Of a stretch of DNA of 49,002 nt, positions 1 through 49,002 are shown one piece after another. The position numbers and the translations under genes are program-made. The notes under the pieces were generated by a model. That model had not been told where the DNA came from, searched no databases, and saw only the letters and a program-made list of their open reading frames with translations. How positions within the stretch are numbered: the stretch's first letter is position 1; each line of letters begins with the position of its first letter. Source of the stretch: Flavobacteriaceae bacterium. Lineage in GTDB: Bacteria > Patescibacteriota > Minisyncoccia > Phycocordibacterales > UBA1006. The DNA lies in contig JBLHIK010000002.1 in the NCBI GenBank assembly GCA_047614005.1, positions 1-49,002 of the forward strand, given 5' to 3'.

Positions 1-102
1 AAGAGCAGAGTCTTGCTCCTGTTTCTCACTGCTGTTTTTGAAAAATGAGACAATAACAATACAGACAAGAAGACCACTTACTATGAAAAGTTTCCGTTGC
101 AT
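1..102 (-). CDS. 5' part of a CDS that runs off the window edge; hydrophobic N-terminus (MQRKLFIVSGLLVCIVIVSFF...)
   Basis: ATG at 100-102 on the reverse strand. The frame stays open to position 1 (34 codons) and starts with a signal/TM-like segment. Confidence 0.3.
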   Translation of the reverse strand, partial: MQRKLFIVSGLLVCIVIVSFFKNSSEKQEQDSAL

Positions 103-149
103 GCTTTTGCTCGGTAAATAATCTTTTATATTCATACTTAAAGTATAGC

Positions 150-935
150 CTATTTTTTTCTCTTTGTAGACCTCTCTGTGAGGATTATCCACTTTTCTAA
201 GGAGATTTCTTCGCTACGAATATTGAGAGGTAGAGAATGCTCCGAAAATATTCCCTTCCAGTCTATCTCAGGAAGTATCCTCGAAAGATTGTTGGTAGTC
301 GTTTTTCTCTTTTGACCAAAGGCGCCTCGGACGATAGTAAAATAGTCTTTTTCAGATATGTTATTCGTGGTAAAAAAGTCTTTGGAAATATTGCTGACCT
401 CCAGTATGGCAGAGGTTACCTTTGGAGGAGGAGAAAAGGCTTCTTTTCGGACGTTCATGAGTTTCTTGACGGTGCCGTATGCACGCACTGACAAGGATAG
501 AATGCTCGCTTTTCCGTCTCTTTCTATTACTCTATCTGCTATTTCCTTTTGAACAAGGAGAGTCATGTTTTGGGGGTTATTGTCGGTATGTTCGAGAAAG
601 GTACGTAAAATAGCACCGGTAATATAGTATGGTATGTTTGCCACTACACTGTATTCTCCAAGGGTAGTAGGAATCTTCCATTCTAATATATCAGAGTGTA
701 CGAGAGTGAGAGATTCATTTTTGATATTCTCCGCAAAGGTTTCTTTTAAGATAGGTATGAGCAGGGGGTCTGTCTCTATTGCTGTCACTATAGCCCCTTT
801 TTCGAGCAGTTTCGCAGTGAGGACGCCTTTTCCTGGACCTATTTCTACTATAGTGTCGCCTTTTTGCACTCTGTCACACATTTTTTCTATGACAGTATTT
901 GATCGAAGAAAATGTTGCCCGAGCTTTTGTGGCAT
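150..935 (-). CDS. rsmA: 16S rRNA (adenine1518/1519-N6)-dimethyltransferase RsmA/KsgA
   Basis: The N-terminus QKLGQHFL, the SAM motif VEIGPGKGVLT and NIPYYIT are typical of KsgA. The ATG at 935 is preferred over the TTG at 950 in the ORF track. Confidence 0.9.
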   Translation of the reverse strand: MPQKLGQHFLRSNTVIEKMCDRVQKGDTIVEIGPGKGVLTAKLLEKGAIVTAIETDPLLIPILKETFAENIKNESLTLVHSDILEWKIPTTLGEYSVVANIPYYITGAILRTFLEHTDNNPQNMTLLVQKEIADRVIERDGKASILSLSVRAYGTVKKLMNVRKEAFSPPPKVTSAILEVSNISKDFFTTNNISEKDYFTIVRGAFGQKRKTTTNNLSRILPEIDWKGIFSEHSLPLNIRSEEISLEKWIILTERSTKRKK

Positions 936-936
936 A

Positions 937-1308
937 TTAAGATGTTCCAATCATAAGAACAGGTTTTGCTAGTTGCCCTGTTGGACATTGCCCTGTTGGA
1001 CAAGGAACAAAACAAGGGATAGGGACTGGAGCAGCAAAGCCTGTTACCACTCCAGCTATATAATTACCATTCCTTTTAATTTGAGTCCCTCCTGTTATAT
1101 AAAAGTTACCACCCTCTACACCTATAACAGTGATGAGTTGCCCAGCACTACATAATGGATTTGCAAGAACAGATACTCCTCCAAATTGAGTTACAATACT
1201 TGCCTTTCCGTAAGCTTTCTGAGGATTTTGAAAAAAAAGAAAAGCACCTACAAAAGAAAGAACAAACAAAGAAACTATAAGTATTTTTTTATATGAGATT
1301 GCTTTCAT
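937..1308 (-). CDS. small secreted Cys-rich hypothetical protein
   Basis: N-terminal signal peptide (ILIVSLFVLSFVGAFLFF). The C-terminus carries a tandem CPTGQCPTGQ encoded by a 2x15-nt direct repeat. The gene ends 1 nt before the rsmA start. Confidence 0.55.
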   Translation of the reverse strand: MKAISYKKILIVSLFVLSFVGAFLFFQNPQKAYGKASIVTQFGGVSVLANPLCSAGQLITVIGVEGGNFYITGGTQIKRNGNYIAGVVTGFAAPVPIPCFVPCPTGQCPTGQLAKPVLMIGTS

Positions 1309-1349
1309 ATATATAGTATAAGGTAATTTCAGAAAAATACCAATATATT

Positions 1350-3305
1350 TTAGAGTTTTAGAAATTCAAAGAAATCTCCCGAGTCTATGGGACTGTCTTT
1401 ACTACCAGTAGAGGTGTTTTTCTGTTCGGAAAACATGCCATCGAGAATCTCATGAGGTATATCGTAGACAAAACGTGAAAGACTGTGATATCCCCTGTTT
1501 CCAAATATCATTCGTGATTGAGCCCAAGAGAGAAACACTTTCTTTTTTGCTCTTGTGAGTGCCACATACATGAGGCGTCTTTCCTCTTCGAGTTTGTTTG
1601 GGTTGTCGTGTATCATTCCTCCAGGAAAAACCTCCTCTTCTACTCCCACAAGGAATATGTATTTAAATTCAAGACCTTTTGAGCCATGGATAGTCATGAG
1701 AGATACGGCGTTGCTGTGCTCCTTCATCTTTTTTGCCTTATCACTTTCATGCACAGACAGGGCGGCATCTTCGAGCATTTGTTCTGCCCCTGCGATTCCA
1801 TCCAGATGACTATATCTCTCTGCTGTTGATATGAGTTCCCCTATGTTTCCTATCTTTTCGAGATTGTCTTCATTCATGCTTTCTTTGAGTTCTTTTTCGA
1901 GTCCACTTTGCTTGAATATATAATGAAGTGTTTCAGAGAGAGAGTTTTTTTCTAGATGTACCTTTATGTCAGTGAGGAGTTTGTAGAAAATATGAATACT
2001 CGCCTGCGCTTTTGCGGGCAGGGTGTCTTTTTGTCCTCCAAAGAGTTTTGCTATGGTTACTTTTCCTATTCCTCTTCGTGGAGTATTGATAACTCTTTTA
2101 ATGTCAGCAAGGTTTTCTGGAGAAAGTGCTGCCCGCAGATATGAGAGCATATCCTTGATCTCTTTTCGTTCATAGAATTTTGTACCTATTATCTTGTAGG
2201 GAATGTTGCGACGTATACAAAACTCTTCCATGATGCGAGATTGGAAGTTTGCTCGATAAAGGACTGCAATATCCTTTGACTCTGTTCCGTCTTTGATGAG
2301 ATTAAATATTTCTTGCGTTACTTTTTCTGCTTCATCTTTTTCATCGAAAGCAGAAATAAGCTGAAGGTGAGAACCTTCCTCGTTTTTAGTAAAGAGTTTT
2401 TTATCGTGACGAGCTTCGTTGTGTTGAATGACACTATGAGCTGCTTCGAGAATATTTTGAGTAGAGCGATAGTTTTGCTCGAGGAAAATAGTTTGTGTTT
2501 TTGGAAATTGTTCTTCAAATTTGAGAATATTTTCTATGGTTGCTCCTCTCCATTCATAAATAGTCTGGTCGGTATCACCCACCACACAAATATTTTCTGC
2601 TCCTCCTATAAACTGAGACATCATTTCATATTGTATTTTGTTGGTGTCTTGATATTCATCGATGTGAATATACTGAAAACGGTTTTTATAGAGAGTTCTC
2701 ACCTGTTCATTTTCTTTCAAGAGCTTATGTGTTTCTACAAGTAAGTCATCAAAATCATATGAATTATTTTCTAACAGAAGCTTGTCATATGTTTTCCATA
2801 TTCGCGCAGAAAGAGCAGTGTGAGGAGACTCGTTTTTCTCTAAGAGATGCTGCGCAGAAAATCCATCTCCTTTTGCTCGAGAGATAGTATTGCGGACTCG
2901 TCCTGGATCATTTTCTTTTGTGTCTATTCCGTTGTCTTTCATCGCTTGTTTGATGTATGAAAGAGCGTCAGAGCTATCGAGGATAGTAAAATGTCTATTA
3001 CGAGAGAGGTGAGCAGACTGTTCTCTGAGTATAGAAACCCCAAGTGAGTGAAAAGTAGATATAGAAGGAAGGACGCTATGAGGAAGAGCTACTTGTATCC
3101 TTTCTCTCATTTCGCTTGCTGCTTTGTTGGTAAAAGTAACAGCGAGAATAGTGTGAGGAGAAATTCCTTTTGATATGAGTTCGATAAGGCGAGCAATGAT
3201 AGTCTTTGTTTTGCCGGCTCCCGCACCTGCAATAATAAGAAGAGGTCCTTCGCTGTGACACGCTGCGCGTCTTTGTTGCTCATTTAATTCTTCAAGATGT
3301 TGCAT
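1350..3305 (-). CDS. uvrD: ATP-dependent DNA helicase, UvrD/PcrA family
   Basis: Walker A GAGAGKTKT, motif II DEYQDTN and motif VI VALTRAKKK. Confidence 0.9.
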   Translation of the reverse strand: MQHLEELNEQQRRAACHSEGPLLIIAGAGAGKTKTIIARLIELISKGISPHTILAVTFTNKAASEMRERIQVALPHSVLPSISTFHSLGVSILREQSAHLSRNRHFTILDSSDALSYIKQAMKDNGIDTKENDPGRVRNTISRAKGDGFSAQHLLEKNESPHTALSARIWKTYDKLLLENNSYDFDDLLVETHKLLKENEQVRTLYKNRFQYIHIDEYQDTNKIQYEMMSQFIGGAENICVVGDTDQTIYEWRGATIENILKFEEQFPKTQTIFLEQNYRSTQNILEAAHSVIQHNEARHDKKLFTKNEEGSHLQLISAFDEKDEAEKVTQEIFNLIKDGTESKDIAVLYRANFQSRIMEEFCIRRNIPYKIIGTKFYERKEIKDMLSYLRAALSPENLADIKRVINTPRRGIGKVTIAKLFGGQKDTLPAKAQASIHIFYKLLTDIKVHLEKNSLSETLHYIFKQSGLEKELKESMNEDNLEKIGNIGELISTAERYSHLDGIAGAEQMLEDAALSVHESDKAKKMKEHSNAVSLMTIHGSKGLEFKYIFLVGVEEEVFPGGMIHDNPNKLEEERRLMYVALTRAKKKVFLSWAQSRMIFGNRGYHSLSRFVYDIPHEILDGMFSEQKNTSTGSKDSPIDSGDFFEFLKL

Positions 3306-3502
3306 AAAAAGGAGTATATCATAAAAGCATCACAACTTTCGTTTTTATGTTACAAAATATAATATATGCTTGTCAATTGACGAAATTCCTGCAACTGATA
3401 CCATTTTATATGTAGCTTGACTGAAACACATTTCACGAAAGATTTACTTCCGACGCTACTTTTTGTTGTGCAATATGCACTACAACATTCAATATAATAT
3501 TT

Positions 3503-4615
3503 ATGGAATACCCACAAAAAAGCGAACCTTCCTCGAAACAGATACTTTCGTATCTCAAAACCATATCTACTGATACTGTAAAGCCATTTGGCGTTGCAGT
3601 TTTTGGCGGACTACTTATGTTTGTAGGTATTGCTTTCTCTGTGCAATATTCATCAGCACAAACTGATAAATATTATCCCGTATATAATGCACAAACTATC
3701 CCCCTTCTCTCTTCTGGTGGTATTGTAAAAGAAAATATATCAACAGCAATTGGAGGAACAAAAGTATCAGTCATAGAAGATGCTCTCGTTCCTACTCATG
3801 GTCCACAAGGAACATATGCTGATGTTGAAACAAAGATATTTTATTCTACTCCTGGTTCACATATTTTTACTTATGAGGTAAAACAAGGTGACACATTAGG
3901 AGAGATTGCTGAGATGTTTGATATTAGATCAAACACTATCAAGTGGGCAAATCCTGATATTGGTACTAGTGGAACTATTCGCCCTGGTATGAATCTCACA
4001 ATTTGGCCGATTGATGGACTCGGAGTAAAGGTAAAGAATGGAGATACTCTCTCTAGTCTTGCTAAAAAATATAAAGGAGATTCAAGTGAAATAGCACTCT
4101 TTAACGGATTAGAAAATACTGCATCTCTCATAGCAGGAGAAATTGTCCTTATTCCAAACGCAGAACCTCTTTATGTAGCAACAAAGCCTAAAGTAGCTAC
4201 AACAGTATCTCATACAGCTCACACTAATACAGCACGTCCTTCTATCTCGAAAGGTTCATATATTCGCCCAACGCGAGGTATAAAGACCCAAGGTTTTCAT
4301 GGTCCATATCAAGCTATTGATGTGGGAGCACCTATAGGAACTCCTATTTATGCTATGGCAGATGGAAAAGTAGTGATATCAAAAAAGACAGGATGGAATG
4401 GTGGATATGGTCTCATGGTGGTAGTGGAGCATCCTCATCTTGGTTCACAAACTCTCTATGCTCACAATTCTTCTGTGATTGTAAATGTGGGAGAACAAGT
4501 AAAACAAGGAGAAGTGATAGCTTATGTTGGTAATACAGGGCGATCAACGGGACCTCATCTTCACTTTGAAGTGCGTGGTATATCTTCTCCTGTTTCTACA
4601 CCTTTATTATATTAA
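3503..4615 (+). CDS. LysM-domain M23 family metallopeptidase (cell-wall hydrolase)
   Basis: TM anchor, two LysM repeats (YEVKQGDTLGEIAEMF, VKVKNGDTLSSLAKKY), and the M23 signature GNTGRSTGPHLHFEV. Confidence 0.9.
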   Translation: MEYPQKSEPSSKQILSYLKTISTDTVKPFGVAVFGGLLMFVGIAFSVQYSSAQTDKYYPVYNAQTIPLLSSGGIVKENISTAIGGTKVSVIEDALVPTHGPQGTYADVETKIFYSTPGSHIFTYEVKQGDTLGEIAEMFDIRSNTIKWANPDIGTSGTIRPGMNLTIWPIDGLGVKVKNGDTLSSLAKKYKGDSSEIALFNGLENTASLIAGEIVLIPNAEPLYVATKPKVATTVSHTAHTNTARPSISKGSYIRPTRGIKTQGFHGPYQAIDVGAPIGTPIYAMADGKVVISKKTGWNGGYGLMVVVEHPHLGSQTLYAHNSSVIVNVGEQVKQGEVIAYVGNTGRSTGPHLHFEVRGISSPVSTPLLY

Positions 4616-4691
4616 TCCTTTCTCAAAACATTTCTCAAAACATTTCTCAAATCAAAAAAACAACCCATCAGTATTGATGGGTTGTTTTGTT
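4607..4691 (+). repeat. left direct repeat flanking the 2.2-kb islet (59 nt identical at 4633-4691; similarity extends back to TTATATTAA at 4607)
   Basis: Identical 59-mer at 6860-6918. The repeat includes the last codons and stop of the M23 gene plus the terminator hairpin. A 12-nt unit TCTCAAAACATT is tandemly repeated here. Confidence 0.9.
4659..4691. terminator. bidirectional rho-independent terminator hairpin
   Basis: Perfect 12-bp stem AACAACCCATCA/TGATGGGTTGTT with loop GTAT, an A-run before and a T-rich run after. Confidence 0.8.
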
Positions 4692-5227
4692 TAATGAGAT
4701 AAAAGATTATTAATAGCTTTTTTATAATTAACTTTCTTATTAAACATTATTTTATTAGTTATCTTTTTTCCTGTTTTTTTAATAATGTTTTTTAATTCAC
4801 TAGCTATTCCTTTTGTATCTTCAAAAACAAGCAAGGGTAATTCTTCTTCAATTGCCATAGTGGCTTCAGAGAGAGTTCCAATGCGACCATTGATTACTAT
4901 TGCGGCATCAACATTATGTATCATTGCCAAGCTTCGTGAGTTAAATCCTTTGATAAAATAACTTTTAGAATAAAAACTCAAACTTTCATCCGTATTTTCT
5001 TTATGTTTAGATGTATGGTATTTATCTATATTTTCAAATGGAAAATACCCAATGGTTGTACCTCCGCAGTTAAAAGTATTTTCAACTGCGATAGATGGTA
5101 TGCCATTACATCCTCCAGTAACTATGGTTATATTTTTCTCACAACAATATTGAGAAATTTTTTTTATAAATTCTCTGTTTGAGCTAGAAATAATAGGTAG
5201 CCATGAACTAAAAATTGCAATTCTCAT
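4691..5227 (-). CDS. LOG / TIGR00725-like (SLOG Rossmann-fold) protein
   Basis: TGGCNGIP and NGRIGTLSE resemble the GGxxGxM and PGGxGTxxE motifs of the LOG/DprA-related superfamily. Assignment is by motif only. Confidence 0.55.
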   Translation of the reverse strand: MRIAIFSSWLPIISSSNREFIKKISQYCCEKNITIVTGGCNGIPSIAVENTFNCGGTTIGYFPFENIDKYHTSKHKENTDESLSFYSKSYFIKGFNSRSLAMIHNVDAAIVINGRIGTLSEATMAIEEELPLLVFEDTKGIASELKNIIKKTGKKITNKIMFNKKVNYKKAINNLLSH

Positions 5228-5231
5228 ATAT

Positions 5232-5918
5232 TTATTTTTTTAAGGCTTTTACTATAAAAAATGTAGGATAAATATTATTGTTTAATTGCTCAGAAGCAGG
5301 GAAATCTGTTTCTTCTTGAAAATCAATAATTTCAAAATTTTTTAAAAATTCAGGATTTAAATACTCATTAAAAGTATGGGATGGTTCTCTTAGTTTAATT
5401 TTATTGTTGTAAATATTTGAAGTTACAATTTTTTGATTATAGTAATTAACACCATTTCCGTTATCTCTAATTTTTTGAAGAAACTGAATCATAGGATGTT
5501 TAGATAGTAATATAAATACACCTCCCTTTTTTAAAACACGAGCAACTTCACCTAATATTTTAGGTATATTGGTTGATGTCTGAAGCGCCCATTTAGATAG
5601 TATTAAATCAAATGTTTTATCTTTGTATGGGAGATGTTCTCCAACTCCTTGTTCAAACATGCCTAATGGGTTGTTTTTTATCGCTTTTTTAATAAATTTA
5701 ATACTGGGATCAATGCCAAATACATGAGCTCCGTAATTACTAAGTAAAGCAAGGTCTACACCATCACCACATCCAATATCTAAAATATTTTTATTTTTCA
5801 AATCCAAAAAATCTATTTTCGAATAAAAAGTTTTATTACTAAACTCATCTTGATTAAAGTTCTTAGTGTAGGTTTCGTGAAATTTATTATACTGTTCTTT
5901 TATTAGTTTATTATTCAT
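5232..5918 (-). CDS. class I SAM-dependent methyltransferase
   Basis: Motif I ILDIGCGDGVD, with GGVFIL downstream. The ATG at 5918 (MNNKLIKEQY) is preferred over the upstream start in the track. Confidence 0.8.
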   Translation of the reverse strand: MNNKLIKEQYNKFHETYTKNFNQDEFSNKTFYSKIDFLDLKNKNILDIGCGDGVDLALLSNYGAHVFGIDPSIKFIKKAIKNNPLGMFEQGVGEHLPYKDKTFDLILSKWALQTSTNIPKILGEVARVLKKGGVFILLSKHPMIQFLQKIRDNGNGVNYYNQKIVTSNIYNNKIKLREPSHTFNEYLNPEFLKNFEIIDFQEETDFPASEQLNNNIYPTFFIVKALKK

Positions 5919-5966
5919 GTTAAAAATATAACATAATATTATTGACTTATAAAATAAATATAGCAA

Positions 5967-6007
5967 AATACTCTATTTTTAAAAATATATTTTAAAAATA
6001 GAGTATT
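5967..6007. promoter_or_regulatory. 41-bp inverted repeat (18-bp perfect arms, 5-nt spacer); candidate operator in a divergent promoter region
   Basis: AATACTCTATTTTTAAAA-ATATA-TTTTAAAAATAGAGTATT lies between the divergent starts at 5918 (-) and 6026 (+). Confidence 0.5.
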
Positions 6008-6025
6008 ATCTTGTATACTTGATGT

Positions 6026-6790
6026 ATGCTTTTTACTCAAAAAGAAGATATAGAAGATAAGATAGTACGTTATCTTTTGATGGAAAAGCAAACAGCAAAA
6101 ACTATACTTTCTTACCTTAAAGACGAATCGAATTGTTCTTATACTATTCAAGCTTTATATGTAGTGTTGCGACGACTTATAAAAGCAGAAGTTGTAGTAA
6201 AAACTGGAAAATATTATCTTTTAAATAAGGAGTGGCAGGCAATCGTATGTTCTCATTTTCAGAATCAAGAAATGATTGAATTAGAGGAAGGAGAAAGTAT
6301 TACTTATGTTTTAGCTTCTCTAATACACTATGACCTTCAATGGAAAAATGTAATACTCCCTCTTCATGAAAGTTTTCCAGCGTTTCCTGTTTTTTTCTAT
6401 AACTATCATTATATATGGCTACACTTAAGTGATAGTAGAAAAAAAAGTGAACAAGCTTATTTTTCATCATTTTTGAAAAATAAAAATTATGCTTTTTCTT
6501 TGATTGGAAGTAGCAATAATCGTGATCTTGAAATAAAAAAGAAGTTACAAAATAAATTTGTACAATGGAGCACCGGTATAGAATATTTTCCGAAAACAGA
6601 CTGTATAACAGTTTTTGAAAATTATATAATTACAACGCGCTTATCTAAAAACTTAACTGAAAAATTAGAAAATTTATATACCTCCAAGGCTTCTATTTTT
6701 GATTTAGAATTCAAAAAAATAGGAAAAGAGAATAATAAAATAAAACTCATTATTGAAAAGAATGAAGCTAAAGCAAAAAAAAATACGTAA
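6026..6790 (+). CDS. hypothetical protein with a possible N-terminal winged-helix DNA-binding domain
   Basis: The first ~70 aa (IVRYLLMEKQTAKTILSYL...ALYVVLRRLIKAEVVVKTGKYYLLN) look like a wHTH. I do not recognise the rest. Confidence 0.5.
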   Translation: MLFTQKEDIEDKIVRYLLMEKQTAKTILSYLKDESNCSYTIQALYVVLRRLIKAEVVVKTGKYYLLNKEWQAIVCSHFQNQEMIELEEGESITYVLASLIHYDLQWKNVILPLHESFPAFPVFFYNYHYIWLHLSDSRKKSEQAYFSSFLKNKNYAFSLIGSSNNRDLEIKKKLQNKFVQWSTGIEYFPKTDCITVFENYIITTRLSKNLTEKLENLYTSKASIFDLEFKKIGKENNKIKLIIEKNEAKAKKNT

Positions 6791-6842
6791 AAAACTTTCT
6801 CAGACATTTTTTATTCCAAATGATGTTAAGGAGAAATTTGAT

Positions 6843-6918
6843 TTATATTAACCCCCCCCTCTCAAAACATTTCTCAAATCAAAAAAACAACCCATCAGTA
6901 TTGATGGGTTGTTTTGTT
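6843..6918 (+). repeat. right direct repeat flanking the islet (59 nt identical at 6860-6918), preceded by a C8 homopolymer
   Basis: Identical to 4633-4691. TTATATTAA (6843-6851) matches 4607-4615. CCCCCCCC occupies 6852-6859. Confidence 0.9.
6886..6918. terminator. second copy of the bidirectional terminator hairpin
   Basis: Same 12-bp stem as 4659-4686. It lies immediately downstream of comM (-). Confidence 0.8.
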
Positions 6919-8467
6919 ATGTAAACATAGTTGGTCTATAGCTGAGAGCTTCGAGGATGTGAGAAGATTCTATAGAGTCACTTTGATGAAGGTCAGCAAT
7001 AGTACGAGCAAGTTTCAGTATTCGATGATATGCACGAGGAGAAAGTTTGAGTTTTTCTGCGGAAGTTTTTAAAAGAGTATTTGTTTCTTTAGAGAGTTGT
7101 ATATATGTTTCGATATCTTTTGCATTCATATCGGAGTTTGTTTTTGAGCTATTGAAACGCCTATTTTGGATAGTTCGAGCTTTTGTAATCCTCTCTCTGA
7201 CAGTTTCGCTATTCTCCCCGTCGCTACTTGCCTCTTCTAATTTTTCATAACTGATTTGGTTTACTGGTATCCAGAGATCAATACGATCTACAATAGGTCC
7301 TGAAAGTTTTCTTTGATATCTCGAGAGATCATGAGCGCTACAAGTGCAGTTTTTTACTCCTGTATTATAATAACCACAAGGACATGGGTTCATCGCTGCA
7401 AAGAGTATGAAATTGGCAGGAAAGTGAGCGGTTCCTTTTGCTCGAGAGATAGACACGTTTCCATTTTCGAGTGGTTGTCTTAGTGTCTCTATAACTCTTT
7501 TGTCGAACTCAGGAAATTCATCTAGAAACAAAACACCTCTATGTGAGAGTGTAACTGCCCCTGGTTTTATATGAGCTCCTCCTCCAATAATAGAGACATA
7601 GCTGGCTGTGTGATGTGGCGCATAAAAAGGAGGTTGCTCCAAGAGAGTTTCATTGAGAGTACCTGCTATGGAATGTATTCCTGTGATTTCTAATTTTTCT
7701 TCATTTGAAAGAGATGGAAGAATACCTGCAAAAGCTTTGGCAAGCATTGTCTTTCCTGTTCCAGGCGGTCCAAAGAGAGCGATGTTGTGTCCACCTGCCG
7801 CAGCTATTTCAAGACCCCTCTTCGCTGCCTCTTGTCCTTTTATGTGAGAAATGCAAGTGGTATGTTTTTTGATTTGAGATACATCAGACGGCTCTGATTT
7901 ATAGAGTGAAAGAGAAAAAGAATCTTCTGTATTAAAGTGATTGATAAGCTGACTGAGAGTAGGTACAGCAACGATACGCATACCTTCTACGAGAGAAGCT
8001 TCTTTGGCATCATCAGGAGAAACATAGAGAGTAGTAAAACCTTTCTCTTTTGCTATTTGAGCAAGAGGTAGCATTCCTTTTATTCCGCGCAATTCTCCAT
8101 TGAGAGAAAGCTCAGCAATAAAGAGAGCTGTCTGCTGTAGCCTTTCATCTATTAGTAGTTCTCCTTTCGCAAGTAAATAGCCCAATGCAATAGCAAGATC
8201 AAAGTACGAACCTTCTTTTTTGAGTTCAGCTGGAGCAAGAGAAACGACAGTTTTCTCTTGAGAGTGCTTAGGGGAAGATTGTCCACTGTTGCGAAGAGCT
8301 GATCCTACTCGGTCTCGCGCTTCTTCGATGGCTTTGTCAGGAAGTCCAATGATAGAAAATTTATGGAGACCTTTTGCCACATCTGTTTCTACTGTCACAA
8401 TATGCCCTTTGAGTAAATAGGGCTGAGCACAAAATATTCGAGAGAATTTTGTGACGTGACTGCTCAT
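6917..8467 (-). CDS. comM: YifB/ComM family Mg-chelatase-like AAA+ ATPase
   Basis: Lon-protease-like N-terminal domain, Walker A GPPGTGKTMLAKA, Walker B LFLDEFPEF, and a Cys cluster CPCGYY...CTC. Confidence 0.9.
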   Translation of the reverse strand: MSSHVTKFSRIFCAQPYLLKGHIVTVETDVAKGLHKFSIIGLPDKAIEEARDRVGSALRNSGQSSPKHSQEKTVVSLAPAELKKEGSYFDLAIALGYLLAKGELLIDERLQQTALFIAELSLNGELRGIKGMLPLAQIAKEKGFTTLYVSPDDAKEASLVEGMRIVAVPTLSQLINHFNTEDSFSLSLYKSEPSDVSQIKKHTTCISHIKGQEAAKRGLEIAAAGGHNIALFGPPGTGKTMLAKAFAGILPSLSNEEKLEITGIHSIAGTLNETLLEQPPFYAPHHTASYVSIIGGGAHIKPGAVTLSHRGVLFLDEFPEFDKRVIETLRQPLENGNVSISRAKGTAHFPANFILFAAMNPCPCGYYNTGVKNCTCSAHDLSRYQRKLSGPIVDRIDLWIPVNQISYEKLEEASSDGENSETVRERITKARTIQNRRFNSSKTNSDMNAKDIETYIQLSKETNTLLKTSAEKLKLSPRAYHRILKLARTIADLHQSDSIESSHILEALSYRPTMFT

Positions 8468-8470
8468 GTT

Positions 8471-8830
8471 TTATTCGTCGTTTCTATGAGCTATACAAGT
8501 AGATGCTGCAGGATTTGCAAGGAGTCTCTCTTCTTCTATTTCATTTTGACAAGTTTGACACTTTCCGTATGTTTCATTTTCTATTCGCAAGAGTGCTGCT
8601 TGAATATTTTCAAGGCGAGTTTCTAAAATAGCCGATACTGCATTTCTCTCATTGTACTCTTCGAAGTGACTTGCCATTTGGTTGCCATCAGAAATTTCTC
8701 CTCCATCGAGAGTTTCAGGAGTGGCGATGTAGTCGTCATTTTTTTTATCAAATGTTCCAACTCCTAGGAGTTCTTTTTCTAAATTTTCTTTTTCTTCAAT
8801 AAGAACTTTATGCTGTGTTTCGTATTTCAT
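8471..8830 (-). CDS. DksA/TraR-type C4 zinc-finger protein
   Basis: A coiled-coil N-terminal part followed by CQTCQNEIEEERLLANPAASTCIAH. Confidence 0.75.
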   Translation of the reverse strand: MKYETQHKVLIEEKENLEKELLGVGTFDKKNDDYIATPETLDGGEISDGNQMASHFEEYNERNAVSAILETRLENIQAALLRIENETYGKCQTCQNEIEEERLLANPAASTCIAHRNDE

Positions 8831-8859
8831 ATATAAAAATTATAACATGAAAAATAATT

Positions 8860-9795
8860 TTATTGTGAAAGTCTTCGTATTATTTCAGGTAATGGTTCTG
8901 AGTAAGGAGAGATATAAAGAGTGGTGCTATCGAGAAATGCATAAAAGAGAATCACCTCTCCTTCTTTATTTTTAAGACTACGTGCTGGAATATTTCGGAT
9001 AGTATCGTCTTTAAAATTTTCATTAAAAAGATATGCATTTTCTCCAAAAACATTTATGTCAAAAGTCACAAAGAAGTCGTTGAGCATTCCATTTTCCCAG
9101 TCGCGCAAGCTGTTGGTAAATTCAGTAAAGAATGAATTATTTTTTAAAAGTAAAAAAGGGTAGTCTCCACTCTTGTCGCCAAATACTCCAATGAGCATAT
9201 TTTTATCGAGAGCTTGAAGTGTATTTTCTGGTGTACTGAATTGTAATTTTCCTAGAAAGTCGCGAGTAGGAACAATGCTTCGTCCTACTGAACTTTTTTG
9301 TGTTGGTGCTATGTAGATGATGTTATTTCTGTATGGGCGAACTTCTTTGATTTTTCCAGAAAGAGCACGAGCAATATCATAACTTTGAAGAGAGTCTATC
9401 TGAAGTTCAACAGCTTCATCTATAGGAATAATAGCTCGCATATCCTGAGTCTGAGCAAGAGGAATACTTTCAGTTTCTAATTCTTTAATAAATAAGAAAC
9501 CAACACCCAATGTTGCTATTATGAGAATAATTGAAAAAATAATAAAAAGACGATTTTTCTTTGAGCTAGGGTTTTCATTGATGGTCTGTTCCTCTCTTCT
9601 TTTATGTTCGGCGACAGCGACGCTAATTATAGACCCTCTATTGTCTCTGAGGGCTCGAGCCATGTCTTCTGCATAAGTATGAGTATCTGTTTCAATCTGT
9701 GTTTCACTAGCACTTACTGTTTCAGGTGGAAGGGGTACAGCATCTTCTGTGTTTGTGACTGTAGAAGTGTTGTTTTTTGTTTCATGCTCTTTCAT
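8860..9795 (-). CDS. single-pass membrane protein, hypothetical
   Basis: One TM segment (LFIIFSIILIIATLGVGFLFI) follows an acidic N-terminal region. The ATG at 9795 is preferred. Confidence 0.55.
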   Translation of the reverse strand: MKEHETKNNTSTVTNTEDAVPLPPETVSASETQIETDTHTYAEDMARALRDNRGSIISVAVAEHKRREEQTINENPSSKKNRLFIIFSIILIIATLGVGFLFIKELETESIPLAQTQDMRAIIPIDEAVELQIDSLQSYDIARALSGKIKEVRPYRNNIIYIAPTQKSSVGRSIVPTRDFLGKLQFSTPENTLQALDKNMLIGVFGDKSGDYPFLLLKNNSFFTEFTNSLRDWENGMLNDFFVTFDINVFGENAYLFNENFKDDTIRNIPARSLKNKEGEVILFYAFLDSTTLYISPYSEPLPEIIRRLSQ

Positions 9796-10225
9796 TGCTT
9801 TATTGTACCTTGAATATACAAGTAAAAGCAAAGAATAAAAAATAAAAATTTTGTTTCATGCTATTAGGAAAAAAATATTTATAAATTTTAAAATGAGTAT
9901 GAAACCATGTTGCACTAAAAAATCATACAACCTCCTCACCAAAGAGGGATTTTCTTGAGATATATAGTTTGTTTTATATGCCTTGTTCTGTGCCTTTGCT
10001 ATATTAATGTAAAAACAACTATATATGAAACAGGTATGATAAGAGACATTTATAAAAGACATATATAAAAATATATAAAATATGTCTTTTATAAATGTCC
10101 TTTATGTTTTTGTCCTTTTGCTTTATGATAGCTTGAAAATGCAAATGTATTGATTATTTATATTATATAGAGTAAAGTAAAAGTAATTCGTTGTTTAAAT
10201 TAAATTTATATAAAATAAAAAACAT

Positions 10226-10357
10226 ATGGTAATTTTAGATATATCACAAGGAGACATGGGTATTATTAACCTGTGTGGACTTATTGCCTTTATATTCGGA
10301 GTGCTTATCATTTTTGGTGCTTCTGAAAGAAGATCAAGTAAAAAATCTAAAAAGTAA
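10226..10357 (+). CDS. possible 43-aa membrane peptide (MVILDISQGDMGIINLCGLIAFIFGVLIIFGASERRSSKKSKK)
   Basis: ATG-to-TAA frame with one TM segment and a basic tail, followed directly by a terminator hairpin. It is absent from the ORF track because it is too short. Confidence 0.3.
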   Translation: MVILDISQGDMGIINLCGLIAFIFGVLIIFGASERRSSKKSKK

Positions 10358-10368
10358 GTTTAACTCAA

Positions 10369-10405
10369 ATCCCCTACGCAAATTTGCACAGGGGATTATT
10401 TTTTA
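10369..10405. terminator. bidirectional terminator hairpin
   Basis: Stem ATCCCCT...AGGGGAT followed by a T-run. It lies between the small ORF (+) and the NYN gene (-). Confidence 0.7.
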
Positions 10406-10408
10406 TTA

Positions 10409-10954
10409 CTATTTCTTTGGAGCTGGTTTTCTTTTTCGTCGTGCTGAATTTCTTTTTGGTCCGATGAGGAACTTGTTTGGATCAGATGAGAGATCGAGGA
10501 AGTCGTCGCACGTCTCTCGAAGACTGCTCGAAGTTGATTGTCCAAAGGACGCCACTTCTACTTGTGTCATTGTTTGAAGATATTGAACAAGAGGTACAAA
10601 GTCTCCATCGCCTGTGACGAGCACGATAGCATCGAGACGGTTTGCATTTTTGATTGCGTCGACAGCTATACCTACATCCCAGTCTGCTTTCATATTTCCA
10701 TCTGCAAATATTTGTAAGTCTTTTGATTTTGTTTCTATTCCTATTTTTACTAATGCATCAAAAAAGTCACTCTCAGTTCCGTCCTCTGTACTGATAACAT
10801 ATGCAATAGCTCTGACGAGTTTTCTTCCCGCAACTACTTCTTTGAGTATTGCGTCAAAGTTTACTTTTCGTTGATAGAGATTTCTTCCAGAGTGGTAAAG
10901 GTTCTGTGCGTCTATAAATACTCCTACTCTCTGTTCTGTGTGTTTTATAATCAT
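10409..10954 (-). CDS. NYN-domain (LabA-like) protein
   Basis: VGVFIDAQNLYHS, LVTGDGDFVPLV, and a basic C-terminal tail. Confidence 0.85.
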   Translation of the reverse strand: MIIKHTEQRVGVFIDAQNLYHSGRNLYQRKVNFDAILKEVVAGRKLVRAIAYVISTEDGTESDFFDALVKIGIETKSKDLQIFADGNMKADWDVGIAVDAIKNANRLDAIVLVTGDGDFVPLVQYLQTMTQVEVASFGQSTSSSLRETCDDFLDLSSDPNKFLIGPKRNSARRKRKPAPKK

Positions 10955-11041
10955 ATGTATTAAGTATAGCAGGAAAGAAAAAAAGACGCAGAATATTTCC
11001 GCATCTTTTTTAAAATTCCTCTTTTTGTTTTTTCTAAAATT

Positions 11042-11623
11042 TTACTTTGCTTTCTTTAAAACTTTGTCGATGATTCCATACTTGAGTGCTTCTTCTGCTC
11101 CCATGTAGTAATCCCTTTCTACGTCCGTTTCTATTTGTGAAACTTTCTGACCAGTATTTTTTGCCAAAATTTTGTTGAGTTGTTCTCTGATCTTTATGAT
11201 TTGCCGCGCAGTAATCTCTATATCAGTTGCCTGACCTTGAGCACCTCCGAGTGGTTGATGTATCATTATTTCAGAGTTCGGTAGAGAAAATCTTTTCCCT
11301 TTTTCTCCAGCAGAGAGAAGTACCGCTCCCATAGATGCAGCAAGACCCACACATACTGTACTCACTTCTGGCTTGATGTGATTCATCGTGTCGAGAATAG
11401 CAAGACCGGCGGTCACATGTCCTCCTGGTGAATTGATATAAAATGAAATATCTTTTTTAGGATCTTCTGATTCAAGAAATAGAAGCTGAGCTACAATGCT
11501 GTTTGCTACTTGATCATTGATAGCTCCTCCGAGAAAAATAATTCGTTCTTTTAATAGGCGAGAATATATATCATATGCTCGCTCCCCTCCTGGTGTTTTT
11601 TCGATTACTGTTGGTATTAACAT
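11042..11623 (-). CDS. clpP: ATP-dependent Clp protease proteolytic subunit
   Basis: [19 protein letters not shown] (catalytic Ser) and MIHQPLGG (catalytic His). Confidence 0.95.
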
Positions 11624-11725
11624 ATCTCTATTTAATCATACTATTCACTTATGAGCAAAGTAGTATTTTCTAAGTGAAATAAAAAAATCAACATTATTCA
11701 ATGTTGATTTTTTTTAGCATACTTT

Positions 11726-12769
11726 TTATTGTATCTGTGAGAGAAACTCAAATACTTTTTCGTTGGTAAGCATCATTTCTACATATGCTTCTACTCGAGA
11801 TTTTTCTGCATCTTTGTGCTGTTCGAGTACGTGAGCAACTTCCTTTTCTAATACCTCTGCATCTGGCTTGAGGTTTTCTTCTGTTGCTATTTTGTTCAAG
11901 ATGAGCTGTATCTTAGATCGTTTTTCTGCATCTCCTCGCAATTCTTTCTGAATGTCTTCCTCAGTCTTTCCACTTTTTTCGAGGTAGTCTTCGTACTGCA
12001 TACCTGCTTTCTCAATATCCCCTTTCATTTGATTCATGAGAGTTTGGAGTTCTCCTTCTATAAGAATTTCAGGAAGGTTCATTTTTGAATCTTTAATAAT
12101 AGCGTCTATTATTTCCATTCTCCAAGTGTCCCCTACACGCCGTTCCTTATCTGCTTTTATGTTTTCTTTCATCTTTGCTGTAAAGTCAGCAACGTCCTTA
12201 AAGTCACCAAGGCCTTTTACAAAGTCATCAGTAAGAGGTTCGAGCTCTTTTTCTTCCTCACCTTCTTTTATTTCCTCTCCCTTGTTTTCTTCAGATCGTC
12301 GCATTTTTTGAACATTCTCGAGCATTTTTTGTATCTCTTCTTCTGATACTTCTTCCGCTTTGTTCTTTTCTATCTTTTTTGCAAGTTTTTTATAGTCAGC
12401 AAGTTCTATTTCAGGAAATGTAGCAGTCGTAAATGTAAATCCGAGAGGATTGTCTTCTGCTAATTTCGTGATCTGTACTTGTGGTTGTCCAATAGCTTGT
12501 ATCTTTTCATCACGCAGTACTTGTGTGTATACATGAGAAAGAGCAATATGTGCCATTTCTGTAAGGATTCGCCCTTCTCCTATTTGTTTTATAAGAACAT
12601 CTTCTGGAGCAGTTCCTTTTCGAAATCCGTCCACCTCAACATCTTTTCCAAGGTATTTTATTGCCTCATCTCGAAAAGACATAAAGTCTTCTACTTGTAG
12701 CTCTCCTTCAATATCGAGCACTGCATTGTCTTTTTTCGTAATTTTTGTTGTTATATTTAAATCTTTCAT
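11726..12769 (-). CDS. tig: trigger factor, short form without the FKBP-type PPIase domain
   Basis: The ribosome-binding signature GFRKGTAP sits in the N-domain, followed directly by the C-terminal arm domain. The ATG at 12769 (MKDLNITTK) is preferred; ATG 12826 is an alternative. Confidence 0.85.
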   Translation of the reverse strand: MKDLNITTKITKKDNAVLDIEGELQVEDFMSFRDEAIKYLGKDVEVDGFRKGTAPEDVLIKQIGEGRILTEMAHIALSHVYTQVLRDEKIQAIGQPQVQITKLAEDNPLGFTFTTATFPEIELADYKKLAKKIEKNKAEEVSEEEIQKMLENVQKMRRSEENKGEEIKEGEEEKELEPLTDDFVKGLGDFKDVADFTAKMKENIKADKERRVGDTWRMEIIDAIIKDSKMNLPEILIEGELQTLMNQMKGDIEKAGMQYEDYLEKSGKTEEDIQKELRGDAEKRSKIQLILNKIATEENLKPDAEVLEKEVAHVLEQHKDAEKSRVEAYVEMMLTNEKVFEFLSQIQ

Positions 12770-12828
12770 GTATGGCAGTCTATCAGACAGATGTATTGTG
12801 TCAAATAAATCTTTCTTTTGTCTCATCA

Positions 12829-12862
12829 AAAAAGCAGGGCTCCTGTAGGAGCCCTGCTTTTT
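12829..12862. terminator. bidirectional terminator hairpin
   Basis: Stem GCAGGGCTCC-TGTA-GGAGCCCTGC flanked by an A-run and a T-run. Confidence 0.8.
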
Positions 12863-12878
12863 ATATAAAAGGTAGTTA

Positions 12879-13133
12879 TTATTCTAGGTCAGAATCAATG
12901 TCGTTGAAGCTTGTTTCTTCAAGATCTGCCTCAATATCTTCTACTTCATCAGAGTTTGAGTTGGAAGTATCTTCATAGTCTTGAACTTGCTCGTCTTGAG
13001 TTGGTTCCACTATGATATTGCTTTGGTCCTTGTCCTTTCCAAGAAGTATGAAAAGAAGTGCAACAACTATAATAAGTACAATCCACATCATTCCACCACC
13101 ACCTTGTTTTTTTGTTTCGTTCATTTGTTCCAT
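12879..13133 (-). CDS. small membrane protein with an acidic C-terminal tail
   Basis: A GGGG stretch, then a TM segment (MMWIVLIIVVALLFILLG), then a D/E-rich tail. Confidence 0.45.
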   Translation of the reverse strand: MEQMNETKKQGGGGMMWIVLIIVVALLFILLGKDKDQSNIIVEPTQDEQVQDYEDTSNSNSDEVEDIEADLEETSFNDIDSDLE

Positions 13134-13316
13134 ATGTTTATATAATAGACTAATAATCTTATAACACACTATAGTATAACAAATAAAATGACATACTCAC
13201 CACAGATATGCACAATAATTTATTGAAAGAGAAAACGCGAAGGAATATTCCCACGCGTTTTCTTTATATACTTTTTGAATAAAAGTAAATTATTGCTCTA
13301 GTTCTGCACCAGCTTG

Positions 13317-13427
13317 TGCATCTTTCTGTGATGCTATTGATGCTTTAAGGGTAACAATAGCTTCTTTGAAACTTCTCGTGATGAAGCAATGTCTATTGAA
13401 AGACCAACACCAAGAGATATTTTTAGA
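13317..13427 (-). pseudogene. decayed duplicate of the 3' coding segment of the adjacent gene
   Basis: 13317-13373 is identical to 13474-13530. 13368-13427 matches 13568-13627 with 2 mismatches. A 43-nt segment between two GAAACT microhomologies is missing, which shifts the frame. Confidence 0.7.
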
Positions 13428-14208
13428 GCATCAGCATATGCTCCACATCTGATTCTCCTTTTACTTCTGCACTTGCATCTTTCTGTGATGCTATTGATGC
13501 TTTAAGGGTAACAATAGCTTCTTTGAAACTTGCATGAGATTTCTTTAGAAGCTCTTTTGCTTCTGTTGAAACTTCTCGCGCTGAAGCAATGTCTATTGAA
13601 AGACCAACACCAAGAGATATTTTTAGAAAATCATCAGATACTGCATCTGCTTCAATATCAGTAGTAAAGATAGACTTTAATTCTGATACTTTTATGTCAG
13701 CTTGGACAAGGAAGTCTTTTCCAGCATTAACATGTGCTTGAGCTTCTGCTGTAGCTACTCCTTGTTCTTCGAGTTTTAGTATTCGAGCTTCTATGCGACC
13801 CCCAATATGGTTCATTAGTCTTATAGCTGCTGTAAATCGTGCTGTGATACGAGTAGAAATGTTTGCTCGTAGTTCCGATCGTTTTTCAGAGAAAGCTGCA
13901 CTCTTTTCTTCTCGCTTTTCTTTATATTCGTCTCGCTTTGCACTGCTTTCTTGCATCTTTTCCTCTTTTTGTTCTTTATATTCGTCACGCTTTTCGAATC
14001 GTTCTTCGCGCTTTTTCATGTCTTCATTGTTGTTTTCTCGATCATTGTCTTGAAGATCAACAGTCGCTGTTACAGATACGCCTGCATTTACCTCAGCGTC
14101 ATTATATGCGTATGCAGATGATATGCTTGCAAAAAATGCAAACATAAGAGCTCCAAGAATGATAGAAGTATATTGTACATTTTTAATAGTAAGTATTTTT
14201 GTTTTCAT
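13423..14208 (-). CDS. secreted coiled-coil protein, hypothetical
   Basis: Signal peptide (IILGALMFAFFASISSAYA). The protein is K/E-rich with internal repeats (KRDEYKEQKEEK / KRDEYKEKREEK). Confidence 0.65.
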   Translation of the reverse strand: MKTKILTIKNVQYTSIILGALMFAFFASISSAYAYNDAEVNAGVSVTATVDLQDNDRENNNEDMKKREERFEKRDEYKEQKEEKMQESSAKRDEYKEKREEKSAAFSEKRSELRANISTRITARFTAAIRLMNHIGGRIEARILKLEEQGVATAEAQAHVNAGKDFLVQADIKVSELKSIFTTDIEADAVSDDFLKISLGVGLSIDIASAREVSTEAKELLKKSHASFKEAIVTLKASIASQKDASAEVKGESDVEHMLML

Positions 14209-14327
14209 AAAATTATTTGTTTATATTATGTATTCTACTAATAGTATAAGTATATCACAGTGTTTGTATCACTTACATATATAAAGACGCATATACACAG
14301 ATAATCTTACGAAAGAAGAAGAAAATA

Positions 14328-15266
14328 CTACTTCTCAGCTCCCTTTCCGTGAAATTTTTTGTGTATGTCTCGAAGATGCTTGTCGGTGAGGTGTGTATAT
14401 ATCTGAGTGGTGGCAATGTTGGCATGACCAAGCATCATTTGAACAGAGCGAATGTCTGCTCCATTGCGAAGAAGATCTGTCGCAAAGGAATGCCTTACTA
14501 CATGAGGAGTCACTTTTTTCGATATTCCTGCTACGGTGGCGTATTTTTTAATAATACGTTCAATAGAGCGAGGAGTGAGGCGAGTAATAGATGCGTTTTT
14601 GTTTTGAGAGCATGAGATGAAAAGTGCTTCCTCCATATCCTTTCGAACCTTGAGGTATGAGCGAAGTGAGGATTTTGCAATATCAGAGAGAAAGACCACG
14701 CGCACTTTCTCACCTTTTCCTCGTATAGAAAATTCATCGCGCGTCAGATCGAGGTCTCTATTGAGAGAACACAGCTCTGAAACACGCAATCCTGTAGAAA
14801 AAAGGAGTTCGAGTATGGATTTGTCTCGTAGTATTAAAAGAGTATTGTCTGTCTTTATAAGAGATGGAGCTTCGAGGAGTTTCAGAAGCTCATTTTCAGT
14901 AATGAGGTCAAGACTGCGTTCACCTACTTTCGCGAGCTCTATTTTATCTGGAGCAAGAGAAGATATGTTTTGTTTTGCAAGGTATTTGAGGAAACTACGA
15001 AGAGCAATGAGGTAGTAGTTCTGAGTGCGTTTCTTCATAGTTCCCCGCTCTTGTCCTTTTATGTGAGCACCTTTTTGTCTATTGAGATACAGGCGAAATT
15101 CACGCACAGTACTATATTCTATTTCTTTTGGTTCTTGAATGTTTGCAAATTGTAAAAAGCGAGAAAGGTATCGGTCGTAGTTTTCTATGGTTTTCATAGA
15201 CCTACCCTTCTCTATTTCAAGATATTCGAGAAATTTTATTTTGAGACTTTTAATATTGTGCGACAT
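14328..15266 (-). CDS. tyrosine recombinase XerC/XerD family
   Basis: N-terminal SAM-like domain, catalytic HVVRHSFATDLL and LGHANIATTQIYTH. The ATG at 15266 is preferred. Confidence 0.9.
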   Translation of the reverse strand: MSHNIKSLKIKFLEYLEIEKGRSMKTIENYDRYLSRFLQFANIQEPKEIEYSTVREFRLYLNRQKGAHIKGQERGTMKKRTQNYYLIALRSFLKYLAKQNISSLAPDKIELAKVGERSLDLITENELLKLLEAPSLIKTDNTLLILRDKSILELLFSTGLRVSELCSLNRDLDLTRDEFSIRGKGEKVRVVFLSDIAKSSLRSYLKVRKDMEEALFISCSQNKNASITRLTPRSIERIIKKYATVAGISKKVTPHVVRHSFATDLLRNGADIRSVQMMLGHANIATTQIYTHLTDKHLRDIHKKFHGKGAEK

Positions 15267-15335
15267 TATACTAAGTATATATGAGAATGATATAAAAAAA
15301 ACCCTCACTATTGCTAGAGAGGGAGTTTGTAAAGA

Positions 15336-15641
15336 TTACGGTATTGGTACTATAGATACTAGATATAATAATCCTGCCGTCACAGTAAATATACTTATAA
15401 TAACTCCTGCGACGATAGGATGCTTCATACCTGTGTCTCCTTTGAGATTTTTTAAGCAAGCAAGTCCAAAAAACAAATACGCTCCACTACAACCTAAAAA
15501 TATAGCTATATAGGATAAATTACATTGAGTTGACTCGCAACCTGTAGGTAATACACTCTGTTGTATAGCTATCGTTGCACACAGCATAACAATAGATACA
15601 GCAATACTAGCAAAACCTCCGATGATTCTTAAAATTTTCAT
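15336..15641 (-). CDS. small multi-pass membrane protein, hypothetical
   Basis: Three hydrophobic segments; no family recognised. Confidence 0.5.
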   Translation of the reverse strand: MKILRIIGGFASIAVSIVMLCATIAIQQSVLPTGCESTQCNLSYIAIFLGCSGAYLFFGLACLKNLKGDTGMKHPIVAGVIISIFTVTAGLLYLVSIVPIP

Positions 15642-15831
15642 AACTTCACTTTTTTATTTATTTTTGTAAAAGAGCAAAAAAGACTTTCTTCTTTTCTCTA
15701 TTTGATTTGTTAAAATTATAGCACAAAGAAAAAATAATGCAAGCTTTTTTGAAAAAAGAAAAAGAAAAGGAATACTAAGATTTTAAATCATTGAATTTCC
15801 AAATGATGAAAGAGATTTAAATACAAAAATT

Positions 15832-16281
15832 CTATAGTGGAAACTGTTTCCGCCACGCCTTTCTCCAGATAGGAAATAATAAAAAAATAAACACTCCAAC
15901 AAGAGCAGACCACGCTGATAATAAAGTAAAGGTAATGAGCCAGAGTATTTCTTTACTATAGTAGGCTTTTTTTAATTTATAAAAACATTCAACATTGTTT
16001 TCCTTGTTTTCTTTTGTATTTTTCTCTTCTGCTTCGTACATTCTTTCAGCTATAGATGCATGGACAAAAGTAAAATATACAGCACATAATGCTATCCAGT
16101 CAGCAATCCAAATAATAAAATCTTGATTACTAAGAGTTATGGTAGAAAAATCAAGAGAAAACCCTCCAGAGATAAAGCGTACTGTAAGAAGAATAAACAA
16201 AACAAAAAAGTTTTCTATATGGTAAGTCTTGCAATTAAACTTCTTTTTAAGTACATAGACTATGTTGGTTATAAATTTCAT
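15832..16281 (-). CDS. membrane protein, hypothetical
   Basis: Several TM segments. The track start at 16347 lies inside a perfect palindrome, so the internal ATG at 16281 is preferred. Confidence 0.45.
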   Translation of the reverse strand: MKFITNIVYVLKKKFNCKTYHIENFFVLFILLTVRFISGGFSLDFSTITLSNQDFIIWIADWIALCAVYFTFVHASIAERMYEAEEKNTKENKENNVECFYKLKKAYYSKEILWLITFTLLSAWSALVGVFIFLLFPIWRKAWRKQFPL

Positions 16282-16314
16282 AATTATATTAAGAATATCA
16301 TAATTGGAGATTTT

Positions 16315-16349
16315 GTGTGAGCGTTTTCGCGGAGCGAAAACGCTCACAC
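16315..16349. other. perfect 16-bp-stem GC-rich palindrome (GTGTGAGCGTTTTCGC-GGA-GCGAAAACGCTCACAC)
   Basis: Read directly from the sequence. No adjacent T-run on either strand. It sits between divergent genes, about 130 nt upstream of rpsO. Confidence 0.6.
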
Positions 16350-16479
16350 TCTATCTCTGTTCTTTAAAAAATCCTTGCTTTTACTTTCTTGTGTGGTACT
16401 CTTATTGAGTTATTAAATATAAGTGTAGTAGCATTGGTTCTTGCTCGACAAGGTGACTGAGCGTACGCACAGAAAATAT

Positions 16480-16746
16480 ATGTTAAACAAAGATTCAAAA
16501 GCAAAGATTATCAAAAAGGTTTCAAAGCATGACACTGATACAGGTTCATCAGAAGCACAAGTAGCTATTCTTTCTGCTCGTATTAACGAGCTTACTGAGC
16601 ACCTTAAAGAACACCGAGGTGACAATCACTCACGACGTGGACTTATTACTATGGTTGCAAAGCGTAAAAAGCACCTTGCATATCTAAAAGAAAACAATCA
16701 AGAAGGTTACGAAAAGGTTCTTAAAGTAACAAAACTTAAAAAATAA
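16480..16746 (+). CDS. rpsO: 30S ribosomal protein S15
   Basis: GSSEAQVAILSARINELTEHLKEHRGDNHSRRGL. The ATG at 16480 gives the canonical 88-aa length. Confidence 0.95.
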   Translation: MLNKDSKAKIIKKVSKHDTDTGSSEAQVAILSARINELTEHLKEHRGDNHSRRGLITMVAKRKKHLAYLKENNQEGYEKVLKVTKLKK

Positions 16747-16763
16747 TTTCTAACTATATAAGA

Positions 16764-16799
16764 AAAGCGATTTTGACTCCGTCAAAATCGCTTTTTTTT
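16764..16799 (+). terminator. rho-independent terminator of rpsO
   Basis: Stem AAAGCGATTTTGAC-TCC-GTCAAAATCGCTTT followed by a T-run. Confidence 0.85.
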
Positions 16800-16963
16800 G
16801 TTTACAAAACAGATCTTCTCTGCTATAGTTTGAGCGTATTAGAACTTAGTTACCGCCTCTTGAAAATACAACTACCTATATGAAATTGACACGAACTCTT
16901 TTGAAAAAAACTCCCTCAAATTCTCATAAATAGTCTACTTTAAGAGGCTTTTAAAAAAAGCCT

Positions 16964-18481
16964 ATGAATATAATTATAATAATAAGTGTATTAATAGTCG
17001 GTGGAAGCATCGGCTATGTTGCTCGCTATTTTATAGCGAGTACAAAACGAGCAGGTATCGAGCTTGAAATAAAGCAAATGATGATATCTGCAAAAGAAGA
17101 AGCTCAAAAGATTCTCTCAGAGGGACAGTCTCGATTTGAAAAGAAACAAAACGAGATAGAGTTTTCTGAAAAGCAAAAGAAAGAAGAATATAAACAAACA
17201 GAAAAAAGACTCATTAAAAAAGAAGAGTTTCTTGATTCTCGCCAGGTTGATATTGATAAAGAGAAGGAGTCTGTAAAAAAACAAGAGGAAAAAATAAAAA
17301 CAATACAAGAAGAGTCAGAGATGCTTCTTATAGATGGTAAGAAAAAACTCGAAGAAATAGCAAGGCTGACCCAAGAAGAAGCTATGGAAAAACTTCTCGT
17401 ATCTGTTTCTAAAAACAATGAAGAAGACTTGCTCATTCGTATGAATAAACTCGACAACAGTATGGAAGAAAAGATCCAACGTCGAGCGCAAGATATTCTC
17501 GCTATGGCTATTCAGAGATATGCAGGAACAACAGCTTCTGAATTTATGACAACAAACGTATCTATCCCCTCTGATGATGTGAAAGGTAAGGTTATAGGAA
17601 AAGAAGGAAGAAATATCAGAGCTTTTGAAGCGGCGTCGGGAGTAGAGCTCATAGTAGATGATACTCCGGGGACTATAGTGATATCTTCGTTTGATCCTGT
17701 TCGAAGGCAAATAGCACGAGTTGCTCTTGAAAACCTTATTGTCGATGGGCGTATACAACCTGCCAAGATAGAAGAATTCATCAAGAAAGCACAAGATGAT
17801 ATCAATACTATTATAAAGCAAAAAGGAGAAGAAGCGGTTCTGGATTGTGGTATTTATAATCTCGATCCACGTATTGTCGCTATTGTAGGACGCCTACATT
17901 TCCGTACGAGCTATGGTCAAAACGTCCTTGCTCACTCTGTAGAAATGGCACATATTGCAGGAATACTTGCAGAAGAAGTAGGAGCTGATGTTTCTATTGC
18001 AAAGGCGGGAGCTCTTGTCCATGACATTGGAAAGGCTCTCGACCATGAAGTCCAGGGTACTCACGTCGATATTGGTATTCGTATTTTACAGAAATTTGGC
18101 GCTGATGAGAGGATTATCACAGCGATGAAATCCCACCACGATGAATATCCTTATGAGTCTGTAGAAGCATTTATAGTGCAATCCGCTGATGCTATATCAG
18201 GAGCGCGTCCAGGAGCAAGACGTGACAGTGCAGAAAACTACATCAAGAGATTGCAAGAGCTCGAAGGTATTGCTACTTCATTTAAGGGAGTTGAAAAAGC
18301 ATATGCTATTTCAGCAGGGCGTGAGATACGAGTAATAGTATCACCTCATGTGGTGAGCGATATAGAAGCAAAGACAATTGCTCGAGATATTGCAAAGCAA
18401 ATAGAAGCAGATATGAAATATCCTGGAGAGATAAAAGTACTTTTGATTCGCGAAAATCGCATCACTCAATACGCGCGATAG
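16964..18481 (+). CDS. rny: ribonuclease Y
   Basis: N-terminal TM segment, coiled coil, KH domain (GKVIGKEGRNIRAFE) and HD domain (LVHDIGKA). Confidence 0.95.
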   Translation: MNIIIIISVLIVGGSIGYVARYFIASTKRAGIELEIKQMMISAKEEAQKILSEGQSRFEKKQNEIEFSEKQKKEEYKQTEKRLIKKEEFLDSRQVDIDKEKESVKKQEEKIKTIQEESEMLLIDGKKKLEEIARLTQEEAMEKLLVSVSKNNEEDLLIRMNKLDNSMEEKIQRRAQDILAMAIQRYAGTTASEFMTTNVSIPSDDVKGKVIGKEGRNIRAFEAASGVELIVDDTPGTIVISSFDPVRRQIARVALENLIVDGRIQPAKIEEFIKKAQDDINTIIKQKGEEAVLDCGIYNLDPRIVAIVGRLHFRTSYGQNVLAHSVEMAHIAGILAEEVGADVSIAKAGALVHDIGKALDHEVQGTHVDIGIRILQKFGADERIITAMKSHHDEYPYESVEAFIVQSADAISGARPGARRDSAENYIKRLQELEGIATSFKGVEKAYAISAGREIRVIVSPHVVSDIEAKTIARDIAKQIEADMKYPGEIKVLLIRENRITQYAR

Positions 18482-18644
18482 TGATTTTTTTGGAAGAATA
18501 AGGCTTTAAAATTTTATTTAAAATAATGTGTAGATTCTGTTTTAGTATATATTTATATAAAGTCAATATATTTTTCTTAAAAACGTTGCTATATAATGTA
18601 AACACGAGGTCGTTATTAAAAAACTAGTTTTTAAACACTCATTT

Positions 18645-18920
18645 ATGAATAAACAAGCAATTGTAGAAATGGTACACGGAATGCTCGGAGGTACGAAAGT
18701 ACAAGCAGAAGAAGTAGTAAACGGGATCTTTGGTGGTATTACTGACACTCTTAAAAAAGGAGACGAAGTAGCTATCGCAGGATTCGGAAAGTTTACTGCA
18801 AAAATGCGAGCAGCACGTGATGCTCGAAACCCTCGCACAGGAGAAACTGTAAAAGTTCCTGCTATGCGTGTTCCAAAGTTCTCTGCTGCAAAAGCGTTGA
18901 AAGACGCAGTACGCGGTTAA
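18645..18920 (+). CDS. hup: HU family DNA-binding protein
   Basis: GFGKFTAKMRAARDARNPRTGETVKVPA. Confidence 0.95.
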   Translation: MNKQAIVEMVHGMLGGTKVQAEEVVNGIFGGITDTLKKGDEVAIAGFGKFTAKMRAARDARNPRTGETVKVPAMRVPKFSAAKALKDAVRG

Positions 18921-18948
18921 TACTTACTTTAAATTATATTTAAAAAAC

Positions 18949-18979
18949 AAAAACGCCCTTAAGGGCGTTTTTGTTTTTT
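18949..18979 (+). terminator. rho-independent terminator of hup
   Basis: Stem AAACGCCC-TTAA-GGGCGTTT followed by a T-run. Confidence 0.85.
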
Positions 18980-18999
18980 AGGGTATATAAACCTTTTTG

Positions 19000-19072
19000 T
19001 CGGGACGCCGGGATTCGAACCCGGAGTCACTCCGACCCAAACGGAGCATGTTAGCCGTTACACCACGTCCCG
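19000..19072 (-). tRNA. tRNA-Pro (anticodon UGG)
   Basis: Manual cloverleaf: acceptor CGGGACG/CGTCCCG, anticodon stem CTCCG/CGGAG with loop TTTGGGT, T-arm CCGGG-TTCGAAT-CCCGG. No CCA is encoded. Confidence 0.9.
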
Positions 19073-19175
19073 ATAACAAATTTATATTAGCATATCCTCA
19101 AATCAAAACAAGATAGGCAGGACCCCTTCTTGAATTCAGTTGGTAATCATGTATAATCGTATTGATTTTAAACAT

Positions 19176-19246
19176 GCGGGTATAGTTTAGTGGTATGACA
19201 CGTCCTTGCCAAGGATGAGACGGGAGTTCGATTCTCCCTACCCGCA
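19176..19246 (+). tRNA. tRNA-Gly (anticodon GCC)
   Basis: Acceptor GCGGGTA/TACCCGC, anticodon loop TTGCCAA, T-arm GGGAG-TTCGATT-CTCCC. Confidence 0.9.
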
Positions 19247-19251
19247 CAATG

Positions 19252-19347
19252 ATAAAAACCCTATAAGTTTGATCCGTACCCCATAAAGTAGACATGAAAT
19301 AAAAACATGTCTACTTTATGAGGTACGGATCAGTTTAGGGTTTTTAT
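19252..19347. other. 96-nt extended hairpin (about 37 paired bp in three helices, 9-nt loop) abutting tRNA-Gly
   Basis: The arms ATAAAAACCCTA, GATCCGTACC and CATAAAGTAGACATG pair with their complements at 19306-19347. Confidence 0.8.
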
Positions 19348-19383
19348 TATATACAGGTGCAGGGAAATTTAGAGTAAATCGAA

Positions 19384-20226
19384 CTATTTTAATAATTCAG
19401 AATAATATTCTAACTCTTTATTAAAATCATCCTTACTTTCAATATCTAAAATAAAACCCTTTAAGTGCCTCAATAGTGAAATCGCAATGATACGTTCTCT
19501 ATCTAATTTGGTCATCGAAAGTTTTTCGAACTCTAATATAATTATATTCCAGTACCTGGGGTAGTCATGTACATATCGATAAAAATCATAATGTATATCT
19601 CTCCAGATCATATCTCCAAAGTCAATGAATATTGGTTTGTCTGATGAAACAAAAATATTCTCATCATGGGCATCATTGTGCAATAGTTGTGGCTTTGATG
19701 AATTTATAGAGTTTACATATTTCTCATAGGCTTTATGAACAAAAGATTTCTGTTCTTCATTTAGTCTATCTAGGTTATGTTCTAGCGGATTAAGCTTATT
19801 CTTCTCTGGTTGATACTCTGTAATGCCTAAACTCAAGACCTTATTTTTGTATAGTTGAGATAGTTCATAATGGAATTTTCCAATACTCTCAAATATCGAA
19901 ATTTTCTTCCTCTTAGATAGGCTCGAGAACATATGTTTCATAGACATCCCCTCAATGTATTCATATAAATAGTAATTATCAGAACGTAATATTAATTTTG
20001 GGATAAATGGAACTTCTACTTCATTCATAAAATGAAGAATTTCTGCTTCGATAGAGATGACATTTAATTCACACGTAGTATCTATCACCTTTTTAATCTT
20101 TAAACAGAAACTTTTATCTTTCGTTTCTAACTTATATACATCATTACATTGCCCTTTCCCTAAAAATGAGTATGAAGCAATCTTGGTATTTAGTTTATTT
20201 TCAATCTCCTGAATAAGTTCTTCCAT
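19384..20226 (-). CDS. aminoglycoside-phosphotransferase-fold (APH/choline kinase family) kinase
   Basis: Catalytic loop LLHNDAHDENIFV and IDFGD. The gene is very AT-rich. Confidence 0.8.
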   Translation of the reverse strand: MEELIQEIENKLNTKIASYSFLGKGQCNDVYKLETKDKSFCLKIKKVIDTTCELNVISIEAEILHFMNEVEVPFIPKLILRSDNYYLYEYIEGMSMKHMFSSLSKRKKISIFESIGKFHYELSQLYKNKVLSLGITEYQPEKNKLNPLEHNLDRLNEEQKSFVHKAYEKYVNSINSSKPQLLHNDAHDENIFVSSDKPIFIDFGDMIWRDIHYDFYRYVHDYPRYWNIIILEFEKLSMTKLDRERIIAISLLRHLKGFILDIESKDDFNKELEYYSELLK

Positions 20227-20363
20227 ATATTAATTATATACTACTTTTTAATATACTTATTAGAACAAAATCTTATATTTTATTCAAAGATCAAAACTCT
20301 TTTTTTGAAGCTAGGAACTAATACTGTATTATTTATCAGAGTTTACTATTTAAGATTACAAAT

Positions 20364-20397
20364 CAGAGCTAAGCTGTTTTTCTTTCACGTGAAACAC
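20364..20397 (-). repeat. 34-bp repeat element, copy A (perfect)
   Basis: Reverse complement of GTGTTTCACGTGAAAGAAAAACAGCTTAGCTCTG. It ends 2 nt from the yraN-like stop. Confidence 0.95.
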
Positions 20398-20399
20398 TT

Positions 20400-20870
20400 T
20401 TAGTCTTTTTCATTGAAGATATCCTTCATCTTAACAAATGCTCTGTTGTGTATTTTGTCATAAAAGATGGAAATGATCTTCATTTCCATATCTGTTTCTT
20501 TTGATAGATAATTTTCAAGGAAATACACCTGTACTGTTCTAATAATAGAATCTATTTTTCGCTGAGTGAGGTTTTCCTCTGGATTATAGCTTTTTTTGAG
20601 ATCTTCCTTGAGGATATTGATGGAAATACTATTTTCTTTCTTAAAATCACCTGTTTCACGTGAAAATTTAGGTGTATTTGTTTCAAAATTGATTGTTTTT
20701 ACTTCGCAAAAATACAAAATACCTTCTTTCTCGGCAACAATATCTATTTCACCACATTTTTTAGTATAATTTCTATCAACAATAGAAAAACCTCGTTTCA
20801 CAAGAAACCTTTCTGCTATTTTCTCACCTATTTCCCCTACTTTTTGTGTTTTTGATGTAAATACCTTCAT
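20400..20870 (-). CDS. YraN family (UPF0102) PD-(D/E)xK endonuclease-like protein
   Basis: GEIGEKIAERFLVKRGFSIVDRNYTKKCGEIDIVAEKEGILYFCEVKT matches the YraN core. An insertion of about 35 aa follows it. Confidence 0.75.
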   Translation of the reverse strand: MKVFTSKTQKVGEIGEKIAERFLVKRGFSIVDRNYTKKCGEIDIVAEKEGILYFCEVKTINFETNTPKFSRETGDFKKENSISINILKEDLKKSYNPEENLTQRKIDSIIRTVQVYFLENYLSKETDMEMKIISIFYDKIHNRAFVKMKDIFNEKD

Positions 20871-20879
20871 AATCTATAA

Positions 20880-20896
20880 TTTCTTTCACGTGAAAC
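20880..20896 (-). repeat. repeat element, copy B (palindromic core only)
   Basis: TTTCTTTCACGTGAAAC lies between the RAYT stop and the yraN-like start. Confidence 0.7.
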
Positions 20897-20903
20897 CCTT
20901 ATA

Positions 20904-21491
20904 TTAATCAATAAGCATTTTATCAAAATATTCCCTTTCTACTCGCTTTTCTCTGATTTCTTTTGCTGTAGTAAGTATTTCTTGAAGAAAATCTTCTTTT
21001 GGTATTATGTGATATGTCTTATCCCTGTCACAGATACCTTGTTGATATTCTGTAGAATATTCCTCAAGTGCTGAGCGATATGTATCGTCTTCTGAAATAC
21101 CATGAACTACATGATTAAGTGTTACATATGAAACAAGATATGAAAAATATGTATCTTTGTCTATATATTTAGATTTATATGGCCCCTCGAAGAGTGAGCC
21201 TTTTCGATCGTACTTTTTGTTAAAATAATTAGTATATGATGTACCTAGTTTATGCATAAAACCTTCCACTCCTTTTTCAATAAGAGGAGATAATATGAGA
21301 TGAAAATGATTAAGTAAAAGGCAAAATGAAATAATAGAGACTAATTTTTCATTGTTGGCGCCCTTGTTTAGTTGTTTAAGGGATGAAAGAAATCGATCAA
21401 AATCTTTTGTATCTACAAAAACGATTCTTTTGTCTACTCCGCGATTATAAATGTGATAGCATTCATCTATTTCGTACGTAATGTTTCTCAT
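20904..21491 (-). CDS. IS200-like Y1 (HUH) transposase of the REP-associated tyrosine transposase (RAYT, COG1943) type
   Basis: YHIYNRG, the HUH motif LLNHFHLIL, GSLFEGPYKSKYI, and the catalytic Tyr helix YLVSYVTLNHVVHG. Confidence 0.8.
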   Translation of the reverse strand: MRNITYEIDECYHIYNRGVDKRIVFVDTKDFDRFLSSLKQLNKGANNEKLVSIISFCLLLNHFHLILSPLIEKGVEGFMHKLGTSYTNYFNKKYDRKGSLFEGPYKSKYIDKDTYFSYLVSYVTLNHVVHGISEDDTYRSALEEYSTEYQQGICDRDKTYHIIPKEDFLQEILTTAKEIREKRVEREYFDKMLID

Positions 21492-21506
21492 GAAACAATT
21501 ATAGCA

Positions 21507-21540
21507 CAGAGCTAAGCTGTTTTTCTTTCACGTGAAACAC
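21507..21540 (-). repeat. 34-bp repeat element, copy C (perfect)
   Basis: Identical to copy A, 16 nt upstream of the RAYT ATG. Confidence 0.95.
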
Positions 21541-21756
21541 AAAATGGGGAAAACCATGTGTAAAAGACATAATTATGGGGATAAGTGTCCTTTATGAATG
21601 TCTTTTATAAATGTCCTTTATAAACATATTCCACAGGTTTATGCACAGTTATGTCTTTTATAGTACACAGGTTAAATACTAGCAGCTTAAAAATTGAAAT
21701 ATTTTTTGGTATGTAAGTCTTGTTTTCCAAAGCTTGTAGTGAAAGATATCAGAATA

Positions 21757-21788
21757 TTAAAAATACCACAATAATGTGGTATTTTTAA
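21757..21788. terminator. hairpin downstream of tRNA-Arg
   Basis: Stem AAAAATACCACA-ATAA-TGTGGTATTTTT (12 bp). Confidence 0.65.
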
Positions 21789-21798
21789 TATAGTTATG

Positions 21799-21870
21799 TG
21801 CACCTGCCAGGACTCGAACCTGGAACGACGGTTCCGAAGACCGTTGTGATATCCATTTCACCACAAGTGC
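21799..21870 (-). tRNA. tRNA-Arg (anticodon UCG)
   Basis: Acceptor GCACTTG/CAGGTGC, anticodon stem ACGGT/ACCGT with loop CTTCGGA, T-arm CCAGG-TTCGAGT-CCTGG. Confidence 0.9.
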
Positions 21871-21991
21871 ATGGCTGCAGTATATAGGTATTGAATAATA
21901 AAAACAAGTATTTATCAATATAATAATCAGGCTATTTATCTTGATGTATTGCAAAAATAATAAAAATAACATATACTCTTTCTGTTCCATT

Positions 21992-22062
21992 GCGGGTGTA
22001 GTTTAGTGGTAGAATACCTGCCTTCCAAGCAGGGGACGGGAGTTCGATTCTCCCCACCCGCA
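21992..22062 (+). tRNA. tRNA-Gly (anticodon UCC)
   Basis: Acceptor GCGGGTG/CACCCGC, anticodon stem CCTGC/GCAGG with loop CTTCCAA, T-arm GGGAG-TTCGATT-CTCCC. Confidence 0.9.
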
Positions 22063-22127
22063 CTAATATATTTGACGTATACTAAAATAGAGAAAAAGTA
22101 ATATCATTACTCTTCTTTTTATATCAT

Positions 22128-23633
22128 ATGAATTCTAAAGCAATACTTAAGCTTATACCCAAAAACGTATATAAAACCCTTTCTATACTAGAAGAGAGAG
22201 GTTTTGAGGCGTATCTTGTGGGTGGATGTGTTCGAGATTTAATACTCCAAAGAGCTCCAAATGATTGGGATATTACTACAAATGCGAACCCAGAAGAAAT
22301 ACAAAGTTGTTTTGAAAAAACAGTCTATGAAAACAATTTTGGAACAGTTGCTGTTGTTTATGAAGATGAAGAAGATATATCATGTCGTGTTATTGAAATT
22401 ACTCCATATCGAATTGATGGTATATATACTGACGGACGTAGGCCAGACAGTGTTTCTTTTGGAAAAAGCCTTGAAGAAGATCTTGCAAGAAGAGATTTTA
22501 GGATAAATGCTATTGCGCTTGATGTTAAAGGAATATTGCACGATCCGTTTAATGGACAAGAGGATATAAAAAATAGACTTATTCAAACGGTTGGAAATCC
22601 AAAAGACAGGTTTAATGAAGATGTTTTGAGGGTTTTTAGAGCTGTTCGTTTTTCTGCTCAATTAGGATTTTTAGTTTCATATGAAACTAAGGAAGCAATA
22701 ACAGACCTTGTTTTACATAAGAATTTGACTGTTTCACATGAAATCTCTTTGAGAAACGTATCTCCTGAGCGTATTCGCGACGAATTCTTAAAATTAATAG
22801 ACGCTCCCTTTGCAAAAGAAGCTCTTATTTTTTCACGTGAAACAGGTATTCTAGATGAAATAATACCTGAATTTAAAGATAGTTTTGAATGTGAGCAAAA
22901 TGGTGATCATATTTATGATGTTTGGAATCATTTGATAAATTCACTTGAGCATGCGACAAAGAAAGAGTACCCTCTTTTTATTAAAATATCAGCACTATTT
23001 CATGACATAGGAAAGCCAGCGACACGCAGATATGATTCATCTAAAAAAGACTATACTTTTTACGGACATGAGGTTGTAGGAGCTCAGATGACAAAGAAAA
23101 TACTTACTCGACTTAAATTTCCAAGAGAAATAAGTGAAAAGATCGTCAAGCTTGTACGTTGGCATATGTTTTTTTCTGACACAGATCAAATTAGCATATC
23201 AGCAGTAAGAAGGATGATAAATAATGTTGGTCACGATCTTATTTGGAGCCTGATGGATGTTCGTATTTGTGATCGCATAGGAATGGGGCGCCCTAAAGAA
23301 GATCCATATAGGCTCAGAAAATACCACGCAATGATAGAGCAAGCTCTGCGTGACCCCATTTCAGTAAAACAATTAGCAATAAATGGAGATATTATGATCG
23401 CAGAGCTCGGCATGAAGCCAGGAAAAAGAATGGGGTGGATTTTGCAATCCTTATTAGAAGAAGTACTAGAAGATCCAGAAAAAAACACAAGAAAATATCT
23501 CGAAGAATATATACAAGAACTCGCCACTCTTTCTGACGAGGAATTAAAGAAAAAAGCAGAAAAAGGAAAAGAAAAACAACAAGAAGCTGAGAAAGATGAG
23601 TTAAAAAAGATACGAAGAAAACACAAAGTATAA
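22128..23633 (+). CDS. cca: CCA-adding enzyme / tRNA nucleotidyltransferase with HD domain
   Basis: GGCVRDLIL, DWDITT, RDFRINA, the HD motif LFHDIGKP, and a K/E-rich C-terminal tail. Confidence 0.9.
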   Translation: MNSKAILKLIPKNVYKTLSILEERGFEAYLVGGCVRDLILQRAPNDWDITTNANPEEIQSCFEKTVYENNFGTVAVVYEDEEDISCRVIEITPYRIDGIYTDGRRPDSVSFGKSLEEDLARRDFRINAIALDVKGILHDPFNGQEDIKNRLIQTVGNPKDRFNEDVLRVFRAVRFSAQLGFLVSYETKEAITDLVLHKNLTVSHEISLRNVSPERIRDEFLKLIDAPFAKEALIFSRETGILDEIIPEFKDSFECEQNGDHIYDVWNHLINSLEHATKKEYPLFIKISALFHDIGKPATRRYDSSKKDYTFYGHEVVGAQMTKKILTRLKFPREISEKIVKLVRWHMFFSDTDQISISAVRRMINNVGHDLIWSLMDVRICDRIGMGRPKEDPYRLRKYHAMIEQALRDPISVKQLAINGDIMIAELGMKPGKRMGWILQSLLEEVLEDPEKNTRKYLEEYIQELATLSDEELKKKAEKGKEKQQEAEKDELKKIRRKHKV

Positions 23634-23636
23634 AAA

Positions 23637-23670
23637 GTGTTTCACGTGAAAGAAAAACAGCTTAGCTCTG
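23637..23670 (+). repeat. 34-bp repeat element, copy D (perfect)
   Basis: It starts 4 nt after the cca stop. Its 3' end encodes the last two codons and the stop of xth on the other strand. Confidence 0.95.
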
Positions 23671-24438
23671 GTCTAATTCAATGAGTAGTGGGCAATGATC
23701 AGAGCCTTCTTGAAGCGTTTCATGTGAAATGCTTTTAATGCAGGGAAGAAAGGCTGGACTCATAAAGAAATAATCAATTCTCCATCCCACATTTCTTTCA
23801 CGTGCTCGTGTTTTCACGTCCCAATAGGTATAAGAGTCTATTTTGTTGGGATATAAATGTCGAAATACATCAGTCCATCCATGATGCACAATCTCATCTA
23901 TCCAAGCTCTTTCTTCTGGTAAAAAACCTGTATTTTTTTCATTTTCTTTTGGTCGAGCAATATCTATTTCAGTATGTGCTGTATTTATATCTCCACAAAA
24001 GATTATTTTTGGATATTTTTTCTTTAATTCTTCAATGTATTCTAAAAATAAATCATAAAAGGCAAGTTTGTATGAAAGGCGATCTGGGCCACCACCTCCG
24101 TTTGGAAAATAGCAGGTAATTAAGATAAAGTCTTTGAAGTAAGCAGTAAGCATTCGTCCTTGAGTGTCAAAATCAGGATTATCTGGAAAACCACCTTTTA
24201 CCTCGAGTGGTTCTTCTTTTGAATATATGGCTACTCCGCTATAGCCTTTACGTTCTTGAGATGACCAAAAGTAACTGAAATAACCCTCAGGAGAAACAAC
24301 TTCTTCAGAAAGTTGTTCTTTTTCAGCTTTTATTTCCTGAAAACAAATTATATCAGCATTGTATGAAAATATTTCCTTTAAATTACCCTTTCTTTCAATA
24401 GCGCGCAGGCCGTTTACATTCCAGTTGAGAATTTTCAT
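23662..24438 (-). CDS. xth: exodeoxyribonuclease III
   Basis: LNWNVNGLRA, CFQE, and SDHCPL near the C-terminus. Confidence 0.9.
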   Translation of the reverse strand: MKILNWNVNGLRAIERKGNLKEIFSYNADIICFQEIKAEKEQLSEEVVSPEGYFSYFWSSQERKGYSGVAIYSKEEPLEVKGGFPDNPDFDTQGRMLTAYFKDFILITCYFPNGGGGPDRLSYKLAFYDLFLEYIEELKKKYPKIIFCGDINTAHTEIDIARPKENEKNTGFLPEERAWIDEIVHHGWTDVFRHLYPNKIDSYTYWDVKTRARERNVGWRIDYFFMSPAFLPCIKSISHETLQEGSDHCPLLIELDQS

Positions 24439-24456
24439 ATAGTCTTAAGTATAACA

Positions 24457-24470
24457 ATTTCACGTGAAAC
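24457..24470 (+). repeat. repeat element, copy E (core only: ATTTCACGTGAAAC)
   Basis: Lies 19-32 nt upstream of the xth ATG. Confidence 0.6.
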
Positions 24471-24490
24471 ATACAAATAAACTTGAAAAA

Positions 24491-24524
24491 GTGTTTCACG
24501 TGAAAGAAAAACAGCTTAGCTCTG
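24491..24524 (+). repeat. 34-bp repeat element, copy F (perfect)
   Basis: Identical 34-mer. It overlaps the last codons and stop of the methyltransferase at 24516. Confidence 0.95.
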
Positions 24525-25169
24525 GACTTTCTGAAGAAGATAGAGGCTATAAGTTGCGGGAGTTCCAGCACAAGGTATTGCAAGGGAATCTTCTTTTGCA
24601 ATTTTAAAATCAGGAAATAGTTTTAAAATGTCTTCTTTTGAAAAAAAATTATAAGGAATATCAAAGAAATTTATAGTTTTATTTTCTTGCTCTTTTGGAT
24701 ATTTTCCTTTCCACTCCTTTGTTTCATCTGAAAGTGTAATTAATAGAAAAAAGCCATTATTTTTAACTACCCGTGTTACTTCTCGTGAATATTGCGTATG
24801 ATCTTGTCTTGGAAGATGTTGCAAGAGACCAATATCTGTAGCAATATCAAAGCTGGTATCTACAAAAGGTATATCAAGAGCATCTCCTACTAAAAAACGT
24901 GCTCGTTCTGAAATATCACGCTCTTTAAGCTCTTCATTTGCTTTTTTTACTATTTCTTCAATATAATCAATGCCAATAACACGGAATTTTTGTCTCGCAA
25001 GAGATACAAGCCATGTTCCTCTACCTGATCCAATATCAAGGACAAGGCTCTCTTCAGGGAAAGAAGATAGAAAGGAAAGAGCTTTTTTCTCATAAGGAAG
25101 ATGTGTCCATGTATCAGAACCACTCATATATGCTGCTTTCCAGAAAGATTGTAGGTTTTGTTCTTTCAT
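24516..25169 (-). CDS. class I SAM-dependent methyltransferase
   Basis: Motif I VLDIGSGRGTW, then IGIDY, then GFFLLITL. Confidence 0.85.
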   Translation of the reverse strand: MKEQNLQSFWKAAYMSGSDTWTHLPYEKKALSFLSSFPEESLVLDIGSGRGTWLVSLARQKFRVIGIDYIEEIVKKANEELKERDISERARFLVGDALDIPFVDTSFDIATDIGLLQHLPRQDHTQYSREVTRVVKNNGFFLLITLSDETKEWKGKYPKEQENKTINFFDIPYNFFSKEDILKLFPDFKIAKEDSLAIPCAGTPATYSLYLLQKVQS

Positions 25170-25251
25170 TTATATTAATTATAGCAGGAGCATATCAAAA
25201 AACCTATATTATTTGACAGGAAATATAAAAAACACATTTCATAGAAAAAAC

Positions 25252-25282
25252 GTTTCACGTGAAAGAAAAACAGCTTAGCTCT
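25252..25282 (+). repeat. repeat element, copy G (31 nt, near-perfect)
   Basis: GTTTCACGTGAAAGAAAAACAGCTTAGCTCT, 83-113 nt upstream of the methyltransferase ATG. Confidence 0.9.
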
Positions 25283-25313
25283 AAAAAACACCCTATTAAA
25301 AGGGTGTTTTTTT
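25283..25313. terminator. bidirectional terminator downstream of ppa
   Basis: Stem ACACCCT-ATTAAA-AGGGTGT flanked by an A-run and a T-run. Confidence 0.8.
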
Positions 25314-25357
25314 AAAATCAGTTTTTTGGACTATATAAATGTCTTGTCGAGAGAGTT

Positions 25358-25900
25358 TTACTTTTGTCCAAATTGGTCTTCGTAGAGTTTAATAGATTTT
25401 TCTACTGCTTCAAGAGCTTCTTTTTTGCCACTAATTCCAGGGATAGAGACAATGTCTTTCTCACCCTTTTTTAATTCTTTGTATGTTTCAAAGAAATGCT
25501 TGTATTCTTTAAGATTATGAGTGTTTATATCCTCAAGATCCTGTACATCGTCCCATCTCTTGTCTTCTGCCACAACAGCAATGATCTTGTAGTCTGATTC
25601 ACCACCGTCAATCATCTCCATAACTGCCACAGGGCGAACTCGAACCAAGATACCTGTTGAAAGAGGAAAGGTCGAAAGAACCATTACATCGAGAGCATCT
25701 CCGTCATCCCACAGTGTTTGTGGCACAAAACCATAATCAAAAGGATATGGCGCAGAAGAGTAGTTTGCTCTATCAAGAGCTATGAGTCCCGTTTCCTTGT
25801 CTATCTCATATTTATTAGGAGAACCTGCTGGTATTTCAATAATAACATTAAGTTCGTGAGGTATATTGTCTCCACGAGAGACATCGTGCCATAAATTCAT
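25358..25900 (-). CDS. ppa: inorganic pyrophosphatase (family I)
   Basis: EIPAGSPNKYEIDKE, YGFVPQT and DGDALDVMVL. Confidence 0.95.
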   Translation of the reverse strand: MNLWHDVSRGDNIPHELNVIIEIPAGSPNKYEIDKETGLIALDRANYSSAPYPFDYGFVPQTLWDDGDALDVMVLSTFPLSTGILVRVRPVAVMEMIDGGESDYKIIAVVAEDKRWDDVQDLEDINTHNLKEYKHFFETYKELKKGEKDIVSIPGISGKKEALEAVEKSIKLYEDQFGQK

Positions 25901-25923
25901 AGTAATATAGTGCTAATTAGTAA

Positions 25924-27258
25924 TTATTCTTCTGATGGTGCAACCACTTTTTCAGTTTCCACTGCTTTTGTTTCTTCTGCTTCCTCTTCCTTTTCTTCAG
26001 ATTCTTTAGAAGCAGATAGTTCTGCAACAGAATCTTCCTTTGCAGTTTCTTCAGGAGTAGGTTTTTCTTCAGCGGATTTCTTATTTACTTCTTCAGTAGA
26101 AGATATCTCTTCACTGGAAGCTTCTTTTTCAGCTTCAGCTTCCTTGAGAGCAACAGCTTCAGGTGAGATAACGTTGATTCTCCAGCCTGTAAGGCGTGCT
26201 GCAAGTCGAACATTTTGTCCTCCTTTACCAATAGCAAGAGAAAGCTGATCAGATGCAACCTCAACATGGGCAATATGCTCATTTTCGTCTATTTCAATAG
26301 CTAAAACTTGAGCTGGAGAAAGTGCATTTGCAATAAACTGCGCTACTTCTTCTTCCCATTCAATAATATCTATCTTTTCTCCGTTTAGTTCACTCATAAC
26401 AGTAACCACTCGTATACCTTTTTGACCAACACATGAACCGATAGGATCCACATTTTCATCATGAGAAACAACAGCTATTTTAGAACGACTTCCTGGTTCT
26501 CGTGCAATAGCCTTGATCTCCACTACTCCATCTTGTATTTCAGGTGCTTCAATAGCAAAAAGTTCACGCAAAAAGTCAGAATGAGTACGAGATACTTTTA
26601 AAGAAACACCTTTTCCACCTTCTTCTACTTCATAAAGGTATGCTTTTATACGTCCACCTTGTCGAAAATTTTCGCCAGGTATTTGTTCTTCTCGAGGTAA
26701 AAAGGCTGTTGCACGTGAAATATCAATGAAAACATTACCTTTTTCTATCTTTTGAACTGTTCCATTGATGATTTCACCTTCACGTCCTTCATATTCATCG
26801 AGGACACTTTCTCGTTCTGCTTCTCTGATGCGTTGCAAAATAACCTGTTTTGCAGTTTGTGCTGCTATTCGTCCAAAATCTTCTTCTGGCTCAAGCTCAA
26901 AAGCTATTTCTCCCCCTGCTTCAACATCAGTTTTGATTTTTTTAGCATCATCAAGAAAGATATGTGCTTCTTCATTGTATCGCACACGCAAGTCACCATC
27001 TTCAAGGAGAGGTGAATCCTCATCTTCGCCAATAACATATACATCTTCTGGTGAAACGATTTTTTTCACTTGCTCGTATACCACTGTTCCTGTATTGAAA
27101 TCAAGCTTTGCTCGTACTATTTGTCCTTTTTTTCCATAATCTTTTTTGTACGCTGCTGCCAATGACTGTTCTATAGCGTCTACTATCTTTTCTTTTGGAA
27201 TCTTGCGCTCATCTTCTACTGCTTCGAGGGCAACATTCAATGCTTTTATATCTAACAT
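25924..27258 (-). CDS. nusA: transcription termination/antitermination factor NusA with an acidic S/E-rich C-terminal tail
   Basis: N-terminal domain, S1 domain (GTVQKIEKGNVFIDI) and two KH domains (GQKGIRVVTV, IGKGGQNVRLAARLTGWRINV). The ATG at 27258 is preferred over the TTG at 27312. Confidence 0.9.
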   Translation of the reverse strand: MLDIKALNVALEAVEDERKIPKEKIVDAIEQSLAAAYKKDYGKKGQIVRAKLDFNTGTVVYEQVKKIVSPEDVYVIGEDEDSPLLEDGDLRVRYNEEAHIFLDDAKKIKTDVEAGGEIAFELEPEEDFGRIAAQTAKQVILQRIREAERESVLDEYEGREGEIINGTVQKIEKGNVFIDISRATAFLPREEQIPGENFRQGGRIKAYLYEVEEGGKGVSLKVSRTHSDFLRELFAIEAPEIQDGVVEIKAIAREPGSRSKIAVVSHDENVDPIGSCVGQKGIRVVTVMSELNGEKIDIIEWEEEVAQFIANALSPAQVLAIEIDENEHIAHVEVASDQLSLAIGKGGQNVRLAARLTGWRINVISPEAVALKEAEAEKEASSEEISSTEEVNKKSAEEKPTPEETAKEDSVAELSASKESEEKEEEAEETKAVETEKVVAPSEE

Positions 27259-27446
27259 ATTTAGTTGTGTATTAAATTGTCTATTAAAAAAGCCCGATTT
27301 TATATCGGACAATTACTATATAAATATATCAGACAGATAAAAAAAGTCAATTAAAGTCTGCTGCATGAGTAGGAACTTTTCCACAGAATATTTTTTCAAA
27401 TTTATATACTTTTTTTATATGCTATAATTTAAGTACAAAATTCATT

Positions 27447-27836
27447 ATGCAAACACCAAACAATAATCAACAAAAAGATGTACTCGATGAACTCAACACT
27501 ATAATGAGTGAAGCAGATACATCAGTACATAAAAAAGTAGTTATTACCGAAGAGCTCTCATTAGCTAGTCGTTCAAAATATTCTTTATATGTTGGAGTAG
27601 GAGTTCTCGTTCTTGTTGTTATTGCAGGGATTGTTGTTTATATTGACAGTAGGTCAAGCCGCATCGACGAAGGAATTTTCCCCGCTGAAGTTCAATACGA
27701 TATTTTAGCAGAAAATAAGCGTCGGTCAGGAGAGGTAAATATTTCAGAAGACGAGCAACGTTCTATGTCAGAAGCAAGTTCATATTCAGGAGATGTACCT
27801 TTTTCTTTTGAAAACCTAGGTCAACGACATAAATAA
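27447..27836 (+). CDS. single-pass membrane protein, hypothetical; first gene of the surface-protein operon
   Basis: One TM segment (LYVGVGVLVLVVIAGIVVYI). It ends 4 nt before the next gene. Confidence 0.55.
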   Translation: MQTPNNNQQKDVLDELNTIMSEADTSVHKKVVITEELSLASRSKYSLYVGVGVLVLVVIAGIVVYIDSRSSRIDEGIFPAEVQYDILAENKRRSGEVNISEDEQRSMSEASSYSGDVPFSFENLGQRHK

Positions 27837-27840
27837 ACAT

Positions 27841-29643
27841 ATGACAAAAAAACTTACACAATTTTCAGTTTTTATTTTCTCACTACTTTGTATTGTGCTG
27901 TTCTCTATCTCTCTATCTCATGCTGCACCAAACGACCCATCAGGACCAGTAGAGACTCCAAAAGACAGCACTGATTCGACTTTGAATTCTGCACAAAACG
28001 TACTAGGCTGGGCATGGGGTGCAGAAAACAACGAAGGCTCATCTGGGGTGGGATGGATTAGTTTTAGTTCAGAAAATAATGTTTCTAATGATACTTCTGT
28101 AGGAGGAGGTCGTCATACTATAGCTCTTTCAGAAAACATAGTATCAAAAGCTCATGCACAAAACAGCACTGCTACTTATGGAGTAAGCATGGAAAGCAAT
28201 ACAGGCGATATGTCTGGATATTCTTGGAGTAGTAACTATGGATGGATTAGCTTCAATCCAGAAAGTGTCTCTGGCTGTCCAGGAACAGGATCTTGTGCCC
28301 CAAGACTTGATATTGCAAACGGAGAATTACGCGGATGGGCACGATACTGCAGTGTCTTTGTTTCAGGATGTTCCGGAGCATTAAAATCCCAAAACCAAAG
28401 AGGAACATGGGAAGGTTGGATATCTCTGAGTTGTAAAGACACAAGCTGTACTGAGCGTGTTGCCAAAAACACAAATACAGAAAATTCAAAAATATTTGCA
28501 TTTTTATCTTCAAAAGTTCTCAAAATCAAAAACTTTTTTAATACAATAGTGCCTTATGTGAATGCGCAAACCTCTCAAGGAAAAAGTGAAGTAGGACAAG
28601 ATCCTGGTTCTGATGAAAATGTTTCTTCTCAAATGGTTGGTAATTACGGCATATATTTAAATACATCTAACTCCTCAGAACAAAAACTAGAAGGATTCGC
28701 ATGGTCAGGACATGCAGGATCTATTATGGATGGATGGATAGAATTCTCAGATGTTATTGTGGAGCTTGGTGACCCTGCTCTTTCTCTTTCTGCTGAACCT
28801 CTCGTGGCAACAGGACCATCATATGAAGTAAAACTCTTATGGAAATCCGATAATGAAAACAATTTTTCTTCATGTACTGCTAGCGCAGAAGATGTTTCTG
28901 GAAATCCTCTAGCAATAGATGATTGGAATGGATCTCTCTCTGCTTCTCAAATACCAAATAATACAAATGGATACGGCCCTTTTGAAATGTCTAACATTGT
29001 AGTTCCTCGAGACCCAACTATCTTTAAACTGAGCTGTATGGAAGCGGGTACTACTGTAGAGTCAAGAGTGCAGGTAGATTACTCAGAAGAAAATTCAGAT
29101 GTGCTTCTTTCTGCTATAAGCCCTGTTTATAGTGGCCAAAATACAGAACTATCATGGCAAATATCACCTTTGGTAAATAGTTGTGAATTCTCTGTTATTC
29201 CATCTGCTCCAAAACCAGGAACTGTCACATCATCTGGGTCTGAGTCTGTGGGACCATTGAGTGCTATATCTTCAAACAAAACATATACATATACTATTAC
29301 CTGCCAGACAGACAACGGAGAAGCTTCCAGTAGTACTATGGTAAACGTACTACAGTCGAGTATATCTCTATCAGGTGATTCTTGTGTGCTCAACAGTGGT
29401 GATATCGCACGCCTCTCTTGGAATGAAATACCAAACGGCTCATCTGTGAGTGGTTGTGATACAAACTGGGGAGGTTCTGTCCCATCATCAGGCACAGCGC
29501 AAATTCCTGTAAATAGCACCAAAGACTATTACATTAACTGTGATGATGGTATAGACTCCAATGTACACACCATAGAAGTCACCTCTCAGTGCTCAGGATC
29601 AGGTACTACTCCGGGTGATAATTTTAGATATATTGAGAGATAA
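27841..29643 (+). CDS. secreted repeat protein: four G[WYF]xW...GWI[SE]F motifs followed by three Ig-like modules
   Basis: Signal peptide, then GWAWG..GWISFS, GYSWSSNYGWISFN, GWARY..WEGWISLS and GFAWSG..DGWIEFS. Three C-terminal modules each carry L(S/L)W...SC...W.G. Confidence 0.7.
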   Translation: MTKKLTQFSVFIFSLLCIVLFSISLSHAAPNDPSGPVETPKDSTDSTLNSAQNVLGWAWGAENNEGSSGVGWISFSSENNVSNDTSVGGGRHTIALSENIVSKAHAQNSTATYGVSMESNTGDMSGYSWSSNYGWISFNPESVSGCPGTGSCAPRLDIANGELRGWARYCSVFVSGCSGALKSQNQRGTWEGWISLSCKDTSCTERVAKNTNTENSKIFAFLSSKVLKIKNFFNTIVPYVNAQTSQGKSEVGQDPGSDENVSSQMVGNYGIYLNTSNSSEQKLEGFAWSGHAGSIMDGWIEFSDVIVELGDPALSLSAEPLVATGPSYEVKLLWKSDNENNFSSCTASAEDVSGNPLAIDDWNGSLSASQIPNNTNGYGPFEMSNIVVPRDPTIFKLSCMEAGTTVESRVQVDYSEENSDVLLSAISPVYSGQNTELSWQISPLVNSCEFSVIPSAPKPGTVTSSGSESVGPLSAISSNKTYTYTITCQTDNGEASSSTMVNVLQSSISLSGDSCVLNSGDIARLSWNEIPNGSSVSGCDTNWGGSVPSSGTAQIPVNSTKDYYINCDDGIDSNVHTIEVTSQCSGSGTTPGDNFRYIER

Positions 29644-29663
29644 GCTAATACACTACTTATTAT

Positions 29664-30668
29664 ATGAAAAAAATACAAAACACAAACAAAATACTTACTT
29701 TGCTAAAAACTGGATTTACTCTCGCTACTTTTCTGCTTGTAAGTGGTGTCTTGCATGGAGCATGGAGCCAGCCTAGCTGTGCTCCTCCGGAATGTAATGT
29801 AGCTTTACCTATAAATGCATCAAAAGATTTCCAGATCAAAGGAGGAGTGAGTTCCTCTGGGGGTCTTTCTATTGGAGGGCTTTTATCAAAAAATATAAAT
29901 CTTATAGGTGGATTTGAAACATATTCACCAGGGTCTTCTACATCTGTTGGTCTTGAGGTGCTCGACACTGCTTCGTTTTACAATGATGCTACTTTTTCAG
30001 GAATAGTAGATTTTATATCTTTTCCAACTCCTGGACAAAAATATACCTCTAATGATACACTTTCTACTTATGATAATGCCGAAAACAACATAGTTTCTTT
30101 TGAAAGTGGTCTAAAAATAACTGGAAATGGTAATACATCTGGTAAATATTTAGGAACTTCAAATCAAAAAATAGCAATACAAGGATTAGGTAATACACAA
30201 GCTACTAGTTTTGATGAAACAAAATCACCTTCTGTAGTTACAGGGTGGCAAAAAACAGAAGAAGCCCAAAGAGAAATATCTCTTATTCCAAATCCTAGTA
30301 GTCCTGCTTCTCGAGTTGCATATGCTCAATATAATGCTAGCAAAGAACCTGACTATTGGTATCCTCATTCAGAAGATGGTGTATTTTATGGTGCAGTGCA
30401 ATGTGCTGAAGATGAAGTTATGATTGGAGGGGGTGGTAGTTGTGATCTCCCTCAGAATCTTACTGATTATCCTAGAAATGATGATTTATATAATTATCAA
30501 GGTGCGTCATTCTCATATTCATTTACTGAAAATCTTTATTATGATTATTATAATTCAACATCATCACGTAAACCCGATGTTGCATGGATTAAGGAATGCG
30601 TTCGACCTAAAACAAACCCAAACTCCAGTAGTGCTATTGTAAGAGTGTGGGCGCTTTGTATAAAATAA
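29664..30668 (+). CDS. secreted/anchored protein P1 of a three-member paralogous family; prepilin-like N-terminus
   Basis: LLKTG|FTLATFLLVSGVL, then WSQPSCAPPECNVALPINAS, then the C-terminal module CAEDEVMIGGGGSC...WIKEC...WALCIK. Confidence 0.7.
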   Translation: MKKIQNTNKILTLLKTGFTLATFLLVSGVLHGAWSQPSCAPPECNVALPINASKDFQIKGGVSSSGGLSIGGLLSKNINLIGGFETYSPGSSTSVGLEVLDTASFYNDATFSGIVDFISFPTPGQKYTSNDTLSTYDNAENNIVSFESGLKITGNGNTSGKYLGTSNQKIAIQGLGNTQATSFDETKSPSVVTGWQKTEEAQREISLIPNPSSPASRVAYAQYNASKEPDYWYPHSEDGVFYGAVQCAEDEVMIGGGGSCDLPQNLTDYPRNDDLYNYQGASFSYSFTENLYYDYYNSTSSRKPDVAWIKECVRPKTNPNSSSAIVRVWALCIK

Positions 30669-30669
30669 T

Positions 30670-31440
30670 ATGAATATGAATATAAATAATAAAAAAAGCA
30701 TCATAACACTCGTACTAGCTACTGTTTTGCTCGGAGGGATGTCTCTCGGAGCTGTTTCTTGGTCAGATAAACCATCATGTACTCCTCCTTTGTGTAATGC
30801 ATCGTCACCTATAAATACTGATACTACTGATCAAGTTAAAGGATATCTTGAAAATGGGAAGATAGCTACAAATACTTCTATTGTTCGAGGCCTCGCTCGT
30901 GCGCGGGACTATCTCGCAGCAGACAACCTTAATATCAATGAGAAATCATCTTTTTCAGGTGCAGTAGAAATATTTGGAGATGTCTCTTTCTCTGGAGAAA
31001 TGAAAATACCTTTTGATAAAATCGTTACAAATGGAGATACTCTTGATAGTCTATTTTATACAGATACTAACGGAGACGGTACCTTTTCACTTCAGGTTGC
31101 GCCTGATATTGCTATTAATGTTGTGTCACATAAAACAACATCCAATCCTAATACAAGTTGGAGACGAGCCTTATCTAGTGATTCTTATTCTAGCGGAACA
31201 AATACTATTTATACATCACATGTAGATGTTGGTTGCTTTCCTCAATTGCCTATTCTTATAGGTGGTGGTGGAAGTTGTGAAAATTCTTTTGCACTGAGAG
31301 AGCACTATAGTCATAATGCATCATATCCTATTTTCCAAAATGTATGGAGGCAAGAATGTGCTGCTGGGTCAGATACTGATGGTTCTTCTATCTCTGGTGA
31401 AACTCAAAGAAGTTATGCTTATGCAATTTGTAGTAAATAA
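30670..31440 (+). CDS. secreted/anchored protein P2, paralogue of P1
   Basis: TM/signal segment, then WSDKPSCTPPLCNASSPINTD, then CFPQLPILIGGGGSC...WRQEC...YAICSK. Its start codon begins 2 nt after the P1 stop. Confidence 0.7.
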   Translation: MNMNINNKKSIITLVLATVLLGGMSLGAVSWSDKPSCTPPLCNASSPINTDTTDQVKGYLENGKIATNTSIVRGLARARDYLAADNLNINEKSSFSGAVEIFGDVSFSGEMKIPFDKIVTNGDTLDSLFYTDTNGDGTFSLQVAPDIAINVVSHKTTSNPNTSWRRALSSDSYSSGTNTIYTSHVDVGCFPQLPILIGGGGSCENSFALREHYSHNASYPIFQNVWRQECAAGSDTDGSSISGETQRSYAYAICSK

Positions 31441-31445
31441 ATAAT

Positions 31446-33125
31446 ATGAAAAACACACTCAAAAAAATAATATTCTCAATTTTCATTACTAGCCTTTCTT
31501 TCTTTTTGCAGACAAGTGATACTTCTGCTGCAGAGGTAGGCTCTGGTGCTGTTGGTTTCAACCAGATTTGTTTCGCAGACACAAAAACAGATGGTTGTAG
31601 TGGTGGTATAAAAAGGAATTGGTGTCCAGAAAACTGCAACATCGCAGAGGATACATATACTGAACAAGACATACGAAGTATGTGTGGAGACAATACATGT
31701 CAGGCATGGGAGGCAGGAGCAGGATGGTTTGTTGAAGAAGGCTTGAAATCCGGCAACTATTATTTTGGAACAACATACGGAAGTACTCCAGGAAATCAAT
31801 CTCCTGATAATATATATCGCTATAATCATCCTAATTACCCCAATCCAGCAACTGCTCCCCAGGGGCATGTAGATGGAACTTCACATGGATGGGCTTCTGG
31901 CAATGGACCATATAGTCAAGAAGGTAAAAATGAGACCTATGATGATATTATTGAATGGTTGCATGATTTTAGTAGTGGTGGTGGTGATGGAAACCTTAAA
32001 GAGGTTATTTTTCCAGGAGTATGGAAACCATCCATTGCAGGTAGTGGTTTTTGTGGATCAAGAGGTTGTTCGGAAACAGCAAAAGAAAACTGGGAACAAG
32101 AAATGGGAAATGGTGCTGTTGGGACTGTTGCAAAATACCCTTATGTTTATTCAAATGGAGAACAAGTAAGTTGTCCTCAGGATTGTACTGCTGTATGTAA
32201 TTTTGATAACATATGTGATGTGAATATTGGAGAAAATATAAATAACTGTCCGAGTGACTGTTCTGGAAATCCACCGCCATCACCAACTACATGTGCAGAC
32301 GGTACTGTAAAAGAGGACAATCCGTATGGGCAATGTCCTTGTGCTGGAGTAGTGCCTACAGCATACCCTGGAGACTATCCAGACGGACAATGTCCAGTTT
32401 CTGGAAGCTGTACATATCCTGCGGTGGGAGGTTGGGTGCAGCCCCTCAAATCTCCTTCACAGTGTCATATAGGTAGTCCTCTCTCAGAAAATTCACAAAA
32501 CGAGTTCAAAGGTGTCGCTCTCAACGAAGGATCAATATCCGTAGGTACTTTGTATTCACGTACGAGTATCGAAGCAGGAGAGGTGAATGTGGGGGAAAAA
32601 GATTATATATTTCTTGACAAGCAAATTGAGTCAGACCTAGCTACTAATTTCAACATTTTCAAAAAATCTCTTTTCAAGGATATTGTATTTATGAACGACA
32701 CAAATAGTAAAAGAAACAACCACTCAACTGCCACCTTCACCAACTTCGTCCGTCTCCCTTCTACTATCTTCATACCAAATTCCATCCCAGGAGCACTCTT
32801 GCGCGCAGACTCCACAGGTACTCTCGTGCCTACTGCCGTAGATACTTCTCTGCGTACTACCTTTATAGAGAGGACTCTCAAGGTAAGTGACACGACGACA
32901 GATAGCGGTCCAGGAAAGATAGGGACTATCACCTGTCCAGTATCTCATCCCGTAGTGCTCGGAGGAGGAGGAGCATGTCTCCAAGGAGATTTGTTCAAGC
33001 CTCGTCATGGAGAGCTCATGCCGACTGGTAGTGGATGGCAACTCCGCTGTAACGAAGTCAAAGTACGACAAAACGGATATGATGACGCTATGAAGCTCAG
33101 CCTTATCTGTGGAAAAGCAGAATAG
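31446..33125 (+). CDS. secreted Cys-rich protein P3 carrying the same C-terminal module
   Basis: Signal peptide, a Cys knot motif CNFDNICDVNIGENINNCPSDC, a P/C-rich linker, and C-terminal CPVSHPVVLGGGGAC...WQLRC...LICGK. Confidence 0.7.
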   Translation: MKNTLKKIIFSIFITSLSFFLQTSDTSAAEVGSGAVGFNQICFADTKTDGCSGGIKRNWCPENCNIAEDTYTEQDIRSMCGDNTCQAWEAGAGWFVEEGLKSGNYYFGTTYGSTPGNQSPDNIYRYNHPNYPNPATAPQGHVDGTSHGWASGNGPYSQEGKNETYDDIIEWLHDFSSGGGDGNLKEVIFPGVWKPSIAGSGFCGSRGCSETAKENWEQEMGNGAVGTVAKYPYVYSNGEQVSCPQDCTAVCNFDNICDVNIGENINNCPSDCSGNPPPSPTTCADGTVKEDNPYGQCPCAGVVPTAYPGDYPDGQCPVSGSCTYPAVGGWVQPLKSPSQCHIGSPLSENSQNEFKGVALNEGSISVGTLYSRTSIEAGEVNVGEKDYIFLDKQIESDLATNFNIFKKSLFKDIVFMNDTNSKRNNHSTATFTNFVRLPSTIFIPNSIPGALLRADSTGTLVPTAVDTSLRTTFIERTLKVSDTTTDSGPGKIGTITCPVSHPVVLGGGGACLQGDLFKPRHGELMPTGSGWQLRCNEVKVRQNGYDDAMKLSLICGKAE

Positions 33126-33197
33126 GTATTGCTTTTATTCTAAAAATCTAGTATAGTAGTAAAGTTGTACTTTTACAACTTTAAAAAAAATAAACAA

Positions 33198-34565
33198 ATG
33201 AAACGTAAAATTTCATTGTTTTTAATTTCTTTTTTTCTTTTTTCTTTTCTTGCTCAAACAAGCTTTGCTCAAAGTGAGTGGACTCCTTCAAATGATTTTG
33301 AAGGAAAATTAGTTAATGAAGAATCATATATTGTTCAAGACAATATAATGTATTTTAGTACCTATCCTCTTGGTAATGATACTTTGTTTATTTTAAACAA
33401 AGATACAAAAATTATTACTTCACTAGGTGTTTCAGTTTCGTATTATAATAAAATACAAAGCATTTTGAATAATACCTTGTATTTTATTGCCAATACTAGT
33501 GATGGACAGAGAGTTCGTTCATTAGATCTTTTAGATAAGATGATACCTCATGCAGAGGACATTGTTTTATCAATAGGAGGTGGATCTATTAGTAGCGTTC
33601 AATCTTTTGAAAAAAATGGAGTGACAAAACTCCTTCTTTTGGGAAAATTTACTTCTATTGAGACAAACAGTGGCGTATATACTATTACCAACTGCGCATC
33701 CATTGATCTTTCTACGGGTGTGGTGAATGCTCCACACAATCCATTTATGGATTTATGGACAAGAACAAGTAGGCCAATGTTGCGAAAAAATGGAAATGTT
33801 GTTTTTCAATCTAATCATGATGAATTATTTTTTGTCTACAATCCTCAGTTAGATTGCATTATAGAGGCAGACCAGTATTTTCCTGACAAGAGTATCTCTC
33901 GTGATATTATAGAAGAACCTGAGCTTATTGGTCAATTAAATGACGAAAGACTAGTGTTTAGTATTAAAAAAAGTGCTAAGAGTGGTTATGAGAATGGCAG
34001 TCTGGCTATTCAAGATACTGTAAACAACACCACTCATTATTATGGAGAAATATTATCAGAAATGTCTAGTGGATATGGTTTTTCTGTTATTGGTGATTAT
34101 ATCTATAGTACATATGATAACTTCTATCAAAATAATGGGGATAGAGTAATTGGCAACTATGTTACCAGGCTTAATCTTCAGACAGGCTTGTTTGAAGTTG
34201 TAGGTAGTGAGTTTTCACACAAACCAATAAAAGTATACGGTGACAGTATTTTATATGTTGACGTTCCTGATGGAAATTCATGGTTTGTAACGTATAAATT
34301 CAACACTGAAACCGGAATCTGGGAAAATTCTAAGGCAAAAAAACTTGGACTATATCCCAATCCAATAAGTAACGGAGAGGTATTGCACCTTTCCGAATCT
34401 GTAGATAACTATACTTTGTATGACAAGACTGGTAGAGCTATCAAAGCAAATAAAACAGAAACAAAGACCATTGATATACAAAACCTACCTGTAGGTATAT
34501 ACAATATCGTGGCTAGCAAAAAAGAAAAAGAAAAAACATTTACCGGACGATTCATCGTTAAGTAA
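33198..34565 (+). CDS. secreted protein with a T9SS-type (Por) C-terminal sorting domain
   Basis: Signal peptide MKRKISLFLISFFLFSFLAQTSFA. C-terminus LYPNPISNGEVLHLSESVDNYTLYDKTGRAIKANK...IDIQNLPVGIYNIVASKK...GRFIVK matches the TIGR04183-like pattern. Confidence 0.7.
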   Translation: MKRKISLFLISFFLFSFLAQTSFAQSEWTPSNDFEGKLVNEESYIVQDNIMYFSTYPLGNDTLFILNKDTKIITSLGVSVSYYNKIQSILNNTLYFIANTSDGQRVRSLDLLDKMIPHAEDIVLSIGGGSISSVQSFEKNGVTKLLLLGKFTSIETNSGVYTITNCASIDLSTGVVNAPHNPFMDLWTRTSRPMLRKNGNVVFQSNHDELFFVYNPQLDCIIEADQYFPDKSISRDIIEEPELIGQLNDERLVFSIKKSAKSGYENGSLAIQDTVNNTTHYYGEILSEMSSGYGFSVIGDYIYSTYDNFYQNNGDRVIGNYVTRLNLQTGLFEVVGSEFSHKPIKVYGDSILYVDVPDGNSWFVTYKFNTETGIWENSKAKKLGLYPNPISNGEVLHLSESVDNYTLYDKTGRAIKANKTETKTIDIQNLPVGIYNIVASKKEKEKTFTGRFIVK

Positions 34566-34730
34566 ATAAAAATTAAAAACTCTAAGAGGATGTCGCTTTC
34601 TCAGAAAGCCACGCCTCATCGTTAAAGCTTTTAGCTTTAAAAAGCTCACCTATCATAACCTTGAGCAGTTATGTGTAGTGTGAGCTTTTTTATTTACGAA
34701 ATTTTTGAAAATGAGGTACAATGGAGATAC

Positions 34731-36482
34731 ATGTATATTCAAGAAGACAAGATTCGTGAGTTTATTATTGATAGTAATCTCATTACTCAAAAAGACTACG
34801 CAGTTGCTGAGCAAAAAGCCCAAAAAGGATCTCAGAGCACTCTCGAGATTCTTGTATCAGAAGGTATCATCTCGGACAATGATATGAGGCGTGTTCAGGC
34901 GTACGTTCTGGGAATACCCTTTATCTCACTCATGGGTCAGCATGTGGATTTTGATATTCTCTCACTCATCCCTGAGCCTATTGCAAAAGCCAACAACATA
35001 ATAGCCTATAAGAAAAGTGAACAAGGTCTCGAAGTGGCGATGCTCGAAGTAGGGGATTTACACGTTCTTGATTTTATAAAGAAAAAGGTAGGACTCAGAA
35101 TACTCCCTCGTCTTACTGACGAAGAAAGCTTGCGTGCAGTACTCCTACAGTACAAACAGTCCTTGCAGGCAGATTTTAATGACATCATTCAAAAAGAAGC
35201 AAAGGTGTCGATGAAGACTATTAAAGATGGAGAAGACGAGACAAGTGAAAAAGATCTTCAGCAAATGGCAGAAGATCTCCCAATCATCAAGATAGTAGAG
35301 ACTCTCATCTCTCATGCTATTTTGCAAAATACATCAGATATACATATAGAACCCGAAGAAAAACAACTCATCGTGAGATATCGTATAGATGGTGTACTCC
35401 GCGACGCCATGATACTTCCAAAAGATACAGCTCCTGGTATCGTGGCACGTATTAAAGTTCTTTCGAGCTTGAAACTCGACGAAAAGAGACTTCCTCAAGA
35501 TGGACGATTCAAGATAGAACAAGATGGACAGAAAGTTTCTTTCCGCGTCTCTACTCTCCCTACATATTATGGAGAAAAGGTCGTCATACGTATTTTGAAA
35601 GAAAACAAACAAGGATACTCTCTGGAAAAAATTGGTTTTTATGGAGAAGGTTTGGAAAAAGTGCACAAAGCAATGAATCACACGACAGGTCTCATCCTCG
35701 CAGCTGGACCTACTGGATCAGGTAAAACTACCACTCTGTATACTATGCTCGACATTCTTAATACCCCCGAGGTAAATATTTCAACAGTAGAAGATCCTAT
35801 CGAATATCAGATGTCACGTATAAACCAAACACAAGTAAAACCTTCCATAGGTCTTACTTTCGCAAATGGACTACGTGCTCTTTTGAGACAAGATCCAGAT
35901 ATTATCATGGTGGGAGAGATTCGTGACAATGAGACAGCGTCTCTTGCTATGAACGCCGCTCTGACAGGGCACCTTGTGCTCTCTACTATTCACACCAACT
36001 CAGCGGCAGGTGCTCTTCCTCGTATGATTGATATGGGTATGGAACCTTTTCTTATTGTATCTACGTTGCGTACGGTGATTGCTCAAAGGCTCGTAAGAAA
36101 GCTCAGCTCATCAAAAGAAAAATACTTTTTAAGCAAAGAAGAACTCGCTCATCTCGGCGAGTTGATAGATCTTCCTCGAATGCTCTCTATCCTTAAAGCA
36201 GAAAAGGTAGTAGGTCAAAGTGATACATGGGCAGAGATTCCTTTTTATAGAGCAAGAAAGACTGACACTCACAAAGAAGAATATTTAGGACGTATCGGTA
36301 TTCATGAGATATTGGAAATCTCTCCTACTATAAAGAATCTTGTAGTAGCCGGTGCTACTTCAGATGAAATACACGAACAAGCAAAAAAAGAAGGAATGAT
36401 GACAATGCTCGAAGATGGTATTCTCAATGCTGTTCAGGGAAATACCACCACAGAAGAGGTGTTGAGAGTTATTTCAGAATAG
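34731..36482 (+). CDS. pilB: type IV pilus assembly ATPase PilB (GspE family)
   Basis: T2SSE N-terminal domain, Walker A GPTGSGKTTT, and GEIRD. The ATG at 34731 is preceded by GGAG. The longer track ORF overlaps an upstream hairpin. Confidence 0.9.
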   Translation: MYIQEDKIREFIIDSNLITQKDYAVAEQKAQKGSQSTLEILVSEGIISDNDMRRVQAYVLGIPFISLMGQHVDFDILSLIPEPIAKANNIIAYKKSEQGLEVAMLEVGDLHVLDFIKKKVGLRILPRLTDEESLRAVLLQYKQSLQADFNDIIQKEAKVSMKTIKDGEDETSEKDLQQMAEDLPIIKIVETLISHAILQNTSDIHIEPEEKQLIVRYRIDGVLRDAMILPKDTAPGIVARIKVLSSLKLDEKRLPQDGRFKIEQDGQKVSFRVSTLPTYYGEKVVIRILKENKQGYSLEKIGFYGEGLEKVHKAMNHTTGLILAAGPTGSGKTTTLYTMLDILNTPEVNISTVEDPIEYQMSRINQTQVKPSIGLTFANGLRALLRQDPDIIMVGEIRDNETASLAMNAALTGHLVLSTIHTNSAAGALPRMIDMGMEPFLIVSTLRTVIAQRLVRKLSSSKEKYFLSKEELAHLGELIDLPRMLSILKAEKVVGQSDTWAEIPFYRARKTDTHKEEYLGRIGIHEILEISPTIKNLVVAGATSDEIHEQAKKEGMMTMLEDGILNAVQGNTTTEEVLRVISE

Positions 36483-36501
36483 AATTAAAATTAGCAAAAG
36501 A

Positions 36502-36532
36502 AGAAGAGAGAAAATTTCTCTCTTCTTTTTAT
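36502..36532 (+). terminator. hairpin plus T-run between pilB and pilC (terminator or attenuator)
   Basis: Stem AGAAGAGAG-AAAATTT-CTCTCTTCT followed by TTTT. Confidence 0.55.
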
Positions 36533-36584
36533 ATATAATTTGTTTTATACGTACAAATTAAGAAAATACGTTATAATAGAAGTA

Positions 36585-37808
36585 ATGAAGATGCAATACT
36601 TTGAATATAAGGCAAAAAATACTGCTGGAAAAATAATAACTGGAGAAAAGGAAGTCTCTGGTAAATCTGATCTCGTAGAAGAGCTTGCTCGAGAGGGACT
36701 TATTCCTATTTCTATTTCTCTTAAAAAGTCACGCTCGGGAGATATTGACCTTTCACACTTTAAAATGTTTCAAAGAGTAAAACTCTCTGAAAAGATTGTC
36801 TTTACCAGAAATCTAGGAGGGATGCTCACAGCAGGGCTCACTGTCAATCGCTCTTTAGATATACTACAAAGACAAACCACTAACTTTTATTTTGGTAGAG
36901 CTATCTCTGATATATCTGAATCCATACAGGCAGGAGGAACGCTCTCTTCTGGTTTGAAAAAATATCCAAAGATATTCTCACCACTTTTTGTGGCAATGAT
37001 GGAAGCAGGAGAAGAGTCTGGTTCTCTTCCAGAGTCTCTCGAACAGGTATCTATTCAGCTTGCAAAAGCTGCAAATTTACAGAGAAAGATCAAAGGAGCC
37101 ATGATGTACCCATCTATTATTATGGGTGCGATGTTTTTGATTGGTATTCTTATGATGATTTTTGTTGTACCTACTCTCACTTCTACGTTTCTTGATCTTG
37201 GTGTACAGCTCCCAGGTAGTACACGTCTTGTTGTAGGTATATCTGATTTTTTGAGAAACAACACGCTTGTGTTCCTTGTCATGCTTGCTGGTGTTATCCT
37301 TGGTATTAAATATCTCTTTAAAATCCACTCCGTCACTGTTGCCTTCCAAAAATTTATTGTAAAAGTGCCAGTACTCGGTACTCTTGTAAAAGAAGTTCAA
37401 ACAGCACAAACAGCACGAACTCTTTCCTCTCTTCTTTCATCAGGTGTCACAATGACAAATGCACTTGAGATTACAAAACGTGTTGTTCAAAACTATCACT
37501 ACAAAAGAGTAATTCAAAAAGGTATTGATTCTATACAAAAAGGTATTCCTCTTTCAGTAGAGTTCAAAGCACATAGTAATCTCTATCCTGTAATGATGGG
37601 GGAAATGATGGAGGTTGGTGAAGAGACAGGAAACCTCTCTAAAATGCTAGAAGATATTGCTGTGTTTTATGAAGAAGAGGTTGATAATAAAACAAAAAAC
37701 CTCTCTACTATCATAGAGCCTGTTCTTATGATATTCATTGGAGCCGCTGTTGGTTTTTTTGCAGTATCGATGATTACTCCGATGTACTCATTGCTCGATA
37801 ATATATAG
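36585..37808 (+). CDS. pilC: type IV pilus platform protein PilC (GspF family)
   Basis: Two GspF repeats with three TM segments, and YPVMMGEMMEVGEETGNL. The start is ATG 36585 or 36591. Confidence 0.9.
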   Translation: MKMQYFEYKAKNTAGKIITGEKEVSGKSDLVEELAREGLIPISISLKKSRSGDIDLSHFKMFQRVKLSEKIVFTRNLGGMLTAGLTVNRSLDILQRQTTNFYFGRAISDISESIQAGGTLSSGLKKYPKIFSPLFVAMMEAGEESGSLPESLEQVSIQLAKAANLQRKIKGAMMYPSIIMGAMFLIGILMMIFVVPTLTSTFLDLGVQLPGSTRLVVGISDFLRNNTLVFLVMLAGVILGIKYLFKIHSVTVAFQKFIVKVPVLGTLVKEVQTAQTARTLSSLLSSGVTMTNALEITKRVVQNYHYKRVIQKGIDSIQKGIPLSVEFKAHSNLYPVMMGEMMEVGEETGNLSKMLEDIAVFYEEEVDNKTKNLSTIIEPVLMIFIGAAVGFFAVSMITPMYSLLDNI

Positions 37809-37817
37809 ACATATATT

Positions 37818-38285
37818 ATGTATTTTTATAAAAAAAGCATTAAAACAGGTTTCACATTACTTGAAATTATTGCAGGTATTGCCATCTTGGGTATTATTGC
37901 AGCGGTAGGTATTGGTAGCTTGTCTGATTTTAGAAAAGAGCAAAATTTTACAGGAACAATACAAGAGACCTTGGCTCTTATTTCAAATACAAAAGAAGAC
38001 ACTCTGGGGTCTAGAGGAGATACAAACTACGGAGTGCACTTTGAAGAAAGCAAGATAGTCGTTTTTGAAGGATCGAGTTATTCTTCATCAGATCCTGATA
38101 ACAGAGAAACTCTTTTAGAAAACGACATCACTATAAGTGATATTAGTCTGACAAACAATGCCACAGAGATTGTCTTTGAAAGATTAACAGGAGATGTTGA
38201 TGAAGTTGGAACTATTACTATATCCGATATATCTGGCAATGCAGTTACTATTACTATTGAGAGGACAGGTATTGTAAATATATAG
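37818..38285 (+). CDS. prepilin-type N-terminal cleavage/methylation domain protein (candidate major pilin)
   Basis: KTG|FTLLEIIAGIAILGIIAAV, with Glu at +5. Confidence 0.8.
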   Translation: MYFYKKSIKTGFTLLEIIAGIAILGIIAAVGIGSLSDFRKEQNFTGTIQETLALISNTKEDTLGSRGDTNYGVHFEESKIVVFEGSSYSSSDPDNRETLLENDITISDISLTNNATEIVFERLTGDVDEVGTITISDISGNAVTITIERTGIVNI

Positions 38286-38288
38286 CGT

Positions 38289-38777
38289 ATGAATTTTCAC
38301 TCAAAAAAAACAAAAGCAAAAGGTGTTGTACTCATTGAAGTGATTGTTGCTGTGAGTATTGTCACTCTTACTGTGTTTGCTCTCATTCTCTCTGTTCAAA
38401 AAGCATTATCACTCTCAGGGCATGCACTCCATCAAAGTAGAGCCAGCTTTCTTATGCAAGAAGGTGTGAATGCTCTTTATATTGTGAGAGATACAGGATG
38501 GTCTACCATAGATGGGCTTTCTCTTTCTACTGACTATTACTTGGAGTTTATTGGTGGAACGTGGACAGCCACATCGAGCCTTCAGACAATAGGAAAATAT
38601 ACTCGTACTTTTCAAATATCAAATGTAAATCGCAATATTCTCACTGACGATATTGCAAGCATTGGTCTTGATGATTCAAATACAAAAAAAGTAGATTTGT
38701 CTGTATCGTGGAGTGAAGGAGGTGAAGCATACAATGAGGAGATGTCCTTTTATTTGATTAATAGTTTTTCATCATAA
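38289..38777 (+). CDS. pseudopilin / minor pilin
   Basis: KAKG|VVLIEVIVAVSIVTL, with Glu at +5. Confidence 0.7.
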   Translation: MNFHSKKTKAKGVVLIEVIVAVSIVTLTVFALILSVQKALSLSGHALHQSRASFLMQEGVNALYIVRDTGWSTIDGLSLSTDYYLEFIGGTWTATSSLQTIGKYTRTFQISNVNRNILTDDIASIGLDDSNTKKVDLSVSWSEGGEAYNEEMSFYLINSFSS

Positions 38778-38778
38778 T

Positions 38779-39297
38779 ATGTTGCAATCTCGCATGGTAA
38801 ATCAAAAAGGTTACACTCTCGTAGAAATAATAGTCTATGTTGTTATTTTTTCTTTTGTAGGAGTTGCTCTGATCAATGTACTTATAAACCTTACAACTAA
38901 TTTTGCCATAACTCGCATCAACAGAACATTGCAAGAAACAGGGACATCAGTATTGTCCCGCATAGAGAATGAAGTAAACAACGCATACACTGTTGATGTT
39001 GTTTATAGTAATCTCGGCGGACATCCTGGTGATTTGTATATATATAAAGATGAGTTTGAATCAAATACTCTTGTGCGTTTTTATATTGATAATGATGTGG
39101 TGTATATATCAGAAGATGATTCATTATTGGGGCCTTTGTCTTCATCGTCTGTAGATATTGATAATCTTATATTTGACCACATTGTCACTTCTCAAGGACA
39201 GGCTCTGCGCGTGAGCCTCTCTCTCTCTGCTTCGCAGGGAAGCATTACTCGTAGTGCTGATTTCTTTACTACTTTAATATTACGAGAAAGCTACTAA
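38779..39297 (+). CDS. pseudopilin / minor pilin
   Basis: NQKG|YTLVEIIVYVVIFSFV, with Glu at +5. Its start overlaps the end of the previous gene. Confidence 0.7.
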   Translation: MLQSRMVNQKGYTLVEIIVYVVIFSFVGVALINVLINLTTNFAITRINRTLQETGTSVLSRIENEVNNAYTVDVVYSNLGGHPGDLYIYKDEFESNTLVRFYIDNDVVYISEDDSLLGPLSSSSVDIDNLIFDHIVTSQGQALRVSLSLSASQGSITRSADFFTTLILRESY

Positions 39298-39298
39298 T

Positions 39299-41065
39299 AT
39301 GATACAAGCATTCAACAGACAAAAAGGAGCAGCAATGATTACTATGGTAATATTTTTTATCTTTGGATCACTTGCTGTGATGTTTGCTATTGCGCGGCCC
39401 GCACTCCAACAAATACAGTCATCGCAAACGCGAGTGCAATCTGTGTATGCAAATACTCTCGCTGAGAGTGGTTCAATGGATGCTTATTATCGTATTAATT
39501 CAGACATGACTATTGGCTCATCAGAGACCATTACATTAGATGGACATAGTGTTATTACAACTATCACTTCTCCCTCAGGTTCAGAGAGAGTGATTACTGC
39601 TGTTGCAGATGTAAAAAACCGTATTCGAAAAAACAATATGACTATGGGTAGAGGGATAAAAATACCTCTGACGATTACTGTCGTAACAGGAGCTGATGGT
39701 ATTGTAATGAATCAAAATTCTACAATAACAGGCGAAGCATATTCAAATGGAATTATACAAGGATCAAGTGGAACTACTATTACAAAAAATGCCTCTGCTG
39801 TATCTTCTTCTGCTCCTATTGTTGATATTATAAATAATATACCCCCTATTCCAACGACAAGCGTGAGAGTAGGTGATACTGCTTCTACTGAAGACATTGC
39901 TCAAAGCATTGGATTTACAAATACTAATCCTTTTATGAAATTGCAGTTTTATATGAAAAAAATAGGAAATCCGGGAGATAGGAGTGTCTATATTGTAGAA
40001 GATAATCTTGGTACTCCATCTACTACTGTACTCGCAAGTGGTGTCTTGTATAGTCGATTTGTTACTAATGACTATTTTTGGGTGGACGTTACTATGTCTC
40101 CTAATTTTACACCGAATATTACAGATACTTATTGGATTGTGATAGATGGTGGAGTCAATAGTAGTAATTATTATGAAATTGGTACAAATCCTTTTACTCC
40201 ACTAGGCAAGGCTCAAAGTGGTTCTTATGGAGAGAGCTGGGTAGACGTTGTTCCTTCAGGTATGGATATTGGATTTGCTACTATCTTGGGGACTCTTGAT
40301 GGGTCTATTACTGATATAGATTCTATTGGAGAAGATGGACATGCTCATACTATTACAGGTAGTAGTCTGGATACTCCCGCTTCAAATAACTTCTACTGCC
40401 AGGTAGAAATTGGAAACAATGAATCTTGTAATACTTCTCGCACTAATCCTGGATCTCTAAATAATCCTCTCTCTTCTGGAAATATACAAGAATTTAAAGA
40501 TGAAGCTGTTGCAGGTGGAACTATTCTTGTGCCATATACAGCACTAGTGAGCTCAAGTCTAGGGCCTAAAAAAATAGAAGGAGACCTTACAGTCAAAAAT
40601 GGTGTTACTCTGACTCTCACAGGAACAATATGGGTGACAGGTGATATTATCCTTGAGAACAATAGTATTATCAAGCTCGATAATTCTATCTATGGTGGAA
40701 CAGGTGGTGTTGTCGTTACTGATGGACAAGTTGATATAAAAAATAATGCATCATTGGAAGGTACAGGAACTACTGGGAGTTTCTTATTGCTCATTAGTAC
40801 AAGTAGTTGCGATGAGAGTAATATTCTTACTTGTGGTGGAGCAAATGCGATTGATGTTTCTAATAATACAGAAGGTACTATCTTATATGCAGAAAATGGA
40901 ACAGTAAGTTTTTCTAACAATGTTTCTACGACAGCAGCCTATGCAAAAAAACTATTTATGAAAAACAACTCAATGGTAACTGTTGATGGTTCCGTTAAAG
41001 ATGCTCGTTTCACAGGAGGATCTGATAGTCCATGGGAGCTAGATACATGGAGAGAGATAGAGTAG
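39299..41065 (+). CDS. large PilX-like minor pilin / candidate tip protein
   Basis: RQKG|AAMITMVIFFIFGSLAVMF, with no Glu at +5. The 560-aa extracellular part is G/T/N-rich and beta-helix-like toward the C-terminus. Confidence 0.6.
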   Translation: MIQAFNRQKGAAMITMVIFFIFGSLAVMFAIARPALQQIQSSQTRVQSVYANTLAESGSMDAYYRINSDMTIGSSETITLDGHSVITTITSPSGSERVITAVADVKNRIRKNNMTMGRGIKIPLTITVVTGADGIVMNQNSTITGEAYSNGIIQGSSGTTITKNASAVSSSAPIVDIINNIPPIPTTSVRVGDTASTEDIAQSIGFTNTNPFMKLQFYMKKIGNPGDRSVYIVEDNLGTPSTTVLASGVLYSRFVTNDYFWVDVTMSPNFTPNITDTYWIVIDGGVNSSNYYEIGTNPFTPLGKAQSGSYGESWVDVVPSGMDIGFATILGTLDGSITDIDSIGEDGHAHTITGSSLDTPASNNFYCQVEIGNNESCNTSRTNPGSLNNPLSSGNIQEFKDEAVAGGTILVPYTALVSSSLGPKKIEGDLTVKNGVTLTLTGTIWVTGDIILENNSIIKLDNSIYGGTGGVVVTDGQVDIKNNASLEGTGTTGSFLLLISTSSCDESNILTCGGANAIDVSNNTEGTILYAENGTVSFSNNVSTTAAYAKKLFMKNNSMVTVDGSVKDARFTGGSDSPWELDTWREIE

Positions 41066-41099
41066 TAGATGAAAAAAGAGAGCATGGTACAATAGCTAT

Positions 41100-41870
41100 A
41101 TGAAGAAAAAACGAAAAAAATATATTATTGGAAACTTAAAAATGAATCCATCTTCTAAAAAAGAAATGGAAAAGTTATTTTCTGGATCTCAAAAACTAGT
41201 AGCAAAACATTCATCCGTTGTTTCTGTCTCAGCCCTTCCTTTTATTTATTTAGATAAAGGTGTATCTCTCTCAAAATCTCTCAAAGTTTCAGCGCAAGAT
41301 GTATCTGCTTTTAAAAATGGTGCATACACAGGTGAAGTATCAGCTGGTCAGCTCAAAGATATAAAAGTTTCTTACTGTATTGTAGGTCATTCTGAGAGAA
41401 GAGAGGCTGGAGAAAGTGATAGAGATGTTGCTCTAAAGATACAGCTTCTTTTAAAGGCAGGGATAATACCTATCGTATGTATCGGCGAAAAAGAAAGAGA
41501 TCTTCAAGGTTTGTATATAAAAAATATTCGATTACAGATAAGACAGTCTCTTGAAGGGGTGCCAAAAAGTAAACTTAAAACTATTATATATGCATATGAA
41601 CCATTATGGGCTATTGGTAAAGATGCAGAACGTCCAGCGACCACAGAAGAAGCAGGAGAGATGATTCGTGTTATTCGTCGTGAACTTGCAGATATTGCAG
41701 GAGTACCTACTGGGAAAAATGCAGTAATGCTCTATGGAGGTTCAGTAAAGCGCACCACTGCAAAGGAGCTTCTCATGGAAGATGGTATTGATGGATTTCT
41801 CATTGGTGGAGCGAGTCTTGATGCACAACACTTCGCAGATATCTCTCATATTGCACATACATTAAAATAA
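41100..41870 (+). CDS. tpiA: triosephosphate isomerase
   Basis: GNLKMN, VGHSERR, AYEPLWAIG and YGGS. Confidence 0.95.
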   Translation: MKKKRKKYIIGNLKMNPSSKKEMEKLFSGSQKLVAKHSSVVSVSALPFIYLDKGVSLSKSLKVSAQDVSAFKNGAYTGEVSAGQLKDIKVSYCIVGHSERREAGESDRDVALKIQLLLKAGIIPIVCIGEKERDLQGLYIKNIRLQIRQSLEGVPKSKLKTIIYAYEPLWAIGKDAERPATTEEAGEMIRVIRRELADIAGVPTGKNAVMLYGGSVKRTTAKELLMEDGIDGFLIGGASLDAQHFADISHIAHTLK

Positions 41871-41877
41871 TTTTCAT

Positions 41878-42996
41878 ATGAAGCACATTAAAGAACTACA
41901 AAACCTTAAAGGAAAGAAAGTGCTCGTGAGAGCTGATTTTAATGTACCTTTAGGTGGAGATGGTGTTGTAGATGAGCATGAAGCTTTTCGAATAAAAAAA
42001 GGAACACAGACTATTGAGTTTTTGCGTGATAGTGGTGCTCAGATTATTATTCTTTCTCATATTGGGAGAGATCCAGAGGAGAGCTTGTCGCCTATTGCGA
42101 CATATTTGCAAAAGACTGATTTTCCAAATCTGAGATTCATTCCAGAGACATTGCCGACTGAAATAGCAATGAATGACGGTGATATAGTGATGCTTGAAAA
42201 TCTGCGTTCGGATGAAAGAGAGGTTCTGGGCGATGTCGCTTTTGCAGAAGAGCTTTCAAGATATGCAGATATATATGTCAATGATGCGTTCGCAGTCTCT
42301 CACAGAAAACACGCATCGATAGTAGGCATCCCCCAGTATCTTCCTTCATATGTTGGTTTTCAGCTAGCACTCGAAATAGAAGAACTACATAAAGTGTATG
42401 TTGCAGAAGCCCATCCTTTTTTGTTTATACTCGGTGGTGCTAAAATAGAAACAAAACTACCTCTCATCGAGTCATATCTTTCAAAAGCAGACACTGTTTT
42501 TGTTGCAGGTGCTCTTATGAATACTTTGTTTTACAGCAGAGGAGATGAAGTGGGAGTATCTGTCTTTGATGATGGAGATTATGATTTGGAAAATGTAATG
42601 AAGAGTGATTCACTCATGCTACCTTTTGATGTGACAATAGAAAAAGATACTCAATCGAGCGAAATAGAGCTTTCTGATATGGCTTCTGATATGAAGATTG
42701 TAGACATTGGGAGTGGTTCTCTAAAAGCTCTTTCTGAAAAGATAAAAGAGGCAGGTTTGATTGTGTGGAATGGACCAATAGGCTGGTATGAAGGGGGATA
42801 TGATCATATGACAAATGCTATTTTAGACATGTTGATTCAGAGCAATGCAAAAACTGTCATAGGTGGAGGCGATACCGTATCTCTTGTACAAAAGAAAAAT
42901 GTTGAAGATAGACTCACTTTTGTTTCGACAGGTGGAGGCGCAATGCTCGAATACTTACATAAAGGAACACTTCCAGGTATAGAGGCCCTAGGATAA
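41878..42996 (+). CDS. pgk: phosphoglycerate kinase (short, 372 aa)
   Basis: RADFNVP, LENLR, GGGDT and STGGGA. Confidence 0.95.
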   Translation: MKHIKELQNLKGKKVLVRADFNVPLGGDGVVDEHEAFRIKKGTQTIEFLRDSGAQIIILSHIGRDPEESLSPIATYLQKTDFPNLRFIPETLPTEIAMNDGDIVMLENLRSDEREVLGDVAFAEELSRYADIYVNDAFAVSHRKHASIVGIPQYLPSYVGFQLALEIEELHKVYVAEAHPFLFILGGAKIETKLPLIESYLSKADTVFVAGALMNTLFYSRGDEVGVSVFDDGDYDLENVMKSDSLMLPFDVTIEKDTQSSEIELSDMASDMKIVDIGSGSLKALSEKIKEAGLIVWNGPIGWYEGGYDHMTNAILDMLIQSNAKTVIGGGDTVSLVQKKNVEDRLTFVSTGGGAMLEYLHKGTLPGIEALG

Positions 42997-43000
42997 AAGC

Positions 43001-43408
43001 CTACTCTGTAATTTCATTACGAATAGAATCAGCGATGTTGTTCATGTGGGTATTGTTCTCGTATGCAAGATTGGGAAATCCTTTGAGATTGTCATCAAAG
43101 TATCGTGGAATGAGGTGAATATGCACATGAGGAATATCTGTTCCTGAAATAGAGATTTGTACATAGTCACAATTGAGAGCTTTTTTAATAGAAGGAATGA
43201 GTTTTTTTGCAAGAATAAAAATATCACCAGCAAGATCATCAGGCATATCTTGTACCCATACATAACCTTTTTCTTTTGGAATAATGAGAATATGTCCAAA
43301 AGACACAGGAAAAATATCCATAAAAGCAACAAAAGTATTATCTTCAAATACCTTAGTGCAGGACACATCTCCATCAATAATTTTTTCAAATACATTTTTC
43401 TCAGACAT
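43001..43408 (-). CDS. HIT family (histidine triad) protein
   Basis: HVHIHLIP triad and FMDIFPVSFGHILIIPK. Confidence 0.9.
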   Translation of the reverse strand: MSEKNVFEKIIDGDVSCTKVFEDNTFVAFMDIFPVSFGHILIIPKEKGYVWVQDMPDDLAGDIFILAKKLIPSIKKALNCDYVQISISGTDIPHVHIHLIPRYFDDNLKGFPNLAYENNTHMNNIADSIRNEITE

Positions 43409-43547
43409 ATCATTACTATATCATATTTTTTACACCACTCAAAAAAGGTACGAGGTCCGACCTCTCTCACTTGGCTCCATGCTTTTTTATTTTTTAGAGG
43501 TGTGTACGTGTTATACTTTTTTTGTGAACGAACTGATTGATAAAATT

Positions 43548-45155
43548 ATGAATGATAGGGGTCTGAGTGATGAGACATTGCGTGCTGATTTTCTCAATCC
43601 TGACTATTCAAAGCTACACGACCCATTTCTCCTCAAAGGCATGGCTGTCTCTGTAAAGAGGATTGTAAAAGCTCTTAAGAAAAAAGAACATATTATCATA
43701 TATGCTGATTATGATTGTGATGGAATACCCTCGAGTGTTCTTCTTTATGATTTCTTTACTTCTATTGGTCATGAAAATATAAGTGTATATATACCTGATC
43801 GAATGAAAGAGGGATATGGGCTACATATAGAAGCACTCGACAATCTAGCTCTCGAATATCCAAAAGCTCTCATGGTCACTGTTGACCTTGGTATCCGAAA
43901 CGTAGAACAAGTTGCTCATGCAAAGAGTATTGGTTTTGATATTATTGTAACTGATCATCACATCCCTGGTGAAATTCTTCCTCTTGCAGACGCTATTATC
44001 AATCCCATGCAAAAGGACTGCGACTACCCTTTTTCTTTCTTGTGTGGAGCTGGTGTGGCTTTCAAGCTTGTTTGTGCACTACAGGAAACTCTCAAAGATA
44101 CAGAATATGCACTCGATAAGGGGCAAGAAAAATGGCTTCTTGATATGGTAGGACTTGCAACACTTTCAGACATGGTTCCTCTTGTAGATGAAAATAGGAT
44201 TTTTGCATACTTTGGAATGCTTGTTTTAAAAAAAGGAAAGCGTGATTCTGTGCGTGCTCTTGCAGAAGAGTCAAAACTCAAACTCAATACTGCTACCGAA
44301 GAAGATATTGCTTTTACTATTGTGCCACGTCTCAATGCTCCAGGACGCATGACTCATCCAAGGGAGTCGTTCGAACTTCTCATATCTTCTGGAGATACTT
44401 CAAAGCTCAAGGCAAAAGAGCTTGATGCTCTCAATACGAAAAGAAAAAATCTCGTAACAAAAATAGTGAAAAATGCAAAATCACGTCTGAAAAAAAGAGA
44501 TATTGGAAAAGTCATCGTGATAGGTGATAGGGAATGGCCTGCTGGCGTACTGGGTCTGATTGCTCAGAAGATAACAGAAGAATACGATGTGCCTTCTTTT
44601 GTGTGGGGGACTGAAATTGATGGCGAATTCAAGGGATCATGTCGTGCTCCTCGTGATATACATCTCGTAAAGCTCATGGAAAAATGTAGTGATAGTTTTG
44701 TCCATTTTGGTGGACATAAGGGCGCAGGAGGATTTTCGGTGAGCGAAAATGCCGTGCACACTCTCGAGGAAGTACTCTCTGAAAATATTTCTTTTGCAGT
44801 AGAAATAGAGAAAGAAGATGAGCGTTCGATCTATATACTTCCTCTCGAGTACGTACATCGAGATTTTGTAAATCAGCTTCGAGCGATGGCTCCTTTTGGA
44901 GTAGGAAATGAAAAACCACTCTTTCAATGCTCGGGGCATATTCATAGAGTAGATACATTTGGAAAGACAAAAAACCACGCCTCTCTTTTTGTGAAAAACA
45001 GTACAGGAAATATTGTAAAAGTAATTTCTTTTTTTGCAGACGATAATGTACTCAATCAAAAAGAAGGAGATGAAATATCATTTCTAGCTCACATAGAAGA
45101 ATCTCATTTTATGGGACGAAGCGAAGTACGACTGTCTTTAGTAAAAATCTTGTAA
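43548..45155 (+). CDS. recJ: single-stranded-DNA-specific exonuclease RecJ
   Basis: DHH motifs DYDCDGI and VTDHH, plus the DHHA1 motif GGHKGAGG. The start is ATG 43548 or GTG 43524. The long track ORF from 43284 overlaps the HIT gene and is not credible. Confidence 0.9.
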   Translation: MNDRGLSDETLRADFLNPDYSKLHDPFLLKGMAVSVKRIVKALKKKEHIIIYADYDCDGIPSSVLLYDFFTSIGHENISVYIPDRMKEGYGLHIEALDNLALEYPKALMVTVDLGIRNVEQVAHAKSIGFDIIVTDHHIPGEILPLADAIINPMQKDCDYPFSFLCGAGVAFKLVCALQETLKDTEYALDKGQEKWLLDMVGLATLSDMVPLVDENRIFAYFGMLVLKKGKRDSVRALAEESKLKLNTATEEDIAFTIVPRLNAPGRMTHPRESFELLISSGDTSKLKAKELDALNTKRKNLVTKIVKNAKSRLKKRDIGKVIVIGDREWPAGVLGLIAQKITEEYDVPSFVWGTEIDGEFKGSCRAPRDIHLVKLMEKCSDSFVHFGGHKGAGGFSVSENAVHTLEEVLSENISFAVEIEKEDERSIYILPLEYVHRDFVNQLRAMAPFGVGNEKPLFQCSGHIHRVDTFGKTKNHASLFVKNSTGNIVKVISFFADDNVLNQKEGDEISFLAHIEESHFMGRSEVRLSLVKIL

Positions 45156-45183
45156 AAACAACAGAGTTTTTTTAAGTAAATTA

Positions 45184-45210
45184 TTGCAGGAGGTTCGACC
45201 TCCTGCAATA
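45184..45210. other. perfect 12-bp-stem hairpin ATTGCAGGAGGT-TCG-ACCTCCTGCAAT
   Basis: Read directly from the sequence. It shares the GGTTCGACCTC core with the hairpins at 43452 and 48237. Confidence 0.7.
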
Positions 45211-45238
45211 TAGTGGGTCTTACAAAATACTATTTTTA

Positions 45239-45272
45239 AAAACCCTTTTGCAATATGCGGAAGGGTTTTTTT
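45239..45272 (+). terminator. rho-independent terminator downstream of recJ
   Basis: Stem AAAACCCTT...AAGGGTTTT followed by a T-run. Confidence 0.7.
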
Positions 45273-45302
45273 ATTTTCTATAAACTACGCTATACTACAG
45301 AT

Positions 45303-46046
45303 ATGAATTACGTTATTTTTACTGATGGTGCATCGAGGGGGAATCCAGGACCAGGGGGATTTGGATCTCTCGTCGTGTCTCCTCATTTTGTGTATGAGCT
45401 TGGAGGAAGAGAAGACATGACTACCAATAACCGCATGGAACTCTCTGCTGTTTTATATGCCCTGAAATCTCTCGATCCAACAGAAGCTGAAAAAGTGATG
45501 ATCTATAGTGACTCGACATATGTGATCAAGGGTATGACCTCGTGGATTGAAAACTGGTATCGTAACAACTGGCAAACAAAAGCAAAAACAGATGTATCTA
45601 ATCGTGACCTTTGGGAAAAGCTCTATGACGTTGCAAAAGAATTTAATATTTCATGGCAACACATCGAGGCTCACGCTGGAATAGCAGGAAATGAAAGAGC
45701 AGATACGATAGCAACAGCATTTGCAGACTTACTCGATTTTGAACTTTACAAAGGATCGTTTTCAGAATATATGGCAGGTACGACACTGGCTCAGCTACTT
45801 TCCAAAGATCCTTCACTTGCTTCTTCTCGTTCTTCGAAAAAGAGCTCATCTTCTAAAAAAGCCTACTCATATATATCTCTTGTGGGTGGAGTGTTGGTGC
45901 GTGACACTATTTGGGATGAATGCAAAGCTCGCGTCTCTGGAAAGAAAGCACTCTTTCGAAAAGCGACGAGCAAAGAGCATGAAAAAGAAATAGCGCAAGA
46001 ATGGAAGGCAGACTACTCGTCTCTTGTTAATAGTTCTGATCTATAG
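45303..46046 (+). CDS. rnhA: ribonuclease HI with a C-terminal hybrid-binding (Cauli_VI-like) domain
   Basis: TDGASRGNPGPGGFG, TNNRMELSA, DSTYV and HAGIAGNERAD. After an S-rich linker comes KAYSYISLVGG...WDECKARVSGKKALFRKATSKEHEKE. Confidence 0.85.
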   Translation: MNYVIFTDGASRGNPGPGGFGSLVVSPHFVYELGGREDMTTNNRMELSAVLYALKSLDPTEAEKVMIYSDSTYVIKGMTSWIENWYRNNWQTKAKTDVSNRDLWEKLYDVAKEFNISWQHIEAHAGIAGNERADTIATAFADLLDFELYKGSFSEYMAGTTLAQLLSKDPSLASSRSSKKSSSSKKAYSYISLVGGVLVRDTIWDECKARVSGKKALFRKATSKEHEKEIAQEWKADYSSLVNSSDL

Positions 46047-46049
46047 GAT

Positions 46050-47564
46050 ATGAGGCTGGAGTATCTTCTCACTTGTTCTTTATGTGCGTGTGGTGGAGTT
46101 CTCTTGGGAATGCAGAAAGTATCTTTAGGTTCTCAAATTTCTTTTATTGTAAGTATTTCTCTTTTTCTTGTTTCGTTTTTTATTCTTCTTATAAGAATAC
46201 ACCATCTCAAGAAATCTTGTATTGGGGCTGGTGTATCACTTCTTCTTTTTATATTTTTCTTTCTGCGAACACTTTCAGTGCAAGAAATGACTCCTGATAT
46301 TATTCTTGTTGAACATATTGGAAGCACTGTTGATATAAAAGGAGAGGTTGTCTCAGAAGTGAGTAATAGAAACAATTCCACACAAGCAACAGTAGAAGTA
46401 CATGCTCTTCTGAGAGATAATATATGGAATACACTAGATCAAAATACTCGTGTACTTATACGAAGTCCGCTCTATGGTACATACGAATACGGTGATATAG
46501 TGCATGTTCGTGGAAAAATGAAAATACCTGAGGATTTTGAGACAGACTATTCTCGCACATTTGAATACAGGAACTATCTACGCAAGGATGATATTTTCTA
46601 TACAATGTCTTTTGTTCAGTTGAAAATTTTGGAGAAAAAACACACGACTGGTTTATACAAAAATCTCCTTCAATTTAAAAACTCTTTCCTCTCTTCTCTG
46701 AATAAAAATATTCCACATCCAGAAAGCGCTCTTGCTGGAGGTATATTGCTCGGAGTAAAACAGTCACTTGGAAAGAATATTGAAAAAGTTTTTGTCGATA
46801 CGGGACTCATTCATATTGTAGTCTTGTCTGGTTTCAATGTAGTTATTATTGTAAAGTTCTTTGAATATATTTTAGGATTTTTCTTGTCGAGGAAATATAT
46901 ATTTTGGCCGACAGTGATTGCTATTATACTTTTTGTTTTACTGGTGGGCGCTCAACCTCCTGTGCTTCGAGCGAGTATTATGGGTATTATAGGGCTACTT
47001 GCATTTCAAAAGGGAAGTAGATACGACATTGTGCGAGCCTTGATATTTGCAGGATTGATTATGGTGGCTATTAATCCGCGAATACTTCTGTGGGATGTTT
47101 CATTTCAGCTGTCTTTTCTTGCAACTCTTGGACTGATATTTCTCTCTCCTGTGGTAGAGAGATGGTTTCGCTGGATTGCATCAAAGAAACTTTTGCCTCT
47201 CAAAGAAGCTCTGGTTGCGACAGTGTGCGCGCAGATTGCGGTATTGCCTTTCTTGCTCTGGAAGATAGGGTTGCTCTCTACTATTGCTCCATTGGCAAAC
47301 GCTCTAGTCATTCCTTTTATAGCACCTGCTATGGCAGCTTCTTTTGTGGTAGGTCTTGTGGGAATGTTTTCAGGAATACTTGCGAGTATTGTCGCAGTGC
47401 CCACGACATTACTGCTTTCAGGTGTAGTGAATCTTGCTTCTCTCTTGGCCTCACTTCCTTTTGCTACATTTGAGATTGTTCAGTTTCCTTTATGGTTTAT
47501 GTTTCTTTGCTACGCTGGAATAATCACATGGATGTATCTATGGAATACAAAAAACCCTACGTAA
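46050..47564 (+). CDS. comEC: ComEC/Rec2 DNA internalisation channel protein (no metallo-beta-lactamase domain)
   Basis: N-terminal OB-like domain (DUF4131-type) followed by the polytopic competence domain. It ends at 504 aa. Confidence 0.8.
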   Translation: MRLEYLLTCSLCACGGVLLGMQKVSLGSQISFIVSISLFLVSFFILLIRIHHLKKSCIGAGVSLLLFIFFFLRTLSVQEMTPDIILVEHIGSTVDIKGEVVSEVSNRNNSTQATVEVHALLRDNIWNTLDQNTRVLIRSPLYGTYEYGDIVHVRGKMKIPEDFETDYSRTFEYRNYLRKDDIFYTMSFVQLKILEKKHTTGLYKNLLQFKNSFLSSLNKNIPHPESALAGGILLGVKQSLGKNIEKVFVDTGLIHIVVLSGFNVVIIVKFFEYILGFFLSRKYIFWPTVIAIILFVLLVGAQPPVLRASIMGIIGLLAFQKGSRYDIVRALIFAGLIMVAINPRILLWDVSFQLSFLATLGLIFLSPVVERWFRWIASKKLLPLKEALVATVCAQIAVLPFLLWKIGLLSTIAPLANALVIPFIAPAMAASFVVGLVGMFSGILASIVAVPTTLLLSGVVNLASLLASLPFATFEIVQFPLWFMFLCYAGIITWMYLWNTKNPT

Positions 47565-47602
47565 CAGATAGTGTATGCAGGGTTTTGAAATAGAATAAAA
47601 AA

Positions 47603-48121
47603 TTAGACTAAAGATTCTTTTTGCTTGAATGCTCTAATACATTCTTGAGAATAATCTTCGAGAGCAGTAAGGTAGACTTTTCCTCCACTACCAGTTCGCT
47701 TTATGAAAACTTGTTCTTTCAAGTCTTCATATTTGTTTAAAGTGCTAAGTACTTCTGGTGAACTTTTTAGGTACAAAGTACCTAAAAAGTTATCATAATC
47801 TTTGCCTTTTTCATTTTTGCATAAATCTGCAACAAAACTTTTATTAGAAAAATCAACGCACCGGCAGCCTTTTAATCTGACTCCGTCTGAAATATTACTA
47901 AGATCATCAGGCAAGCCTAGATATTTTATTTTTAATAACGTGGTATAATCTTTAATCAAAACAATGAAGAAAAATATAAATCCAATTACTGATATAATAC
48001 AAACTATCTCATCTATTTTATTGTTGCATGGATACCCTTTTGCAAAACACAAGGTAAGTGCTACTAGGATTATGACTAAAATCACTATCTTTCTTAGCAT
48101 TTCATTTCTTTTATTCTTCAT
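47603..48121 (-). CDS. membrane-anchored hypothetical protein
   Basis: Two N-terminal TM segments and a soluble Cys-containing C-terminal domain. Confidence 0.5.
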   Translation of the reverse strand: MKNKRNEMLRKIVILVIILVALTLCFAKGYPCNNKIDEIVCIISVIGFIFFFIVLIKDYTTLLKIKYLGLPDDLSNISDGVRLKGCRCVDFSNKSFVADLCKNEKGKDYDNFLGTLYLKSSPEVLSTLNKYEDLKEQVFIKRTGSGGKVYLTALEDYSQECIRAFKQKESLV

Positions 48122-48236
48122 AACATATAATTTATGGGGTTATAAAAAGTCTCTCCAGAAATAGAAAAACCTTGTAAAACCCTATAAATATTTTTCAATG
48201 AAATTTGTACTTATCTTACCATATATTCAAAATAAA

Positions 48237-48269
48237 ACAAGTGAGAGAGGTCGAACCCCGCTCACTTGT
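48237..48269 (-). terminator. terminator hairpin downstream of sod
   Basis: Stem ACAAGTGAG...CTCACTTGT (9 bp), T-rich on the minus strand after the stem. The loop carries GAGGTCGAACC. Confidence 0.65.
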
Positions 48270-48298
48270 CTTTTCTTTGTTAATTTCCTGCGTTCGTA

Positions 48299-48877
48299 TT
48301 ATTGTTGTGCTGTTTTTTCAAATTCTTCATTGATATGTTCCCAGTTTACTTGAGAGAGATAGTCGTCGATATAATCTCCCTTGCCGCTTGGCTGATAGTC
48401 AGCGACAAAAGCATGTTCCCACATATCGATACCCACGACATACTGAGTAGAGTTGAGGTGTCCTAGATGCTGTTCGTCTATCCATGTGAGGAGGAGAGCG
48501 TCAGCGTCTTTATCATAGGCGAGCACTGCCCATCCGACACCACGCGTCTTTGCGAGCTGAGTAAATACAGATATAAAATTCTCAAAAGAGTTCCACTTCT
48601 CTTCTATTTTATTGCGGAGAATACCTTCTGGTATTTCTGTTGTTCCTCCGACGAGTGACTGAAAGTAGTATTCATGGTTTTTCATTCCGTTGTATTCGAA
48701 AGAAAAACGACGACCAAGCTCTGCTTTGATATAGTCAGAAAGAGATTCATTTTCGAGCTCTGCGAGAATCATGTTGGTGTTTTTTACATATCCTGCATAC
48801 AGTCCTAAGTGTTCTTTTATAGTTTTTTGTGATATTCCTCTGAGGTCTGGGATTTCAAATGTTTTTTCTGTGTACAT
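48299..48877 (-). CDS. sodA: Fe/Mn superoxide dismutase
   Basis: Metal-ligand motif DMWEHAF near the C-terminus, with an HxxxH-type N-terminal region. Confidence 0.9.
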   Translation of the reverse strand: MYTEKTFEIPDLRGISQKTIKEHLGLYAGYVKNTNMILAELENESLSDYIKAELGRRFSFEYNGMKNHEYYFQSLVGGTTEIPEGILRNKIEEKWNSFENFISVFTQLAKTRGVGWAVLAYDKDADALLLTWIDEQHLGHLNSTQYVVGIDMWEHAFVADYQPSGKGDYIDDYLSQVNWEHINEEFEKTAQQ

Positions 48878-48931
48878 AAATAATATATTTAATGATAATG
48901 CATAGATTATAACATATGCTATTATCTTTAT

Positions 48932-49002
48932 ATGAAAAAGAAAAGAATCATAACTATCGCAGGAAAAGCAGGTAGTGGTAAATCCTCAACAGCAAAACAA
49001 AT
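48932..49002 (+). CDS. 5' end of a P-loop NTPase/kinase gene (cytidylate-kinase-like), truncated by the window edge
   Basis: MKKKRIITIAGKAGSGKSSTAKQ contains a Walker A motif. Confidence 0.5.
   Translation, partial: MKKKRIITIAGKAGSGKSSTAKQ

Follow-up and report, generated by a model that had tools for sequence, protein, structure and literature searches.

The palindrome at the core of a 34-bp repeat family matches the ParB-binding site parS, and the region from 20.4 to 26.7 kb of the window (the whole 49-kb stretch of DNA analysed) is very probably a centromere-like cluster of predicted ParB-binding sites, located at or next to the putative replication origin of a Patescibacteria chromosome. 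The direct support comes from the identity of the core with parS, the clustering of the sites, their presence inside genes, the conservation of the cluster at a syntenic locus with no RAYT gene seen in the loci examined, the DnaA boxes of the relatives and the lack of hairpin folding. The cluster is mostly ordinary, the exception being an identical extra 18-base tail at five of its sites.

The exact 34-mer GTGTTTCACGTGAAAGAAAAACAGCTTAGCTCTG occurs four times, at 20364-20397 (-), 21507-21540 (-), 23637-23670 (+) and 24491-24524 (+), and a fifth copy with three mismatches (31/34) is found at 25250-25283 (+), where the identical stretch spans 25252-25282. No match appeared in 100 shuffled sequences, and the remaining 44 kb of the window hold no further copy. 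Identity reaches 38 nt (AAAA plus the 34-mer) in three copies, units A and B are 91% identical across 43 nt, and the 12-mer core stands by itself at 20884-20895 and 24458-24469. With up to one mismatch, this 12-mer occurs 12 times, against 0.25 expected. The four identical 34-mers, the 31-nt near-copy and the two core-only copies reported in the initial annotation were all found, far beyond chance, and its statement that a copy occupies every protein-gene spacer between 20.2 and 25.3 kb holds. An independent Logan contig (L001, SRR28417443) is identical to 20372-21536 and ends inside units A and B, as expected for 31-mers present in several copies in the sample, which indicates that the repeats are not an assembly artefact. 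The five units are the following:

20364..20401, minus strand: unit A, AAAA plus the 34-mer, composed of a parS-like TGTTTCACGTGAAAGA (15/16) and the tail AAAAACAGCTTAGCTCTG; it starts inside the TAA stop codon of the YraN gene, 138 nt upstream of the ATG of the APH kinase gene
21507..21540, minus strand: unit B, the 34-mer directly upstream of the RAYT promoter, with its tail abutting the extended -10 box
23633..23670, plus strand: unit C, filling the 28 nt that separate the convergent CCA and ExoIII genes and supplying the ExoIII TAA stop codon (CTTAGC; protein end ...DQS)
24487..24524, plus strand: unit D, between the ExoIII and methyltransferase genes, supplying the methyltransferase stop codon (protein end ...VQS)
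25252..25282, plus strand: unit E, a 31-nt copy (parS-like, 14/16), directly followed by a bidirectional terminator hairpin (25283-25312)

The core of the 34-mer is identical to the universal parS site TGTTTCACGTGAAACA at 15 of 16 bases. We took the consensus TGTTTCACGTGAAACA / tGTTNCACGTGAAACa, given for many phyla, from PMC7022226 (Table 1) and searched for 16-bp palindromes matching TGTTNCACGTGAAACA with up to two mismatches. Eleven sites were obtained between 20.38 and 26.72 kb (five at 15/16 and six at 14/16), a span of 6.3 kb. The other 43 kb of the window gave none, and a perfect 16/16 parS is not among the eleven. At up to two mismatches, the 14-bp palindrome gives 15 sites, all within 20382-26721. 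The sites form one zone, above chance and in coding and non-coding sequence alike, as chromosomal parS sites do. Outside the units, the parS-like sites, which carry no strand, are:

20652..20667: 14/16, inside YraN/UPF0102, read as FSRET
20882..20897: 14/16, between the RAYT and YraN genes; 20880-20903 is 92% identical to unit A across 24 nt, without the tail
21482..21497: 14/16, across the RAYT start codon
22829..22844: 15/16, inside the CCA-enzyme gene, read as FSRETG
24456..24471: 14/16, preceding the ExoIII ATG by 18 nt
26707..26722: 14/16, inside nusA, the outermost member of the cluster
22730 (13/16) and 22674 (14-mer, two mismatches): weaker sites in the CCA gene

Genes host four of the 11 sites (YraN, the CCA enzyme, NusA and the RAYT start codon), while one lies between convergent genes and six in other spacers. 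The copies within genes at 20654 (YraN/UPF0102), 22831 and 22732 (CCA enzyme), 23718 (ExoIII) and 26709 (NusA) were absent from the initial annotation. Sites in conserved coding sequence (the CCA 'FSRETGILDEIIPEF', YraN, NusA) and between convergent genes fit a chromosomal site of flexible position better than an inserted element or an operator. Against parS, a C-to-G change is common to the four best sites at position 15, which we take to be a specificity position in the ParB/Noc family. Neither parB nor parA was found in the window or in the 162 fetched loci, so that we infer the binder from sequence alone.

The same locus was analysed in distant relatives, using 80 loci around homologues of the CCA enzyme (49-56% identity). 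The core clusters there as well: 71 of the 80 loci carry parS-like sites, and the 120 sites with up to two mismatches all fall in the interval from -3 to +2.5 kb around the CCA gene, where chance would give about 0.2 by our calculation, with none elsewhere in these loci. Perfect parS 16-mers are present in L109, L120 (three), L134 and L140. The order tRNA-Pro/YraN/tRNA-Gly/tRNA-Arg/CCA is kept, so that the cluster is conserved at a syntenic locus, and no RAYT gene was seen in the CCA-homologue loci examined. The positions of in-gene sites change between relatives, with the CCA gene remaining a host. Perfect DnaA boxes (0.69 per locus) are concentrated in two intervals relative to the CCA gene, from -2.5 to 0 kb and from +1.5 to +2 kb, and the rest of these loci has almost none. 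The corresponding genes of the window are:

20400..20870, minus strand: YraN/UPF0102 gene, which in relatives accompanies the parS cluster in conserved synteny
22128..23633, plus strand: gene of the CCA-adding enzyme, on which the conserved locus of parS sites and DnaA boxes is anchored in relatives

A candidate origin segment can be proposed in the window itself:

21541..21797, no strand: intergenic region of 257 nt, candidate oriC segment

It contains two 8/9 DnaA boxes (21576-21584 and 21639-21647) and four to five copies of ATGTCYTTTATAA, and the orientation of the 34-mer flips across it. Genes diverge in orientation around 16-27 kb: before this stretch 16 of 18 point leftward, after it 17 of 20 point rightward. 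Because the window holds only these two 8/9 boxes and its GC skew has no clean switch, the proximity of the origin is suggested largely by the relatives and by the gene-strand bias. As far as the searchable literature shows, neither a parS cluster nor a probable origin locus (here YraN/tRNA/CCA enzyme) had been described before in a Patescibacteria lineage, and the locus would be useful for locating origins and estimating replication rates in uncultured Patescibacteria.

Each of the roughly 11 sites (15/16 or 14/16) would be a loading point for ParB dimers, which would spread across the surrounding kilobases, and the resulting complex would then serve origin segregation and SMC loading. The cluster would be ancestral to the lineage and anchored on the tRNA-Pro/YraN/tRNA-Gly/tRNA-Arg/CCA block. 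The RAYT-like gene would be a later insertion into the cluster, and so, probably, would the gene of the APH kinase. Clustered, origin-proximal parS sites of variable copy number are textbook features (PMC7022226, PMC7333895): Caulobacter crescentus has 5, Streptomyces coelicolor 21 and Myxococcus xanthus 22, and the Hyphomonas site is TGTTTCACGTGAAACA (PMC7022226 Table 1, PMC7333895). Chromosomal ParABS systems and the window have in common a 16-bp palindrome, several sites with 0-2 mismatches in a tight cluster, some of them in genes, a probable position beside DnaA boxes or the origin, and a number and placement that vary between relatives. However, in the window, where parS is predicted, five sites are part of an identical unit of 31-38 nt that includes a non-palindromic tail of 18 nt, the site density is very high, a transposase-like gene stands inside the cluster, and no parAB genes were found in the 49 kb or, in relatives, at distances up to 10 kb.

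The initial annotation had interpreted the locus as a REPtron, in which the adjacent RAYT would recognize the 34-mer, a REP-like miniature element, in single-stranded form and copy it into neighbouring spacers. We consider this unlikely, also in a weaker version in which the parS core pre-existed or was a passenger. What stands is a young, locally copied repeat beside a RAYT-type Y1/HUH gene:

20904..21491, minus strand: RAYT-like Y1/HUH transposase gene, 195 aa
21498..21506, minus strand: extended -10 box TGCTATAAT of the RAYT gene, separated from the ATG by 6 nt

The gene appears intact, as this reading would have it. Both the HUH and the Tyr motifs ascribed to it are present (NHFHLIL and YVTLNHVVHG), together with all family-invariant residues, and the protein passes the Pfam Y1_Tnp model (30.3 bits, cut-off 23). 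Its assignment as RAYT is partly sustained, in that the RayT model (REP_Tyr_transpos) is the sole NCBIfam match, but with a score of 27.2 bits where the cut-off is 80; no PDB sequence was matched in a profile search. Like the REP/REPIN and RAYT (TnpA_REP) systems (PMC5581495, PMC3733652, PMC3479197), the window shows a short (~35 nt) extragenic repeat at gene ends, with a palindrome, adjoining a single-copy Y1/HUH transposase gene. However, REPs carry a conserved GTAG or CGTC tetranucleotide at one end (PMC3733652), and the 34-mer has neither, the missing GTAG head having been correctly noted before. There is also no stable stem-loop, the flanking copies A and B are direct and not inverted repeats, the downstream side of the RAYT gene has only a tail-less partial unit, and all copies fall within 5 kb of the 49-kb window.

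With the Patescibacteria RAYT family (L002-L080, L161), the window shares the protein family and the succession of element, TGnTATAAT, 6-9 nt and ATGAGA, its -10 box being homologous in position to the one that follows the family hairpin, and an element also stands just past the stop codon. In most of the homologous loci, a strongly folding hairpin (ACTTGG..CCAAGT) occupies four fixed positions, of which one precedes the -10 box, two are in frame within the gene and one follows the stop codon; 55 of 79 loci have at least two copies. Unlike the window element, it is a locus-specific hairpin with a perfect 8-10-bp stem, mostly ACTTGGnnGC-loop-GCnnCCAAGT. These hairpins reach -8 to -10 kcal/mol (z about -5), whereas the 38-mer reaches -2.2 kcal/mol (z = 0.3) on either strand, no better than shuffled sequence, and the 34-mer lacks the ACTTGG..CCAAGT foot. 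The family hairpin does not occur in the window, and its RAYT-like gene is without the variable insert that hosts the first in-gene hairpin in homologues. All copies have the same defective stem, which suggests that the unit was copied after the hairpin had decayed. Moreover, the parS-like core (up to two mismatches) is absent from all 79 RAYT-homologue loci (1.13 Mb), so that repeat and RAYT do not co-occur, and it clusters instead at the syntenic locus of the relatives, where the loci examined showed no RAYT gene.

Several observations nevertheless agree with mobilization. Unit B and the partial unit flank the RAYT gene at two of the hairpin positions of homologues, the tail resembles the centre of the cognate hairpin, and this hairpin is also present in nearby spacers at L029, L036 and L060, which makes local spread a family trait. 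As with insertions, the original stop codons of two genes have given way to units C and D. Seen from the putative origin (21.5-21.8 kb), the five copies all have one polarity, with A and B minus on its left and C, D and E plus on its right, an arrangement that chance would give about once in 16. The same bias, into the lagging-strand template, was reportedly found for single-strand transposition of the IS200/IS605 type (Ton-Hoang et al. 2010). Most likely, the RAYT-like gene is a bystander beside the parS cluster. Attractive as it is, the reading as a mobile element would then be mistaken: a repeat with a palindromic core that adjoins a transposase-like gene can be the centromere of a chromosome.

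It is very improbable that a local transcription factor uses the palindrome as its operator, in a shared operator/promoter module co-regulating the block: several copies do precede start codons by 19-90 nt (YraN, RAYT, ExoIII, methyltransferase) and -10-like hexamers follow units A and B at a fixed offset, but the distance to start codons ranges from about 19 to 162 nt and not at a fixed promoter-proximal value, unit C sits between two convergent stop codons, four sites with up to two mismatches and weaker ones are inside genes, the positions in relatives turn over even in the CCA gene and co-occur with DnaA boxes, the palindrome matches a pan-bacterial parS, and a promoter scan gave no enrichment (21 hits, 30.6 expected). 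The suggestion, made as an alternative in the initial annotation, comes closer to the truth in positing a protein-binding, operator-like module, whose predicted binder would be ParB instead of a transcription factor.

Within the parS cluster, ParB binding does not explain the conserved 18-nt tail, which is identical in all five units and never found without the core. The tail takes the place of the family hairpin upstream of the RAYT promoter and can be aligned with the 3' arm of that hairpin (..CCAAGT|GCTATAAT in homologues, ..GCTCTG|TGCTATAAT in the window); its centre AGCTTAGCT is that of the hairpins of L041, L002, L037 and L161. Given this position before the -10 box and the common centre, the tail would most simply be a decayed relic of a RAYT-family hairpin fused to a neighbouring parS, and its identity in all copies at a hairpin position suggests that one parS-plus-relic unit was copied locally. 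Five sites belong to this 31-38-nt unit of parS plus tail, and the composite, once formed, would have been copied into four more gene spacers, creating extra parS sites, either by gene conversion or duplication, or by RAYT-type single-strand transposition.

How parS sites multiply and stay clustered is listed as an open question (PMC7333895). The identical tail indicates that they can multiply through copying of a longer unit, which bears on how parS number and clustering evolve. Quite unlikely, in our estimate, is the more specific proposal that a RAYT-type transposase beside oriC copied parS and its own hairpin relic into successive spacers with one replication polarity, building a multi-site centromere; if true, it would give a concrete mechanism for parS sites both multiplying and staying clustered. 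The composite unit also recalls the F plasmid centromere sopC, whose 43-bp repeats each hold a 16-bp SopB site, the partition site thus lying in a longer repeat of which the remainder is conserved though unneeded for binding. However, sopC is a tandem plasmid array, whereas the units of the window are chromosomal and dispersed one per gene spacer.

The repeat family between 20 and 27 kb is real and, in the main, most likely a parS centromere cluster, at a conserved locus on the probable origin side. All copies reported in the initial annotation (four exact 34-mers, one 31/34 copy and two with the core only) were recovered at the positions assigned to them. The five units, each a parS-like core followed by an 18-nt tail, and the genes of the block are as follows.

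Repeat units and gene block, in window coordinates
20364..20401, minus, unit A
21507..21540, minus, unit B
23633..23670, plus, unit C
24487..24524, plus, unit D
25252..25282, plus, unit E (31/34 copy)
First in the block: tRNA-Pro and tRNA-Gly(gcc)
Next: APH-type kinase (minus), YraN/UPF0102 (20400..20870, minus) and RAYT-like Y1 transposase (20904..21491, minus)
Between the RAYT-like gene and the CCA-adding enzyme: tRNA-Arg (minus) and tRNA-Gly(tcc)
22128..23633, plus, CCA-adding enzyme, between tRNA-Gly(tcc) and ExoIII
Last: ExoIII, SAM methyltransferase, inorganic pyrophosphatase and NusA (all minus)

The 34-mer had no match across 100 shuffles, and the 12-mer (≤1 mismatch) was observed 12 times in the window for an expectation of 0.25. 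Three copies are identical over 38 nt (AAAA followed by the 34-mer), and units A and B share 91% identity across 43 nt. An independent Logan contig (SRR28417443) is identical to window 20372-21536 and ends within units A and B, indicating genuine, multi-copy repeats in the sample. An assembly artefact was rejected, given that this contig is broken at the repeats and that the flanks of each copy are unique. An exact 22-mer of the repeat had no match in the genome or metagenome contig collections, so neither the source genome nor a close relative is among them. The palindrome also occurs within genes, a point overlooked initially: a window scan for GTTTCACGTGAAAC (≤2 mismatches) gave 15 sites, all at 20382-26721, in the coding sequences of YraN, RAYT, the CCA enzyme, ExoIII and NusA as well as in spacers. 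Above threshold, an Rfam search of 18.5-27.5 kb returned four tRNAs only. Elsewhere the window encodes housekeeping functions and type IV pili, as is typical of Patescibacteria. The best homologues also come from Patescibacteria, with an identity of just 48% for RAYT, 56% for the CCA enzyme and 66% for ExoIII.

TGTTTCACGTGAAAGA, the leading 16 informative bases of the 34-mer, agrees at 15/16 positions with the consensus of parS, the chromosome-partition site bound by ParB (TGTTTCACGTGAAACA / tGTTNCACGTGAAACa, which PMC7022226 lists for Firmicutes, Actinobacteria, Proteobacteria and other groups). All 11 parS-like 16-mers of the window (≤2 mismatches) lie at 20381-26722, the sole further match, at 31122, having 3 mismatches. 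In-gene sites are all in one reading frame, xTT TCA CRT GAA ACx ([F/I/V]-S-[R/H/Y]-E-T), which is the single frame avoiding an internal TGA. Moreover, the site in the CCA gene falls within a conserved protein stretch and is thus not an insertion. Known parS sites are clustered, near the origin and variable in number (PMC7022226, PMC7333895). We conclude that the core corresponds to a putative parS site and the zone to a predicted centromere adjoining the probable oriC; we infer both ParB binding at the sites and the exact position of the origin. A parS cluster is a known kind of feature, here in a little-studied phylum, and we found nothing relevant in the literature searched on parS or ParB in CPR/Patescibacteria. 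No parA, parB or dnaA is present among the genes of the 49-kb window. The search for ParB by motif and by tblastn with a Spo0J-like probe found none in 2 Mb of loci; as only about two hits were expected, it is uninformative. The lone ParB-motif match, at a RAYT-homologue locus (L016), is a histidine kinase.

The core follows the CCA-enzyme locus. We compared 80 loci around CCA-enzyme homologues of 49-56% identity and found parS-like sites in 71 of them. The 120 sites (≤2 mismatches) all lie from -3 to +2.5 kb of the CCA start, with none in the remaining flanks, for a calculated chance expectation of ∼0.2 sites. Perfect TGTTTCACGTGAAACA sites occur in L109, L112, L120 (three times), L134 and L140. 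The order tRNA-Pro/YraN/tRNA-Gly/tRNA-Arg/CCA is kept in relatives, and no RAYT gene was seen at the CCA locus in those examined. Sites within the CCA gene fall at residues 304, 320, 185 and 333 in relatives versus 185, 204 and 237 in the window; this variation points to selection on presence within the zone and not on position. The parS sites of relatives are without the 18-nt tail. In two of the 80 loci, L118 (5632-5675 and 6360-6402) and L082 (4354-4481), we found a repeated composite in which a GC-rich hairpin comes after a parS-like site (ACCAAGGTCGGTCCTTGGT; TACCTAGGGTTACCCTAGGTA), and in L118 two such units flank YraN, like units A and B of the window. Being absent from the other 78, this architecture was rejected as a general, recurrent one.

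In the same relatives, the frequency of perfect DnaA boxes (TTATCCACA) has a peak at either side of the CCA gene, with up to 0.69 per locus in a single 500-nt bin, and is near zero outside these peaks. The DnaA boxes and parS sites of these loci cluster together from -2.5 to +2 kb around the gene (for example L118 6560-6640 and L107 9255-9300); neither dnaA nor parAB was found within 10 kb of it. In the window, the 257-nt spacer that separates tRNA-Arg from unit B carries two 8/9 DnaA boxes (21576 and 21639). Gene orientation diverges at ∼16-27 kb: 16 of the 18 genes on the left of the cluster (150-16347) are on the minus strand and 17 of the 20 on the right (27447-47564) on the plus strand, the switch expected around a replication origin. 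The CCA-enzyme locus, anchored on tRNA-Pro/YraN/tRNA-Gly/tRNA-Arg/CCA, is a probable oriC locus of the lineage. A 13-mer, ATGTCYTTTATAA, is present in 4-5 copies in the candidate origin spacer (21558-21663) and in three copies, an inverted pair plus one, at 10037-10105 in the spacer 9832-10408. The parS sites of L120 and L107 have similar motifs (AAAGACAT/ATGTCTTTT) at their flanks, and ATGTCYTTTATAA may be recognised by a further origin-associated protein.

The core does not follow RAYT. From an alignment of 31 RAYT homologues we retrieved 79 loci, mostly from Patescibacteria (1.13 Mb in total), and none contained a parS-like 16-mer (≤2 mismatches). At 55 of the 79, a perfect hairpin specific to the locus, in most cases ACTTGGnnGC-loop-GCnnCCAAGT, is present at least twice; its four fixed places are as follows.

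Places of the hairpin at RAYT-homologue loci
40-65 nt before the ATG, with GnTAnAAT immediately after
Gene nt 165-200, in frame and translated
Gene nt 430-467, in frame and translated
Directly past the stop codon

The stems are the same within a genome and different between genomes (examples are L028 9961-10645, L036 3300-4061 and L060 1661-2376), and in-gene copies encode xLGSxAPKS-like peptides. In the literature searched we found no paper describing this four-place arrangement, nor anything relevant on RAYT in CPR/Patescibacteria. Folding energies are -8 to -10 kcal/mol (z about -5) for these hairpins; none of this type is present in the window, where the 38-mer has -2.2 kcal/mol (z = 0.3), whichever strand is folded. 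The window RAYT keeps all residues invariant in the 31-homologue alignment, is without the variable insert hosting the first in-gene hairpin, and passes Pfam Y1_Tnp; it scores 27 bits against the NCBIfam RayT equivalog, for a cut-off of 80. The RAYT alignment, run as a profile against PDB sequences, had no match. The initial proposal of a REPtron, with the 34-mer as a REP-like element mobilised by the adjacent RAYT, fails on most of its defining features: the fold is weak, GTAG is absent and the core is missing from the 79 RAYT loci. The RAYT gene, we conclude, was inserted into the parS zone.

The 18-nt tail, AAAAACAGCTTAGCTCTG, is identical in all copies and never found without the core, which indicates that the unit was duplicated as a whole. 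Upstream of RAYT homologues the alignment reads hairpin..CCAAGT|GCTATAAT-N6-9-ATGAGA, and the window RAYT reads ..CAGCTTAGCTCTG|TGCTATAAT-TGTTTC-ATGAGA. Moreover, the tail centre, AGCTTAGCT, is the hairpin centre of L041, L002, L037 and L161, the last being the closest RAYT homologue. The simplest reading is that the tail is a decayed remnant of the RAYT upstream hairpin beside parS, the composite having been copied after it formed. Copying could have proceeded by RAYT-type single-strand transposition, consistent with the closeness of RAYT, with a tail homologous to the hairpin of the family and with the local spread of hairpins at some homologue loci. The units also have one polarity relative to replication, minus on the left of the putative origin and plus on the right, which for five copies has a chance of roughly 1 in 16. 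However, a foldable hairpin, a conserved foot and GTAG are all absent, all copies share the same defect, none lies beyond the parS zone within the window and the RayT score is sub-threshold. Gene conversion or duplication, with copies kept for the added parS sites, accounts for the observations just as well. A modest interest remains in the RAYT gene within the cluster and in the identical tail. A terminator was rejected, as the fold is weak and the units were not matched in the terminator scan, and so was an integron-like cassette (gene plus 3' repeat), as the units of the left set and those of the right set are oriented differently with respect to the adjacent gene. ExoIII and the methyltransferase now take their stop codons from units C and D, both proteins ending in QS, and ExoIII extends 1-2 residues beyond the modal homologue length.

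Other repeats were noted in the window. In the interval separating tRNA-Gly(gcc) from the APH kinase gene, at the 3' end of the latter, a 27-nt inverted repeat (19270-19332; 96% complementary, 9-nt spacer) gave only sub-threshold, microRNA-like Rfam matches and is a long hairpin. A gene for a 261-aa secreted protein (13423-14208, minus) and its downstream DNA (13317-13422) contain direct repeats spanning 13317-14009 (58 nt at 100%, 80 nt at 90%, and 54-nt units). Finally, a perfect 59-nt direct repeat with a terminator hairpin (4633-4691 and 6860-6918) flanks a 2.2-kb, three-gene segment of low GC content (27-30% versus 36-39% nearby), which looks like an inserted islet.

Follow-up and report, generated by a model that had tools for sequence, protein, structure and literature searches.

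What is the role of the exported proteins encoded beside the type IV pilus genes in the genome of this ultra-small Patescibacterium: are they parts of the pilus, or surface proteins with a task of their own? Patescibacteria make up a large share of bacterial diversity, and to our knowledge it is largely unknown how their uncultivated members recognise and hold their hosts; the sole host-attachment factor that we know to have been tested so far is the type IV pilus, in Saccharibacteria only. In the window, i.e., the whole 49,002-nt stretch of DNA analysed, five co-oriented genes lie on the + strand at 27447-27836 (gene 1), 27841-29643 (P0), 29664-30668 (P1), 30670-31440 (P2) and 31446-33125 (P3). 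Their intergenic gaps are 4, 20, 1 and 5 nt, in this order, in agreement with an earlier note on this DNA, which had described five genes packed at distances of 1-20 nt with the P0-P1 gap the widest. A putative promoter-like site found by consensus matching, TTTATA-16-TG-TATAAT (27401..27428, + strand; 10/12 matches, extended -10), ends 19 nt 5' of gene 1. The same note had placed the cluster directly upstream of pilB, which is not correct, since two elements intervene, a gene whose exported 455-aa product has a C-terminal sorting domain of the T9SS type (T9SS-CTD; 33198..34565, + strand; Por_Secre_tail E=7.7e-8, TIGR04183) and a 165-nt hairpin spacer. This spacer, which follows the T9SS-CTD gene and precedes pilB, has a folding energy of -43 kcal/mol (z=-6.6) that none of 200 shuffled versions reached, and it contains a long, terminator-like hairpin with a U-run (34640..34699, + strand). 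The five genes would form one transcription unit, possibly with the T9SS-CTD gene added; the window sequence is present only in DNA runs from ice metagenomes. In relatives, the T9SS-CTD gene stays beside the cluster in either orientation, and in the related loci L001, L047, L049 and L052 it adjoins it on the opposite strand. Within the set of P1-P3 and this neighbour, the Por_Secre_tail / TIGR04183 sorting domain is present only in the neighbour, and we rejected P1-P3 as T9SS cargo for want of it.

The claim that all five products are secreted holds for P0-P3, which are Sec-exported, but not for gene 1, a 129-aa bitopic membrane protein with one internal TM helix (~residues 44-66), no signal peptide, and a tail of E.Q.DIL.E / QR.M.E repeats. 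P0 (600 aa) carries four GW..GWI.F repeats followed by Ig-like Cys modules, ends in ...NFRYIER, and is homologous to a 691-aa protein of L001 (E=3e-24). P1 (334 aa) and P2 (256 aa) are fibre-like proteins, P1 consisting of a signal peptide, an N-module, a stalk and a C-module, and P2 being assigned by paralogy, alignment and HMM; P3 (559 aa) has a signal peptide and a 300-aa Cys-rich extension ahead of a complete P1/P2-like unit. That P1-P3 are three paralogues with a common Cys-framed C-module, as had been proposed, is confirmed by BLASTP (P1 vs P2, E=6e-8; P1 vs P3, E=7e-6; P2 vs P3, E=5e-4), by a three-way alignment and by an HMM built from outside sequences. The residues invariant in this alignment are, in P1 numbering, W34, P37, P41, C44, P49, K59 and G60 in the N-terminal part, and C247, GGGG 255-258, C260, W308, C312, C332 and K334 in the C-terminal part.

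The N-terminal motif common to P1-P3 is W..P...P..C(N/H)...P(I/L). In P1 the N-module (WSQPSCAPPECNVALPINASKDFQIKG, residues 34-60, 29763..29843, + strand) begins directly after a predicted SPase I site, ..HGA|W, and is recovered, besides the alignment, by an N-module HMM built from 44 family seeds (E=4.7e-15), as is that of P2 (WSDKPSCTPPLCNASSPINTDTTDQVKG, residues 31-58, 30760..30843, + strand; E=2.7e-7). The motif had been reported for P1 and P2, correctly in both cases but incompletely, as P3 has an internal, divergent copy as well (WVQPLKSPSQCHIGSPLSENSQNEFKG, residues 329-355, 32433..32513, + strand), which was found by BLASTP and the three-way alignment and missed by the N-module HMM (cut-off E<1e-3). 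This internal copy lies behind the Cys-rich extension (residues 28-325, 31527..32420, + strand), for which we found no Pfam family and, in a PDB search, only sub-threshold noise; such a position fits poorly with a simple docking peptide at a free N-terminus. In the wider family the signature reads W..P...PP..N...P(I/L)N....Q.K.G, with P1 and P2 positive by HMM, right after the signal peptide (0-3 residues). Of 37 motif matches (36 ORFs, 40 GTDB loci), 31 have the N-module behind a signal peptide, at a distance of 23-40 residues from the start.

At the other end, P1-P3 share a four-Cys module, C...GGGG[SA]C...W...C...C.K, hereafter the GGGG-C head, which spans residues 230-334 of P1 with long loop insertions (30351..30665), 178-256 of P2 (31201..31437) and 478-559 of P3 (32877..33122, the unit modelled with AF2), all on the + strand. 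Run against the 323 ORFs of the window, an HMM of 15 such modules, all from other genomes, recovers the three copies (E=1.7e-4, 5e-8 and 2e-7, respectively) and no others (next E-value, 0.99); likewise, only the P1, P2 and P3 ORFs match [VILMT][VILMT]GGG[GA].C in a six-frame scan of the window. The head is rare, with 21 sequences in 8 genomes from five species-level lineages, or six if L052 is counted separately from L049. It has no match in Pfam, NCBIfam or PHROGs, so that the module is no member of a named family in these profile collections, in agreement with the earlier note, which had recognised none. In 18 aligned modules the four Cys are invariant, and indels occur only in three loops between strands. 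The AF2 model of the 82-aa P3 head (pLDDT 82.5, pTM 0.66) has seven beta strands, and a compact all-beta fold is predicted for the head; modelling of the full-length monomer gave a poor result (pLDDT 41). Fold searches with the head model returned no significant match (lowest E-value 0.44 for PDB and 0.026 for BFVD), and among the best BFVD matches, at TM 0.5-0.6, tips of the phage tail-fibre, Mtd-N and H-type-lectin kinds are over-represented, a weak likeness. The profile-HMM and structure-prediction check that had been proposed for the module, once run, thus pointed to no well-characterised domain. In the perforin-like proteins of apicomplexans (PDB 5OUO), the module profile hits each of the three APC-beta repeats at ..V.CP....VV.GG.. 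and ..C....IY.LC., at a non-significant E=5.9, which suggests, as a lead only, a possible three-fold assembly of modules. This match was not reproduced by single-sequence search and is absent among the top 50 PDB matches that Foldseek listed for the confident model; with no significant sequence or structural likeness, we rejected the head as an APC-beta or beta-prism repeat. Judged from its sequence, the GGGG-C head is a disulfide-stapled tip absent from catalogues until now.

The five-gene cluster is a recurrent Patescibacterial cassette that comprises a small membrane protein, an exported GW..GWI.F-repeat protein, and fibre proteins in which a conserved N-module behind the signal peptide is combined with swappable heads; no description of it was found in the literature searched. 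The five-gene unit is intact in L001, L047, L049 and L052, and partial versions lie downstream of NusA in L012 and L026. Equivalents of gene 1, which are 85-127-aa 1-TM proteins with EEK..I(L/V)..L repeats, open the cassette in L001, L047, L049, L052, L003, L012 and L026. More widely, a small 1-TM protein is encoded directly 5' of the fibre gene in 17/32 related loci, and a GW-repeat protein within 2.5 kb of it in 11/32; both partners are present on the same strand in the window, at 27447 (1-TM) and 27841 (GW repeats). The heads of relatives include Peptidase_S74 in L012 (E=2.3e-16) and L025 (E=2.7e-13), collagen in L008, Gly_rich_2 twice, Big_7 of the Ig type, and a Shufflon_N segment, while P1-P3 match neither Peptidase_S74 (PF13884) nor collagen. 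Between genomes that share 88-95% identity in NusA and PilB, the cassette proteins share 36-72%, a fast divergence that appears typical of exposed proteins. Within the L001 clade there are three stable orthologous groups with distinct loops, one of them with a permanently degenerate motif, and the three copies of the window do not pair 1:1 with these groups.

Could P1-P3 serve the adjacent type IV pilus machine as adhesins at its tip, as subunits of the minor-pilin kind, or as cargo that it displays or exports? The cassette is on the strand of pilB, pilC, three pilins with class III signals and a 588-aa terminal protein (34731..41065, + strand; ORF list and domain searches), 1.6 kb 5' of pilB, and the order NusA-cassette-pilBC is kept in L001, L047, L049, L052 and L012. 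However, a strong terminator-like hairpin precedes pilB in the window, and in L001, L047, L049 and L052 pilB is 4-6 kb off, with opposite-strand genes in between that encode the T9SS-CTD protein, a tRNA synthetase and, in one relative, a Mur ligase. L026 has NusA, the cassette and the same head, yet no pilB within ~6 kb downstream. The neighbourhood comparison that had been called for therefore gave a divided answer: linkage to pilB holds within the one clade that keeps the NusA-cassette-pilBC order, but not across the wider N-module family, where pilB lies within 3 kb in 3/40 loci, slightly above an estimated ~2% chance, and is missing from the retrieved locus in 37/40. The small 1-TM protein and the GW-repeat protein are far more constant partners. 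As for the proteins themselves, the P1 leader contains KTG|FTL, as does the pilin at 37818, and part of the constant region of the PilV shufflon is present in one family member. On the other hand, P1-P3 lack a class III signal, in which a short basic leader with a final G would be followed by F/M-T-L-x-E5 and an N-terminal hydrophobic helix of 20 aa or more; they have no Glu5 and no N_methyl or TIGR02532 match, in searches to which the pilins at 37818 and 38779 were positive; in P1, KTG|FTLAT is followed by only ~16 hydrophobic residues and the SPase I-type site, and the KTGFTL string is confined to P1 and missing from all orthologues. In addition, the pilus operon already closes with its own candidate tip protein, the PilX-like 588-aa product.

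Type IV pilus tip adhesins such as PilY1/PilC, and PilX2 of Nanosynbacter lyticus TM7x (PMC12206443), are likewise large non-canonical proteins near pilus genes and candidate host binders in host-attached bacteria, but P1-P3 lack the pilin-like N-terminal helix, the PilY1 beta-propeller and any Pfam match, and would belong to a separate transcription unit whose linkage is not kept outside one clade. We rejected PilY1/PilC-type tip adhesins in particular, as there was no Pfam/NCBIfam match at E<=1 and the head is an 82-aa beta domain rather than a propeller. The proposed role of P1-P3 as pilus-associated tip or cargo proteins is thus unsupported, there being no pilin signal, a terminator-like hairpin and no general linkage, and we consider it improbable. 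The proximity of pilB is inherited synteny inside one clade, and P1-P3 do not demonstrably belong to the nearby pilus. A functional tie between cassette and pilus may nevertheless exist, because the cassette lies near pilBC in the window and in L001, L047, L049, L052 and L012, with pilB adjacent or no more than 6 kb off.

We favour, with moderate confidence, the reading that P1-P3 are attachment fibres of the MAT or tail-fibre kind, close-range adhesins that would stand beside the type IV pilus and not be its parts, and that these short exported surface proteins probably grip the host cell. The earlier proposal of host-attachment candidates is a reasonable inference in this respect, because P1-P3 are exported, Cys-stapled and fast-evolving surface candidates of a Patescibacterium. 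In this reading gene 1 is the small single-pass membrane protein, P0 the Sec-exported protein with GW..GWI.F repeats, and P1-P3 would be the stalk-and-head proteins. Cleavage of the signal peptide would put the N-module of P1 and P2, presumably stapled by its C-x-P-P-x-C pair, at or beside the mature N-terminus, and the gene neighbourhood suggests that this module fixes the fibre to the envelope via gene 1 and/or the GW-repeat protein. The stalk would probably oligomerise in the manner of phage tail fibres, since the family relatives include proteins with a terminal Peptidase_S74 trimerisation chaperone and proteins with a collagen triple helix. The C-terminal 80-105 aa would then be a compact all-beta head with two disulfides, whose three indel-rich loops may bind a ligand on the host or partner cell, and each of the three paralogues would contribute a head and a stalk length of its own.

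One of the closest parallels comes from Bdellovibrio bacteriovorus, whose mosaic adhesive trimer (MAT) fibres (Caulton et al. 2024, PMC10769870) resemble the cassette proteins in layout, with a signal peptide, a conserved module right after it, a stalk, and highly variable, exchangeable tips. In both families part of the members end in a Peptidase_S74 chaperone and part do not, and the owners, which live on other bacteria, have several paralogues per genome. However, the MAT N-domain is ~130 aa and beta-rich, whereas the N-module here is ~30-50 aa with another motif, the two being compared by description; a small membrane protein and GW-repeat partners are not described for MATs; and no solved MAT tip corresponds to the GGGG-C head (no PDB match). 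With regard to a homotrimeric fibre, S74 and collagen occur in family relatives and in none of P1-P3. The fibre reading also fits a model for Saccharibacteria in which pilus tethering is followed by separate close-proximity adhesins (PMC12206443).

The stalk-and-tip layout is equally that of S74 phage tail fibres and tailspikes (T5 pb1, K1F endosialidase), and L012 has, in the same chromosomal slot, an S74 domain with their SDxxxK motif. Are the genes then phage tail-fibre genes of a prophage or tailocin remnant? The S74 chaperone of relatives and the weak structural neighbours of the head, which are tail-fibre tips and an R2 pyocin fibre, would agree with this. Nevertheless, P1-P3 are chromosomal and S74-free, all the tail-fibre-like proteins carry Sec signal peptides, none of the five proteins has a PHROG match, no phage structural, integrase or lysis genes surround the cluster, and its position beside NusA is fixed across genomes in which NusA is only 65% identical. 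We regard a phage origin of this kind as extremely improbable.

Somewhat less improbable, though still doubtful, is that P1-P3 are exported envelope proteins with a non-adhesive role, either in a cell-wall or S-layer-like structure or in the capture of nutrients or ligands, and that they resemble fibres in architecture only. Function is indeed inferred from architecture only, no characterised binding domain is significantly matched, and the cassette has a stable place next to housekeeping genes (NusA, pyrophosphatase); but very fast divergence, and heads swapped between S74, collagen, Ig and Gly-rich types, characterise receptor-binding proteins more than structural ones of the envelope, and three orthologous groups with distinct loops have been kept. 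A more elaborate and rather improbable reading would make the cassette a Patescibacteria-specific host-contact organelle new to the literature, with an envelope-anchored base of gene 1 and the GW-protein, an N-module plug and a heterotrimeric P1-P3 fibre, in which three Cys-framed modules around a pseudo-threefold axis would form a single asymmetric binding head, beta-prism-like to judge by the hint from the sub-threshold APC-beta match. Exactly three fibre genes in the window and in the L001 clade, and the three stable groups of that clade, one of them motif-degenerate, fit this arrangement; the lack of 1:1 pairing between the two sets suggests that the number three was maintained independently.

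Under the preferred reading as close-range attachment fibres, the cassette, conserved and fast-evolving, with tail-fibre-like proteins of exchangeable heads and two fixed partners, provides concrete, expressible candidates for the close-range adhesins postulated by pilus studies, and pilB adjacency in a single genome proves to be weak evidence of a pilus role. The GGGG-C head would be tractable for structure determination and ligand screening, because it is small, disulfide-stapled and confidently modelled and has no catalogued relative.

Five open reading frames (ORFs) of one orientation, starting at 27447, 27841, 29664, 30670 and 31446, are separated by gaps of 4, 20, 1 and 5 nt, in agreement with the tight spacing described in the earlier note, and a promoter-like TTTATA-16-TG-TATAAT sequence lies 19 nt upstream of them. 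The last three ORFs encode P1 (334 aa), P2 (256 aa) and P3 (559 aa), which are paralogues as had been proposed, being similar in all pairs by BLASTP (P1/P2 6e-8, P1/P3 7e-6, P2/P3 5e-4) with two conserved blocks aligned. The first block (N-module) reads W-x-x-P-x-x-x-P-x-x-C-(N/H)-x-x-x-P-(I/L)-...-K-G, and the second, the C-terminal module (C-module, or GGGG-C head), contains four invariant cysteines, a GGGG run and one tryptophan in the pattern C..(V/I/L)(I/L)GGGG(S/A)C ... W...C ... C.K. The N-terminal motif, noted before in P1 and P2, is indeed found there, but P3 also carries a copy, which is internal because residues ~326-559 form an entire P1/P2-like unit behind a 300-aa Cys-rich extension. 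The description of the cluster as an operon of secreted proteins holds for P0, a 600-aa protein with a signal peptide and four GW..GWI.F repeats, but not for gene 1, whose 129-aa product is not secreted and has a single internal transmembrane (TM) helix and a tail bearing repeats. The extension of P3 (31527-32420, residues 28-325) includes the stretch CNFDNICDVNIGENINNCPSDC and, around GDGNLKEVIFPGVWKPSIAG, shows a sub-threshold likeness to the flap region of retropepsin. As this likeness reached E=0.002 against tethered dimers only and E=0.45 against single chains, and the D-T/S-G motif is absent, we rejected the retropepsin reading and regard the similarity in sequence as probably due to chance.

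A hidden Markov model built solely from 15 C-modules of other genomes recovered exactly P1-P3 among the 323 ORFs of the window (P2 5e-8, P3 2e-7 and P1 1.7e-4), the best other ORF scoring 0.99; therefore, the module is real and not a chance pattern. The GGGG-C motif was not found outside P1-P3 in any of the six frames of the window. The module matches no named family, as had been suspected: searches of Pfam, NCBIfam and PHROGs returned no match for any of the five cluster proteins even at E<=1, and the downstream pilins were recognised normally by the same Pfam and NCBIfam searches. A HMMER search of 1.84 billion representative proteins with a three-sequence profile gave five non-self matches only, word-indexed homology searches with P2 and a six-sequence profile gave self matches only, and neither GTDB genomes nor JGI metagenomes yielded a confirmed relative when scanned with C-module patterns. 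The C-module totals 21 sequences from 8 genomes, and we found no published description of the cassette in the literature.

Monomer models of fibre proteins are commonly poor, and that of full-length P2 was no exception (pLDDT 41), so we discarded its Foldseek result as noise. The isolated P3 module, modelled from an 8-sequence alignment, gave a pLDDT of 82.5 and a pTM of 0.66 with seven beta strands. Foldseek searches with this model returned no significant match in either PDB or BFVD. The highest-ranking PDB entries (best E=0.44) were Ig domains of Gram-positive pilins and an R2 pyocin fibre, and the BFVD matches (best E=0.026, TM 0.5-0.6) included many phage tail-fibre proteins, lambda Stf repeats, Mtd N-terminal domains and H-type-lectin tips. 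A PDB profile search touched the three repeats of the apicomplexan APC-beta domain at E=5.9 only; this match was absent with a single sequence and with Foldseek on the good model, and we keep it as a lead only. In an 18-sequence alignment, the four cysteines are invariant, and indels are confined to three inter-strand loops, of which one follows GGGG.C, one precedes W...C and one precedes the last strand.

One HMMER match, P0009, lies on a 96-kb activated-sludge contig (L001) with the same five-gene unit, consisting of a 92-aa single-TM protein, a GW-repeat protein of 691 aa that matches P0 at E=3e-24, and three paralogues (227, 253 and 249 aa), all of which have a signal peptide, an N-module and a C-module. 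Through three close relatives of P0009 we reached three further genomes, L047, L049 and L052, whose layout is identical to that of L001. In the window and these four genomes (the L001 clade), the cassette is preceded by NusA and a pyrophosphatase (L052 is truncated upstream) and directly followed by a protein of the T9SS-CTD type (without a Pfam match in L052), with pilB-pilC beyond the CTD gene. Unlike in the window, the CTD gene and a tRNA synthetase gene in the L001 clade, and additionally a Mur ligase and a hydrolase in L047, are on the opposite strand; these genes lie within the 4-6 kb that separate pilB from the cassette. A locus in Paceibacteria (L012) has the order NusA, GW protein, small TM protein, one N-module fibre, a 257-aa protein, pilB, pilC and pilins, and L026 has NusA, small TM protein, GW protein and a 344-aa fibre that carries the GGGG-C head (..AIGGGGLC..W...C..ICVP); pilB was not found in ~6 kb downstream of the latter cassette. 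Two further members of the head family are L004, on a short contig, and L003, which lies next to SecY-Adk-Map genes and downstream of a 127-aa TM protein that has EEKLQIL repeats. The window organism comes from an ice metagenome, the window sequence being complete in one DNA run, and is present at low depth in a DNA run of a second ice metagenome; no RNA run was found to contain the sequence. The nearest relatives of the cassette were sampled in activated sludge and in other engineered or freshwater settings.

Identities within the L001 clade are 88-95% for NusA and PilB and 36-72% for the cassette proteins; the CTD protein diverges as fast as the latter (44-53%, PilB ~90%). Between the window and this clade, they are 65% for NusA and 67% for PilB; the cassette proteins, aligned over part of their length, reach ~26-48%. 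The phylogenetic tree contains three strongly supported orthologous groups within the clade, one of which is permanently degenerate in the motif (..INSG(A/V)VC.., no Trp), and P1-P3 fall outside the 12-member clade on long branches. Therefore, the triplet is stable within the clade. We considered whether P1, P2 and P3 each correspond to one of the three groups, but the tree does not support such one-to-one orthology, which is not demonstrable across clades.

The N-module of the cassette is a Cys-stapled variant of a common Patescibacteria motif, A|WTAPT..PPGGN..AP(I/L)NT...Q.K.G.L, located right after the signal peptidase site. Scanning the GTDB species representatives for this motif identified 40 loci, all in Patescibacteria. 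In 31 of the 37 matches (36 ORFs), the distance from the start codon to the motif is 23-40 residues. Of 32 loci, 17 encode a small single-TM protein directly upstream of the fibre gene, and 11 encode a GW-repeat protein on its strand at a distance of no more than 2.5 kb. We rejected a family-wide rule of exactly three fibre genes, since 33 of 38 loci have one N-module gene. In one MAG contig (L040, 2901-12025), two GW-repeat proteins are followed by three pairs of small single-TM protein and N-module fibre, an arrangement which suggests that this pair is the basic unit. The C-terminal parts of the fibre proteins are mosaic, with a Peptidase_S74 chaperone in L012 (E=2.3e-16, with SDWNLK) and L025, a collagen triple helix in L008, Gly_rich_2 in two proteins, and Ig domains, Big_7 among them. 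Of these, S74 and collagen typify trimeric fibres. Only L026 among the 40 loci has the GGGG-C head, which is therefore a rare tip type. A further mosaic piece, in common with a pilus adhesin, is a Shufflon_N segment in L039 (2796-3746, profile positions 211-277, E=8e-15), a profile that spans the constant region of PilV pilus-tip adhesins of IncI plasmids. Some heads (L017, 2448-2846; L018, 70-906) terminate in ..Y.(Y/V)RCV(R/K), which presumably resembles the C-terminus of DUF1566/Lcl-type lectin-like domains. Comparison of the ends of GW-repeat proteins (window 29617-29643, L001 8494-8520, L012, L026, L039, L040 and L041) revealed a conserved extreme C-terminal tail P-x-(F/Y)-x-E-(I/V/F)-COOH in ~11 of 17 cases (e.g., PIYEEF, PIFEEV, PTFQEI and PDFKEI), which could be a sorting or docking peptide; that of P0 is divergent (..NFRYIER).

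The cluster had been placed directly upstream of pilB; in fact, a gene at 33198-34565, whose product has a T9SS-type sorting domain (Por_Secre_tail, E=7.7e-8), and a 165-nt spacer intervene. A T9SS is not expected in Patescibacteria. The protein is exported, has ~455-465 aa and adjoins the cassette in all five genomes, on the plus strand in the window but on the minus strand in L001 (10827-12209), L047 (8865-10262), L049 (10803-12194) and L052 (5612-6976). With a folding energy of -43 kcal/mol (z=-6.6; 0 of 200 shuffles fold as well), the spacer is predicted to form a long hairpin between an A-run and a U-run plus two smaller hairpins (34566-34700). The long hairpin with its flanking runs is terminator-like and resembles a bidirectional intrinsic terminator. 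We found no comparable RNA structure between P3 and the CTD gene; therefore, the transcription unit may comprise six genes including the latter.

The earlier note suggested that P1-P3 are pilus-associated adhesins or tip or cargo proteins, and linkage to pilus genes is kept in the L001 clade and L012. However, the pilus-component reading is weak: P1-P3 have no class III signal peptide, the cassette and pilB are set apart by the terminator-like element and, in relatives, also by genes on the opposite strand, and the association vanishes outside one clade, pilB being absent from the fetched sequence of 37 of the 40 wider-family loci. The 3 of 40 loci with pilB inside the fetched sequence, against ~2% expected by chance on our own estimate, therefore amount to weak enrichment at most. 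The P1 leader (29664-29780, ..LLKTG|FTLATFLL..) looks like that of the pilin at 37818 around its prepilin cleavage site (KTG|FTLLE), but lacks Glu5 and is missing from all orthologues; therefore, this string is probably coincidental.

Our best-supported reading is instead a cell-surface fibre cassette of Sec-exported stalk-and-head proteins. Its sequence features, conservation, mosaic heads, predicted beta fold and fast divergence are observed here. The conserved N-module would be envelope-proximal and the distal head exchangeable, and the small membrane protein and the GW-repeat protein probably anchor or assemble the fibres. We further infer that P1-P3 oligomerise, dock to partner proteins and bind a ligand or host. 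Functionally, their nearest analogues are the MAT fibres of Bdellovibrio (PMC10769870) and the tail fibres of phages, membership being established for neither. Work on Saccharibacteria has proposed tethering by pili followed by separate close-proximity adhesins (PMC12206443), and the proposed fibres of this cassette fit the latter role.
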